This document shows positions 1 through 64,000 of a stretch of 64,000 nt of DNA, in pieces (within the stretch, counting starts at the first letter, position 1; each line of letters opens with the position of its first letter). The stretch lies in contig OU015569.1 in NCBI GenBank assembly GCA_907165135.1, forward strand, positions 11,718,001-11,782,000. The letters run 5' to 3'. The stretch comes from Oikopleura dioica. Taxonomy: Eukaryota > Animalia > Chordata. The position numbers and the translations under genes were made by a program. Under the pieces are notes generated by a model. It made no database searches, had not been told where the DNA came from, and saw only the letters and a list, made by a program, of their open reading frames with translations.

Positions 1-3000
1 AGCTCGGGTGTTCTCCTTCGCCAAAAGGACATCTAAAGGAATGAAGACAATTTAGCGGCCATTCTGTTACTTGAAAAGGTGCTCCGCGTCGAGGCCCATC
101 TGAAGCAGTTTCGTAATGAATCGATGGTCGGAAAGAGCGCTCGCAAAAGTGGTCGGAAAGTCGCCAACTTTCAAGTTGACTTCGTGGATATCCGCGCCGT
201 GGAGGAGCAGCATGTCGAAAATGTCAAAATTGCTCGTTCCGACCGCCACGGTGATGCATTTCAAAGGATCTGAAAAGTCCAATGAACTTCTTTCTTTCTT
301 ATTTTTTCCTGCCTAGGTCGACTTTTGCGCCGTGCTGGAGCAACAACTCGACCGCATCGTCGTCGTTGTTGTAGACCGCAAAGTAGAGCGCTGTTTTTCG
401 CCCGTCCTTGTACATCAGTTGTTTGTCGTTGATGCAGTGGTTCGGGTCCCAGCCGTCTTCGAGCAGCAGTTCCATCGTGTAGTAGTTGTCGGCGCGGTCT
501 TCCAGGCAGGAAATGACTGGGCTCAGGCCCGATTCTTTGTAAATTCGACGCTTTCACAAGTTGGAAACGCCTTCGATTTTCTTGAAAACATAGAAGACTA
601 CGTTTAAAACCAATTTTCTACTGTGCGTTTTCCAACTTTGCTTGTTAGTAACTTTGGTGAGAAGAGCGACGATAGAAATGAAATCGCCCATCGCGGCAAG
701 ATGAATGGGAGCTCGATTTCGCTTGTCCAAAGCATTCGGATTCGCGCCATTTTCCAATAGAATCTCGCACATTTTCAAATCGCCTCGCCGCGCGGCCTCG
801 TGAAGAGGAGTCGCTGGATTCTGGGAGGAAGATTGAGCGATGCCTGCTTTTGCAGCTCGAAAATTGGCATTGATTAGGTGCTTACTAATGTTCTTATTCG
901 AGCAATTTTAGTATAAAACTTTATTTATTAGTTTTGTCTTGAAAATTAAAATTTCTAAATATTTATTCGCATTATTTTTAGAGCCCTTATTTTTAGCCAA
1001 GCCAGTGAGTCGCTTTCCGTCTTTTTTATCTTTTAGTACCTCGGTGAATCCAGCGCGGCCGTGTTCCACATTCGCGCCTCGCTGAAGCAAAAGCTCGGCA
1101 CATTCGGTCGAGCCAGAAATCACAGCGGTAAAGAGAGGCGTCACTCCGAAACAATCGGCCGTGTCCAAGTCGACTCCGGACATGAGAAGGTTCACCAAAA
1201 TGCGCGAAGTCTTTTTCGCCGCCGCTTCGTGCAGCGGAGTCCAGCCGCGAATGCAAGGTTGCACGGCGCTTGCTCCCGCCTGCATCAAGCAAATCACCGT
1301 TTCGAGGTTTTCTTTCTCCACGGCCAGAAAAAGTGGCGTTTCCTGCCGGTAATTCGCGTAGTTGAGCAAAGAAGCATCGTCGAATGGATTTTCTACCGCT
1401 TCCGAGTAGCGGAGGATTAGCTCGCAGCCCTCTTAGAAAATGTCAATAGAAAGTGATACCCTTATTTTATTTCATAGAACAAAAAATTGGGGCTTAAAAT
1501 ATATTTATTTTAAAATTATTTATTAAATTTTTTCATTAAAATTTAATTTTTAAGATTAATTTTTTTATTTAAATTATTTTATTATTTTTATTTATTATTT
1601 TATTTATTTTTTATAAGAAAATTAGGGGAGGTGTCTGGAACCGACAAAAAAATTTCGACAAAATTTGCGTGGAAATTTTCAACCAATCAGAAACCTGGAT
1701 TCGGCAAACCGGCCAATCAGCAGCCGAGTAGCCGCCCACGCAAAATTTGTCGAAATTTTTTGTCTGTTCCAGACGCCATCCCGAAAATTAGGAATCTACT
1801 ACTTTGGTCGAAAAACGCCGAATATTGATGGCTACCCCCTTAGCACGGGAAAACTCAGTATTGAAATTGTTCCAAATCTGCAACAAAAGTTTCAGAGTTC
1901 ATCGCTTATTATTTTCGATAGAAGAAAATTAAGAAAATTATTTGAAATTATGTTTGATAAAAGAACTTTTCACTTATTATTGCCGATAAACAAACAAATG
2001 GGCATTTAATTTCTAAGGTGCTTCTATTTGTCTTTATCGAAGCTCCTCATTCGTAAAAAAAAGCTTACACCTGAAGCTATACCTTTGAAGTTAAGGCTGG
2101 CGGCTTCGCAAAGTGGCGGGTAACCCGAATGATCGCGCAGATAAATCATCTGATAAAGGCGTCAATTTATCGGTCTAAAAGTAAAGCCTTACCTTGGGAA
2201 ACTTTGAAATAATCGTCGCTAGGCATTCGGTGTGTTCCTTTCTGATCGCGTCAAAGACAGGATACCGATCTGCCTTTCCATTCTTCAGGCAATTACGAAG
2301 CGTCTCCATCTGAAGATCAAAATTAGCTCCTCATTTCCGATTGCTTACTTCCTGATGCTCATCTACCGATTTCATCAAAAATAGAGAGGATGTTCCATCT
2401 TTTTTTTACGAGAATATCTACCGGATGATCATTAACGTCAATCACAAAAGTTGGAGGGGAATTTCAAATTTACGAGAGTTACTTACGATGCTGGGATCGC
2501 GACGGCGAATTCCATTTCGGACTTCACAACAAGTCCACTGCAGCGATTCTCGATCGAGTTTTTCTTTCGCTGCTCGGCGGTCTTTCTTTTTCAGCTTTCA
2601 ACAATAAATTTGGCATAACTTGGCTCGGTAACCTGTGTAATAAACCTGAGACAGGGCCGAAAAAGACTGCTTATAAACTTTAACTTACTTCCAAGAAGAA
2701 AAAAATCTCAGCACCCTAAGTCAGGACCCTGAGTTAGGACCCTGAGTCAAGACCCTGAGTTAGGACCCTGAGACAGGACCCTGAGTCAGGACCCTGAGAC
2801 AGGACCCTGAGTCAGCACCCTGAGTCAGGACCCTGAGTCAGGACCCTGAGACAGGACCCTGAGTCAGAACCCTGAGTCAGGACCCTGAGTCAGGTTTTCT
2901 ATACCGCTGGGATCGACAAATTGCAAAGAAAACCTGAGTCAGGGTCCTGAGTCAGCTTTCATTAAAGCCGAAAAATTCTTTTAGGACCCTGACTCAGGTT

Positions 3001-3550
3001 TTCTACACAGATTGGCAAGCCGAGCACAATCATTTTTGATAAATATGAAGCCGTCCCAGAAGCTGCGAGCTGAAAAATGTATGAACAACTGGCTGATCGA
3101 CATTTTCATATTCTGCTTCGATTCTAGCGTTGTTTTCCGCCAATCGTCGGTTGTGGTAATTTACTTCTGCGTCCGAAATGCCCGCTGAAGCCTGCGCCAT
3201 TTGCCGTTCGATTTCCGTCACTCTCGGATTTCCAGAATTTTGTCGATTGTTGAGACTTTCGCTGATCGCGCCCTGAATTTTCAAATTCAATATCTGAAAA
3301 TCATCAATTTCCAAATCAAAAAGTTGGTACTTGAATCTCTTGCTCGTCTCTTGAAATTCCAGCCTGGAGAGCGATATTCGTCGATTGCTGGTCATTTCCA
3401 AATTCAAGATTTGTGTTTTCGCTTCTTTCATTTTTAAGTTTTAGAAATTGAACTTTTTTATTTCGCTAATTTAAAATTAAATTTCCTGTAATTTTCGCGC
3501 AGCGAGTTGAGAATCGCCTGACTGAGATCGTCATCGTCGAAATCGTTCAT
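1..3550 (-). CDS. Ankyrin repeat and SOCS box (ASB2/14/15-like) protein, multi-exon, 3' end runs off the window
   Basis: Ankyrin exons (ETPLFLAVEK, RGWTPLHEAAA, FGVTPLFTAVISG, RAPIHLAAM). The distal exon (DPLKCITVAVG...LLQMGLDAEHLFKC) resembles ASB2-type C-terminal repeats. The putative first exon MNDFDDDDLSQAILNSL is UIM-like. GC-AG intron at 270-312. The SOCS box is not visible in the window. Confidence 0.8.
1625..1782. mobile_element. Palindromic MITE with GG-starting TIR and 8-bp TSD (Merlin-like ends)
   Basis: TIR GGGGAGGTGTCTGGAACCGAC / GTCTGTTCCAGACGCCATCCC, flanked by GAAAATTA at 1617-1624 and 1783-1790. An inverted second copy lies at about 20787-20942. Confidence 0.75.
2708..2894. 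repeat. 13-bp tandem array (TCAGGACCCTGAG)n, about 14 units, derived from the MITE arm
   Basis: Read directly. The unit overlaps the CCTGAGTCAGG core of the CTGGGCTCGG MITE family; MITE arms flank it at about 2620-2660 and 2927-3020. Confidence 0.9.
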
Positions 3551-3829
3551 TTTCTCTCAAGACGAAAAGCGCATTTGTCATCTCGCAGGGAAAGGGCTTA
3601 TCGGCCCCCTGTGAGAGAGAAAGCTCTAGAATCGTTATGCCAAATTTTTAACTCAGACTAATCAATTGATAAGTGCCATTCAGTGCCTTTAGAGTTCATC
3701 TTTCGAAAAATTATTTAAAAGCTAAAGCTTGATTTGAGCTGATGATGACAACTGAAAGAAAACTTGAAGTGACGAATTAGATCTGTAAAAGGAAAAATCG
3801 ATCTCAAATGAATTTTTATAGTTAATCGG

Positions 3830-4115
3830 AAGTATACAATTAGGATTGGTAAAGGACCTATTCTTCTATAATCTGGCTAGAATTGGTATGAATCATGCCG
3901 TATGATACCCCTAACTTAGGCTAAGTCCCCTAACTCTAAAGCCTAACCCAGGGGCTACTCCCCGAGCCCCCTCCCCTCAGGCCTAACCCAGGAGCTTCGC
4001 CCCCGGAACCCCCAGTAGATACTCCAAGCCCCCTAACCGAGAAAAGGTTTCATACCAATTCTAGCTATATTATAGAAGAATTGGTCTTCTACCTTATTTG
4101 ATATTCTAATTGTAT
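3830..4115. mobile_element. Foldback element with about 65-bp imperfect arms and a CCCTAA-rich core
   Basis: ...GACCTATTCTTCTATAATCTGGCTAGAATTGGTATGAA is inverted to TTCATACCAATTCTAGCTATATTATAGAAGAATTGGTC... Confidence 0.6.
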
Positions 4116-4620
4116 TCTTCAAACGGACCTCCAAGGCTTCGAGTCGAAGCGCTCAAAAGCAAACTAAAAGATGTTTGTAGCTTGTCAAATGCACACCGTG
4201 CCATTTCTATCTACAATAACAAAGCACTTCTTGTTTCATTGAAAGCTTATTTCTGGCGGCTATCTTAGTTTAATTGACAGCATGCTCTTTTTTGATCCAT
4301 CAATTGAAAAAATGATAACAGTAAATGAAAACGCTACCAAATCTCCCTTCCCCGAGGTAGAACGCTTTGTTCTTGTTCTCGCTAGTTTGGACCAGATTTT
4401 TCTTTAGAATCTTTGAAAATGAAAGCCTTCTTTATCAAAAGTACTTAGAGAAGCGATAACTGATAATTTGCTTGATAATTTTGCCCACATTCATTTTTCC
4501 TAGCTTTGCGCAGCGCCATCGAAGGGAGATAGTCAGAATTTCCCTGTATCTAGTACAACTATAAAAGGAAAAAACAATCGCCAACAGAGCCAAACAGAAA
4601 ACACAAGCCAAAAGAAGAAC

Positions 4621-4803
4621 ATGCAAAAACTGATCTTCTTTAGCTTCGCCCTCTTCCTCTTTTCCTCGCTGATAACAGTAGCGAGCGCGCAGCCAAACGG
4701 AAGCTACAGTATCGAACGCTGCCTGCAGACGCCTTCCTGCATTCGCCTTTTGCAGCGGCGCAGAAATTTGAAACGCCGAAGTTGGGGAAATATTTTCTGG
4801 TAA
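4621..4803 (+). CDS. 60-aa secreted peptide precursor candidate
   Basis: Hydrophobic signal peptide MQKLIFFSFALFLFSSLITVASA, then Q, a CLQTPSC pair, RRR and KRR basic sites, C-terminal SWGNIFW, and AATAAA just downstream. Confidence 0.6.
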   Translation: MQKLIFFSFALFLFSSLITVASAQPNGSYSIERCLQTPSCIRLLQRRRNLKRRSWGNIFW

Positions 4804-5140
4804 ACCCTGCTTTTCCGACTAAAATAATGATAAATAAATAACACAAAAAAACTGACTTGATTCCTTTTTACGAAATTCTATTAAAATTTTTGAACAAACA
4901 ATTGTTCAATGTTCGTCGAGACGGCAGATTAAAAACGTTTTCAAGTGGCACTTATCATCATCAACCCTTTATTGCGCATTTTACTTATCAGCAACTCCAT
5001 GGTCAGCCCCTGGACTAATCCCAATCGATGGCGTAAAAATCTTTCGTGTCCGTTCTATTCAAAAAATCGTCTAATTGACATGAAACTTACTTTGAAGCTA
5101 GCAAATCTAGCAAAAGAAATTTCATTAGAAAAATCCTGAT

Positions 5141-5470
5141 CTGGGCTTGGCAACCTGTTCAGAAACGGAAGCTAGGCCCTGAATAACCAAAAATGAATAG
5201 CCGCGTAGCGGCTTTTAAAACGTAGCCGCGAAGCGGCTTGCCAAGAATTTTAATACGATTAAAATGGGTATACTAGCGAGCCGCTTTGCGGCTTCGTTTC
5301 AAAAAGCCGCTACGCGGCTTTTAATTTTAGATTTTTCAGAGCCTGACTCAGTTTTTTTTACTCAGGTTGCTGAGCCTGGCTGTTTAGAAAACCTGAGTCA
5401 GGGTCTGAAAAAGCTTTGATACTAATTGAAAATATCAGGCCCTGACTCAGGTTTTCTTCAACTTTAAACT
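5141..5470. mobile_element. CTGGGCTCGG-family MITE abutting or nested in a second copy
   Basis: CTGGGCTTGGCAACCTG ... CAGGTTGCTGAGCCTGG with an AAAAGCCGCGTAGCGGC palindromic core, followed directly by a second arm pair (AACCTGAGTCAGGG ... CCCTGACTCAGGTT). Confidence 0.75.
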
Positions 5471-5871
5471 GGCCCGTAGTATTCATATTCATTTTATTGG
5501 AGATTGGAGATCTAAGAAGGAAATGAAGAAGCGATCAAGTTTTCGAGTAAACACCATTTTTAGTAAAAATTTTTACGCAAAAAATGATAAACGGGTTCGC
5601 CTTCCGTATTTTCTCCCTTCCCGTTGCTCGGCGAAATGATAAGCTTGAGTAACGAACATTAGTTTATGTTATTTTGCGATTCTCGAAGAAGAATATTCTC
5701 GGCTTGAACTTCCATTTTTCAATTGACTCTTCAAAGTTAATTGTAAGACAAAGTCCAAATTCATTAAATAATAACCAACTTTCAATAAATCGTAAAAACG
5801 CAATTGTCTTCAAATATCACGAAGTTTTCCACTCCTCGAAGAATATTAGATTCTGAGCGACAGAGAGAAAA

Positions 5872-8800
5872 ATGAAGTTGTCAAGTGCTCTTTTGGCAGT
5901 TTCTGCTTACAGCAGGTACTTTTTCATCCAAAAAAGAGGTTTTTTTTCTAGCACGTTTTTTTCAGCCCAACTCAGTTGAATGCTGATAAGGCGACAGAAG
6001 TAGACACGAAAGATGCTGGCTGGATCAGCTGCTACTACACCAACTGGTCCCAGTACCGGCCAGACTATGGCACGTACTTTCCGGAAGACATGGACGCCTC
6101 TCTCTGCACCCATCTGATCTACGCTTTTGCCGAAATGCACAATACAGGTAAACATACAGCTCCTTTTTTCACGGCCAAAGAATGTTTGGCAAAGGTGTTC
6201 CAAAATGATTCTGATCAGCTGATAGCAGGTGGAGAGGTAGATTATTATCAGTTTCTGGGAGTATTAGAGCATGACCTTGGGTATAAAAATTGACGGAAAG
6301 GAGTCAAGAATCAGAATTTTAAAATGAAACAAAACCTAGCCAAAGTTCTCCGATCCCGACAGGAATCATTTTTTCTATAAATAAATATTTCTTTAAAATG
6401 ATACATTATTAATTGATCTACGTACTAAGTATTCCAGACGTCAATAAAAATGATTGAAATTTATGCACCTTTATTATCTTAGTATCAGTCTTATCTTAGT
6501 ATCTTTAATTGAGCGGCCCATTTTTCCTGTGTAATTTAGCGCTGTCTTTGAAAACCTTACGTCTTAATTGGCGCTCCCTAAATTGCAACAAAAACAGCTC
6601 TTTCGTACGTTTATCTGAAGAGCCATTTATTAAGGCAGCGAATGGACGATCAAGGAGTACGAATGGAACGACGAGGCAATGTACGCCAGATTCATGGCGA
6701 ACAAAAAGGGCGCAAAGACGCTCCTCGCCGTCGGCGGCTGGAATCACGGAAGCACTCGATTCACCCAAATGCTCGACTCTGGCGAAAGTGGAATTCGAAA
6801 ATGGGCCCAAAACTCCATCGCCTTCTGCAAGCGACACGGCTTCGACGGCTTCGATGTCGATTGGGAGTACCCAGCGATGACGACTGTCGACGTTTCGCCT
6901 CAAGAAGACTATTACCGGTACCAGCGAATGATCGAAATTCTCAGGGAAGAAGTCGACAAGCACCCAGGTTTGAAAACTGGGCTCGGCAACCTGAATAGAA
7001 AACCTGAGTCAGGGTCCGCAAGAGCAAAAATGAAAAGCCGCGTAGCGGCTTTTAGAAACGAAGCCGCGAAGCGGCTTCGCAAGATTATTATTCCATCTTA
7101 TATTTAAATTCTAGCGAAGCCGCCTTGCGGCTTCGTTTCTAAAAAGCCGCTACGCGGCTTTTCATTTTTGCTCTTGCAGACCCTGACTCAGGTTTTCTAC
7201 TCAGGTTGCCGAGCCCAGTTCGAAAATAATCATGAAAAATAGCGACTTTACCTCTAAATTAGGCTTCTTGCTGACTGTTGCCGTCGGCATCCCAGAAAAA
7301 ATGATCTACCGAATCGACGGAAAGAACCCGGCGTACGACGTCGTCCATTTGACGCAACACGTGGACATGGTCAATTTGATGGCGTACGACGTGCACGGTC
7401 ATTGGGAGGACAAGACTGGACACCAAATGCCGGCCCACATCAAAAGAGCCGACGACCGACTGGGCTACACCGACAGCGTCGAGTGGATTTTGGAAAACTG
7501 GATCGTCCAAGGCGCGAATCCCCAGAAGTTGAGCTTGGGACTCGCCTCCTACGGTCGTGGCTTCACCCTGGAATCCTCCGCCAATCACGGGTACATGGCT
7601 CCCGCCAAGCTCGACACCAACACCGGACTCTACTCTGGCGCGCCGGGCAAGTACACTCGCGAGCCGGGCTTCTTGTCTTACTACGAAATCTGCGAGAAGA
7701 TCAACGAAGGCTGGAAGACGGTCTGGGACGAGGAGATCTCAGCCACTTACGCTCACGGCGGCGACCAATGGATCGGCTTTGACAACGAAGAAAGCATCCG
7801 ATACAAGGTAAGAACCTTGTCTAGCTCAGTTCGTAAACCTGAGTCAGGGTTTTAAAGGAGCTTTAAGGACCCCCGTCAGCTTTTTCGAAAAATCGAATTT
7901 CGGAATTTTTAAATTTTGACCCCGGAAATGGATTCTTCGGGTCAAAAAACGATTTTGAGGCTTCATTTTTGGGGGTCTTTCTCGACTCCTTCACCCCCAA
8001 AATCGCATTTGAAAATTGGACTTTTCGCCGAAAATTGACGAATTTGCCCTAATTTTGGCAAAAATATCGAATTTTCTTGGTCAAATATTCCTCTTATCAG
8101 GTTTTTGAAGCAAGGTTAACCTGAGGACGCATTAACAACCAAAAATATGGCGTTTTTCAAAATTTCCATTTCTTGGAGAAAAGGCTGACGGGGGTCCTTA
8201 ATAAGTGAAGCCCTTATTTGATTCCACCAAAAGATAGTTCAATCCTTTATCTATTTTGTTCCTAAGACGGGAATATTAAATTTGGGTAATTTTTAACACA
8301 AAAATTTTCCATCAAAATTGGTTTTCTTTGAAAATTTTCAGCTGGCAGATTTGAGCGCAACTGAAAAATCCAAAAATATTGGAAATTGAAATTTGTGGTT
8401 CAAGAAACTTGCGCTTTTGAAAAAAGATAAGGGTGTCACTCAATTAAATCGATGAGAGAAAAGGAAAAAATAAGTAAATTTTCCAGGTGAAATTGGCGAA
8501 ACACTACCGCCTCGGTGGAATTATGTGGTGGACACTTGACGACGACGACTTCAAAGGTAACATTCAGGTCAACACTTGGTATTTTCTCCGCGAAACGAAT
8601 TTTGAAAATCGCGATTAGGAAACTACTGCGGATCTCGATATCCTCTTCTTTCCGCTGGTTACGACGAGTGGTTCCACGGCGGAGCAGCGCCAACCGGCGG
8701 CCCGACCACACCTAATTCATCAACCACGAGGTCGACAACTACAACTAAGCAAACAACGACCTCGAACGGTGTCACGCCCGATTGCGGTAACTCGCCTGAC

Positions 8801-9038
8801 GGTTACTACAACCACCCGCAGTACTGCGACCACTACTTCCAGGAACGGTTTTAGAGGGCGACTTTTTTGTAATCAATTTGGTAATTTCGAGGCAAAAACC
8901 TAAAATCAGTGCTCCAACGGAATCCTGTACGACTTCACCTGTCCTCCAGGAACTTACTGGGAGCCGAACTCGCGAATTTGCGAGCATTCTTTGTCGGTTG
9001 ACTGCTGTGACGGACAACGACCCTGCAACGGATTCTGA
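5872..9038 (+). CDS. GH18 chitinase with Thr-rich linker and C-terminal CBM14 (ChtBD2) domain
   Basis: Signal peptide, CYYTNWSQYR, intact catalytic FDGFDVDWEYP, MAYDVHG, LGLASYGRGF, YYEIC, GGIMWWTLDDDDF, then a six-Cys chitin-binding domain CGNSPDG...CDHYFQ|CSNG...CPPGTYW...C...C. Exons join in frame. Confidence 0.93.
6977..7218. mobile_element. CTGGGCTCGG-family MITE in a chitinase intron
   Basis: Ends CTGGGCTCGGCAACC / GGTTGCCGAGCCCAG with TSD TTTGAAAA / TTCGAAAA. Removing it leaves a 45-nt GT-AG intron. Confidence 0.92.
7867..8197. mobile_element. MITE with TTAA target duplication (Kolobok-like GG...CC ends)
   Basis: TTAA|GGACCCCCGTCAGC ... GCTGACGGGGGTCC|TTAA, 331 bp. A related inverted copy lies at 32954-33283. 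Confidence 0.85.
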
Positions 9039-9589
9039 GTTTATCTGCTCCGCTTTGAGAATAAAATTTAAAGAGATTAAGGACTTGACTAATAAGCTCA
9101 CACGTTTTAGCGGCCTAGCCGTTCACCGGAAGTAAGCTCGATCATCCGACAAAAATGTCGATAAAGCAGAAAGAGTGTTCTTCAAGGATCTGATTTTTGA
9201 TATTGACACCCTTATTTTGCCTTATCAAAATACAGTTTAAACATTTCTCCAGCCCCCTATTGAAGTTAGAAAATATAAATTTAAGGGGTGACCCCTTATT
9301 TAAAAATTTAGACTTCGATAGGAAGTTGACAAAGGTTCAAACTACATTTTGCTAGTAGGAGCAAATAAGGGTGTCAATGAGAAAGTAGTGCTCGAAAATT
9401 CAAGTCTCGGTTATAACTAATAGTGTCTACGTTCACCAAAACGGGTTAAAAAGTGCTAGAAAAGACGTAATCGAGCGTGGGAGAGCGAAACGAAACTCAA
9501 AGATAAGAAAAGACTTGAACTGCGTTTTCGTCGAGTCATCTCTTTTAATTTCGTCTTGGAAGCAAGTTTTATTGAAGATTTTTGAAATT

Positions 9590-12500
9590 TCAAAGCTCGT
9601 CGTGGTGGATGCGCCCGTGGTCGGTGAAACCGGAGGCGATGAAGGTGTCGTACGCGCGGAGAAATTCGTTCTTTGAGATTACCTTGTCCTGGGCTCAGCA
9701 ACCTGTGTTGAAAACCTGAGTCAGGGCCTGGAAGATCTTTCAGACCCTGACTCAGGTTTTGAACACAGGCTGCTGAGCCCATCCCTCGTCGTCGTTCAAA
9801 TCGGCAGTGTTGATTAAATGGCGGATTTCCCCGTCGAACCAGCTGATTCCTGGCGGATCTACCAGCTCATCTAGCTCGCTTCCTTGTTTTTTATAAATGT
9901 TTACGATTGACACTAAGGCTGGCAAGTGTACCTTCTAAAAGTCCGTTTTTCGTCTTGTCGTGGAAAGAGAACGTTCTTCGCTCCAGCTCAACACGTGGCG
10001 CCTCATCCTCCGAAATTTCCTTTCGCAGGTCGATGTCGTATTGCATCAAATATTCCTCTTTGAAAAGGGGTGTGGCATTGAGAAAGATAGCGCCGTTTGA
10101 TTGTCATAATAGCTTGTCAGTGATAGCTTCTGTATTAGAAGTAATCACGAATAAATCGACAAATGCATAGTTTTTTTATCTTTCCGAAAGTTTCTAATTT
10201 TTATCAAAAAATTAAGAAAAAGAGAAAAATTTATATTATTTTTCTCAGAGATTTAATTTCAAAGTGACACCCTTAATTTTAACCAATGAAATCTTTGCCC
10301 AGTTCCACCCTATAAACCTTAGAACACCATACCTTTTTGGAATCAGAGGAAAATTTTTAGAAGATTGATCATTTTTAATTTTGAAAAAATCCCTTCCGGT
10401 GCGATTCTAGAGCCTGAAATTTAAAATTCATCAGCACCTTTCTAAAATGCCTTCCGACAGTGACATATTACATTAAATTCGAGCTTGTGTCATTACAGAG
10501 CCTTTTTTAAATTTGGGGCTCTAGAATCGCACCGGAAAAGATTTTTCCAAGATTAAAAAGGATCAATCTTCTTGAAATTTTCCACCGATTCCAAAAGGTA
10601 TGGTTTTCTAGGGCTTATAAGGTGGAACTGGGCTGATATTTCATTGGTTAGAATTAAGGGTATCACTTTGATAATTTTTATAAGATAATTTTTTTCAATT
10701 TTAAAAAAATTTTTAAATAAATAATATATTTAGAAAATTAAAAAAATTATCTTATGAAAATTATCAAAGTGACACCCTTAATCTTAGCTATTAGCTGATT
10801 ATCATCGCCAATACCACACTCTTCAAAACAAAAAAATGAACTTACCAAAGTTGATCATTCCGTCGTGGTTGGAATCCAAGTCTGCGATAAACTCCTTGAC
10901 AAATAGATACTTTGTTCGTTCGTAATTTCGCGGGAAAAGGAAAGCTCCAAATTCAAGCTCTTTTTAGAAGGGAAAATCAACTTGAAAAAAGACGCGTAAT
11001 GAGAGTGTTCTAAATCGAATTCGAGGAGTCGCCACGATTTCGAGATTTCGGCGCTTTCGACTTTGAAGCTATGAAATAACGTTGGCTGCAAATTGGTGGC
11101 CACTCGCGCCTCAAGATCAATATTTTAGCAAGGAGAAGGTGTTGCTCCCTCGTTCCTGAAAGTTGAAGATCCTTGTCTTCGTCGGCCGCGCGGAAGATTT
11201 CCACATTGACCAAGTAGAGCGATTCATGCTCCACTTCGTTTTCGTTTATTCCCAAGGTTTGAAGCAGTTCGTTTTCATCCACGAGTCTTTTTGTAGGTAA
11301 AAAGAAGTTCAATGATAATATTGAGATATAATGCCTACAGATGTCTTAAAATGTCTGTAGATGTCTGTAGATGTCTTTAGATGTCTGAAATGTCTATAGA
11401 TGTCTACAAATGTCTAGAGATGTCTTAAGATGTCTAAAAATAACTAAAAATGTCTATAAATGTCTACAGATGTCTAAAGATGTCTACAAATGTCGATGAA
11501 TGTCAACTGTATTTTTATTTCCTTTGAACAAGGCATTTATTGGATTTAGAAAAAGAGCTCATTTCGCACTTTTTGGCCCAAAAAGGTGTAATTTTCAAAA
11601 ATTATAATTTTGGTCAATTTAAGTAAGGGAAAAGGCTTCTTTTTCGGAGATTAAAGTTTAAGGATCTCCATTAAAATTGCCACGTGAAGAATTCTTCTCA
11701 CGAATTGACAATTAACTGTTAACTCGTTTTTACCAGTTGCCCATTCCCGTTGATGTCAAATTTCGGAAACTAAAAGAGGTGATTTTGAAAAATAAATTGA
11801 CGAAATTTTGGCTTTTACGGATATTTTAACATCGCGTTTGACAATATGGTCCTCGAGTTTGTGCATCCACTGGTGGATTTCCTCGTATTCGATCGTCTGG
11901 TTCTGGTTGCTGTCGACTTTGGCGAAGATCTTGGCCAGTGACTCGTGCTGTTCTTTCGCCGTCATGTGCAAGAGCTACCTTTTGGGACGAGAAGAAAGAA
12001 TGCAAAATTTAAACAAAAAAGTTGTGAGCTGTGGGAAAAGGGAGTTAACGCACGTGAGGCCTAAATAAAGCACAACAAGCTAATCCAAAACAGGAAGGCT
12101 AAATCTGAGGTGCAAACTTTCAGAGCTTAAAAACGACTCCTACTCAACAAAAACTAAACTCTGTTTTGCGAAAATAAATTCCTCTTTAAGGAGACACCCC
12201 TAGCTTTTGTAATAGAGTAAAATTATATTGAGATATAATGTCTACAGATGTCTTAAAATGTCTGCAGATGTCTGTAGATGTCTTTAGATGTCTGAAATGT
12301 CTATAAATGTCTATAGAATGTCTATAGATGTCAACAGATGTCTAGAGATGTCTAAAGATGTCTACAATGTCTATAGATGTCTATGAATGTCTGTAGATGT
12401 CTAAAAATGTCTTAAAATGTCTGAAGATGTCTAAAGATGTCAACAAATAACCATGTTTGTCTACTCGACAAAAAAACTAAACTCTGTTTTGCGAAAATAA

Positions 12501-13366
12501 ATTTCTCTTTAAGGAGACACCCCTAGCTTTTGTGATAGAGTAAAAAAATGAATTTAAGGGGTACACCTCACTATTGAGAAAAAGAAACGAAACGTTTAAA
12601 CCTTCTTCTTGTCAAATAAAATAAGGGTGTCACAAGGTTAAATTTCGCGAAAAGAACGGATTGGAAGGCAACAGTTCGTGGGACGTGATAACTGTCCCAC
12701 AGCATCTGTATGGCTCTGCAATTAAGCCCTCGAGCTTACCTAGCGGATACTCAACTTATCGACGTTTAAAATCTCGAGCAGCTTGGCCAATTTCTATATC
12801 AACCTCTCTCTCTTATCACTGTGATCAGGAGTCTTATGTAAATACAGTCACGTTTCTTTTACTTCTATTCTAGGGTTAAAAACTCGCTTCATTCAAGCAA
12901 AGTTTCGCGGGAAGAGGATCAACATAAACCAGATTTATCCGATTTTGAAAAATAAAAATAAGTTAGGTAAATTTTTCTCATGGAAAAAAAGACATTGGTT
13001 AAAAAATTGACATCCTTATTGGATGATATTATGTCTACAGATGTCTTAAAATGTCTGTAGATGTCCGTAGATGTCTTTAGATGTCTTAAATGTCTATAGA
13101 TGTCTACAGATGTCAACAGATGTCTAGAGATGTCTTGAGATGTCTAAAGATGTCTTAAAATGTCTAAAAATGTCTATAAATGTCTACGGGTGTCTACAGA
13201 AGCCCTAACCCTAACCTTAACCCTTTTCTCTAACTTTTCCAATTTATTCTTTTTTTCGTCCGATTTCCTTGATTTCGTCCTTGACCTCCAAAAGCCCGTC
13301 AATTTCGTCCTCCAAGCGAGTTCTGTGGAGTCTTCCCTCCGCGAACAACAATTTGAACGCCACTAA
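9590..13366 (-). CDS. CREC-family (calumenin/reticulocalbin-like) EF-hand protein ending HDEL; 5' end uncertain
   Basis: EF-hand exons DSNQNQTIEYEE, ADEDKDLQLSELEF, DLDSNHDGMINFEEY, DKTKNGLLEG, DLNDDKVISKNEF; C-terminus FTDHGRIHHDEL*. Confidence 0.88.
9689..9782. mobile_element. CTGGGCTCGG-family MITE inserted in an EF-hand codon run
   Basis: Arms CTGGGCTCAGCAACCTGTG / CACAGGCTGCTGAGCCCAT, TSD ACCTTGTC / CCCTCGTC (2 mismatches). Confidence 0.85.
10260..10675. mobile_element. Long foldback MITE (GTGACACCCTTA-end family) with about 170-bp arms
   Basis: AAAGTGACACCCTTAATTTTAACCAATGAAAT...GGTGCGATTCTAGAGCC is inverted to GGCTCTAGAATCGCACC...ATTTCATTGGTTAGAATTAAGGGTATCACTTT. Confidence 0.85.
11320..11490. 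repeat. 10-bp (GATGTCTANA)n array, copy 1 of 3
   Basis: Read directly; begins ATATTGAGATATAATG like the copy at 12226. Confidence 0.9.
12226..12445. repeat. 10-bp (GATGTCTANA)n array, copy 2, between about 83-bp direct repeats
   Basis: Direct repeats at 12140-12222 and 12461-12545 flank the array. Confidence 0.9.
13022..13200. repeat. 10-bp (GATGTCTANA)n array, copy 3
   Basis: Read directly; same opening unit order ATGTCTACAG ATGTCTTAAA ATGTCTGTAG. Confidence 0.9.
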
Positions 13367-13511
13367 TCTCGCGACTTTAGAGCGGGTTTTGAGTCTTTTA
13401 GGGCGGCTATATCAATTAGAATTAGCTGCATCGAGTTTCAACCGTGGTACTAGTAATTGACCTTTTTCGCTTTAAAAAAATTCTAGGGCGCGTTTTAGCA
13501 CGTGACAAGAA

Positions 13512-13696
13512 CTAGGAAACCTGTGTAGAAAGCCAGGGTTAGAGTCTGAAAGATCTATAATGAAAAGCCGCGTAGCGGCTTTTTTGTAAACGAAGCCGCA
13601 AAGCGGCTTCGCCAAAATCGAAAAAAATCGAACCCTCACCCTGTTAGGGTTAGGTTTACCCAGACTAAGGTTTTCTGCACATGTTGCAGAGTCCAG
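13512..13696. mobile_element. CTGGGCTCGG-family MITE, left end eroded
   Basis: TSD GACAAGAA / GACGAGAA and the AAAAGCCGCGTAGCGGC core. Confidence 0.75.
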
Positions 13697-14531
13697 GACG
13701 AGAATATGTCGTATAAAAAAGGTACAGTAATTAGAAGCAATTTGGATGCTCTGAATCGGAAAACCATCGGATGAATACGCAGCTAAGCCGCAATTTTGGC
13801 ATCTTTATATAAGCAGATTCTTTTATCACGTATCTGCATTTTCGGTTCTTTTTTGACACGCTTCGCTGAGTACTATGATAGCCCCCGCGATTGAGTTCAA
13901 TAAAACCCTCCCTTTCATCCTTCTTTAATATTTTTCTCTTTCTTCTCTTTTTCAACCCTTTTTTTCGCGCTGAAATATTCGCAAGGACACGTCAGCTGAT
14001 CCGAAAGTGAAACTCCCAAAAGTGTGTAAACAAAAACATACAGTCATTTTCTATCTAAAAGAGCCCTGCCTTTATTTGAAAGATTTAGCTTAGTGACACC
14101 CTTATTATTGAAAAAAAACGTGGAAAAATGCGGGAAGACGCTAGTTGATGATCATTTTTGACAAATTTCAAATTGAAGCTGCCGATTTTTAATTGCTAGA
14201 GCTGCGAAATTGACGGAAACTGACACTTTTTTCGCACTTGAAAGCTTTGAGGGTCGACTTTTTATTTGTACAAATGAGTGGAAACATACATAATAGCAAG
14301 GTTGAGGAGAGCTTTGGACAGTTGAAAAGGTACATAGTTAGGTTTATGAAAATAGGCGTTTTAGATTAAAAGCAGCATTAGCAGGGATGATAAAAGGGTT
14401 GATATCGTCATGCCAAGGGAGGAGGAAGATTCTTCCGCTTTCGTCTGCGTTTTTGGTTTTTCTAAAAAATATATTAAAAATTGGCCTTTTGAGGCGAAAA
14501 AATAGAACTTTCTCATATCATTATGACACCC

Positions 14532-17528
14532 TTAATTTAATAAAGCGAAAATAAGGGTGTCACTCTTCTGAAAAAAGAAAAGAAACTCACTTTTAAAATT
14601 GACTTTTTTGATAATTTCTTCCTCTTCTTCGACGAGTTCCTCAATTTCTTCTTCTTCCGCGCCAAGATACTTGACAAACGAGTCAAATGGTTCTTCTTCC
14701 TTCTTTACGCCCCAATCAGCGGGCAAGTCCACCGCTTCTGCTTTCTTGTAAGTCGTTGTGGTCGTCGTCGTGGTTGTTGTCGAGCTGATTCGAACGTTGG
14801 CGCCTTTCAATTTGATTTCGCCCGGGACGGGGTTCGCTTCCGTAGCTGCTTGTTCTGTAGCTGCTTGTTCTGTAGCTTCGACGATCGTTTCTGGAGTTGC
14901 TGGCTGCGTCGGAGCGTTGAGAATGACGACTGGCGGGGGCGTCCAAGCTGGTGCATTCTCTTGCACCTCTTCGATTTCCTCTTCTTCTTTTTGCTCCTCC
15001 GGTTTCCAGTACGTTCCGTAGCGCGGGTCGTTGATTGCCTTGGCATTGGCCAGCCAGCCCGAGGGCTTCGGTGTCGGCTTCTGGGACATGTCCGGTTCCG
15101 GGCTGCAATCGCGGAAAGCAATGCTTTTGATGATGATGTCCGATTCGGCGTCGAGCACCATTTTGAGCACCAAATTCACGGCGAGTGGTTTGAATGGGCC
15201 CAGTTCCACCACTGTCGATTCCTCCCCACTCGAGCTGCCGGGAACGCAGATTTTTCTCTCTTCGTCTTTGTAGGGAAAAGTTGGGTCTTCGGATTCGCAC
15301 TCTTCGGTCGAGTAGATCTCGGCGATTTTTTCACCTGCGTGCCATTTTTCTGTGATCTTGAACCAGTTGTTGAAAATCGTTAATTTCGTGCTTTTGATTG
15401 TTTCGAAAAAGAAGAATTATTATCTGATCGACCAATCAGATGCTTGATTGAAGAAATTCATTATTCAAAGCCCCTGTTGTAGCTTTTCTACTTTTCGAAA
15501 CGTTCCTTGAGCTGAGGATACTGAGATCCAAGTTCATGCAGTATTTGCGGTTCCAGCCATTCTTGACATTCGTGAACTTGGGACTCAAAATTTGAGAACT
15601 AAAGATTGGTTACGCACGACGAGACTTTCTATCGGGTTTTATCTACTACTCGCTTATTTTAATTGGGGATTCTTTTCAGCCTTCTTAATAGAAGCGCAGG
15701 GATCAGATCAGAAATAATAAACCGGGAATGTCTGAATGAAACAATAATGATCTGAAAGGGCTTCCGTAATGGAACTGTAGAAGTGCTTGTAACCATGCCT
15801 GTCTCGAGGTGATCCTTCGTTGTCTGGTTCGATATGTACAGCGAGTTCCTGTTTTTAGCTCAGAATCGAATGCATAACTATTTTATTTTTTTTCTACAGA
15901 GGGTTACTTTGATAACGAATCTTTCCATCAAAAAGCTGATTGGTCGATTTTACCCTGACTCGGATCTGGATCCGAACGCAGGCTCCAACCAATCAGGTTC
16001 AGGAATGAGAAGATTCGTTATCGAAAGAACCCTCAGTAGGATATTTTTTTAAGAGTGATTTCTGAGCTGTCCTGTGCGTTCCATTCAAGCCCCTTGCCGT
16101 GGAAGTGGGAGCGCGCGCGGCCACCTTTCACCGCGATTTAGAACGAAATCGGACAACTTGTGAAATTTTAAATTTCGCGATTATGTTAAATAGAACCGCG
16201 CCTAATTAATTTTTCCTTTTCTATTTTGAGCCATTTCGGTCAAAATTTAAAATTTATGAAAATTCAAATTTCAAAACTCTCGAAAAAAATTTTTAGAAAT
16301 CAATTTTTTTTTCAAATTTTAAATTTAAATTCAAGTTTTTTCTTGATTCCGATCGTTTTTTTCAACCACGTGCCTGTAGCGTGAACAGCATCTTTGAAGG
16401 TCCAAGAGCCTTTTTTCGGGTTCTAGTGCTATTCTTTCGAAAAAGAAAAAAAAGTGAATGCGCCACTCAAATCAAATTGAGGACGCCGCCGATTTTGGAA
16501 GCGTCAATGCAAATGAAATTGCTCCCTAAGCGATTGAGGACCTAGCAAAGAGCTTTGAAACGTTTTAAGCTTTTAAAAAACGTGAAATCGCGTGACTCGT
16601 AATTAATCAACGACCAAGCATATTAACACAGCGATACCCTTATTACTTTTAACTTACAACTTTTCTTTTTAATTAAAAAAATACGAGAGATAGACCTTAT
16701 TTTCTTAGGCGAAAAGAAAGCTTAAACTTTTTTCGAAGGATTATCAAATTGAATGATTACCTTGATATTAAGGGGGTAGCCTTCACTAATTGGAGAATTT
16801 GGAATAAGGGAAAATGTCTTTTACTATCTTTACGCTTGATAATATTAAGGGAGTCATCATGAATTAAGATTTTTTCTCAAGCTTTGTCTTTCAAAATTTT
16901 ACATAGAGAAGTGACACCCTTATTTAATTTTAAAAGAAGAAAGCTAATTTTTTTTATCAAATTTTTCAGAAATCCGGTCATTAATATTACTACGTAAATC
17001 CCGCGAAAGTCAAAATAAAAATCCAATTTAGAATTGGAAATTCACAAATAATGATGTCTACTCCCTTAAAAAATAAAGTTTTATTTCAAGATTTTTGGAG
17101 ATTTTGGATAAAAAAAGGTGTTAAAACTTTGTGTTATATTTTGTGTTATCTCTGTGAGAAAGTAAAAAAATCATAAAGCTTTGTGTTCATCAAAAAAATC
17201 TAAAGCGATTTTGATATTTTGATTTCTAGCTTTGAACCCGTTGCCTAGCGCAGTCTGAACCGTAAAATCGGAAGTGATTAGATCGTCGAAGACTCCGTTC
17301 TGCTCAAAGGGAGTCGATTGCGTCGTTCTGGCTCTCTTGGTCACTTTCGGATTGAACTTGTTGAAGCTTTCTCTTTGACTGTTGAGCACGTCCTGGTAGT
17401 TGCCGCTGATTTCTGATTTCTGGCTGAAAAAATGAAGAAAAAAAATCACAAAATTTGAAAATTGAAAAAGTCGAAAAGATCGAGCCAGTTTCTTTGAGAA
17501 AGCACAAAACGGGCAGCAACTTCTTCAT
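14532..17528 (-). CDS. Secreted protein of unknown function with a Glu/Thr/Ala-rich stalk (multi-exon, boundaries approximate)
   Basis: Signal-like MKKLLPVLCFL at 17528; coding-like exons at about 17200-17420 and 15480-15600; long open exon 14532-15390 with EQAAT repeats and a poly-Thr run. Confidence 0.45.
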
Positions 17529-17862
17529 CGTGAAAGAGATCAAAAAAATCGGTCGAATAAAAAAGTGTCACTTTTGGAAAGAAAGAAAGAAAGCTTAAGA
17601 TTCTTGGCAAAAATGTTATCGGTCGGCGCCGATGACCGAGCACGAGCGCCCCGTCGAGAGTTCACCAAAGCGCCACCACCAAAAATTCGGAGCTCCTCCT
17701 CCGCCGCCGCGCCGAGCGCTTAATTTTCTACGCGCGCTCCACCAATTTCCCCTTTTCAGCGATTTTATCGGACTTAAATTTATGTATTCCCTCAGCGAGA
17801 AAAAATATGCTCGGAAGCGATTATTGCTGCAGTTTCACTTTTCCTGTACTTTTTTGAGGAAA

Positions 17863-18480
17863 GATCCATTTTTAAGGTTTAACAGAGCGACACCCTTATT
17901 TTACTTAATCAAAAAAGAAAAGACAAAGAAATAAAGAGCAACAAATCGAGAAGCCGCTTGCGGCTTCGAGCCAAAATACGAAAGCCGCGGAAAGCGCGGT
18001 TGCAATATTCGTTTCTGAATTCTAACATAGTGACACCCTTATTATCGAAGAAAACGCAAACAGAAATATACAGCCAATAGACAATATTGACAAATCAATA
18101 AGCCGCTTGCGTCTTCGAGAAATCAATCTTTTAGCCGCGCTCCGCGCGGCTTTCGATTTTTTAGCTAAGATCTATTTTTAAAGTTTAACAGAGCGACACC
18201 CTTATATTACTTCATCAAAAAAGAATACCAAAAGAGAAAGAGCAACAAATCGAGAAGCCGCTTGCGGCTTCGAGCTAACAAAACGAAAGCCGCGCGAAGC
18301 GCGGTTAAAATATTGTTTTCTTAATTTTAACATAGTGACCCCCTTATTTTGTTACGACAGGAAAGGTTGAAGACACAAAGGCTTATCGACAGAATTTCAA
18401 GTCGAGAAGCCGCTTGCGGCTTCGAGAAATCAATACTTTAGCCGCGCTCCGCGCGGCTTTTGATTTTTAAGCTCGAAGCC
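17863..18480. repeat. Tandem duplication of an about 305-bp unit with GAGAAGCCGCTTGCGGCTTCG palindromes
   Basis: AGATC(C/T)ATTTTTAA(G/A)GTTTAACAGAGCGACACCCTTAT...GAGCAACAAATCGAGAAGCCGCTTGCGGCTTCGAGC recurs at about 17863 and 18168. Confidence 0.8.
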
Positions 18481-18878
18481 GCAAGCGACTTCTCGATTTA
18501 TCGATAAACCTAACCCTAACCCTTTGTTTCTTCAGCCTTTCTTGTGGAAATAGAATAAGGGTGTCACTATGTTAAACTTGGAAGAAAGGTCTTATTACAA
18601 ACTGGCAATAGCAACGACTTTATCCTCAATTTTGAAATTCTAGGGCTCTTATCAAAAAAAAGAAATGTTCAATTGAGAAGACGAAAAATTTGATAAGAGA
18701 GCGTTTTTTCACGTTCGAAATTTGAAGAAGGGTTGAAAAAGAATTTTGATCGAAGCAAGATTTGGAAATGAAATGACGCGACATTGAATTGTTGACTAAC
18801 AAAATCGAAAGAAAGGAACCAGACAAACAAAATTCAAGGCTTGAAAAAAAAGAGAAGACGACTTTTTGGGGAATTTCA

Positions 18879-21687
18879 ATGCGGAAGATTTTGATTTTCT
18901 CGACTTTTTTAAGTTTAATCCTTCAAGCAGTTGCAGTTACAAGTATGTCAATTAATTTTAACGGAAAAAAATAATCTTATTTTTAATTTTTAGGCGAAGA
19001 TATTTTACGAGGCAGAGTTTTACACACGAAGTTCGAATTCTAGCCTCGAAAACCTGTGTATAAATCCTGAGTCAGGGTTCTAAAAGGGGCCTGTAGCCAG
19101 CTCTTTCAGGACCCTGACTCAGGATTTATACACCTGGGCTCGGCAGCCTATTTAGAAAACCTGAGTGAGGGTATTTAAGTTTTAAAATGAAAAGCCGCGT
19201 AGCGGCTATTAAAAAACGAAGCCGCAAAGCGGCTTCGCCAGAATACGAATATTAAATTTAAGACTATTTTGCAAAGACGCTCTGCGGCTTCTTTTTTTTA
19301 AAAAGCCGCTACGCGGCTTTTCAGCTTAAAACTTTAATACCCTGACTCAGGTTTTCCACACAGGTTGCCGAGCCCAGTTTTACACAGGCGTTCTATTTTA
19401 GTGAAAAAGCCGTCTAAATCGTCGATCCACGGGGTAATTATTAAGGATCGCTGGTCAAAAACATCCGTTTATACTTAATTCTTGATTCAAAACGCATCAT
19501 TCTTTTCCTTTTTGTATTCTAATTTCTTTGTAAAATGCACGGGGTAAAAACTCGATCGTGAAACTCAATAAGTAAAAGACTTGTGGCGAAATGGCAACGT
19601 TTTGAATGAAAAATCCCGCTTCCGGATTCGTTTTCTTTCACTTCAAAGTAAGTTCGATTAAATCTTTGCAATTTGGATTTTGATTCATCTGACTTGAAGA
19701 CGGCGCCACGATCGTTTTGAGCAGCTCTTGTGCTATCTGTCCACGAGGAGTATTGCAGCTAAAGAGGTAACAATCTCAGATCGTTCTAAATCGGATAGCG
19801 TCTGCTAGACACGCTCTAGCGTCGCCTCTAAAGCGCGGCACATACAAAAGCATCTGAAAAAAGAGCTCATCGTGGCTTTTTTCAGAAAGTTTTTCATTCG
19901 AATCTTTTTCAGCGCCAATTCCGGCCGCGTTCAATCGCTGCAGCTGTTGGATGAGCGAGGAATGACGCTGGTGGCGGAGCACTCGCTGGAGAAAGATTTA
20001 TTCGACACGTTAGGTCGCGGGCGATGCCTTACCCTCGCGCTCGCGGTAGATAAGAGCCTCTTGCATGAGCTATTGCGAAAATAGATTTTTGGCTGAGTTG
20101 AAAAAATTTTCTTAAAATTTTGCTTTTCCCCAAGAAGGACCCATAAAAAGGGTAAAAATTCACATAAATTTCGGCCCTAAGCTCGGCAACCTGTGTAAAA
20201 ACCTGAGTCAGGGTCTGAGCGACGTTTTCATCAATGGTCTTTCGGAACCTGACTAAGGTTTTCTACACAGGTTGCCGAGCTCACCATCTAAGGCTAAGGC
20301 TGGAGTCTTTAGCTAGTTTTCGACTCAAAAGATTTTTCCAACTTTTCGCTCAATTTTCTATTTTCTCGTTTCTTTCGGAAACAATCTAATATTCCTGAAA
20401 AAGCATCATCCCTTCTGAGACAACAACAGGCCCGGTTCAAAAATACGCTTCGAAAATCGCATTTCCGCGCGATAAAAAGTAAAGAATTCCACGTTGCAGC
20501 CAAATAGAGAGAGGCTCTATAATCTCGACTGTCCATTTTTCATAAGCAAAGTGTCGACTTTCCTTATTCAATTATTGTCAGTGCATCAGCACGGCGCATA
20601 CCTCTTGAACCCAGCGCCAGTACCAGCGGATTCCATTTGGACCTCAGATTCGGCACGTTTTCAAGCTCAGCTAAAAAGGCCTAAAAATGGGGTCCCCATT
20701 TTATCGGGCTAATACTTCTGAATGTTTAGCGGGGCTACACCAAAAAATGACCCTTTTCTCAGTTAGGGGTTAGGGTTAGAGGACAGGGGGATGGTGTGTG
20801 GAACCGACAAAAATTCGACAAATTTTGCGTGGGCGGTTACTCTTATGCTGATTGACCGTTTTGCAAAATCCAGGCTTCTGATTGGTTGAAAATTTCCACG
20901 CAAAATTTGTCGATTTTTTATGTCGGTTCCAGACACCTCCCCACAGGGAAAACTTACTAGGGGTCCCAACCCTAACCCTAACCCTGCGTTAGGCTTAAGA
21001 TTAGGGGCTGCCCGACCGATAACCCCTACTACCTTCGTGGAAACAGTTTAAAACAAGAAGATTCTTTCAAGATAGCATAAAAATCCTTTGAATCAAAAAA
21101 TTTGATTTATTTTTCGATTATCTCTGAAATCACTTAAAAACTTCAAAATTATTTTATTTTAAAGAAAGTTCGCATTAGAAAGTCTTTCGGAATTCGTCCA
21201 CGATTCTTCCTTGTCTTTAATGATGCTAGATTATCTAAAATTAAACGCAAGAAAAATAATTTCTTTTTCAAATAAAGCCGACCGGAACAATATAAACGAA
21301 CACTAACTTTATCACATACTTTTTACGTCACGTAATAGAGCGCTAATTACCAAAAAAGCAAAATAAGAAAACGAAATTTCTAAAGAGGCGATTGTGTGAA
21401 TTTGAGTTTGTCTGAATGGCAAATTCTCGGCCAAATCTGTAACGAGCTTAACCATTATTTTGGGCGCGCAAGAAATCAAAATCGCGCTTGAAAACGACTT
21501 CGAAGGCGAAAGCGATAGCTTCAGGATTTTCATCAACGAAAAAGAGCTTGGACGCTTGAATGTGCAATTTCCGCCCTTGACGCTGCGCGAAATTTTTGTC
21601 AAGGGCTTGGACGATTCCGATATTTTGAACATCTTTCACATTACTCAGCAGCCGCCCATTTCGGCGAAACACATCTTTCTTGAGTAA
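18879..21687 (+). CDS. Secreted protein of unknown function (multi-exon, 3' end uncertain)
   Basis: Signal peptide MRKILIFSTFLSLILQAVAVT followed by a GT-AG intron; further coding-like exons at about 19870-20010 and 21460-21685 ending in a GTAAGT donor. Confidence 0.4.
19134..19377. mobile_element. CTGGGCTCGG-family MITE nested in the right arm of another copy (host about 19045-19390)
   Basis: TSD TTATACAC / TTTTACAC; the host arm resumes as AGGCG. Confidence 0.88.
20787..20942. mobile_element. Second (inverted) copy of the 1625-1782 MITE
   Basis: Same TIR and CCAATCAG-containing core in reverse orientation. Confidence 0.8.
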
Positions 21688-22728
21688 GTCACTTGACTGG
21701 GCTGGGCAATATGTTGAGAAAACTTGAGTCAGGGTTGTTGAAGAGCTATAATGAAAAGCCGCGTACCGGCTTCATATGGTAAATTCTGCAAAGCCGCTTC
21801 ACGGCTTTATTTAAAAGCCGCTACGCGGCTTTTCATTATAGCTTCTTGAGGACCCTGACTTAAGTCTAAAGGCTTTCTACACAGGTTCCTGAGTTAAGCT
21901 TTCGGACGGGGAAGCCTAAGGGTTCGACAAGACTAGGGGCTAATAGAAGAGTGATACCCTTAAGTTTTCAATTATTTTTTGAAAATTATTCAGTTCTTTG
22001 AAAGTCAATTTTTCAATTGAAACTTTTAAATCTCCACAAACCACCATGCAATCGAGACTTAGAATTTCTACCTGCTTCCTTTGAAAATCAAATTTACAAA
22101 TTGATCTGGAATTTAGACGTTACTTTGCGAATCTAATTGTAGTTATGCAGTAATCTATCTGATCTAGGGTAGTAGAGTTTGACTTTTAAAATAGCCGCTC
22201 AGATCTTTGATCAAAAATTTTAGATATTTGAAAATTCAGAAAATTTATACTCGAAATTTCTTGAAAGAAATAAAATAGTGACTTAGAAACTGGGATATTC
22301 TTCCCAAACTCGGCGACTGCGGCAAAAACATCATCAATGAAGAAGAAATCGCGATCATCAATTCGAGCCCTGCTCACATGGAAACGGTTTTAGACGAGTT
22401 TAGCGTAACTTTTCTTGTAAAAACACGAATCGTTTCTCGTAAAACCGATTTGTTCGACGCTTTGCCTTCGCGCGCTGAGGTAGAATGTCGCCAGAAGACA
22501 CAAACGGAGTGGATTATTTCCTGAAAGCGCGGCCTGACATTTTTGCGCTTCGTAATCCAAAGGTAGCCACGCGAAAAGCAGGATTGTCAATGGACACGAT
22601 GAACTCCAGCGCCTCTCTCCTTGGATCGTCTCGCTCAGCTCAGGGCTTAGATAATCTAATCTCTCTCCAGACTTGTCTACAGACACTTCGCCGTATAACG
22701 AATCTTTTCATCAAGCGTCATCCATTCG

Positions 22729-22850
22729 CTGATTGGTCGAAATTCAAATTTTTGGGCTCGACCAATGAGCAAAAGGAAACCAGTACACCAACCACTGGTT
22801 TCCTTTCGCTCATTGGTCGAGCCCAAAGAATTTGACTTTCGACCAATCAG
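22729..22850. repeat. Near-perfect about 120-bp palindrome containing four CCAAT/ATTGG boxes
   Basis: CTGATTGGTCGAAATTC...GCTCGACCAATGAGCAAAAGGAAACCAGT, a 9-nt loop, then ACTGGTTTCCTTTCGCTCATTGGTCGAGC...TTTCGACCAATCAG. Confidence 0.85.
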
Positions 22851-23179
22851 AAAACGGATTGGCGTTTGATGAAATTGATAATTCGTTACTTTGCGAGATG
22901 ACTGTAGTACTTGTTCTTGAAATTTTTAGAAGCAATTTTGAATTCGAGCCCTTTTCAGATATAAAGCAACGCGCTAACATAATTCATAAATTCATAAAAC
23001 AGTTTCGATACCATTTACAGTACTTGAAATTTGAAATAACAGCTTCTCATGCATATGCAATTTCTAAAAGCAAAAAGGGCTCCGATCCCAATCAAATTTG
23101 CAAGTTCAAAACACCTTCTTTTCATTCCAAATCGCGCGATTGCGACCGAGCAAACAGAAATTACCAATTTCTAGCGCTG

Positions 23180-25605
23180 CGAAAGACATTCCAGAAGATA
23201 GGGCGCACTTCTGCGGGTTCGTTTCAATTTCAATTTCGATTGAATCTTAATCTCATCCTTTTTACTTAGCGGTTCGATAATCGGCAAACGGTGGATTGTT
23301 ACGGCGGCGCACTGTATCACGGACACGTCGCTTTTCAATTTCAACTTCCAGGCAAGCAATTTTCTGCTTTGATTATTTTCCAGGTCAAGAGAGTGGTTTT
23401 TAGAAGAGAAAAAACATAAACGCGTCCCAGTAGCTTATCTGCTTGACTTGCAAAACAGCGAAAAATAAATAATTACGTGCTCCCACAAAATACAAAATGT
23501 AGAAAATACATTTTTTTCTAAAAACTTTTTCAAAAAATATTTTTAAAAGAAAAAAATTTTTGGTTCTATTAATAAAAAATTACGTAGTGATACCCTTATT
23601 TTTAAGAGCTACAAAGCTGAATAATCTCACAAAATTTTACGAAGAGAGACCCTTATTTTATCGTTCAAAAATGCAACTTAGGTCTTTATTTTGTTTGTCT
23701 TTGAAAAAAATATTAAAACTAAGGGGGTAGACAGCTATGAACCCAATTTTTGTGCAGATTTATCTTTGAGAGGGACACCCTTATTGTCCCACTAAATTGA
23801 TTTGAGATGACAAGCTGAGCGACTAGTTTTCTTTTGTTTTGTCTTAATAAGGTTGTAACTATGGTTTATCTCGAAGAGAAATGTTCTCGAAAATTGCAAT
23901 AATCGCTGTCTACCCCCTTAATTTTACCTTTTCTTCTCTAAGAAAAACAAAGTTTATTGCCGAGTTGCATTTTAGCGAGATAAAATAAGGGTGTCTCTTC
24001 GTTAAATGATTACAAATGGTATCTCTTCTGGAGAAGCTTTTTCTAAATTATCAACTGAATAAATTTCTTACTTCAGAAATTCCGCAACAACAAAGCGGCT
24101 TATTTGAGGAATTATGTGGAGAAAATTTTTGTGCGTGTTGGAACACATCTCGGGTATGGCCAGGCGCGGGGCTGATTTATTTCTTTTCTCGCTACACCAG
24201 CCAAGTATGCATATATTTATGAAAGAAAAGAGCCCGCGAATGAGCAGAATCCGTATTCGTCCGTTTTTGATGGAACGAAAAATGTGAATATCTCGGACGT
24301 GGTGGTCAAGGCCGAATTCTGCGGCTGGAAGAGCTCCGGAAACATAAAGCGCTGTATGGAAGTAAAAACGCGTAATTTTGAATAAGCAAGTTGACCAAGT
24401 TGCTTTCAGCGATCGCGAGCTGACGATATTGCGCCTGGGCTCGGCGACCTGTGTAAGAACCTGAGTCAGGGTCTGGAAGATCTCTAATGAAACGCCATAC
24501 CCTGACTCAGGTTTTCCACACAGGTTGCCGAACCCAGCATCGCGCTCATTCGCCTCGCCGAAGAGATCGAATTCGACGAAAATACTCAACCCATCTGCCT
24601 CTCGCGAACTCATCAATCCGCCCTTTTTCCGCCCGGATCGTGTTGTACAATCGTCGGCTGGGGTTTGACGGGCAACACGAATACGTGGAATCCGGCGGCG
24701 GCGAAGATGCTTCAAAAGGCTTCGATTCCTATCCAAAGCTGGGCTCGGCAACCTGTGGATAAACCTGAGTCAGGGCCCTGAAATAACTCTGACTCAGGTT
24801 TCTACACAGGTTGCCGAGCCGAGATCCAAAGGCAGCGCGTTTTTTTTCATCCAAAACTTTCCCATCACGGCGAAAAGCGCTATTTCTCAAGCTGAGATCC
24901 TTTGTTCTATTTAAAAAACGCGCTCGACCGTGAAAAACTTTGCCAGCGCTTACAAGGCTGGACGGAAAAGGGAATGGTTTGCGCGGGCATGGGCGCTCAG
25001 GATACCTGTAGTGGCGATTCTGGCGGCCCACTGAGCTGCTCTGCTTTTATTTCCGGTAAGAAAAGCGCTCGTTTCCTCCTTGTTTTCAAATCCTTGTTTC
25101 TTGTTTAGAAAATTCAACTACACGCACTTGGTTCCTCCGCGGAGTCACCAGCTTTGGCGACGCGCATTGTGGCTCGGGAAATCCAGTTAAGGTTTTATTT
25201 TCTAGCTTCTTTCTCAATTTCAATGATGATCAATGATGATCATATGTATTTTTGATAATTAAAAATTGATTGAAAAACCAACTAAAAGCTGCCTATGCTG
25301 ATGTTGACGAGTACACCGAATGGATTACCGAGCAGATTTACAGAGGTAGGCTACAGTGAGCTTGAAAACCTGTGTAGAAACCTGAGTCAGGGTCCAGAAA
25401 GAGCTTTCATAAAAGCCGCGTAGCGGCTATTTTCCTAAGGAAGCCGCAAAGGAGCTTTGTCAAAAATACCATCTTAGTCGGGGTTTTTGACCCTGACTCA
25501 GGTTTCTACACAGGTTGCCCAGCCCGGACAGTAAGATAACCGTTTCAATCAAACTTTTCTTTTTTAGTGGAAAATGAAAAAATGGAATCAGATCCGAATT
25601 ACTGA
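23180..25605 (+). CDS. Trypsin-like S1A serine protease (5' end uncertain)
   Basis: HFCG|GSIIGKRWIVTAAHC (His), ADDIALIRL (Asp), QPICL, IVGWG, MVCAG, QDTCSGDSGGPL (Ser, with an Asp at S1), WFLRGVTSFG. Confidence 0.88.
24435..24537. mobile_element. CTGGGCTCGG-family MITE inserted at the catalytic-Asp D-I-A-L codons
   Basis: TSD TATTGCGC / CATCGCGC; arms CTGGGCTCGGCGACCTGTG / CACAGGTTGCCGAACCCAG. Confidence 0.9.
24739..24823. mobile_element. CTGGGCTCGG-family MITE at a protease exon/intron edge
   Basis: Perfect TSD ATCCAAAG at 24731-24738 and 24824-24831. Confidence 0.9.
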
Positions 25606-26023
25606 AGAATCTTTTTATGTCCTCTGAAAATTTGAAATTATCGAAAAAATCATTGTTTGTATAGTTTTATTGAATAGATAAAGACTGTCTAAAAAGAGGA
25701 GCAGCGTAAGCAGTTGAACAATATATTGCATATATTATGTCACAGGCTTAGAAATTTTTTTAAATATTTTCACAAAAAAAAAGAATGTACAGGAAAGGGT
25801 CTCGAAAATAGATAGATTGAATGATATATGTTTTTACCTATATCATATTTTAAATAACAGAAAGTGGTCTTTTTTCACTACTGGTAGTACGTAGAAAAAT
25901 TTGCACCAATTTTTTATTGAAAAGAAAATCGAAAAATTAGCGCGAGTTTTTTTTTATTATTTTTTAATTGAATTCATTGTAGCAACTTTTAATTGAAAAA
26001 ATTTTAATATTAGGATTGGGGTT

Positions 26024-29000
26024 TTAATTGCGCTGCATAAGTTTGCGTTGTCGACTTTGAAGATCTCTCAGAAATTTGTAACGAATCAGGGCAACTCGCT
26101 GGCAGTGGTGGTCTTCACGCATTTCTTCCAAAAAAACAGGCACCGGGTTTCCATCTTCAATCGGTTTTTTGAAAAGTTCAAAAGAGAACGACAAGAAGTG
26201 CGCCTGAGCTGTCAAAAACCGATGCCTTGATCGTCCCAGTCTTCTATGCACCGCTGGACAATTTTATCCGCATTGCTGAAGATCTGGTTCTTGATGACGT
26301 TGACCCGGGCGCGACCGATAACGTCGATCGAGTTCCAAAACGATTCTTGGAAGGTTTCGTAAAGTAAAACATCGCCCTTGTTTAAATTTCTGAAAAGCGG
26401 ATTTTCCAAATCTTCATTTTTGAGTCAATAAAAAGAAAGCGACAAAATAAGCGACAAGATTTTTAATGCAAATTTGTCGCATTTTTGTCGCTTCACCAAA
26501 AAAACGACGTTTTTGAAAATCCGTGTCTGATTTTTTCCACAATTTCGTCGCTGAGCCCGACATCCTCGTAGCTCCGCACAGTTTGCGGCCTCCTGATCGC
26601 CGCCGCCAAGTAGACGACATCCCGAACCGTCCAGCAGAGTTTGTGTTTCAGCATCGCCAACGACTCTTCAAAGAACTCGTCGAGCAGCATCACGTGGAAT
26701 TGCGACTCGGTGCTTTTGATCATCGCCTGGTACAGATTGTCTACTTGCCGGAATTCTGTGCTTTCGAAGCCGAGGACAAATAGCTGAATTATGATAATAG
26801 TGTTTTTTTTCTTTTCAAGACGACTAACCTGCGGATTAACAAGGTGAATAAGCGGCTCGATCCCGTGCTTCATTTTCGCATTCGCCTTTCGGATTCCTTT
26901 TCCCTTGAGCATTTGCGCGTCGAGATACATCTTCCTGGGGTCCTTGAGGTATTCGTCCGTGTCGTTGAGGAAGGTGCTCATCGCTTCGAAGCGAGAGAGG
27001 CCTTTAAGCTTCTCCTTCATCGCCCAGTGATCCTCGTACTTGACCCAGGCGTCGTAGAACTTCAAAACCGGATCTTGAAGCAGCGAAATGAAAATCGTGT
27101 CGCCAGGCATGATTTCGTAGATTTTTACCGCGTCGAAAACCATTTCGTGGAAAATGATGTCAAAGTGGTAGTCTTCGTTGTTGTCGGTCAAGCCAATCAC
27201 CGTGCTGATATTGCCCGAGCTCGAAAGCGGGTTGAACGAGTGACCCAGCCCGTTTCGCCACTCGTTGTTTCCAGTCGGCAAAGCGAAGCTAAAACAAGGT
27301 TGAACGAAAAAAGAGGGAAAACGAACTTGCCTTAAATTATTCTTCATTCCATATTGCGCGAATAATCGTTGGAAACATCTCGTGTTCGAGGCATCTACCG
27401 TTGTGTCCATCGGCAAGAAGGCGATGTGGCTTTTTGGTGGGCTCGATTTTTTTGCAATCAAGGAGGACTCCTGTTAATTTGGAGGTAAAAACAAGCATTT
27501 TCACAAAAAAAACGAGGACGTATTAAAATAAAATAAGGGTGTCACTTCACTATTTTTAGGAGAATTTTCGGAACGACGATGGCAACCCCGTTAACCTGTC
27601 TATTTTCTAAAGAAAAAAAGAAAAACAAGCAATTAAATTTTAGACAGTTGAACTCGATCGTGTTCATTCTACCGCAAAAGCCTTCTCCAAAATACTGTGA
27701 TGCTGTATATTGTACGCATAAACTCGGCTCAGAAATAATCGCTCGCTTCCTCCAAAAACAATATCGTAATTGACTTCTCAGCCGCGTAAGTAGCCCTTCC
27801 TGACGGGGAGACACTTTGGGCGCTTTCCTTCTACTACGTCGGAATCGAAGATTTCCCCCAAGCCCGGCTTCACCAAATTAGCTGCTGCTGCGAAGGAGCG
27901 TTCTTCTTCGAGACTCTGGTCCACCACTGAAAGCAAACTTTGAGTTAACTTCAAGGCTACGAACTGGCCTTGGCTGAATAGAAAACAGGGTTTCTGAGTC
28001 AGGGTTCTGAAGGAAGCCGGACAGAAAGCCGCGGAGCCTGAGTCAGGTTTTCTACAAGACTGAGCTCGGCAACCTGTGTAGAAAACCTGACTCGGGGTCC
28101 TCAAAACGCTTTAATGAAAATCTGCCGTCAGTGATGATTGACGTATTCGCCTGTAACGAGATCCCATGCTACAGTAATCTATTTTTGGCGCTGATCGAGA
28201 AGAGAGCGAATGTCGATCGCGTGAATTTTTGATTTGAAGTATTAGCGAGAAGAGGTGGCTCAAAATGGATTTCCAGTGGCGCTTGCTGCAGATTACCATG
28301 TCGATCTGACACTTACTGTATATATCTTTTGATTAATCATTAATTGCGGCTTTCATAAAAGCCACTGCAGCGCTACTGCATTTTCAGTCACGACGAAAGC
28401 GCATTTTTCGCGAATATTTAATTCGATTATAAACGGGAAAAGAAAAAGGAAATTTGACGAAAATGAGATTCTTTTTTGAGGCGTTAGGGATCATTACGCT
28501 TTTCATATTCCCAACTACTCATGGTCAGCCGTTTTCTTATACGAATCCATGGAACAACAACAATTTTCCTCGGTAAGCGACTAATTCTTGCGGAGAGAGA
28601 GGTCATCCTTAGACCCCCCCCCCTGCTTAGGCCTTAGTTGGGGGGTCCTTGTGGGGGGGGGGGGGGGGCTGAGCCCCTGGGTTAGGGTTAGGGGCAGCTC
28701 GAAGGATAACCCTCTTCTACCCTTACTAAGGTCCCAATTTTTGTCATATTCTTCAGTAAGGTGAAGTTGACCTAGGTCTTATAGTGAGCTTATTCTGTAG
28801 AAATTCATTCCTTATTGAGGGTAGACTACAGAATAAGCTCATTTTAAGACCAGTTAGAATAGAATTTTCATTTTTGCGACGTCTCCGAATCCCGAAATTC
28901 AACATTCATGGTCTTGAAATGACCAAGGTCAGTTCAGATTGAACTCTTTTTGACCTAGCCATCGTTAGTAGAGACGGCAAGTTCATTTTGATCAGACCTT

Positions 29001-29332
29001 TGTCATTTCAAGACCATCAATGTTGAATTTCAGGATTTGAAAAACTCGGAAAAATATGAAAATTAAGTCCAGGACTTGTTGGTCTTAAAATGAAATTATT
29101 CTGAAATTCAATTCCTCACAGTTTGAACTGCGAAGAATAAACAGAAGAAGTTGAATATAAGACCCGGCCAATTTGACCCAATTATTATTCTGAAACTTTC
29201 AGAGCCGAAGAAAACCTGAGCCAAAATGAATATCGCCTGGAAAAGCGAATGCCACTGAATATGGAGGACATTTCTCACGGCTTCGAGGGCAATCAGTTCT
29301 TCCACGGCCCCTTTTGATTGATCCTTTTCCAT
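26024..29332 (-). CDS. Galactose-3-O-sulfotransferase (Gal3ST)-like protein with degenerate PAPS motifs; 5' exons tentative
   Basis: PKSHIAFL, LFAQYG, FALP, FDIIFHEMVF, MPGDTIFISLLQDP, FHVMLLDEFFEESLAMLKHKLCW, NKGDVLLYETF and C-terminal CQRVAL follow the Gal3ST order. A possible type II TM exon lies at 29108-29332. Confidence 0.72.
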
Positions 29333-29584
29333 TTTGTTTACGTATTATTATTGCGTTTTATATAACAAAAAATAAACAATTGTTAAGAAGCATTGTTCCG
29401 TCCAAGCTAAAAAAAAGCAAAATCATCGTATCTAATTATTTTTATGACTGTTACTATTAACGAGTCACTTTGACAACTTTAATTTTATAACAAACAAAGG
29501 CTTTTTTGTCAACAAGGGGGCCCCTTTTCCTTATTCTAGTTTTCCTATTCCATGCATCGGAAGAGGGTGAGCCTGTGTAGGAAA

Positions 29585-29751
29585 CTGAGCTCGGCAACCT
29601 GTGTAAAAAACCGGAGTCAGGTTCTGAAGAGCTAAAATGAAAGCCGCCCAACGGCTTTTTTAAAAAACGAAGCCGCAAACCGACTTCGCGGCTTTTCATT
29701 TTAGCTCTCCAGAACCTGACTCAGGGTTTCTACACAGGTTGCTGAGCACAG
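29585..29751. mobile_element. CTGGGCTCGG-family MITE nested in the left arm of another copy
   Basis: Perfect TSD GTAGGAAA at 29577-29584 and 29752-29759; the host arm CCTGT...CCTTAGTCAGGG is split by the insertion. Confidence 0.9.
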
Positions 29752-30415
29752 GTAGGAAACCTTAGTCAGGGTTTGAAAGATCTGAAAGCCGCAAAGTTTC
29801 AATCGTTCAATCGCTGATGATTCAATAAATTCCAAAAATTCTAGCTTTCAATTCTTTTCTGTAAGTGAAAAATTTCCAAGACCGTAGATTGTTTTTGCTT
29901 ACCAATATAAAAAATGAGCATGAAGAAGCTCGAAATGCAGAAGACAATGAAGATGAGTTGATTCCTCACATGAGCTTCCATTTTTTTCTTTTCTTTTTTC
30001 AATAACCATCAAAAAGGCTATTTTCTCCGAAGTTTCGCCAGAGACGTTATCATTTGCGTTTTCACTCTTTGGCGCAAGTTTTTCGTTCTTCTTTCTTTTC
30101 TCTCTGCTCCGAAAAAGTAATTCAGGGAATTCGGGAATTGAAAAAACGCTTTGAATGGCCAGGCCAGACTCCTTAAGTTTTATTGTTATGAGAAGTTGAA
30201 AAGGCTGGAGCCAAAACGCGGTGTTAATTCTGAATCGATCTGCCCCGCGGCGAATTCACCAAAACCTTCTGGTACTCTGCGCTGGTATTTTACTCCGAAA
30301 ATTATACTCGCTAATTAAGACCATCCCCAATTGCCAATTTCTAATCAAGCTGCTTTTCTAAATGTCTGGAATAAGGGTATACCATGCTCTAAGATTCATA
30401 CACTGAAGTTTACTC

Positions 30416-30755
30416 CAGAGTTGCAAATTTGCTGAGCTGAGTGAGCTGAGCTCAGCTCAGCTCACTTATTTTCGAAAATGAATTTATCTGCTCAGCTCAG
30501 CTCAGCTCAGACAATAATCACTCATCACAGCTCCGCTGAGCTCAATTATTCTCGAACATGATCTGTTCTGCTCAGCTCAGCTCAGCTCAGCTCTAATTAG
30601 GGTCTGCTCAGCTCAGCTCGGCTCAACTACCTTAAAAAAAGGTCTGCTCAGCTCAGCTCAACGACCTCTGAAAATAGCCAGCTCAGCTCAGAGAATTTCT
30701 CACTCAGGGCAGCTCAGCTCAGCTCAGCGAAAATAAAGCCAAATTTGCAACTCTG
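30416..30755. mobile_element. hAT-type MITE filled with (GCTCA)n pentamers
   Basis: TIR CAGAGTTGCAAATTTG / CAAATTTGCAACTCTG and perfect TSD GTTTACTC. Confidence 0.92.
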
Positions 30756-31029
30756 GTTTACTCCACGAAGTGGCTAAGCTAGAATATGTTATTTTTCGAA
30801 TCGAAATTGAAATTTAGGCGAAGTTTGATTGATTCACTTTCTATTCAAATGTTTTTCAGTGTAAGTGGCAGGGAAATGATCGGCCCATTTTTCGTGCTAA
30901 ATCTTCTCCATCTGAAGAATCATCGGCGAATTGAATGTTGTCCCTGAAAAATAAATTAAACGTGAAAAAGCGCAAATTACTTACGAATCAGTTTTTTCGC
31001 GCCGGGGACGTCCAGCAAATCGATCACGA

Positions 31030-32154
31030 AAAGGCGCACTAGAATAGTTTTTATCAACTCAGATCAGTCAAGAAGGCTCCTTACCGGTTTCTGTCTGGGT
31101 TGACCAGTGCGTCGCATTCCATTTGCTCTTTTCGAACTGCCAGCATTTTGCTGGCAACATCGCAGGATATGTCGCTGGTAACGGTAAGCTAAAATATTAT
31201 TTAGAGATCAAGTTATTCTGCATAGCTTACCTTGGATGACGTGGACACTGTGGATGGCTCCATAGCGTGGTGCACCCCCTCCATGTGGGACCGCCAGGCG
31301 CCAGCAGCAAGAATGTTCTCTCTGGGTAGGGGGCTTTCAAAAGGAAGACTGGTTTTCTGAATTTTAAAATTCAATAATAGAACTTTGTTCTAGAAGAAAT
31401 TAAACTTTGAATTCACATTTTCTCTCACTTGAAAAGCTTATAATTTGATTAAGAATATCAAATTACTGTCAAGTGTTATTTTTTTGATTACCTAATAATA
31501 CCGGCATGCATGACAGTCCTGTGTCTAGCAGTCTTGTGTCTAGTAGACCTGCTTGAAAATTCATACTCTTTTGATTCAATTATTGAAAGAAGAATTCTGC
31601 TCTAGAATGTATTTTATCGATTGATTTGGTGTTAACTTTATTGGAGAAGTTCAACAGTAGAAAATATCGAATGCAGTAAAAGTGACAGTAAAGCGTTTGA
31701 TTTAGAGGCGAGAAGGTTTCTTCGTTTTTCGGATGGCATTTGGAGCTTTTCCCTTGTTTGGTTTCTTCGCTTTTGACTTGTTCTTCTTTGGTGCTTCGTC
31801 GTTCTTGATCTTTTCTGGGCTGGCGCTCTTCCGAGCGTTCTCTTTTCCAAAGAGCTTTTCCTTCTGCTCGTCAGACAGTGGCTTGGTCGGCTTGAGGGAT
31901 CCCTTCTTGACGGTCTTCTGCTTCCGCTGTTTCTTATTTTCTTCCTGGAAAGGCGATTTCGAGGAAGGAAGGGGGACGGTAACCCATTCATCTCGAGGGA
32001 GTATCTTCATTTTTTCCGCGGTTTCTTGGTCGATCTTCATTTCCACTGGCCCTCGGCTCCGGCTCATGACCATTTTGCTGGCCCTTTCGGTTCCAACAGA
32101 CTGGGAAAGAAGCGCGAGTTCGTAAAAATTCAAGTATCGGATCGAGTCGGTCAT
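31030..32154 (-). CDS. Lys-rich protein of unknown function (multi-exon, 3' end uncertain)
   Basis: 150-aa open first exon, followed by short GT-AG-bounded coding-like exons at about 31230-31350 and 31085-31190. Confidence 0.4.
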
Positions 32155-32953
32155 TTTTCTCGATGTTTTGGTCGTTTCTTTGTTTGATGGTTCCAGGAAA
32201 TTGATTGCGCTTTTATTCGGAAAGTGGGGATAGGGAGCATGATTCAGGCAGGTGAGCTCAATTAGTAGAAGTTCAGATGCTAGAATCTAAAGCAGGAAGC
32301 GCTGATCAGCTGCTCCGCTCAGTTCAAAGAAGAGAGATCAATCGACAATTATGCTGATTGATCCCTAATTATCCCTACCCTCTGAACTCTTTTTCTGATC
32401 GTCAAATGGCTTGAAAGAGTATTCGGTGGAGGAGCAATAAAACAAGCTGTTAATTAATTTCCTTTCTCGCCAAATAGCAATTTCGTCACTATAGCAACGC
32501 GCAGTTTTTTCTTCTTTCTAGGCCCAAGCAGGCTACATCTCTATTTTTTATCAGAGAAGAGGAAAAATGGACCCTCGACCATTTATCAATGCTTATAGGC
32601 GCGGTTTATTTACTAGTTATTTTGTGCATAAATAGAAAAGACTCGATTTTGAACTGCGAAAAAGTGCGAAAACGCGCGTCGGAAATTGGAATGAAGATCT
32701 TTTCAGAATCGACGGAGAAAATCAAGGTAGATTATAAGCGCAAGGTTTCTCAAAAATAACAAAGCGAAACCCTTATTTTTCGATCAGAAGAAAGCTTAAA
32801 CCTTTTTCTCGTTTCTCGATCGACGGCCTCTTTCTTTGCTAAAATCTACATTTTGGCAGGGCTAGAATTAGGACATCATGCCTGAATCACTCTAGATAGA
32901 TAACCCTAACCCTAACCCTAGATTCCAGCCTCCCAAAGTTATCGCTATGTTAA

Positions 32954-33283
32954 GGACTCCCCCGTCAACAATTTTCCTCAAAAAATCGAAAATTACATAA
33001 CAGCCATATTTTGGCTTTTTTGTGTGCGTGGAAGTTCAATTTATCATGAATACTTGTTTGGAGCATTTTTTGGCCAATAAAAATCTGAAATTTAAGCAAA
33101 ATTGGGACTTTTTCGTCATTTTTCGTCGAAAAGTCCGATTTTCAAACGCGATTTTTAGGGTGATAGAGTCGAGATCTAACCCCCAAAAAATGAAGCCTCA
33201 AAATCGTTTTTTGACCTGTAGAATCCATTTCCGGGGTCAAAATTCCGAAAATAGATTTTTCGAAAATTGTTGACGGGGGGTCC
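32954..33283. mobile_element. TTAA-targeting MITE, second copy
   Basis: TTAA|GGACTCCCCCGTCAAC ... GTTGACGGGGGGTCC|TTAA; the interior matches 7867-8197 inverted. Confidence 0.85.
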
Positions 33284-36200
33284 TTAAGTTTTCAGAGAAG
33301 TATCTGAAAAAAAATAAAACTCGGGATATCTAACCCTAACCCTAACCTGGATGCCTTCGACCTTATGAGTTTTGAGCCGATTTTCGAACTTATTTTAACG
33401 AGAATGATACCCTTTTATTATTAAATTTTGACGTGACGAGCACTAGAGAGAAGAAAAAACCTCAATAACTTTGAATTTTATTGAGTAAGTAAGTTCCCCT
33501 ATGACTAGAAAGAACCGCTTACATGATCACTATATTTTCGAAATTGGGAAAGAGGGAGATTAGCATGGCAATTTAATTCAGCTAATATTCAGCTGGAAAA
33601 AGAGATGATTTGAATAATCCGCCGAGGTCTGGTAAGCACGCCAGCACCAGGATTTGAATATCGCAATTCTCTCTCCTCAATTTTCTTCTTTTCCGCTCGA
33701 GTTGAACCCTGAGCGACGTGCAAAATGTGCCGGCTCTAGTTCTCTTGAACTCACCTCCTTGAAGCCGCTCTTTTTAGCTCATATAGCACACTGAACTCAA
33801 CTTGGCCAGACACTTGTTTAGTCTTCCTTGTCTTCAACTGAAAGGTTCATCTATTTCAAAGAAAAACAAACTCTTGAGCAGCCGCCAGGCATCATCGGCC
33901 TTTTCTTCATAACTTATGAATCATAAGCAAGCGACACCCTTATTTAATTTCTTCAAAGAAAAGTTTGAACCAGAATTTTCGGCCAGAAAATGAAGTTCGG
34001 AAAAGATTTTTCGCAAAATTTTCTTTGAAAATCGCCATTTTGAAGAAGTTCTCGAACCCTAACCCTAACCTTAATACTATTACTTATTATTTATGAGGGC
34101 CTAATAAGCTCTTAAGAAAATGACATCAAATAGTAAAAAATGGCAGCTGATTAATTTTGAGAAATTTGAAATCTCTTCTATGTCTTCAAAGCGAAAATTA
34201 GACTATTTCCTAGACTACGAGCGACTAAAAGCTGCAGGCCAACTTCGAAACCAAATCGTCGAAAAGATCAGGAGCAGATTCTGTGCTCCTGTCAAAACTA
34301 CAGGAAGGGAACTGAAGAAACGCCATATCTATTGATCTGAAAAAAACATTGAGCTTCTCAAAATTGGGAAGAGGAGTATTCATAAACTCTTTCCCACGAC
34401 GACGGCGTAGTATAAAAACCTCGTGATCGCCATTTAGTACTTTTCATTAGTTATTAAAGGCCTCCATTTTTCATTTTTTTTTTCACTTTCAGTTTTGATG
34501 ATTTCCTGAAAACAGGGCATGGCGATAAGCAATTGCGCTTTGGGGACATTGTTGAAATCAAGAACGACGCATTCGAGAGCACGGTTGCAGTTCACACTGA
34601 TAACGACATAAGTTGGACAGGTATGACTGGGATTAAGGGTCTCAAGGGCAAAAAAACTCTGATTTCGTCCAGCATTTTTTTAACCCTAACCCTAACCATA
34701 GCGTCCTCGATTGTCGAGGAAATAAGAAATTTTCAGTTTCTGCTTGCTCAAAATCGGTACCGTCGAAAAGAACATGTTACCGGGTGGTCCCATGCGCTGA
34801 ATCATCGGAAGATTCTACCGGAAAATCAGTATTTTACGGGCAGCCTTTTTCTTTACAGGTTAGTTAACTTTTTAACTAATCCCTAATTTGTTCTTTTTAG
34901 AGCTGTGTGGAGCCGGGCTGGTTCCTAGCCTCGGACAGTATCGAGAAATTACAGTCACTGAGCAACATCGCTTACGGAAGGAAAGGCATTTGATAAAGAC
35001 ATAAATGAAATATTGAGTGGTTGAGTTTTGAGATCGTTTCGAAATGGATTTAGTGGATAAAAGTAGCAGTAAAGCTTTGGCAAACGGTGTTCTGCCAGAA
35101 TAGTTCGATTTTCGCAATTCGGCTAACATAAAATACTCGCGGAGGACAGTTTTTATGCTTTGCCGTTCTTAAAATGCTTTTAAAGAAATCGAGTTTTCCT
35201 GCTCAAGTCTCAGTCCAAGGTGAATTCAATCAATCTAATCAAGAGCCAAATTTTTATATTATTCTCCCGAGGGGTTAGAGTTAGGGTTAGGAATCTTAAC
35301 TTTGGATTATAGAAGAAGAATTCTAGGGTTTGGGTGAGGGCCAAAAATGAGGGGCAGAAGCAAGAAAAAGAAGTGATTTTCTGGATCTAGGTTTTGATTG
35401 GCCAGGAGGCCAAATACGGCAAGCTTATTGGTCTTTCAAAAACGCACTTCTTTTTCTTGGATTGTGCCCTAATTAGGGGGCTCTACTAGTTCGTTTTTCA
35501 CCAAAAGTCAACTTTTTTCCGAGCTTTCGAAATTGCATCATCGTAAAATAATTAATTCCAAAATTTGAGAAAACTACCACTTTTTTTGCCTTCTATGCGC
35601 TAACCAGTTAATATCTTAACCCAACAATAATTACAGTAATTGCCAGTTGATCATCAATCAGATCGGTGAATACGGTAGTTTCAAGTCTAGTTGACAAGTA
35701 GAAAATAGAACCGGCTTTTACGACGATTAATTCTGATTTTTTACCGTAGGTTAGTTAGATGCGCCGTTGTGAAAGGATCGTGTAAGAGGGGGAGAATGAA
35801 GATTCATTTCGAAAATCTACGAAATTGAAACAATTCAATTTTAGGCAACAATGTGGAGCGTGACTGCTTGGGATCCACGGACGCGGCCGGAGTTTGAGGA
35901 CACGCCAGTTTTGCAGGAACTGTTTACTGAAGATGAATAGGCGGCTCTAGCTTCTTTTTTCAAAAAGGGAAAATGACGCAAATGATTGGGTTATTTTTAG
36001 CATTCTAGCGTTTTTAATCGATTCACAGCTCGTGAATCACGGGTCTTAATTTCCCCTCATCATCATCGTTAGTAATGATTCTTAACTCCTTCGCAGATAT
36101 CAGCAAATTTGTTGGCAGATAAACTTTGATAGAGCACCCTTAGAAAACGCTGCCAACAAATCGGTCGATGTGCGCGAAGGGGTTAAGCGGAAACACATCC

Positions 36201-39200
36201 TTAATAAGCGTCTCAATAAGATAGATCCTTAAGAAAACCGTGATTGACACCCGCTTTAATTAAGACCGTATCTAATCATCTTTCGTAAACGGCTCGGCAG
36301 AACACCACCAGCGTCTTGGTCCACCACAGTACCGGCCAAGTAAAAGCATCAACTTTTCCCCGTTTCGGTAAATTTCCATTTCAAGGCGCTGTGCTGCGAG
36401 GACTCGTCCAAAGTCGGCTTCTTCGGACGTGAGAAGGAAGTCTGCTGCTCGACACGGCTCACTCCCTTCAGATTCAACTCAGCTAGGGGTTGACGAAATT
36501 TGCGTTTTTGACATTTTGGATTGTTGAAATTTTGAAACTTGAAAATGAACCCCGAAAAACAGAAGCAAATGCGTTTTCTCTCGTCGCTGAAAATTTAAAT
36601 GAAGAATCAAATTCTGAAAAAGCTCTAGAATAAATCTTTATAAACCAGCTTCAATCGTTGTTGTCAAGACTTGGCAATCTATGTGGAAATCTTTAGTAAG
36701 GATTTTGAAAAGTTACGCACTTTTTGTTTGAGCTCTTCAAGACTCTGACTCGGGCTCTCAACGAAAATAAGGGCGTCACTCAACACTGGGAAACGCAAGC
36801 CCTGACCTGTGAAGAACGCCTGAGTCAGGGTCAAGAAGAGACCCTTCAAGACCTAGACTCAGGCTTTCTTCACAGGTCAGAGCTCTCTTTTCCCGGTTTT
36901 GAGCGACGCCCTTATTCTCTTTGAATTACCTGTGTGATTGTTTTCTCACCCATACAGTCAGCTTTTCCTTTCCCTTTTTGCCTTATGAAAGCAGAAAAAC
37001 TTCTCAACTGCGCATTGACTTTTTCCTTTCAAACCGTTTTGAGCAGATTCTCCTCCTTTTCTGCTGAAAAATCTGAAAAGAAATCAAAGAGAAATTAGAA
37101 TTTTTCTTTCGGTTGATTAAAAAGAATAGTGTTACTTTGTTGACAAAGACAGATATTCTCCTAGAATGACCATGAACCATTTTTACGAACCCGTCGTCGC
37201 TTTCTGAGTAATTTCGTCTGCCATACTTGGTCTTGCCGATCCAGTCTTGTATCCAAAAATAGGTTCAACATCAACACTTCTTTTTGACATTCTTTGACAC
37301 GCTGGATTCTGACTGACGTTTTCCGTCAATGACGGCAACAAAAAACCTCCTTTAAAAGCGATGCTTTCCATGTTTTTAGAATCACTCAAGTTCAAAAAGA
37401 AGAATCTCCAAAGATTTCGAGAGAAATTCGTTATCAAAATAAATTCGTAAACCAACAACAAAAATAATCAAAAAGAGTGATCCTGGGAAAGTAATCCTAG
37501 TCCTGCTCAGATTCTCCTGCTTTGGCACTGTCTCTCAGACTGCAAGCGAGCACAAAATTTTCGTTAAAATCCTAGTCATACAACAAGGCCCGCGGTCGCA
37601 AATCGCTGAAGAGGGTGACTTGAGTTGACCGAACTTCAACTCGCCATCACGATCGTTCCTCGCTTTTCTTTTTTCTAGCACTTGAACTAGAGCTTCGAAC
37701 TTCGAACTTCGAACATCAAGGGAAAGAAAATTGAATTATCTGCAAAACAAGAGACTGTACATTTTACAGTGGCGCGAGAGAGATTTTGAAAAAGAAAAAG
37801 GACTTGAAAGAAGAAACGTCTTTTTTTTCAACCTGGAAGTTCTATTTTGAGAAGCAGGAAAGGATTGAGCCAGATTTTATTAATACTAATAATAGTATTG
37901 TCTTCCTTGATTTCCAGCTGATTGCGCGTGACCCTCTATTTTTAGAACGAAATATAGATAGAAGAATAATAGAATTCATAAGTGACTTCTTTCCTTATAT
38001 ACATGCAATTATGTTAAAATCACTTAGCTACGAGCAGTAGAGCTTTAATTCCTGGTTTCGAAAGTGGAACATCTCAAAACCGGCTGCTATGTCGCAAATA
38101 GTAAATTCTTTAATTTGGCCACTCCTAGCCGAGAAAGAGACGTAGAAGAATGGCTTCAGAAAGAGTTTGATAGAACTAGAGAGAAAGTGTGCTCGTGCGG
38201 CTGCAGAGGCAGAAAGAACTGACATTGACGTTGATCCGGGTTCTCGGGTGCTCGATCTCGCTCTTGCTCGAGCTCTATAAGCGGCGCTACTGCGCAATCG
38301 CTCCTGATTCTGTAAGCTATAAATACTGGATTTCTCCTCCTTTGACCGTCACGAGCAGCACTTCGAAGCAAGTGGAAGATCGGATCTCTACGGTCAGGAT
38401 TTCCCAACAAGAAAAAGTTGCATCATCGCTTTAATTTCAACTTTGTTGAGCAACCGCGGGGTGTGGTGTAAGTATAACATTACAATTGGCCAATCCTTTT
38501 CCACAGTCGCCTTCAAACAAATCTTCATTCTACCAATTTTTCAAAAAAGAAAAAGAGGATGGGAGGAGCGAGGAGCTTTTTCTCCTGCCGATTTTCCTTG
38601 TTGTCGCCAAAGCCGGGAAGCCGAGACTTGTACTCAAGCTCACCGACAGCAGCTGCATGAAGGGAAACTCCACTGCCTATGGGCTCAGACGGGGAGAGTA
38701 CCTCGCCCTCACAAGCATCGACGAACCGCGGAAATTCCACCGAAAGTACGTCTTTCCATTTGCAGACAAAACGACGATGAGATTCTTACAACCCCATTCC
38801 ATCAAATATCCGTAAGTAGCGATAGTCTCCAGAAACTATACGAGTTTTTTTTCAGCAATGGGAGAAGTAGAATGATCGACATTGAAGGAATAAAAGATGT
38901 ATTCGAGAAGGGAATATCTTTAAATGATAACAAACAAATTTTCAAGTTCGAATTCGCCATTGATAATTCGTAAGACTACTATTTATATAATATAAAAAGT
39001 ATATAATATAAATTATATTCAGAGTTACTAATGCGCCTTTTTTTAGAAGAAAAAAGACATATTATTTTGACTGGGCGCAAGCTGAAATCAAGTACAACGA
39101 CGACAATACGGTCGTGAAAAAACCCGTGAAATCCGACTGCCCTCCTCCTTTATTGATGAACGAAGATTGCAAGTGTGTTTGTCCAAAGGGATATGTGAGC

Positions 39201-39900
39201 AAAGAGTGCGCGAAATTGGACAAGTAAACCCAAAAGTGATAAAAAAAGGCGGCGCTAAAATTGCGTCCCGATCAACTGATTTCTCTTTGAATTTCTCTTT
39301 TTCATTATCTTTTTTTAGCATTTTTTTACTCTTTTACGATAAAGGCAAAAAGCAATAATTTTCCAGCTGCAATAATCTACCATTTGCTCTTCTTCTTTTT
39401 CGCTTTTAAAATGCCCCTAGTATCAGATCAGAATTTTCAACCTCGCTTCAATCTCATCACCTTCTTTAGCCCCTTTTGGGCAAACATCAATGTTCAATTT
39501 CAATTATCAGCTTCCATGTTCACGCTTTCTTTGGGAAGCTTTTTTTCTGTAGATAGCTTTGAGCAGATACCTTCTGTCGACCCTCCTTTTCACGAAATGA
39601 GCCATAACGAAAAACTCTGTTTTCGCCAGATCGTCAGCTTCGAAACTGTCGATCGAAACTAGTCACTACGCTATGCCCAGTTAAGTAAGTTAAGTTCAAC
39701 TAACTACTCAAACTCGAGTCTCTTTTCTTCCAATTTCGATGTTCTAGTCTTAATCTTTCTCTTCTATCACTATATATTATTTATTTCAGCGACGAGTTTA
39801 AATAAAGATATCGATAGACTTTATTTCACCAGAATAAGACCCTGCCAGTGTTTTGTAAATAAGCTTCGCCAAATTTAAAATTCATTTTTTTCTCATGTTT

Positions 39901-41430
39901 CTAGCATTTCAACTCGTTGAATCGTCTCGCTGTCTTCCAGCAGTTCTTTCTCCAGCCGTAGGTCAATGCTTCTTTTCCGTTAGAGCATGCAACAGTCCAC
40001 TCGTATGTGCTTTCTAGAATAAACAAACAATAAATTATCAATCAGTATTCGTCTCTCTTTTTTACCAGAATCGCCGGTGCACGAAACTTGCATTCCGTCT
40101 TGGGAGAATCGGTTGAAAGCGTAGTCGCACAGCTTCAAGCATCCTGATGGATTCTTCTTTGTTGTTGTTGTCGTTGTTGGCGCTTCGGTCGTTGATGTTG
40201 TTGTAGTGGTTGTGGAAGTGGTAGAAGCAGTAGTAGTGGTAGTAGTTGGCGTGGAAGTTGTTGTCGATGTCGTTGTGGATGTTGTAGTTGTTGATGTCGA
40301 TGTTGTTGATGATGCCGTTGTTGTAGTTGTCGTTGTGGAAGTTGTCGTTGTTGTTGGCTTCTCGCACATTCCACTAGCCTTCTTTTTCAACAGCTTTTTG
40401 ATTTTCTGAAGCTTTTAAACGGTCTACTTTGATACTATAACACGACTAGTAGATAACCCTAACCCTAACCCTAACCCATTCTCTCTCTTTCCATATTCCT
40501 AGCCTAAATAGGCCAAGATTGTATAATAACGCCGAAAAACATCGAAGATGATAGGCGTGACTTTCTTTTTTTTTTGTTTCAGGCTATCATATGTGAATAT
40601 TATGACTAAAATAGTCTTAAATGAAGATGAGACATGTGCGCGCTGTATATAACATATTCCTTGGAATTTGAATCGGCATGTAGTTTCCCACGGTCTCACT
40701 TTTCCCTTCAAAATCGACCGTTCCTTACAAGATTTTTTGTAGACGTATTTCTTTTCTTTCTTCTTGTCGTACTCGCCGTTTTCATTCACATCGCAGTAAA
40801 AGATCAGCTTGCCGTCTTCTTCAAAGTAGCTTCCGCCCGGACCCATAACGTCCAAGAACTTTTCCGGCACTTCGCAGCGTGGCCCCGCCACCTCGCTGCA
40901 GCTGAAATCGACCTTGTTTGCCAAGTCGTACTCGTATCCGTCTTTTCCGCATTTTTTCTGAAGAAAGAAATCTTAGAGTCCCTCTTCTCAGAAGCTGTCT
41001 CTTACGGCGTAGAGGGAGACTTTGACAGATTCTTCATTGACGTCGATTTCGCCGTTTTGATTCAAGTCGCAAAAGACGAAGAATTTTCCGTAGACATCTT
41101 TGTTCACGCAAGAAGATCTCAGAAGATCATATCTGTTATCTGGAAAGAAAGGGTTGAAGTAAGAATCCCGGCAAAATAAGGGTATCAATGGATAATCGTG
41201 AAAAAAATCAACCCTTCCCTGGAAAAAGGCCTTGAAGAGCAATGGTCGAGTTTTTCAGCGTTTCTTGGCAAGCATCGCAGGGAGGGAGAGCTTCAGTCGT
41301 TGTCTCTGGTGCATCGGTGGACTCTTCCGTCGTCGCTGGCAGCTCCGTTGGTGGCTCATCTGTTACTGGCGGACCTGTTGCTGCTTAATGTTTTAGAATC
41401 TCTGCGAATAAAAAACGAAGGAAAATAAAT
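39901..41430 (-). CDS. Mucin-like protein with Thr-rich stalks and repeated Cys modules; N-terminus not resolved
   Basis: Exons join in frame: PT/ET-rich segment, FCDLNQNGEID and YCDVNENGEYD modules, an about 60-residue Thr/Ser tract, and C-terminus ...RRFNELKC*. Confidence 0.65.
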
Positions 41431-42092
41431 AAAATAATTGCCAATTAAAAAATAAAAAAAAACCAGCGCGTGCGTGAGCGATCTGAAAGAAACATCGGCC
41501 AGGCACGCGGCTGAAAATAAATCAGAACAGAACAAAATTTCAATAAAAGCGCGGCTTTGTGCTTCTCTGAGAGAAAAAGCAAAAGTGAATTCGATTTCAC
41601 TCGTTTGCGTCTTATCGTGGAAACTGAAGACGAGCACGGGCGTTACGGGATTATCGGATCATTCCTGAATTTCAGGTTCTTCCTTCTTCCTCTTCAATCT
41701 AGCTAGGAAACAAAAGATAGAGATGCGTTTTCTTGCTTTTTTGTGAATTCTCAAACGTATTCATTGTAAACCTCATCGTTTTCTGACAAGGTCTTTTTAT
41801 AAACAATAAAAAAAAGCGATTATAAATAACGAAGAAAAATCTGAAAATCATTCGGACTCGTAAGAATCTTTCACGTTAAAGTTAAAGCTACAGAAATTTT
41901 GAATGAGGGTTGAAATTCAGTAGGTATAATATACGCTGTCATTGCTAATATAAGGCATTTTCATCATCAATTCTGGAGCTGGACACAACCTGTGAGGAAA
42001 GCCTGACAGGTTACCTGAGTCAGGCTTTGATAGAGCACAGTTTATTTACAGTTTTTTTTTATTAAAATAAATATTTTACAAAAAAATAAGAT

Positions 42093-43227
42093 TTATTCTT
42101 TTCTCGTGATGTAGATGACGATCGCTACAAGCATTGCTGCAGCCAAAGCGAGGTGACAATTCTTAACATGATAAGATTGATAAATGTTATAGCAAAGTTC
42201 TCAATATTTAAACTGAGTAAAATTCACTTACTTGTCCAAATCTAAATCTTTGAATATGTCGTTGTCTTTCTTCCTCCTCCCTGCGTTCTGAATAAAATAT
42301 TTTACGAATATTTGAGAATACGAATTCTAAAGGAATACACGCAAAAAATGACCCAAAACTTCTCAAATTTTTGACTTAATTTTCAACTTGCAAAAAACTT
42401 TAATTTTAACACTTGACCGCATATTGCGCAGATTTCTACGCAGAGCACCTTCGAAGCTCGATAACTCAAACTTTACTTTATCAAAATTTAAAATGAACTC
42501 CCACTTTTCGGGCTCTTTTTTGATGAAGAATCCAAATCTGAAATCAAAAAAAATCTTTGGCCTCAGGATAAAATTTTGGCTTCAGAGGGAAAATTTCCGT
42601 CCTTTACAAATTCTCGATATTTTTTTTTTACAAACTGATTTTTTTTTTGACGAAATCAGTTAATTTTTCATAGTTTAATTATATTTTTAATTTTAATTGT
42701 TAGAATAATACCTTCATCTGTAAAAGAGTCGATAAAACTTGAGAAAATGGCATATAGTTCATACTTGAAATCATTTGTTTGAGCTAGGTTCAGGTTAGGG
42801 TTAGGACTCAAAACTATCTTTTTCTAGTTGCCAAGCGTCTCAGCATTAATCTGGTATATTCATTGGTCTCTTATCTTTTAATGAGTCGACGCTAGAACCC
42901 TTCAAAGGCGCTGCGCAATATGTGTTCAGCGAAACTTTACAAACGTGCGTACAAGCGTTAAAGCAATTTAGAAACTCTAGCCTTACCTTGGTATTCACGA
43001 AGAATTACATTAATTGAATCTACGAGAGTTGTTTCGATTAGACTTTCGATGGCCTTGTCCTGCTCAATATCACGTTGAATATCAGTTCTTTGGTTGTCGA
43101 GAACTGCAAAAGAACATATGGAGATCTGGCTTCCAAAGCTGCGAATAGTCATGGGTCGATCGGGGATTTCTTCTTCAGTTGTTTCTTCTTCTTTGTTTTG
43201 CTTAAAACTTCTTTTCAGAAATCGCAT
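42093..43227 (-). CDS. Small tail-anchored membrane protein candidate
   Basis: First exon MRFLKRSFK...REYQ with a GTAAG donor; last exon LALAAAMLVAIVIYITRKE* gives a C-terminal TM. Confidence 0.45.
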
Positions 43228-43719
43228 TTTTCCTTTAATGGCGCTCTTGCCCCTTAAGGGATCACCCCCCGATTTTTCAAAACTTTGGCACCGGTCATTA
43301 TCGCCTATGATTAGATTCCTCGTTTTCTGAGGATCATTTTGATATATTATAGTACCCCTTTACATAAATGCATCCCCGAAATTTTGGCTCCCAAAGATCG
43401 GGAAAATGCATGTAAATTGTACTTAGCGTGAAAATCGCAATTTTTTTCGATTTTTCATTGTCATCGAAATAAGACAAACAAGGGGTCATTCGAAAGCTTA
43501 GAATGCGAAGATTACGAATATAATAACCGCACTAGAATTTTCGGCCAATTGTTGAAGAACAATTAAAAATAGAAATTGCTTATGAACAATTTACAACTAC
43601 CAAACAAAACCCCTTCCAAAGATATTTATTACATAAAGCAAACAAGATATAGTGGGAAAAACCAGCTGTTTTGCATAGGGTCTTTAATTTCCATTCTCTT
43701 CCTTGATTTTTTCAAAAAA

Positions 43720-44983
43720 ATGAAGCTTTCTTTATCCATTTTACTTGCCTAGAGTTCTGCTCAATGCCCTGACGAGAGTCTAGGAGACCTTTGCTTCGAG
43801 AGTTGCGCTGATACGAAGGAAGGGTGCGTTTACAAGTGCGACGATGCCGACTACACTTGCGAAACGCGGTGTTTGGCGATAGAAACCGAGTGTAGAATCG
43901 CCTGTCCTTGCAGCAGTGGCTGCCCTAGCGGTTGTTCTGGCTGCTCTAGCGAGTTCTGCGGAAACGGAAACTTGTTGATTATGGACGACAACTGGAAAGA
44001 AAGACGCGTCGGGTACAATTTAAACATGGCTACAAACAGTATTCAAGTGGCAAATGTCAACTACGAGTAAGTCCCTCTCAATCAATGATTTCTCAGTCCA
44101 ATTAACAGGCATCCCGTTGATTTCTCTATGGAAGATACATGCACAGTCGTCTTTCACGGAAAAACTCATTTCTTCGGTGGATTCCGGAATCCGCGCCGAT
44201 TCGCGACCCTTCAAAACTGTCGAGTTGTTCCGAACTCTTACGGCCTCAGATATCCCCACATTGATGGAATCTACGGCTCTTGCGCAGGTTAAGACTCAAT
44301 CATGATTTTATTCTCAAAAGAAACTTCTAGTGCACGCAAATGCTGTCTTCATGTGTTTTGGTAACGAAAGTGCTCCACTGGCAAATCGATGTCAAATGTG
44401 GAGAGAAGGACAAGAAGGAATGGACGAGCCAACAACAGCAAATGAACACGATTGGGCTGCGATGGTTTCTTTCAACAAAAAATTACTCGTCGTTGGCGGC
44501 TGTTCCAAGAACGGACCTGGCTGCAACGGCGCCGTGGAGACCTACCAGGCAGGAGACTACGATGGCTGGACTAGTCTAACTGCTCATCCAGCGACGGCGG
44601 GTATCTTCGGACACGGATTGACAACTGACGGAGAATCGGTTTTCCTTTTTGGCGGCATGACCAAGTCCCTCGGGGCCGACAGTTACAATCAATCCGTTTG
44701 GCGATTCAGAAACAACACTGTAAGTAGCGATCATTTAGAAAAGACGTAAGGAAACGATCTTTAGTGGTCGGAAATCGGAACACTCCAACAAGTAGCTAGC
44801 GGTGCAGTTGTGTCAACCGCCTTTCAAATGGGTCGATTCGCGTTTTCCGGCGAAATTTACCTTGAAAAATTCAACCTCGTCGGCGACAACGTCCAATCAA
44901 CAAGAATCGACGCTCCTGACACTGATGACATGGAAATGTACTACTCCTCATTTCTGTATACAGACGAACCTATCTGCCTTTGA
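43720..44983 (+). pseudogene. Cys-rich N-terminal plus kelch-like beta-propeller secreted protein, copy 1, with a TAG at codon 11
   Basis: Four exons collinear with 52465-53728; GCC TAG AGT at 43747-43755 where the paralog has GCC TCA AGT. Confidence 0.7.
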
Positions 44984-45542
44984 TTTCAAAAGTGAAGTGA
45001 AGAAATAAAGCTAAGGAAATCATTAAAAGTTTTGCTCGTAAAATGAAACAGCTGCAAAGAATGAACCCAGAAACGGGTCGTTTCGTTAGTTTTTTCTCGT
45101 CTGCTTTTTTACGATCATCGGAGCAGCGCAATCAGCATTTCCGCTTACTTTTTAAAATGTCAAAGTCAAGAGCGCTAGGAGCGTAGAGTCTGTAGACTAG
45201 GGTCCGGCAAGTGGTTTGGGGTGGTCAACTTGAAGCGGTCTTATATATACCCTCGTGATCCCTATGATCTGGGGATTATAAAAATGTATGACTCATCACC
45301 ATACGAGTTGGGAATAGGATTCTAGAGTCATTTGAAGTTCTAAAAAATGAATTTTTTTGTTTTCTCTTTTTGTTAAAGATAAGTGCCCAAGGGGGTTTTA
45401 AGGCACGCAGATTTCAAAAAATATTGTCTCAAAAGCGCCCGAGGGCATTTTTCATTTATATCAGACGAAAAATATATTTTTTTGATTTGGAAAAATGATC
45501 AAAAACTTTCGTTATTTTCAACGCTTTTTAAAAAATTGCGAT

Positions 45543-46557
45543 GGGGCCCGAAGGGCCGTTTCCCCCCCTTCCCTGGCTTTTAATTAAATTTGGGCTTGAC
45601 GGCCCGAAGGGCCGTTTCCCTCCCTTCCCTGGCTTTTAATTAAATTTGGGCTTGACGGCCCGAAGGGCCGTTTCCCCCCCTTCCCTGGCTTTTAATTAAA
45701 TTTGGGCTTGACGGCCCGAAGGGCCGTTTCCCCTTCCCTGGCTTTTAATTAAATTTGGGCTTGACGGCCCGAAGGGCCGTTTCCCCTTCCCTGGCTTTTA
45801 ATTAAATTTGGGCTTGACGGCCCGAAGGGCCGTTTCCCTTGCCTGGCTATTAATTAAATTTGGGCTTGACGGCCCGAAGGGCCGTTTCCCCTTCCCTGGC
45901 TTTTAATTAAATTTGGGCTTGACGGCCCGAAGGGCCGTTTCCCCTTCCCTGGCTTTTAATTAAATTTGGGCTTGACGGCCCGAAGGGCCGTTTCCCCTTC
46001 CTGGCTTTTAATTAAATTTGGGCTTGACGGCCCGAAGGGCCGTTTCCCCTTCCCTGGCTTTTAATTAAATTTGGGCTTGACGGCCCGAAGGGCCGTTTCC
46101 CCTTCCCTGGCTTTTAATTAAATTTGGGCTTGACGGCCCGAAGGGCCGTTTCCCCTTCCCTGGCTTTTAATTAAATTTGGGCTTGACGGCCCGAAGGGCC
46201 GTTTCCCCTTCCCTGGCTTTTAATTAAATTTGGGCTTGACGGCCCGAAGGGCCGTTTCCCCTTCCCTGGCTTTTAATTAAATTTGGGCTTGACGGCCCGA
46301 AGGGCCGTTTCCCTTCCCTGGCTTTTAATTAAATTTGGGCTTGACGGCCCGAAGGGCCGTTTCCCCTTCCCTGGCTTTTAATTAAATTTGGGCTTGACGG
46401 CCCGAAGGGCCGTTTCCCCTTCCCTGGCTTTTAATTAAATTTGGGCTTGACGGCCCGAAGGGCCGTTTCCCCCCCTTCCCTGGCTTTTAATTAAATTTGG
46501 GCTTGACGGCCCGAAGGGCCGTTTCCCCCCCTTCCCTGGCTTTTAATTAAATTTGGG
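45543..46557. repeat. 53-bp hairpin satellite, about 19 units
   Basis: Unit GGGCTTGACGGCCCGAAGGGCCGTTTCCCCTTCCCTGGCTTTTAATTAAATTT. Confidence 0.97.
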
Positions 46558-47084
46558 TATCAGCTCTTTGTTCCCAATATATCGAGCTTTACGTCACTGA
46601 TTCGACTCAACGCGCTCAAAGGTGAAAAAGATCAAGTTCACGTGAGCAATTTATCCGATTTATCTGAACTGAGAAAATCGAGTAAGTTATTTATATTCGA
46701 GTTGGCAGTTGTTTCGCGGCGAAAGGAGAAAATGAAAGGCTCGTTTTCAAATAGGTGTCATTTTTAAAGAGAGGAAGAGTCCTTTTATATTTGGAATAGG
46801 GACCACAGGCTAATTTCAAAGCTCTAATTATGGCACAGGTGCCGAAATTAAATGAGTTAGATACTTTGATTTATTTAAATAATGCCTGCCGCAACTATTT
46901 ATGACACGATCAGCATTGATTCTATCTGGTCAAAAATATCTCTTAAGGATATAGCCGTTCTCAAGGCACTTTCGTAGCGCTAAAAGGGGACGATAAAATT
47001 TTTTCATTTCAAAAGGAACCCTACCTAAAATTGCCTAAGAAACCCGATTCTAGTGTTTTTTTTAATTTTTTTATGGAAAAATTT

Positions 47085-47560
47085 GTCTTTAGAGCAATTT
47101 TAAATCTTACGATCACTTTTTCTCGAAAATTTTCCATTAAATCGGTCGAGTTTTTTTGATAAATTAAAAATTTGGACCTTTCTCTACATTCCTAGGGTCT
47201 AAAGTTAAATAGATTCCAATTATTTATGATTCTAGCGCCATTTTTATGAGGCTTACTTGAGTAAGCCGAAGCGTCAGACAGCGCTCTGGTTTGCTGCGCT
47301 GGGCGCCCTCCTCTATCGCGCGGTGAGGCTGGCATGTGAAAGAGCGCGCTGATTGGTCGAGCGCCCTGAACGCAGCATTTATGAAAAAGAAAAGCCAAAA
47401 AGAAGAAGACGCTAGAATGAAAATTTGCTCGGGTTTTGAAATTTTGAGGCCCTAGGAAGATAGATTAGCAGTTATCTATAATAATACACGGTTTAGTTTT
47501 AGCGATTTAATCGAAAAATTTCGAGAAAAAGTGATCGTGAGATTTCAAATTGCTCTAGAG
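47085..47560. mobile_element. Foldback MITE inside the composite element
   Basis: AGAGCAATTTTAAATCTTACGATCACTTTTTCTCGAAA is inverted to TTTCGAGAAAAAGTGATCGTGAGATTTCAAATTGCTCT; there is an inner CCTAGGGTCT / GGCCCTAGG pair. Confidence 0.7.
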
Positions 47561-47901
47561 TAGGGTCCGGCAAGTGGTTTGGGGTGGTCAACTTGAAGCG
47601 GTCTTATATATACCCTCGTGATCCCTATGATCTGGGGATTATAAAAATGTATGACTCATCACCATACGAGTTGGGAATAGGATTCTAGAGTCATTTGAAG
47701 TTCTAAAAATGAATTTTTGTTTTCTCTTTTGTTAAAGATAAGTGCCCAAGGGGGTTTTAAGGCACGCAGATTTCAAAAAATATTGTCTCAAAAGCGCCCG
47801 AGGGCATTTTTCATTTATATCAGACGAAAAATATATTTTTTTGATTTGGAAAAATGATCAAAAACTTTCGTTATTTTCAACGCTTTTTAAAAAATTGCGA
47901 T

Positions 47902-49494
47902 GGGGCCCGAAGGGCCGTTTCCCCCCCTTCCCTGGCTTTTAATTAAATTTGGGCTTGACGGCCCGAAGGGCCGTTTCCCTCCCTTCCCTGGCTTTTAATT
48001 AAATTTGGGCTTGACGGCCCGAAGGGCCGTTTCCCCCCCTTCCCTGGCTTTTAATTAAATTTGGGCTTGACGGCCCGAAGGGCCGTTTCCCTTCCCTGGC
48101 TTTTAATTAAATTTGGGCTTGACGGCCCGAAGGGCCGTTTCCCCTTCCCTGGCTTTTAATTAAATTTGGGCTTGACGGCCCGAAGGGCCGTTTCCCCTTG
48201 CCTGGCTATTAATTAAATTTGGGCTTGACGGCCCGAAGGGCCGTTTCCCTTCCCTGGCTTTTAATTAAATTTGGGCTTGACGGCCCGAAGGGCCGTTTCC
48301 CCTTCCCTGGCTTTTAATTAAATTTGGGCTTGACGGCCCGAAGGGCCGTTTCCCTTCCCTGGCTTTTAATTAAATTTGGGCTTGACGGCCCGAAGGGCCG
48401 TTTCCCTTCCCTGGCTTTTAATTAAATTTGGGCTTGACGGCCCGAAGGGCCGTTTCCCCTTCCCTGGCTTTTAATTAAATTTGGGCTTGACGGCCCGAAG
48501 GGCCGTTTCCCCTTCCCTGGCTTTTAATTAAATTTGGGCTTGACGGCCCGAAGGGCCGTTTCCCCTTCCTGGCTTTTAATTAAATTTGGGCTTGACGGCC
48601 CGAAGGGCCGTTTCCCTTCCCTGGCTTTTAATTAAATTTGGGCTTGACGGCCCGAAGGGCCGTTTCCCCTTCCCTGGCTTTTAATTAAATTTGGGCTTGA
48701 CGGCCCGAAGGGCCGTTTCCCCTTCCCTGGCTTTTAATTAAATTTGGGCTTGACGGCCCGAAGGGCCGTTTCCCCTTCCCTGGCTTTTAATTAAATTTGG
48801 GCTTGACGGCCCGAAGGGCCGTTTCCCCTTCCCTGGCTTTTAATTAAATTTGGGCTTGACGGCCCGAAGGGCCGTTTCCCCTTCCCTGGCTTTTAATTAA
48901 ATTTGGGCTTGACGGCCCGAAGGGCCGTTTCCCTTCCCTGGCTTTTAATTAAATTTGGGCTTGACGGCCCGAAGGGCCGTTTCCCCTTCCTGGCTTTTAA
49001 TTAAATTTGGGCTTGACGGCCCGAAGGGCCGTTTCCCCTTCCCTGGCTTTTAATTAAATTTGGGCTTGACGGCCCGAAGGGCCGTTTCCCCTTCCCTGGC
49101 TTTTAATTAAATTTGGGCTTGACGGCCCGAAGGGCCGTTTCCCCTTCCCTGGCTTTTAATTAAATTTGGGCTTGACGGCCCGAAGGGCCGTTTCCCCTTC
49201 CCTGGCTTTTAATTAAATTTGGGCTTGACGGCCCGAAGGGCCGTTTCCCCTTCCCTGGCTTTTAATTAAATTTGGGCTTGACGGCCCGAAGGGCCGTTTC
49301 CCCTTCCCTGGCTTTTAATTAAATTTGGGCTTGACGGCCCGAAGGGCCGTTTCCCCTTCCCTGGCTTTTAATTAAATTTGGGCTTGACGGCCCGAAGGGC
49401 CGTTTCCCCTTCCCTGGCTTTTAATTAAATTTGGGCTTGACGGCCCGAAGGGCCGTTTCCCCTTCCCTGGCTTTTAATTAAATTTTGGCTTGAC
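47902..49494. repeat. 53-bp hairpin satellite, about 30 units
   Basis: Same unit as 45543-46557. Confidence 0.97.
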
Positions 49495-50377
49495 ATAGGC
49501 AGGGAACTTAAATGTTCAAGACTGAGTTGATCAATTTCAGTTTTGTCCCTATCCCCGCCCACACCCATTTTTTATTAAATCTGAATTGTTCCAATTTCAA
49601 AAATCGTTATGGTTTTTATATAACCGCATTCTTTTTCAGAACACCGAAATGATTTTCATTATTATTATTTATGTATATTATTATTATGTTATAGTTTATA
49701 ATAATTTTTATGATTAATGTGAAGTTTATTGCATATCGATTACGGCTCTTTAGACCATCTTCAGTGCAAAGAGAACTAGAAAAAGAGGAATTGTAACTCC
49801 TCGTTACTCCTTTCTAAGCAAATATCTTCAAGCAAAAGTCCTCCGGAGGACTTTCCCAAGGCTGAAATATCGTATTTCAACCTCGAAAACCTTAAATATC
49901 TTACGATTCCCAACTCGACAAAGAGTGATTGACACTCCTATTTGTAGATTAGAGTCTGCGCTATTATAATCAAGAAAGTTTTACGCTTCAAGTTGAACTT
50001 TACTGTATTAAATTTTTGATTGAAACTCATAGAAAGGTGAAATTTCGGCGTTTGTTGAACTTTGAACGGGAATTTTTCCAAGAAAACATTGATGAAATTC
50101 TATCAATGATCTCTTAAAATGAAGCTCAGAGTCTGTTCTTTAAGTTAAATGATCAACCGATCAAAATATATGACTACAGTAAAATTTTTCTTAATAAAAA
50201 CAATGATAACCCAAAAAACTCTCAAAAATCCTCAAAATTGCCTGTAAATTTTTTCTAGTTGGGTTTCAAGCTTCACTGTAATGGAATAAAATATGTTTTT
50301 TGACCTGAAGAATTCGATAAAAGTGAAATGGGCTAATAAAAATCTGACCCTCATCCATGCCGGACCCTACTGTAGAC

Positions 50378-50622
50378 ATCAACAATAACGATTTCGGAAA
50401 TTTTTTCAGAATTTTCGAGTTGAAGTTAGTTGTTTATTAAAAGGGGTCGCATCAGGAATTTTGTGATATTTAGCAGTAGAAAATAATGATTCGTTGAAAA
50501 AACTTTTCAAACGCGGTGTTTACAGATTGCTGAAGGAGCTACAGTTGGTCGCGTACTGCTCGCATTTGCTGAATAAGTAGCAAGGAGGATTGACTTCGTC
50601 GTATTTGTCGAAAGTTGGGGAG
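50378..50622 (-). pseudogene. Duplicated 3' fragment of the rhomboid last exon and 3' UTR
   Basis: Matches about 53945-54185 (SPTFDKYDEVNPPCYLFSKC...NL*) and then diverges abruptly. Confidence 0.8.
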
Positions 50623-51961
50623 ATTATTACTATTCTAGAGATTATACTATTCTAGTTTCTATTGTAGCTTTCAACATCAAGATCAAAAACAAGCTCATTT
50701 TCAGCATTTATTAAAAAATTAGTTTCAAGACTGCTGAAATAAGTAACTCTTGGTTTTTCTACTTGACTCAAGCGTAAAAGAAAGATTGTTCACTCTTTCA
50801 AGACACACTTTATTGAATGATCCTATTTGGATCGAGTACAGATAGATCGCGGGGAAAGCAGCTGATAGGAAATGAGAACAGTTGATTCGCGGCGGAAATA
50901 GCCTTATCTATCTAAGCTCAACGGGAGACCGATTGAGGACTTTATGTCACTCATATCACTGCGACTGGTAAAAGTTGTTGAGAATTGCGACTGTTGAGGA
51001 GAAGAGCAGGAATCCGGTGATTCTCTAAAGATGATGTTATTTACATGTTGTACACAGTTATTAATAATCAAATTTTTCAAAAGTTCACTTACATTGAGTC
51101 GTTCTCTTTTTATCTGTTTTTCACGTTGCTTTTCTTCCATTTCCAAACAGAGTTCTGAAATTGAGAGGTTGAATTTAATGCTTTTTATTATGATATAAGT
51201 TAACTCAAATGAGTTATTACAATTTTTTTGCATTCAGAATGCTATTTGATTATAATCAGGCTAAATCTTTGAGTATCTTTCGAACATATAACTCAGCGAC
51301 ATCTTACCTTTGGACATCGACATTAAAATTTCATCCACAAGACAATCAATCTCACATTCGCTGCGGTTTGCTGACCATTGAGTGAAGGAGATCATGGATT
51401 CAACGCTTGATAAGAGTTCAAAAATCTGCGCGTATATACTATGGATATTTGCTAATTTTAAAAATTGAAGATAAGAGTATTCGTGTAGCATTACATATGC
51501 AGCTAATTAAATAATCATTCTGAACTCTGGCTGGAGAAGGTTCTGATGATGGGTGCTTCCGGTTGTTCGACTTCTATCCCTTTGTGTTCTTCTTCTTCGC
51601 TCACAAATTTTTCTTTTTTCTTGATAGAAAAAAGAAATTTTGTTTTTTTTGGCGTTCTTCCCCTAAAAAAGTATTTAAAATAATCCTGCTTTGATATATT
51701 TCTTACGATGGACGAGGGCTGGTCAGGCTACTCTCCGTAGTGGGACCCTTGCAGATAAAACCACGCATGTCTTGAGGTCCTTCAGAAGATATCTTGAAAC
51801 GCTTACAACAAAAAAAGCCTTACCGTAATTGTCTTGAAGTTAAAACTGATTTTTTAAACAAAAACATATTCTATATTAAAACGAGTTCTAGAAACTTTTA
51901 ATAAAAATAACCAAAGTCATCCCTTTCAAAGAATTAAAACAAGAAAAGAATCACCAACCAG

Positions 51962-52356
51962 CTGGGGTCGGCATCGGTACACGGTGCACGGTGCAATTGC
52001 ACCGCACCGATGCACCGATTGCACCGATTTTTCGGTGCGGTGCGGAGCGGTGCACGAAATGGGATTGCACCGATTGCACCGATTTTCTGTTTTCCTTAAC
52101 AAACTTAGCCTAAAACTTAACTAAAACTCTTGATTCTGCTTTCAAACTCAATTCTATCATCGAATGTTTGTTAGGTGAAAGATTTGGAAGCATTAAGACA
52201 GTTTTTTCTCGAAGTTCTCTAATTTTATTTTAATCGGGACAGTCGGTGCAATCGGTGCAATCGGTGCGGTGCGAAACGGTGCAATTGTCCCTCGAAAATA
52301 AATCGGTGCGGTGCGGTGCGGTGCACCATCGACCGTTGCACCGATGCCGACCCCAG
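51962..52356. mobile_element. CTGGGGTCGGCA-ended MITE filled with TGCAC(C)G repeats
   Basis: TIR CTGGGGTCGGCATCGGT / ACCGATGCCGACCCCAG and perfect TSD CCAACCAG. Confidence 0.92.
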
Positions 52357-52464
52357 CCAACCAGGATATTTATTACATAAAACAAACACGATGTAGTGGG
52401 AAAAAACAGCTGTTTTGTATAAAGGCCTTTAATTTCCATTCTCTTCCTTGATTTTTTCAAAAAC

Positions 52465-53728
52465 ATGAAGCTTTCTTTATCAATTTTACTTGCCTCAAGT
52501 TCTGCTCAATGCCCTGACGAAAGTCTAGGAGACCTTTGCTTTGAGAGTTGCGCTGATACGAAGGAAGGATGCGTTTACAAGTGCGATGATGCCGACTATA
52601 CCTGCGAAACGCGGTGTTTGGCGATCGAAACCGAGTGCAGAATCGCCTGTCCTTGCAGCAGTGGCTGCCCAAGTGGTTGTTCTGGCTGCTCTAGTGAGTT
52701 CTGCGGAAACGGAAACTTGTTGATTATGGACGACAACTGGAAAGAAAGACGCGTCGGGTACAATTTAAACATGGCTACGAACAGTATTCAAGTCGCAAAT
52801 GTCAATTACGAGTAAGTCCCTCTCAATCAATGCTTTCTTTGTCCAATTTACAGGCACCCAGTTGACTTCTCAATGGAAGATACATGCACAGTCGTCTTTC
52901 ACGGAAAAACTCATTTCTTCGGTGGATTCCGGAATCCGCGCCGATTCGCGACGCTTCAAAACTGCCGAGTTGTTCCGAATTCTTATGGACTCAGATATCC
53001 CCACATTGATGGAATCTACGGCTCTTGCGCAGGTTAAAATTCAATGATGATTTTATTCTCAAAAGAAACTTCTAGTGCACGCAAATGCTGTCTTCATGTG
53101 TTTCGGTAACGAAAGCGCTCCTCTCGCAAATCGATGTCAAATGTGGAGAGAAGGACAAGAAGGAATCGACGAGCCAACGACTGCGAATGAACACGACTGG
53201 GCGGCGATGATTTCTTTCAACAAAAAATTACTCGTCGTTGGCGGCTGCTCCAAGAACGGACCTGGCTGCAACGGCGCCGTAGAGACCTACCAGGCAGGAG
53301 ACTACGATGGCTGGACTAGTTTGACTGCTCATCCAGCGACGGCGGGTATCTTCGGACACGGATTGACAACTGACGGAGAATCGGTTTTCCTTTTTGGCGG
53401 CATGACCAAGTCTCTCGGAGCCGACAGCTACAATCAATCCATCTGGCGATTCAGAAACAACACTGTAAGTAGCGATCATTTCGAAAAAATTGTGAGAGAC
53501 GATCTTTAGTGGTCGGAAATCGGAACTCTCCAACAAGTATCTAGCGGTGCAGTTGTCTCAACCGCCTTTCAAATGGGTCGATTCGCGTTTTCCGGCGAAA
53601 TCTACCTTGAAAGATTCAACCTCGTCGGCGACAACGTCCAATCAACGAGAATCAACGCTCCTGACATTGATGACATGGAAATGTACTACTCCTCATTTTT
53701 GTATACAGACGAACCTATTTGCCTTTGA
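52465..53728 (+). CDS. Cys-rich N-terminal plus kelch-like beta-propeller secreted protein, copy 2 (intact)
   Basis: Signal peptide, CPCSSGCPSGCSGC motif, and GG-containing blades (THFFGG, LLVVGG, VFLFGG); three GT-AG introns join in frame. Confidence 0.8.
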
Positions 53729-54082
53729 TTTCAAAAGTGAAGTGAAGAAATAAAGCTAAGGAAACCATTAAAAGTTTTGCTCGTAAAATGAATCAGCTGC
53801 AAAGAATGAACCCAGAAACGGGTCGTTTCGTTAGTTTTTTCTCGTCTGCTTTTTTACGATCATCGGAGCAGCGCGATCAGCATTTCCGCTTACTTTTTTA
53901 AATGTCAAAGTCAAGAGCGCTAAGAGCGGTAAGAGTCTGTAGACATTAACAATAACGATTTCGGAAATTTTTTAAGAATTTTCGAGTTGAAGTTGTTTAT
54001 TAATAGAAGTCGCATCAGCAATTTCGTGATATTTAGCAGTAGAAAATAATGATTCGTTGAAAAAACTTTTCAAACGCATTCT

Positions 54083-55496
54083 TTACAGATTGCTGAAGGA
54101 GCTACAGTTGGTCGCATACTGCTCGCATTTGCTGAATAAGTAGCAGGGAGGATTGACTTCGTCGTATTTGTCGAAAGTTGGGGAGAAAATTTGCCATCCA
54201 AGGGCGAAAAGGACGAAACCACCGGAAAGAGCTGAATTTTGTTTAATTATTCTGAAGAGACTTTTTCTTTTGCGTACCCATAAGAACGTAGCTTGCGTTT
54301 TTTTCCCAATCATTGTCAGAGTTGAAGTTTTTGAGACACGCCATGGATACACCAAGTCCAACGATGGCACCGCCGAGATGAGCACCGCATGAAACGCCGC
54401 TACTAGCCAACGATCCAAAAATCGCGTTGAAAAGATCTGATCCAATGAACAGAACTAAAATAATTATTTGAAAAGATACGTAACGTGACTCATTCTCTTA
54501 CGAAGAAAAATAAGTCGCATATATTTGGTGAAGGGGTTCTTCATACTGTCCCAGTTCAAGATCATGTTGCCAAGGTAGCCGAAAATAAGAGCGTAGTCAC
54601 CGCCTGAAGCTCCAACAAGAAGTTTTCCAGGAGAGATGATTCCAGCTTATAGGCGTTTTTTTATCATTCATTTCTTTCCCGAAAAATACCTGTAAGTCCT
54701 CCAGCCAAGGCGCCGGCGCCGTAGATCCTTATCACATCCCAACTTCCATGCACCATCTAAAGGGGATGAAAAAACCTGGCGATCATCTAGACACAGATAT
54801 TAGGGGCCCAAATTTAGGGCACAAACCAAGAAAAGGAAGTGATTTTTTGGATAGCCAATAAGATTGCTGTACTTGGCCTACCGGCCAATCAAAACCCAGA
54901 CCCAGAAAATCACTTCCTTTTCTTGGTTCTGCCCGATATTAGCCCATATTTACCTCCAAAAGGGATCCAATGCCGATCTGGAAGAGGAGGTTGAAAGTTA
55001 TATGGCAGATTCCAGAATGCGTAAAAGAGTAAGTAAAGAATCTCCACACTTCTTCCCGGTGATAAGGCGAGTAGATAAATGGGGAGCATAAGATATTCCT
55101 GAGAATAAATTTTCAGCATGCATTCTTCTTGCGTTCGTCTACTTACTTGTTAAAGCCAGCGATATTGTGGGTCGGGTCAGTAGCAACGAAATAGATATAG
55201 AAACCGATATGGATGGCGCTCATGATCAGCGTGAAATAAGGAAAGTTTCCGTCGGTATCGTTTCTGCATGTCAAATCACAAGGATCCATGGTTTTGTTGT
55301 ACGCAGGATCTTTGGATCTATGTTAGCCAGAGATGACTTTTCTGAATAGCTTGCCTGTTGCATGGAGAACATGTTTTTTTGACTTGATTCCCAGGTCATC
55401 CAGTAAACTAATCATTTTGTTCTCGCAAGAAATGCAACAATCACAGCATGCTGGTTCCTCTTCATCTGCTGGTTTTCCTGCTTCGTATTCTGCCAT
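54083..55496 (-). CDS. Rhomboid intramembrane serine protease (RHBDL1/2/3-like)
   Basis: EVWRFFTYSFTHSGICHITFN, catalytic VGASGG and AHLGG; exons join in frame. Confidence 0.92.
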
Positions 55497-57495
55497 TTTT
55501 CGGTTTTGATTCGCACTTATTAACGCACAATAATTCACGGGTAAATTATCTGAAGATCAAATTTATGTTTTCATCAAAATCTCATGAAAAATATTGGCCG
55601 TACAAAAGAATAAATACAGAAGCAGTAAATAAGGTAGCACGCTTGAAACTTTAAAAGATCTTCGTAATTAAAGATTATTTTATTTTATTGTTCAAAATCA
55701 GATGAGCTAACGAGCTTACAACTTCATGCAATTTCGACCAGCCAATTTTGGATCAAAATTTTCTTTTTCTTTTTGACTAACTTTTCTATAGCATAACCTC
55801 TATGCTCTTTCTGGTGGTGGTCTCAGATTCTTCAAAATTTCAACTAAGGTGACGAGTCCGTTAAATGAAAAAATACCGTCAAAAGCTCCTCAAGATCAAA
55901 AGCTCATTTTCGTCAAGCCACACTACTTATTGTGCAAAATTCTTGAACTTGAAGATCAAAGAAGCCTGACAACGATCGAAATGCTCTGTTTTATAAAATT
56001 TAGTTTTGCATAAAATATTTCAGAAAATATTTCATCCAAGACCTCTTTCGTTTTTTTTTCCTGGATTTAGAATATAAATCATAGCTTCTATTGAATTCTA
56101 GCGATGGAAAAGAAGGTGCTCTTTTTTACGAAATAATCTCTGCAAAAGGCACAACTTGCTGGTGCGTTCGTATTACGAGCCGCTCATAATTGTATCGGCA
56201 GCATAACTCAGACTAGAGGTAGTAGGTTCTTTGATAGCTGGCAAAGCTTTTAGCAATCGCGCACCGCCATCTACACTCGTTTAAGAGCCTAGCGTTTTTT
56301 GAGAACTCGGAAAATCTTGCCATCCGATTCTCATAAAAATGCTTTCCAATCTTCGTCTAAATGCCAGTGAGACAGGACGTGCCCAAATTTGCATATGAAG
56401 CAATTTGTAAAACTCATAAAAATTATCACTCAGTAATTAATTCCATAATTCTCTTCCTTGATTTCTGCCTGAAAAACAATTGACAATTCAATTTTAACAG
56501 ATGCTCTAACAAATGAAATAATAGGGTGTCAGAGTGTCAGTATATTAAACTATCACTTAGAAACTCCCATTGAACTTAGCTTTCTTCTTTCTTTTTTTCT
56601 TCAGAAAGTAAATTAACGCTGTGGTCAGCCGAAAAAGGAGCCTTCAAAAGAATCCATCAATAATTGACTGTTTTACTGAGTCTCAACTTGAGAAGACCCT
56701 CAAGTCCGTCGTTACTAGCAAAAGATTTGAAAGACCTTTATTTTCTGCTGAGAAAATAGCTTTAAGCTATTTAATAAATCCGTTGGTAAAAGGGCAGACG
56801 TTATTTAATGTCGACCGCGAAGTAGTAATTTATTGAGCCAGGCAATCATAAACGATGTTTTCATTCCGACTTTTGCGAAGAGTTGGATCTCTAATCTTTT
56901 AACGACCTAAGCCAATAATTCTTCGGAATAACTTCGGCTTTCTATAAGATAAAGGGCTAAATGAAGTCGATGATGCCTTGATGCTGCTAAATCAATGATA
57001 GAAATGAGAATCAATTCTCAAAGAGAATCGAGGAAGAGACCATAAATGAGCTCTGGCTCGTAGAATATCATCTGATTGAATTTTATATTAAGCGATCAAA
57101 TGTATCAGAAAATGGTGCTTCTGACTACTATCCACTGCTACTATCTTTATTATCAGAATCCCTTGAATCTCTACATTGTAGACTCTACAATGTAGAGTCT
57201 ACAAATTTCTCGATATTTTTGGAACCTCCGAATTCGGACGTTTAGCTTTTTCTAAGTTTTCTCTAAAATTTTTTTGGGTCAGAGCCACACCTAAATTAAC
57301 CTAAGTTCTAGTCGTTTTTTTTTTTTTGCAATCAACGAGAATTTCTTTTGATAACCGTCTAACTTTTTATATTTAATTTTCATTAATTTTTTCATTTTAG
57401 GGTCGCCTTACTAAGTTTTGCTTATCGTTTTGCTGAAGCGAACGGAGCTTAGTGTAAAAGTGAAAGAATCAACAAGATTATGGTTTGATATTTTT

Positions 57496-59074
57496 TTATT
57501 TGTTTGGATTGTATCTGTACATAGACCGTTGTTCGAATTTCAATGCAATAGTCGTCGCTCGCTTCTTTCCAAGAATTTTCTGCACTTGTTCGAAGTCAGA
57601 AATTGGTCGTGCTTCGCGGATTCGCTTGGAGTAAGTCGGGCCGATGCCGGTGAGCAAATCGTCAAAGCAGCTAACGATGTTGAGAAAGTCGACAAACGCT
57701 TTGTGGGAAGAAGTATCGCCCTCGATCTCTCGGAGATGTGCAATTATGGTCTCGAACATGGCGAGATCCTGTTCGAATAGATCATCAGGCTGGCTGGGTC
57801 CGCATTGCCAAGGATCCAATATGGCCCATACTCTCGGTGGGTGAAGGCGCCAAGCCGAGGCAGGGAGATGCAACGTGGCCACCGCCAAATGCTAACTCCC
57901 GCAGAGGCAGCACCTCGGCACAACTCGAGGGTGGTGAGGCCACTCTCAGCATGTGATGGCTGAGCTGATGGTCAAACATAATGAGCGAGTTGAGCAGATC
58001 AAGCTCAACCCCCGGATGAGCCGCAAGTTTGGAGATAAGGAGTCCAAGAAATTAAATACTCTTAAAACATCGCATGTGGGGTTTTTTGATGCGAGGAATC
58101 CGAATCTGATGTCAAAAATGATTTTTAATGTCCAGTTTTCAAAGGGCAGTGATTTACGCTAGATTTCCTGCCCTTATAAAGGTATTTCCTCGATCCTGTA
58201 ATTAACTACATGGGACAGATCGGCTCTCGGACAGCAGGTGAGTTTCGCCGCGGTTGATCGGATAAATGTAAAAGTTTCAGTAAATACTAATGACTTCTCC
58301 TTATACCATTAAAATTGACTTGAAAAATCCATAAGTGCAGTCGACTACATCTTCTGTTCCATGTTAATGAATCCTGGAGGACAGGAATCTTTGGACAGGA
58401 ATCTCGCTTACATTACTGCCCTGTTAAAACTAGACATTTTTGACATCAGATTCGGATTCGTCGCATCAAAAAACCCTACTAGAGAAACTTTCAGTCAATT
58501 CAATTTTTTCCCTCCATATCTCCAAATTTGCAGCTCATCCGGGGGTCGAGCTTTAATCAGCTCACTTCGCTCATTATGTTTGCACACAGCTCAGCCATCA
58601 CACGCTGAGAGTAGCCTCGCCAGCGTCGAGTTGGGCCGAGGTGCTGCCTCTGCGGGAGTTAGCACTTGGCGGTGGTCACGATGCATCTCCCTGCCTCGGC
58701 TTGGCGCCTTCACCCACCGAGAGTATGGACCATATTGGATCCTTGGCAATGCGGACTACCCCATCAGGCTGGGTGATTCCTTCGGGAGGGCAGCTTTCTT
58801 TCTTGAGCTTTTCGAGCTCTTTGCTGTATGCTTCTCGTTCCACACGACGTTTCCACTTCAGAGAAATGAGTTTTCTTTCCAACTCGTTGATTTCCGGGTC
58901 CATTTTAGCGATTTGGTCCCACTTCTTTCTGAGGGCGAAGTTATTTTCTCGAAGATGCTGGGTGTACTCTTCCACAGTCTTTGTCTTCTTTGATTTATTC
59001 TTCACTGAATCATCGGTGGCCTTTCGTTTTTCTGGTTGAGTGGTGGTTTTATGGATATCTTGCTGAGTATTCAT
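57496..59074 (-). CDS. Coiled-coil plus helix-hairpin-helix protein, split by a foldback insertion
   Basis: Exon 59074-58760 (basic and coiled-coil) and exon 57789-57496 with FVDFLN...LLTGIGPTYSKRI (HhH-like). Removing the insert and one repeat copy restores a 600-nt ORF. Confidence 0.7.
57794..58761. mobile_element. About 970-bp foldback element with about 400-bp imperfect arms
   Basis: 57798-58180 is the reverse complement of about 58380-58756. An 11-bp direct repeat CATCAGGCTGG lies at 57783-57793 and 58762-58772. The left end is CTGGGTCCGCA. Confidence 0.88.
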
Positions 59075-59607
59075 TTTTATGAAGTTCTATTTTTCACATG
59101 CTTATTTATATCCGCAAGATCAGTTAGATGGCGCTACTTGAAGAAAGCAGATGTTCCAGAGTCTGGACTCCAGATTGTCCGGAACTGAACAAATGACCAG
59201 CCGAGAATAAAAATGCCATCATTTGATGATAACCATCACTATCTACAAAGAGCAATCAAAAAAGAAAAGAACTTGAGTGGACTGTACTTGAGTAGACAAT
59301 ATGATATTGGACCAATATCCTAGTACAGATCCGGCAATAATGTACCTAGAAAGATCAATTTGAGTTTCTTCTCTTTGTGAAATATTGCTAGGGCCGACGA
59401 GCAAAAAATCAACCCCAAGTACCCCTTGATGGAAACGCCCGAAACTTTGTAGAAGTGTTTATTTTAGCCCAATTGAAAAAATTATTATATAATAATAATT
59501 TTATTATTATTATTATTTAACAATTGTATAATATTTATTATATTGCGATACCTCGAAGCTTAGAATAAAAGCGACACCTCTTTGGTAGAAAAATTCACTT
59601 AAAAGCG

Positions 59608-59814
59608 ATGGAGAGACGAAATAACGAGCTCAAGTTTGAGGATTACGAGTCGGATGATCCTGAGAGAGCTCTAATAGGGCGCCTGTTTTGGAAGCCCCTG
59701 AAAGACATTGCTGCGAGTCTCCGTTTCAAAGACTTCCAATGCAAAATATGCCGCGAAGACATTGTAGATCCAGTAGTGACGGCCTGCTGCGACAGTTATG
59801 TTATTGCAGTTTGA
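59608..59814 (+). pseudogene. Truncated paralog of the adjacent RING gene
   Basis: ESDDPER...FWKPL...CKICREDIVDPVVTACCD, then a stop mid-RING. Confidence 0.6.
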
Positions 59815-59974
59815 GTAGTTAAAGAGCAGAGGTCTTCGTGTAGGTAGCAGTTTCGTGATCGAGAAAGATGATTGAGATTCTGTTTTGTGGACGAAATTTT
59901 GCGATTCTTCGGCGCCTGGTATAAAAGCGAGTTTCGTTTGCTGAAAACCTCACTCTCAAAATTAGTTTTGAAAG

Positions 59975-60685
59975 ATGGAGAGACCAAATTACGAGCTGCT
60001 GAAATTTGACGGTAACGAGTCAGATGATCCTGAGAGATCTCCAACAGGAGGCGTATTTTGGAAGCCCCTAAATGAAGATGGCACCGCTGCAAGACTTCAA
60101 CATGAAGATTTTCTTTGCAGAGAGTGTCGAAACGAGATTGATGATCCAGTAGTGACATCTTGCTGCGACAAATATGTTTGCCGAAAATGCTGGACAAACG
60201 ATCTTCACTCGCCCAAGCGTGATACTTATCATCTTGAATGTCCTATTTGTTGGAGCAGAGTTTCTTACAATCCGCCTATTCATAGTCACTGGTCTTATTC
60301 GCGCGGAACATTTTATCCTGCTTCAAAGTTTTATCTGAAGATGATAAATGCGCGAATGGTTCGATGCCGTGATAAAGAGTGCAAGGTAAAAGTCGCATTT
60401 AACTTTTTTTTTCTTCAACGAATTTTTAGATGGAAATGAAATATGAAGATTTCGATGAACACTGGAAAAAGTCATGCAGACGACTTGTCAGGTCAGATCT
60501 AATGTTTTCGGGAATCAGGATTGATAGAAAATTATAGATGTGATTTTTGCTACACAGAAAGTCGAGTATTTGAGGATCACCTGTGCGAAGGAAAATTTCA
60601 CGCGAAAAAAGAAGAGATGAAAAAGGAGCTTCAGGTTCAAGAAGAAAAGAACGAGGACTTGATGGCTAGACTTGGATATTACTAG
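59975..60685 (+). CDS. RING-like plus TRAF-type zinc-finger protein
   Basis: CRECRNEIDDPVVTSCCDKYVCRKC...CPIC, then CRDKECK|MEMKYEDFDEHWKKSC and a C-terminal coiled coil. Confidence 0.7.
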
Positions 60686-61214
60686 ACTAATAAAAGACTT
60701 GGAATTGCAACTTTGAGCGCTTTGCTACTACATGAGTACTGTCCTTCACTGTAATTGAAAAATTGGAAACAACATCATTGGAAATAACATCACTAAAAAT
60801 AAACTGAAAAACGGGACTTTGAATCTCATTTTTTGGAGATCTATTACGAGAACCACTGGTTCCTGAGGTGCAGGTTTCGGAATAACTAGTTCTTTACTCT
60901 AGAAAAGTGGTCTTCGAGTTTTTATCAACCATTTATTGAGAGGCTAATAAAAGGTACTAGCATAGCAAAGTCTACAATTTTTCTTCTGTCTGAGAGTCCG
61001 GGCAAAAAAGTGTCGCTGTCTCCAGAGTCGAGAAAGAGGAGTTCTCGCGCCTATTCGAGCGGAGCTGGCGTTTCTCGAAGAAAAATCAAGGAGGTGGACG
61101 ACGAACCAACCAGGACTTCTGAAGTCGCTCGAAAACCTTTCCACGTGCAAATCGACGTATAAATAGGCCTGATCCTGTCAGAAAAATTCATATTTTGAGA
61201 ATAACGAAGAGAAA

Positions 61215-62104
61215 ATGAACAAGCCAGCCCCATGTTTGTATATCAATGCTGGCTATGTTACGAGTTACGGGACAAGAGGACAGTGCCATGAATGCAAATT
61301 GTGAGTAAAATATTTTGCGAATAAAGATAAAAAAACTAGGGCGAGTGACAGGACAGCTTTGATATTAGAATCGAGATACTGCGCAGTGTGTGCGCCAAGA
61401 AAACTTCCTGCGAATACAACGGCGAAATACGAGCCAAGCGATGGGAAATTCAAGTGTCCGGCGAAAAATTGCAACGAGGATCAGCTTTCCTTCGAGCAAT
61501 TCGTCATTGGAACTTGCTGCGAAAAAGCAAGCAATCCGGAAAGGAATCGTGAGTACATTTTGGCAAAGCCGATAATTACAACAATTTTCAGGTAAATCTA
61601 CTACTAGGCTTATGTGGACCGTCAACCGAATTTATGAAAAAGCAAAAGACGAGGAATTTTCCGCAAATAAGAGGGCCGAAACATCAAAGAAGAAGGTCGA
61701 GGAGGCGAAGAAATCACTTGCAGAAGCCGAACAAGAAGAGAAGGATGCCGATGAAAATCTCGAAGCGAAGAAAGAATGGCGAAAGAAAGTTCAAAAACGT
61801 CGATTATTCGTCACGCTCGATGAAGCGAAAGAAGACAACCCTGAACTCGGTAAAACTATCTGTTTACTCGTGGCAATAATATTAATTTTCAGATGACACC
61901 ATCCTCATTAAGCAGTCGAAGATGGATGACAAACTCAAATGCAGCGTCTGCTTTGATCTTTATGATGACAATCGACCCCAAGTTGTCCTTATCACGTGCT
62001 TCCATCACTTTTGCGAAGCATGCATCAATGCTCTCCAGCCGAAGAACTGCCCGAAATGCCGAACTCGCTTCACTCCTGCCAAAGTCAAGAAGATCTTCGA
62101 TTGA
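61215..62104 (+). CDS. Zinc-finger/coiled-coil protein with a C-terminal C3HC4 RING
   Basis: CSVCFDLY...ITCFHHFCEAC...CPKCR in the last exon; upstream exons join through GT-AG introns. Confidence 0.8.
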
Positions 62105-62783
62105 ATTAACCCTGCCTGTATTCTCACTCTAGAATTTTTACATGCTCCGATCGTCTATCGTAGAGCAATTTAAAAATAAACCTAAAAAAAGATATTCCAA
62201 GTCCTATTTCTTGCATGTTTCACAAAATCATTTTTCTTTGCAACGAAAAAAAACCAGATGTTCTTTTTCGAAAATTTCATTTTTCAAGAATTCATTTATT
62301 TTTTGAACTTGACGTTTAAAAAAAACAATCAACGGGTTACGAACTGTACAGTTACTCTTTTGCAACATTAACTTACATTACTAGTTGCAGTTGGTTAATA
62401 AGATGAGTTTTCACTTTGGGTTGAAGAAATGATTTTGGGTCGCGTTGTTTTTTTTGTTGCCTTTTTGGAAAAAGAGATAAGACGATTTTTTAGACGAGGC
62501 GAGAAGAAAATTGAAATAAAAACACGAATTACTGTATTTTACTGTAAATACTTGAGGCGGAACTAGTTTCATGAAGTTGACGTGAAATTCGGTGGAGGTG
62601 ATGGCAAATATGAAAAGAAAGAAGATAATAATAATATTATTAATAATTGTATAAAGCGCTTTTTCGACGAAGATAAAGGGCTAGTCGATGATGCCTTGAA
62701 GTTGCTCTATCAACCACTCCTAAAATGATAAAAATGAGTATTACTTCTCAGAGAGAATCGAGGGAGGGACCATCTAGGCTCGG

Positions 62784-62862
62784 CAAACTGTGTAGGAAAC
62801 CTGAGTCAGGGACCTTTCTTTTAGGATCCTGACTCAGGTTTTCTACACAGGTTCCCAAGCTC
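62784..62862. mobile_element. CTGGGCTCGG-family MITE downstream of the last resolved CDS exon (probably intronic)
   Basis: CTAGGCTCGGCAAACTGTGTAGGAAACCTGAGTCAGGG ... CCTGACTCAGGTTTTCTACACAGGTTCCCAAGCTCAG; no clear TSD. Confidence 0.7.
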
Positions 62863-62879
62863 AGCTGATACCCGTGGAC

Positions 62880-64000
62880 TTACTCGATCAGCCGTAGAAA
62901 GCTTCATCGCGGCTAGAAGAACGGTCTGAACAGACGGAGTCCGAATAAAAGTGCTCAAGTAGACATTGGTAAATGACTGCATCACGAAATGACAATCCAT
63001 TCGATCTAAAAGAAGTATTCGTTGAATTCTTCGCCGGAGATTATAGCCGCTTACCCATGACGCCTCCATGGCCAGGAATTAAATCGCCAAAGTCTTTGAC
63101 TTTGAATGCTCGTTTGAATCCGGAAGCGAAGAAGCCGCCGAAAGGTGCAATGAAAGAGGCGAAAACGCCCAGCGCGGCGATGTGGTACTGGAACGGGCGG
63201 ATCAAAACCGTCTAAAATTTGGCATTTATCACCCTTTTTCATCCTGATTTTGGTACCTCGCCGACGCCGAACAAGCCAAACAGCGGTCGCAAAATGATCG
63301 GAACTGTATGTTCCACGGGAATGAAATACTCGGATGGCTCGCAAGTGGAAAGCACGTGCCAGTTGGCATCAAGTCGAACCGGACAAGTTAGAATCGGAAA
63401 ACGAGTCAAGAACCAGGAAAAAATGAAGCCCCAAATCAGCGTGCATATGAAACCACCGACGAACCCTTCCCAACTCTTTTTCGGCTGAAAAAACAACGGT
63501 GAGAAAGGTGCAAAAAGGAGTGGCAAACCGAGAGCTTGGTGAGAGGCTGGTTGATGAAACGCTTCCCAAGGAAGAACCCGCAAATATAGGCCCAAGTGTC
63601 GTTGGCGCAAACGAGCAGCACGGGAAGACAGAACCAGATCACTCCGTCGAATATATTTTGCATGCAGAGATGGCTCTGAAAGATCAGTACTCCTCTATGT
63701 CTCCAAAGTGAAACTTACGGATACAACGACCATGAGCAGAGTGCAGTGCGTCCAGCCGAACATGAAGAACTGCAAGCGATAGAAGGTCTTGACGAGGGAG
63801 CAGACGAAAGCGATAAAGCCGCAGCTGTACATTGCATAGGAAATGATGCGGTGGTGTTTGAAGAGGAAGTGCAACGCGACGTCCTTCTGGAGCACACTGC
63901 CGAAGTACTCGTTGATCGTCTCTCCGTAGAAGTAATAGTTGGCGCAGAAGAGGAAGTACCACGAGATCGAGCGGAACCACGGAAGCTCGTAGTTGCGGTA
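62880..64000 (-). CDS. CDS1/2: Phosphatidate cytidylyltransferase (CDP-diacylglycerol synthase), partial
   Basis: [89 protein letters not shown]. Confidence 0.95.

What the first reader, a model, noticed from the sequence alone, without database searches (positions are those of the whole stretch)
24427..24545. MITE inserted at the catalytic-Asp motif of a protease, apparently needing an unusual TA-AG splice
The sequence is GAC GA[T ATT GCG C]-element-[C ATC GCG C]TC ATT. Both TSD copies encode D-I-A-L and differ only at synonymous positions. Read-through hits TAA at 24485. Exact restoration of DDIAL with the terminal CCCAG needs a TA donor; other donor/acceptor pairs either delete the Asp or insert residues beside it. 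The rest of the triad is intact although the TSD and arms have diverged, which suggests the gene stayed under selection after insertion (inference).
Basis: partly seen in the sequence, partly recalled or inferred. Interest (0 to 1): 0.8.

Follow-up and report, generated by a model that had tools for sequence, protein, structure and literature searches.

The report
MITE splitting a protease's catalytic-Asp motif
A 103-base mobile element sits inside the codons for the catalytic aspartate of an otherwise intact trypsin-like protease gene of the tunicate Oikopleura dioica, so either the RNA machinery cuts it out at unusual borders or the gene is dead, and no RNA data were available to decide.

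Summary
Window 24435-24537 is a 103-bp MITE. Its family gives 20 terminal-repeat hits in the window against 0 expected. It is flanked by a diverged 8-bp duplication (TATTGCGC / CATCGCGC) inside GAC GAT ATT GCG CTC (D-D-I-A-L). Read-through stops at 24485.

The window is Oikopleura dioica OKI2018_I69, X-specific region. Transcripts and a genomic contig of related Oikopleura lineages carry the uninterrupted DDIALIRL (empty site CATCGCGC).

Guided by these transcripts, the window gene gives a 300-aa open frame with the triad and eight cysteines intact. A genome about 6% diverged shares the insertion. Differences from another Okinawa-type genome spare the exons (3 synonymous, 0 non-synonymous, against about 4.7% in non-coding DNA).

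"TA-AG" is only one of nine equivalent 111-nt registers. A GC-AG alternative adds two residues.

In the sister lineage the same gene loses an AT..AT and a GA..CT (or AA..TG) intron exactly, so G*-AG is not obligatory in this species complex.

No RNA of the Okinawa lineage could be laid, so removal of the element is inferred, not shown. The main rival is a pseudogene.

First readers of this scan noted similar MITE-as-intron cases elsewhere in this genome.

The parts
24427..24434 (+). Left copy of the 8-bp target-site duplication (TATTGCGC). It differs from the ancestral-like CATCGCGC at two synonymous third positions.
   Evidence: orthologue empty site
24435..24537 (+). MITE1, 103 bp, with terminal inverted repeats CTGGGCTCGGCGACCTGTGT / ACACAGGTTGCCGAACCCAG. 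In-frame stop at 24485.
   Evidence: hairpin -81 kcal/mol, z -11.3
24538..24545 (+). Right copy of the duplication (CATCGCGC), identical to the empty site of the L004/L003 lineage.
24410..24426 (+). Exon part upstream of the element (R S R A D + GA of the catalytic Asp codon), following a GT-AG intron at 24362-24409.
24538..24738 (+). Exon downstream of the element (..IALIRLAEEIEF...CCTIVGWG...KASIPIQ + AG of the Ser codon).
   Evidence: Pfam Trypsin hit; alignment to cDNA L002/L003
24739..24823 (+). MITE2 of the same family (85 bp), with a perfect duplication ATCCAAAG (24731-38 and 24824-31). It is inserted exactly at the 5' end of an old non-canonical intron.
24739..24930 (+). Intron inferred from the orthologue cDNA junction CAAAG|TGAAAA. 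Its ends are CT..CG, or GC..CC if slid by one base. It is the homologue of L004 1890/1-2027/8 (GA..CT or AA..TG).
25355..25527 (+). MITE3 (degenerate left end), lying harmlessly inside the GT-AG intron 25346-25567.
21697..21898 (+). MITE4 of the same family, inside the GT-AG intron 21684-22286 of the same gene.
23270..23351 (+). Exon with the catalytic His (GSIIGKRWIVTAAHC...).
24931..25055 (+). Exon with the catalytic Ser (DTCSGDSGGPLSC).
21499..25605 (+). Trypsin-like protease gene, at least this extent (5' exons may reach about 19974). It is annotated in OKI2018_I69 as g16766.t1 with an aberrant model.

Best explanation
A non-autonomous DNA transposon (a MITE making an 8-bp duplication, hence hAT-like) inserted into the D-I-A-L codons of a trypsin-like serine protease gene. 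This happened in the Okinawa (Ryukyu) lineage of Oikopleura dioica, after its split from the lineages represented by L002-L004. The gene most likely still works. The element plus one copy of its duplication (111 nt, 37 codons) would be removed from the pre-mRNA as a transposon-derived, non-canonical intron. That fits the unusually permissive larvacean U2 spliceosome, and it would restore DDIALIRL. Which of the nine equivalent registers is used is unknown. The candidates run from TA..AG (using the element's terminal AG), through versions starting with G (GC..TC, GC..GC), to CT..GC.

Shown: the insertion; the empty site in relatives; the intactness of the gene; the sharing of the insertion by a diverged genome; and exact removal of non-G*-AG introns from this same gene in a sister lineage.

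Inferred: that MITE1 is removed at all, and that its removal is exact.
For: 1. The insertion is real and belongs to a family.
2. Orthologue transcripts L001/L002/L003 and the genomic contig L004 have uninterrupted RSRADDIALIRL.
3. The homology-guided window CDS from R-IVNG to the stop is 903 nt with no stop or frameshift. It keeps His, Asp and Ser, Asp189 and the cysteine pairs.
4. Contigs of DNA run X30 (about 6% diverged in the flanks) run from unique flank into MITE1 (22780-24462), and from MITE1's right arm across the exon into MITE2 (24502-24770). X27 also has MITE2. No empty-site joint was listed.
5. In the stretch where X27's differences are listed fully (22285-23011), the conserved exon parts carry 3 differences, all synonymous. 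Non-coding DNA carries 24 in 515 nt (Fisher p = 0.03). Zero non-synonymous changes were seen where about 7 are expected under neutrality.
6. In the sister lineage, exact chaining of cDNA onto genomic DNA shows precise removal of a 225-nt AT..AT intron whose ends pair, and of a 138-nt GA..CT (or AA..TG) intron. The same gene also has GT-AG, GA-AG and GC-AG introns.
7. A second copy of the same MITE family in this window (9689-9782, gene on the minus strand) interrupts an EF-hand loop. Removing duplication plus MITE as a GA..AG unit restores that loop exactly.
8. Literature: about 10-12% of O. dioica introns are non-canonical, mostly GA-AG (PMC7072748, PMC8008620). MITE-derived non-canonical introns are spliced by the U2 spliceosome in the larvacean Fritillaria borealis (PMC11282704, PMC13326754).
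Against: - No RNA read or transcript of the Okinawa lineage covers the gene. RNA runs X4 and X1 laid only 47 and 2 reads, at 90-99% likeness and none on the protease. Most likely they come from another cryptic lineage. Protein searches found no transcript-derived product.
- A 5' TA, or a 3' end other than AG, is not among the intron classes described for O. dioica.
- Both candidate splice sites are buried in an -81 kcal/mol stem.
- A functional mRNA also needs the MITE2-bearing non-canonical intron to be removed, and perhaps a third odd intron (25187-25288).
- The gene lies in a transposon-rich stretch of the X-specific region and carries four MITEs, as a decaying gene might.
- The public annotation (P0151) does not splice the element out. 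It reads into it and skips an exon.
- The selection test rests on few sites and on a truncated variant table.
- Presence of MITE1 in X27 itself is not shown.
Confidence: 0.5

Rival explanations
1. Pseudogene or null allele. MITE1 (stop at 24485) and MITE2 (displaced 5' splice site) inactivated the protease in the Okinawa lineage. The exons look intact only because too little time has passed.
For: - There are four MITEs, a foldback element and other lineage-specific insertions in one gene, in a transposon-rich X-specific region.
- No transcript was found.
- The annotated model is aberrant.
- Exact repair needs two or three splice events of kinds not described for O. dioica.
Against: - There is no stop or frameshift in at least 903 nt of exons, although the duplication has diverged at 2 of 8 positions and the insertion predates haplotypes that differ by 4-6%, with many indels in non-coding DNA.
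- Exon differences from X27 are 3 synonymous and 0 non-synonymous, and exon divergence is about one third of non-coding divergence.
- Another gene in the same window carries the same kind of exonic MITE with an intact frame around it.
Confidence: 0.28
2. Spliceosomal removal at conventional-looking sites that changes the protein. One option is GC..AG 24433-24537, giving DDIA-IA-LIRL (two extra residues next to the catalytic Asp). The other uses the strong internal donor GTAAGA at 24453, as in the public model, which skips exon 24538-24738.
For: - GC-AG is a class used elsewhere in this gene (23352-24076, 24164-24244; L004 1409-1447).
- Under GC..AG both duplication copies would be coding, which fits the two purely synonymous differences between them.
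- The element carries GTAAGA 19 nt from its left end.
Against: - The GC donor context (ATTGC|GCCTGG) matches the U1 consensus poorly and lies inside the hairpin stem.
- A two-residue insertion directly after Asp102 shifts a core beta-strand.
- Splicing from 24453 to 24537 is out of frame, and the annotated exon-skipping product lacks part of the protease fold.
Confidence: 0.12
3. Structure-directed, spliceosome-independent excision, like SOS splicing in C. elegans and human cells. Pairing of the inverted repeats would trigger cleavage near the base of the stem and RTCB-type ligation. The outcome would be a mixture of products, some of them in frame.
For: - The element is exonic and forms a near-perfect stem that also includes the GCGC of both duplication copies.
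- SOS splicing acts on exonic DNA transposons through repeat pairing, and rarely at GU-AG sites (PMC12779559).
- The sister-lineage AT..AT intron has a 9-bp stem joining its ends.
- Nine registers give the wild-type protein, so an imprecise system could still yield functional mRNA.
Against: - The factors (AKAP17A, CAAP1, RTCB) were not examined in O. dioica.
- SOS products usually carry indels, which would be poorly tolerated beside the catalytic Asp.
- The other non-canonical intron of this gene (GA..CT) has no terminal stem.
- In Fritillaria, MITE-derived introns depend on the U2 spliceosome (PMC13326754).
Confidence: 0.1

Closest known systems
MITE-derived non-canonical introns of the larvacean Fritillaria borealis (Henriet et al. 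2019; Soo et al. 2026, PMC13326754; review PMC11282704)
   Same: Both are in larvacean tunicates without a minor spliceosome. In both, short elements with inverted repeats and duplications sit at species-specific positions inside coding sequence, and restoring the frame requires non-GT/AG borders defined by the element plus one duplication copy.
   Different: The species differs (O. dioica, where mainly G*-AG classes are described). The element family differs (8-bp duplication and CTGGG...CCCAG ends, against a YAY triplet signature with AG/AC and AG/AT ends). Removal from RNA is not demonstrated here.
Introner elements (Micromonas, Aureococcus, dinoflagellates; Huff et al. 2016; Gozashti et al. 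2022, as cited in PMC11282704)
   Same: A DNA transposon brings one splice site (here the terminal AG), and the duplication would supply the other. Multiple copies lie in genes.
   Different: Introners create canonical GT-AG pairs by design. Here the duplication starts with TA, so no canonical or G*-AG pair gives exact removal.
O. dioica G*-AG (GA-AG, GC-AG, GG-AG) non-canonical introns (PMC7072748, PMC8008620)
   Same: Same organism, and the same gene contains GC-AG introns. The EF-hand copy of this MITE family fits GA..AG exactly.
   Different: For MITE1, exact restoration cannot be had with G at +1 together with AG at the end. The only G*-AG solution adds two residues.
SOS splicing of Tc1/mariner-type transposons (Zhao et al. 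2025, PMC12779559)
   Same: An exonic DNA-transposon derivative whose inverted repeats pair. Excision away from GU-AG sites can rescue the host gene.
   Different: SOS splicing is imprecise and is described in nematodes and human cells. Nothing here shows it operates in tunicates.
Nonconventional introns of euglenids (PMC11282704)
   Same: Variable border dinucleotides, end-to-end pairing, duplication-like repeats at the junctions, and a suspected MITE origin.
   Different: A distant protist lineage with an unknown, probably non-spliceosomal mechanism. No evidence links the two.

Membership tests
MITE (non-autonomous DNA transposon, hAT-like by duplication length) | Terminal inverted repeats | tested here: met
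   The arms are 87-95% complementary. Hairpin -81 kcal/mol, z -11.3.
MITE (non-autonomous DNA transposon, hAT-like by duplication length) | Target-site duplication of fixed length | tested here: met
   The duplication is 8 bp: perfect at 24739 and 29585, 7 of 8 at 6977 and 19134, 6 of 8 at 24435 and 9689.
MITE (non-autonomous DNA transposon, hAT-like by duplication length) | Multicopy, short, without coding capacity | tested here: met
   20 terminus matches in 64 kb against 0 expected. Copies are 85-244 bp.
MITE (non-autonomous DNA transposon, hAT-like by duplication length) | Autonomous partner with matching termini and a hAT transposase | not tested
No transposase search was made.
Transposon-derived spliceosomal intron (introner / Fritillaria type) | Element absent from the mature mRNA while present in the DNA of the same lineage | tested here: inconclusive
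   The one read-laying run found no reads of the right lineage on the gene. No transcript-derived proteins were found.
Transposon-derived spliceosomal intron (introner / Fritillaria type) | Removal of the element plus one duplication copy restores the ancestral reading frame and sequence | tested here: met
   Removal of 111 nt gives RSRADDIALIRL, identical in motif to orthologues with the empty site.
Transposon-derived spliceosomal intron (introner / Fritillaria type) | The same family occupies intron-like positions in other genes | tested here: met
   The EF-hand gene copy at 9689-9782 is restorable as GA..AG. This rests on sequence only. Further cases elsewhere in the genome are first-reader notes that were not tested.
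O. dioica G*-AG non-canonical intron | Intron begins with G and ends with AG, and yields the conserved protein | tested here: not met
   Only TA..AG restores the motif when the end is AG. GC..AG 24433-24537 adds two residues (Ile-Ala).
Chymotrypsin-fold (S1) serine protease | Trypsin domain with the His/Asp/Ser triad and conserved disulfide cysteines | tested here: met
   PF00089 hits. TAAHC, DDIAL (after removal of the element) and GDSGGP, with eight cysteines, in the 300-aa reconstruction.
SOS-splicing substrate | Exonic DNA transposon with pairing inverted repeats | tested here: met
SOS-splicing substrate | Dependence on AKAP17A, CAAP1 and RTCB; heterogeneous junctions in or near the repeats | not testable with these tools
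   This needs RNA and genetics. No query sequences for the factors were available from a tool.

The most novel reading that the evidence does not exclude
The model larvacean O. dioica (species complex) may routinely neutralise exonic insertions of hairpin-forming elements. It would excise element plus duplication exactly, at borders set by the element rather than by GT/AG or even G*-AG (TA..AG, CT..AG, AT..AT, GA..CT). That would mean Fritillaria-like or euglenid-like 'nonconventional' introns exist in O. dioica and are hidden by annotation pipelines that allow only G*-AG. This protease gene, with up to four such events, would be a natural test case.
Probability: 0.3. Interest if true: 0.75.

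Novelty: new member of a known kind. Interest (0 to 1): 0.55.

Why it matters
If the element is removed exactly, O. dioica tolerates transposon hits even in a catalytic motif, through a splice type outside its described repertoire. O. dioica is a culturable chordate model with available genetics. That would extend the Fritillaria finding (spliceosome permissiveness as a buffer against MITEs) to a tractable species, and would give a concrete locus for asking how border choice works when both ends are buried in a stem.

It also matters in practice. The public gene model here is wrong because predictors allow only GT/GC-AG. Other genes of this genome are probably mis-annotated for the same reason.

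If the gene is instead dead, the locus is an ordinary young pseudogene in a repeat-rich sex-linked region.

Tried and rejected
1. RNA evidence. The RNA run search listed no holder. The single read-laying run used two RNA runs from two studies and two DNA runs. The RNA reads were 90-99% alike, mostly 90-95%, and lay only at 25941-26334. The runs are therefore probably from another cryptic lineage, and they say nothing about expression here.

2. Annotation as a proxy for RNA. The public model P0151 is an in-frame patchwork that reads into the MITE and frameshifts at the 3' end. It is unusable.

3. Transcript-derived proteins. The full-length orthologue query found only P0151. The 66-aa exon query found nothing.

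4. dN/dS against orthologues. Synonymous sites are saturated (pS 0.81) while dN is 0.10. The comparison therefore cannot date constraint relative to the insertion. The L003 transcript also uses an out-of-frame GA-AG donor, so it had to be set aside for that part.

5. Two apparent odd introns dissolved on closer reading. The intron holding MITE4 is plain GT-AG (21684-22286) once the split codon is placed correctly. The intron after the IVNG exon has a GC-AG solution (22645-23174). Homology-guided borders must therefore be read with care.

6. A link between this MITE family and the hAT-like element at 45190-50377. No terminus match was found.

7. A terminal stem as a general mark of the odd introns. 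It holds for MITE1, MITE2 and L004's AT..AT intron, but not for the GA..CT intron or the 102-nt intron.
Full report
**What is there.** The sequence at 24422-24550 reads GAC GAT ATT GCG C, then a 103-bp element (24435-24537), then C ATC GCG CTC ATT CGC CTC (coordinates fixed). The element starts CTGGGCTCGGCGACCTGTGT and ends ACACAGGTTGCCGAACCCAG.
- The 20-nt terminus occurs 20 times in the 64-kb window with at most 3 mismatches, against none in 100 shuffles.
- Complete copies are 85-244 bp. Most keep an 8-bp target-site duplication: perfect at 24739 and 29585, 7 of 8 at 6977 and 19134, 6 of 8 here and at 9689.
- It is therefore a MITE family that makes 8-bp duplications.
- As RNA, the element with its flanks folds into one near-perfect hairpin (-81 kcal/mol, z = -11.3). 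The stem also includes the self-complementary GCGC of both duplication copies.
- Read-through gives DDIAPGLGDLCKNLSQGLEDL followed by TAA at 24485.

**Whose genome and which gene.** A full-length orthologue query returned one annotated relative, Oidioi.mRNA.OKI2018_I69.XSR.g16766.t1 of Oikopleura dioica (P0151). Its locus is OU015569.1 of GCA_907165135.1 (X-specific region, about 11.73 Mb), and it is identical to the window.
- The exons on both sides of the element hit Pfam Trypsin.
- TAAHC and GDSGGP are present.
- The public model is aberrant. It reads into the MITE (DDIAPGLGDLC), leaves from the GTAAGA inside the left arm, skips exon 24538-24738 and part of the next exon, and is frameshifted at the 3' end. 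It says nothing about the true junctions.

**Relatives with the empty site.** A search of 1.8 billion representative proteins with the 66-aa exon found P0003 (83% identical), encoded on a marine JGI contig (L001). A scan of metagenome contigs added L002, L003 and L004.
- L002 is a fully spliced cDNA with a 297-aa open frame.
- L001 and L003 are cDNAs of a second lineage with some retained introns.
- L004 is genomic DNA of that second lineage. Its exons are identical to L001/L003 over more than 1 kb.
- All four carry an uninterrupted ...RSRADDIALIRLAED.... L004 and L003 have GAC GAC ATC GCG CTT there. Their empty site, CATCGCGC, equals the right duplication copy of the window. L002 has ATT at the Ile codon.
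- The insertion therefore happened in the Okinawa lineage after these lineages split. Synonymous sites between them are saturated (pS 0.81, dN 0.10).

**State of the gene.** I used the cDNAs as guides and joined eleven window exons from R-IVNG to the stop.
- The result is 903 nt and 300 aa, with no stop or frameshift. His57, Asp102, Ser195, Asp189 and all eight cysteines of the four disulfides are in place.
- Upstream pro-domain exons are also present.
- Of the introns, four are GT-AG and three are GC-AG.
- The intron holding MITE4 is GT-AG (21684-22286), and so is the one holding MITE3 (25346-25567).
- Three places need something else: MITE1, the intron at 24738/9-24929/30, and a 102-nt intron at 25185-7 to 25286-8.

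**The splice arithmetic at MITE1.** Element plus one duplication copy is 111 nt. The two copies encode the same residues, so nine registers restore DDIALIRL.
- They run from 24427-24537 (TA..AG) to 24435-24545 (CT..GC).
- Two of them start with G: 24431-24541 (GC..TC) and 24433-24543 (GC..GC).
- With both G at +1 and AG at the end, the only solutions that keep the Asp add residues. The least disruptive is GC..AG 24433-24537, which gives DDIA-IA-LIRL.
- GT..AG 24451-24537 adds eight residues. The strong GTAAGA at 24453 is out of frame with the terminal AG.

**Is that premise needed in this species complex?** I chained L003 and L001 onto L004 by exact matches. This gives eight introns of the sister lineage.
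- Four are GT-AG, one is GA-AG and one is GC-AG.
- A 225-nt intron at L004 1544-1768 has unambiguous AT..AT ends. It lies in the same exon as MITE1 (equivalent to window 24612|24613). It is absent from the window and L002, and its ends are joined by a 9-bp stem.
- A 138-nt intron at L004 1890/1-2027/8 has GA..CT or AA..TG ends. Its junction, CAAAG|TGAAAA, is the same in the L002 cDNA of a third lineage. The intron is therefore old and truly lacks a 3' AG.
- L001 retains two other introns with sequence identical to L004, yet lacks the AT..AT segment. That argues for removal at the RNA level rather than an insertion polymorphism.
- Sliding ambiguity at these junctions is 0-1 nt, which is unlike template-switching artefacts.
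- In this gene, then, Oikopleura demonstrably removes introns outside the G*-AG classes described for O. dioica (PMC7072748, PMC8008620). The window homologue of the old intron (GC..CC or CT..CG) now carries MITE2 exactly at its 5' end, with a perfect duplication ATCCAAAG.

**Age and selection.**
- DNA contigs of run X30 carry a different organism label. They differ by 101 substitutions and 43 gap letters over 1683 nt of flank. They cross both junctions of MITE1 (22780-24462 and 24502-24770).
- X27 (about 4% diverged) crosses the exon-MITE2 junction. Its contigs break at both edges of MITE1.
- No empty-site joint was among the listed joints. The insertion is therefore not a private polymorphism of the reference animal.
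- The variant table appears complete for X27 between 22285 and 23011. There, the conserved exon parts (about 210 nt) carry three differences, all synonymous third positions. A 75-nt hairpin insert (22381-22455) carries four, all non-synonymous. Introns carry 20 in 440 nt (Fisher p = 0.03). Under neutrality about seven non-synonymous changes were expected in the exons.
- The exon-containing piece next to MITE1 (X27, 24567-24766) shows 2% difference and no gaps, against 4% plus many gaps in non-coding pieces.
- This is modest but consistent evidence for purifying selection within the Okinawa-type lineage. For X30 at least, it post-dates the insertion.
- The two differences between the duplication copies are both synonymous. 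That has roughly an 8% chance under neutrality, and it mildly favours registers in which the left copy is coding.

**What could not be shown.**
- No RNA of the right lineage was available. The RNA run search listed no holder.
- The two RNA runs I laid gave 47 and 2 reads, all 90-99% alike and none on the protease. They most likely belong to another cryptic lineage, whose orthologue would be only 75-85% identical.
- Protein searches found no transcript-derived product.
- Removal of MITE1 from mRNA is therefore an inference. It rests on gene intactness, shared ancestry of the insertion, recent constraint, and the demonstrated permissiveness in the sister lineage.

**Mechanism and rivals.**
- My best reading (0.5) is a transposon-derived non-canonical intron removed by the permissive larvacean U2 spliceosome, register unknown. 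In Fritillaria borealis, MITE-derived introns with AG/AC, AG/AT and other ends are spliced by the U2 machinery (PMC11282704, PMC13326754).
- The same MITE family supplies a sequence-level parallel in this window. At 9689-9782 (gene on the minus strand), duplication plus MITE forms a GA..AG unit whose removal restores the EF-hand loop DLNDDKVISKNE.
- The main rival (0.28) is a young pseudogene in a repeat-rich, sex-linked region. It is favoured by the number of hits in one gene and by the need for two or three unusual events.
- Smaller rivals are a conventional-looking GC..AG or cryptic-donor splice that alters the protein (0.12), and structure-triggered, spliceosome-independent excision like SOS splicing (0.1; PMC12779559).

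**Comparison with what is known, and novelty.**
- The kind is known: exonic MITEs turned into non-canonical introns in larvaceans.
- What would be new is a member in O. dioica, with an 8-bp-duplication family and borders outside G*-AG.
- The cDNA-versus-genomic evidence for AT..AT and GA..CT introns in an Oikopleura lineage is, as far as the papers I could read go, not part of the described O. dioica repertoire. I could not read Denoeud et al. 2010 or Henriet et al. 2019 directly.
- First-stage notes of this scan flagged similar MITE-as-intron cases elsewhere in this genome (s1-336624, s1-326481) and in this window (s1-338586). I checked only the last.

**Verdict.** It is a worthwhile, testable locus, but the key claim awaits junction-level RNA data from the Okinawa lineage.

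Noticed in passing
L004:1544-1768 (equivalent to window 24612|24613): A 225-nt insertion specific to the sister lineage sits inside the same protease exon. It is absent from cDNAs L001 and L003, with unambiguous AT..AT borders, no duplication, and a 9-bp stem joining its ends. This looks like exact removal of a non-G*-AG intron in an Oikopleura lineage.
   Followed up: partly
window 24738-24930; L004:1890-2028: An old intron shared by three lineages. Its cDNA junction (CAAAG|TGAAAA) leaves GA..CT or AA..TG ends in L004, and GC..CC or CT..CG ends in the window. There is no AG at the 3' end in either. MITE2 landed exactly on its 5' border.
   Followed up: partly
window 22381-22455: A 75-nt in-frame insertion in the pro-domain exon relative to L003 (HM[25 aa]DALPS). 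It has internal inverted repeats (CGGTTTTAGACGAG / CTCGTAAAACCG). All four differences from run X27 in it are non-synonymous, so it is probably an unannotated GA..TC-type intron or an unconstrained linker.
   Followed up: partly
window 25185-25288: A 102-nt lineage-specific intron that restores the conserved GNPAAYADV only as GT..AA, TT..AG or AG..AA. One missing G at 25186 would make it GT-AG, and the assembly is Nanopore-based with a stated error rate of 1.3%. The public model frameshifts here.
   Followed up: no
window 22337-25627 (L005:6001-9291): The public gene model g16766.t1 (P0151, 239 aa) is a mis-prediction. It lacks the IVNG exon, translates part of MITE1, skips exon 24538-24738 and ends in the wrong frame.
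   Followed up: yes
window 9681-9790, minus strand: The same MITE family interrupts an EF-hand loop. Removing GACGAGGG plus the MITE (GA..AG, 102 nt) restores DLNDDKVISKNE.
   Followed up: partly
window 23580-24000: A foldback element of about 400 bp with long inverted arms (...AGAGACCCTTATTTTATCG... / ...CGAGATAAAATAAGGGTGTCTCT...) lies inside the 725-nt GC-AG intron of the protease gene.
   Followed up: no
window 25941-26334: Reads of RNA run X4 pile up here at 90-95% likeness. Their loose ends run on into unlike sequence. They probably come from a conserved transcribed sequence of another O. dioica lineage or from a repeat. Nothing is annotated between the protease and the Gal-3-O-sulfotransferase gene (26493-27461, minus strand).
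   Followed up: no
L003:488-691: The retained intron of the sister lineage starts CTCGG, ends ...CCGAGCCTTATAAAG, and follows ATACAAAG. It looks like a MITE plus a diverged 8-bp duplication whose exact removal would be CT..AG or GC..AA. L003 also uses an out-of-frame GA-AG donor further on.
   Followed up: no

Follow-up and report, generated by a model that had tools for sequence, protein, structure and literature searches.

A probable transposon insertion in the coding exon of Oikopleura dioica gene g16779, with a predicted candidate intron

The gene g16779 of Oikopleura dioica very probably carries a young insertion of a multicopy, non-autonomous DNA transposon in its single coding exon. The element is most likely hAT-like with an 8-bp target-site duplication, and the intron that might remove it, annotated in the public gene model, is a candidate. 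We analyzed a 64-kb stretch of DNA (hereafter the window, in which positions are counted unless a locus is named), whose source is the X-specific chromosome OU015569.1 of Oikopleura dioica OKI2018_I69, as recognized from a locus fetched via a protein match. This is a published and annotated tunicate genome (PMC8008620). The insertion into g16779 is strongly supported by two empty sites, by the multicopy nature of the element family and by an independent copy of one end. Moreover, the features by which class II non-autonomous transposons are recognized, namely terminal inverted repeats, a flanking duplication and a homologous empty site, are all present.

In the scenario that we favor, a 971-bp element with arms of ~385 bp would have entered the single coding exon after residue D104, between the two halves of the protein, most likely making an 8-bp duplication next to hAT-like ends (CTGGG... 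and ATGGGG...). An unspliced transcript would then yield a 132-aa protein that lacks the helix-hairpin-helix half, and the full-length protein would be made only if the element were removed as an intron of 970-991 nt. Such removal would pair the GT within the element's GTAG bulge with an AG in the duplicated target (giving 202 aa) or with an AG 21 nt further on (giving the 195 aa of the public model).

Host gene and empty sites

The public locus of g16779.t1 (protein P0001, 195 aa; locus L002) is base-identical to window positions 57496-59074 on the minus strand. P0001 is matched by both coding parts of the window, one on each side of the annotated intron, and a protein search with the downstream ORF matched three proteins of Oikopleura dioica OKI2018_I69. 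The features discussed below are collected in Table 1.

Table 1. Coordinates of the inserted element, its host gene and the candidate splice sites in the window
Feature	Positions	Strand	Remarks
Host gene g16779, upstream coding part	58762-59074	-	start codon at 59074; residues 1-104, predicted coiled-coil-like N-terminal half
Host gene g16779, downstream coding part	57496-57793	-	helix-hairpin-helix half; stop codon 57496-57498
Non-autonomous long-terminal-inverted-repeat (foldback-like) DNA transposon	57794-58764		971 bp under the 8-bp duplication model; end at 58761 under the 11-bp model
Left arm	57794-58165		from gapped arm alignment; end reads CTGGGTCCGCATTGCC...
Central unpaired region (loop)	58166-58399		AT-richer; near single-copy depth; arm identity falls to 36-50%
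Right arm	58400-58764		gene strand begins ATGGGGTAGTCCGCATTGCC; 4 extra bases (GTAG) relative to left arm
Target-site duplication copy CAGGCTGG (8-bp model)	57786-57793		perfect repeat extends to 11 bp (57783-57793)
Target-site duplication copy CAGGCTGG (8-bp model)	58765-58772		perfect repeat extends to 11 bp (58762-58772)
Candidate 5' splice site GTAGTC (GGG/GTAGTC; G of GT at 58759)	58754-58759	-	used by the public model and by the initial annotation
Candidate 3' splice site of the initial annotation, CCCAGCCAG/ (G of AG at 57790)	57790-57798	-	970-nt phase-0 intron, 3 added residues, 202 aa
Implied 3' splice site of public model g16779.t1, GAACAG/	57769-57774	-	991-nt intron, 195 aa, ...ITQPDG/DLAMF...

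The initial annotation of this DNA described a foldback element that splits a helix-hairpin-helix gene, and this description is borne out by the inverted repeat, the 11-bp flanking repeat and a match to HHH_3-repeat proteins. The g16779 protein has no direct match in Pfam, and a profile of three paralogs matches many HHH_3-repeat proteins at profile positions 145-188, with E-values down to 5e-20; the label of 'HhH gene' is thus a fair one. The same profile found a fourth X-linked paralog, g16343 (P0004). Hence, g16779 is one of at least four X-linked paralogs in the Okinawa lineage of Oikopleura dioica, and it encodes a small protein that combines a predicted coiled-coil-like half with a helix-hairpin-helix half. 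The element lies in the conserved PPEGITQPDDLF linker that joins the N-terminal and the helix-hairpin-helix halves.

Removal of positions 57794-58761 together with one copy of the 11-bp repeat restores, as had been claimed, a continuous ORF of 600 nt and 199 aa (...GITQPDDLFEQ...). This restored ORF aligns without an indel at the site to the paralog g16761 (P0002, locus L001), which is 91% identical in DNA and is located ~59 kb away, just before the window start. An uninterrupted paralog had been sought, and g16761 provides it, with the site reading ...ATCACCCAGCCAGATGATCT... and carrying no indel. In addition, a Tara Oceans metagenome contig (L004, 1179 nt; P0043, 202 aa) carries a relative without the interruption, and the site in this relative, CCAGCCTGATG, agrees letter for letter with the sequence duplicated in g16779. 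Both g16761 and L004 read GGAATCACCCAGCC(T/A)GATGATCT without any indel. L004 has two BLAST matches to the window, one breaking off at 58762 and the other resuming at 57796; 14 nt of the query fall in both matches, which is the signature of a target-site duplication.

Comparison of g16779 with g16761 gives a dS of 0.185 and a dN/dS of 0.40. When amino-acid changes are polarized by g13692, five fall on the host lineage versus eight on that of g16761. On the basis of these counts and of the dN/dS value, the host gene bears no sign of decay yet, which is compatible with a very recent insertion as well as with a gene that is still functional.

Several further observations concern the surroundings of g16779. 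The gene and a divergently oriented RING-finger neighbor (59975-60685) have been duplicated together, with window positions 56992-60671 corresponding to L001:4069-6848. Within this block, identity is 89% in the intergenic parts and only about 70% in the RING gene. In DNA run X1, a contig over the left junction (window 57492-57820) reaches 27 nt into the element. Between 57651 and 57676 this contig has 14 other letters and a 6-nt gap, matching the version of the protein found in g16761 and L004 (ITHFECSGKV), and it may represent an allele, gene conversion between the paralogs g16779 and g16761, or a chimeric contig. In DNA run X5, which carries a different organism label, a 4.4-kb contig joins 56923 to 59823 through 592 other letters. 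From this contig it follows that the host gene copy of that organism is either absent at 56924-59822 or diverged by more than 8%.

Structure, copies and class of the element

Identity between the two arms is 94% in their outer 170 nt (57798-57967 versus 58587-58756), and it is 77.5% when the element is compared over its full length with its reverse complement. Aligned with gaps, the arms extend over ~385 bp and leave a non-pairing loop of ~230 bp, with arm identity at ~90% over the first ~250 bp and at 66-76% further in. The initial annotation had called the arms GC-rich, coding-like and about 400 bp long. Their length is close to this figure, and the outer ~250 bp of each arm are indeed 55-61% G+C versus 41% for the genome window. 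However, their coding-like appearance found no counterpart among known proteins, as the sole match of two arm frames to 5.8 billion proteins is another copy of the element, and six arm ORFs have no match in Pfam. A captured host exon, also sought in the arms, is consequently set aside as unsupported, since neither the protein search nor the Pfam scan matched one.

Other copies of the arms were sought as well, and these were found. In X1, summed contig depth is 31-35 over the flanks and 230-368 over the arms (230-244 for the left arm). In X5, the corresponding values are 52 over the flanks and 221-1243 over the arms (221-744 for the left arm). These sums indicate several to many arm copies and are not themselves a copy number. 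The loop has a depth of 55 in X1 and 108 in X5, which is ~1.7-2x flank depth in both. The family is even more abundant in X5 than in X1. Moreover, two metagenome contigs (L006 and L007) carry a 43-aa ORF that was matched by one of the arm frames. Over 268 nt these contigs are 90.7% identical to the right arm, they have a different flank, and their similarity to the arm ends further in. Two exact arm patterns searched against metagenome contigs revealed no further copies, and there are none elsewhere in the 64-kb window or in loci L001, L003 and L005. Based upon the excess of arm depth in two DNA runs and the independent end copy in the metagenome contigs, the element is multicopy and resides at unrelated places.

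It follows from this multicopy nature that the structure is not a local inverted duplication. The possibility that the arms arose by such a duplication, or by an assembly artefact, with a coincidental flanking repeat, would be in keeping with the absence of another copy within the window. However, it is refuted by the arm depth in two independent DNA runs, where contigs run from the element end into other flanks, by the separate metagenome copy and by the exact empty sites in two homologous sequences. Furthermore, a perfect repeat of 8-11 bp abutting both ends has a chance probability of at most 1.5e-5. We therefore regard this origin as exceedingly improbable.

The exact boundaries of the element are linked to the length of the duplication. 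A perfect 11-bp direct repeat, CATCAGGCTGG, abuts both ends, and the initial annotation allowed for either an 11-bp, Mutator-like duplication or one of 8 bp with CTGGG/ATGGG ends. The 8-bp option has become the better supported one, because L006 and L007 share the ATG with the right arm end, together with the G-run and TAGTCC. By the same token, the element end is more likely to be 58764 than the 58761 given originally. Read on the gene strand, the junction in the host is CCAGCCTG-ATG-GGGTAGTCCGC, and that in the independent copy is ACAAAAA-ATG-GGGGTAGTCCGC; the AT before the G-run is common to both, and the length of the G-run differs by one G. Since these bases are shared at differing flanks, they probably belong to the element, and this points to a duplication of 8 bp. 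Thus, it is more likely that the duplication is 8 bp long (CAGGCTGG on the plus strand) than 11 bp and that the element has CTGGG/ATGGG ends, a choice that rests on one independent copy and on the two contigs (one from X1, one from X5) that exit the element into unrelated sequence at 58764, two other contigs (both from X1) doing so at 58762.

Under the 8-bp model the ends are CTGGG-TCCGCATTGCC and ATGGG-GTAG-TCCGCATTGCC. The extra GTAG is present in L006 and L007 and also, without a gap, in contig 12 of X5, which covers 58587-58764. From its presence in these copies, GTAG is a property of this end of the family and not a mutation at the g16779 locus.

Mutator-like elements typically have long terminal repeats (hundreds of bp) and make duplications of 9-11 bp. 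Such an element with a true 11-bp duplication (CATCAGGCTGG) would agree with the length of the perfect repeat, with the long arms of ~385 bp and with the two contigs that leave the element at 58762. However, the AT before the G-run is shared by L006 and L007 in spite of their different flank, so that three of the 11 repeat bases are probably part of the element, and one contig each from X1 and X5 matches through 58764. The ends given by the 11-bp model (CTGGGTCC and GGGTAGTCC) also do not line up, whereas the 8-bp model yields (C/A)TGGG at either end, a form also seen in other elements of the window. Likewise, Pack-MULEs resemble the element in having long terminal inverted repeats but differ from it in that no captured gene fragment was found in its arms. 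Hence, we consider a Mutator-like identity unlikely.

An 8-bp duplication made by a hAT-like element is the probable alternative to this, and the probable duplication length and the resemblance to a neighboring element speak for it. The neighbor (45198-50369) is flanked by a perfect 8-bp duplication (CTGTAGAC) and terminates in TAGGGTCCGGCA, and it fits the hAT pattern in both its end (TAGGG...) and its target (CTGTAGAC). The element in g16779 nevertheless differs from hAT elements, which have 8-bp duplications and short YARNG ends. It ends in CTGGG and ATGGGG rather than in CAGNG/TAGNG, its arms are hundreds of bp long, and its target (CAGGCTGG/CCAGCCTG) does not fit nTnnnnAn in either orientation. 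It also has no transposase partner here, as no ORF with a family match occurs in the element and no ORF of at least 90 aa occurs in the 5.2-kb neighbor.

The initial annotation had grouped the 8-bp duplication and the CTGGG/ATGGG ends with those of other elements in the window, and this grouping holds, since two window MITEs carry these ends and the 45198-50369 element has a close variant of them. The two MITEs (9681-9790 and 24427-24545) belong to a single family, ending in CTGGGCTCAGCA / ATGGGCTCAGCA and having the core CCTGTGT...CCTGAGTCAGG in common. They lie in coding-looking sequence, their flanking 8-mers match at only 6 of 8 positions, and a further copy is found at L001:39-140. The 5.2-kb element contains an extra internal copy of its end at 47554-47572 and looks composite and non-autonomous.

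Elements of the foldback type with very long inverted repeats include Galileo (P superfamily, 7-bp duplication) and the FB elements of Drosophila. When compared by description, these share with the g16779 element two long inverted arms that make up nearly all of its length and degenerate internally, a short loop, a short duplication (7-9 bp) and a lack of coding capacity. However, the arms of the g16779 element are not built of tandem subrepeats.

Candidate splice sites and the prospect of a new intron

The GT-AG pair proposed initially, which runs from 58759 to 57790 and would add only three residues, does exist in frame. Nevertheless, it carries little weight as evidence for an intron. More than 40 in-frame, stop-free G-N...AG pairs lie within 40 nt of the junctions, and five of these are GT-AG pairs using one of the two GT dinucleotides at the first bases of the element. 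An in-frame pair is thus expected by chance and is no evidence of selection. Moreover, the public model uses a different acceptor, at 57769, and its splice replaces the conserved DLFEQ with G. The terminal AG of the element itself (57794), if joined to the GT donor, would add 13 bases and so shift the frame into a stop codon. Unspliced read-through of the upstream part meets a stop codon at 58676-58678, after 132 aa.

The proposal that the intron would be a giant hairpin agrees with the predicted fold of the transcript, in which a stem of ~385 bp has an energy of -660 kcal/mol. In this predicted structure GUAG forms a 4-nt bulge at the base of the stem, and the candidate acceptors are 1-26 nt beyond it. 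It is plausible that such pairing, by bringing the splice sites together, could aid splicing.

The public gene models were made with AUGUSTUS and RNA-seq hints (PMC8008620), and through these hints the annotated g16779 intron could be supported by reads. The RNA contig sets listed contain none of the gene's sampled words. RNA runs X11 and X13 have one and eight partial reads, respectively, over 5.9 kb, with spurious matches of ~30 nt, and none on the rhomboid or RING neighbors either. The name O. dioica covers a set of cryptic species whose split dates to ~25 million years ago (bioRxiv 10.1101/2023.05.09.539028). RNA runs under the O. dioica label may for this reason come from another lineage.

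Among the routes by which Oikopleura has gained introns, transposon insertion is listed with indirect evidence (Denoeud et al. 2010, via PMC3443670, Table 1). Fritillaria borealis has introns derived from transposons, or 'introners', in which the ends of non-autonomous DNA transposons act as splice sites (Henriet et al. 2019, via PMC11282704; bioRxiv 10.1101/2025.08.15.670264). The g16779 element resembles these larvacean introners in being a non-autonomous DNA transposon with terminal inverted repeats and a duplication, inside coding sequence and in the same animal group, and its candidate splice sites are likewise drawn from an element end and the duplicated target. In contrast, the Fritillaria introners are short MITEs with non-canonical AG-AC/AG-AT ends and RNA evidence, whereas the g16779 element is 971 bp long with ~385-bp arms and has candidate GT-AG sites. 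The path from transposon to intron is already described in larvaceans, and the g16779 locus would be a further example, unusually clean and unusually large, its intron being a candidate only.

It is possible, although we lean against it, that the element is already a working spliceosomal intron. The stem would juxtapose the GT of the GUAG bulge with an AG of the target, the U2 spliceosome would excise either 970 nt or 991 nt, and the functional product would have 202 or 195 aa, respectively. In-frame GT-AG pairs do exist, and the public RNA-hinted model uses one of them (PMC8008620). Both halves of the ORF are intact with no excess of changes on the host lineage, the predicted fold puts the donor in a bulge at the base of the stem, and GTAG belongs to that end of the family rather than to a local mutation; the larvacean precedents point the same way. 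However, chance would be enough to produce in-frame pairs, use of the AG at the very end of the element causes a frameshift, and no read or contig shows the junction, the RNA runs having no reads on the neighboring genes either. The donor GTAGTC and both acceptors differ from the cleaner short introns of the window, whose signals are of the GTAAGT and TTTYCAG types; this is a qualitative impression of strength, as a matrix from the short ORF-joining introns of the window was too noisy. In addition, the median intron of the O. dioica genome measures 49 nt (PMC8008620), and the existence of close paralogs makes a null allele tolerable. That the element is spliced efficiently enough to matter is somewhat doubtful. 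We find it rather more credible that it simply cripples a redundant young duplicate, with the public intron being the bridge of a gene-finder.

A bolder proposal is that the entire family acts as an Oikopleura introner. The one-sided GTAG would serve as a built-in 5' splice site, an AG at or just beyond the other end would complete the intron, and exonic insertions in that orientation would be tolerated. The g16779 locus would then be an intron caught at birth, and a giant one made of double-stranded RNA. We judge this to be quite improbable.

The two outcomes for g16779 differ in what they would mean. If RNA of the Okinawa lineage shows the junction, then this locus would provide a dated and base-exact birth of an intron from a transposon in a chordate, for which the ancestral empty site survives in a paralog and also in a wild relative. 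As the new intron would form a nearly perfect hairpin of ~385 bp, one would have to ask how the spliceosome shares such a substrate with the pathways that act on double-stranded RNA. If the element is not spliced, then it would be an ordinary transposon knockout of a redundant duplicate, and the 195-aa protein of public model g16779.t1 is probably not made.

Other repeats in the window

A search of the region for structured RNA families gave only a sub-threshold match to mir-460, at 57160-57206 and outside the element, which is probably due to chance (23.8 bits versus a gathering score of 52). In the same interval, perfect palindromes of 14 nt overlap each other (CTCTACATTGTAGA...). Positions 59334-59530, shortly upstream of the host gene, hold another multicopy repeat, with a depth of 334 in X1 and 812 in X5 versus flanks of 31 and 52. 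Many contigs break within it at 59383-59389 and at 59419, and AT-rich nested palindromes occupy 59476-59543. A palindromic repeat family of ~240 bp is also present, with copies in the window at 5141-5382, 6977-7218 and 19134-19377 and in L003 at 12-249 and 3094-3329; these copies match on both strands, with 76-83% identity.
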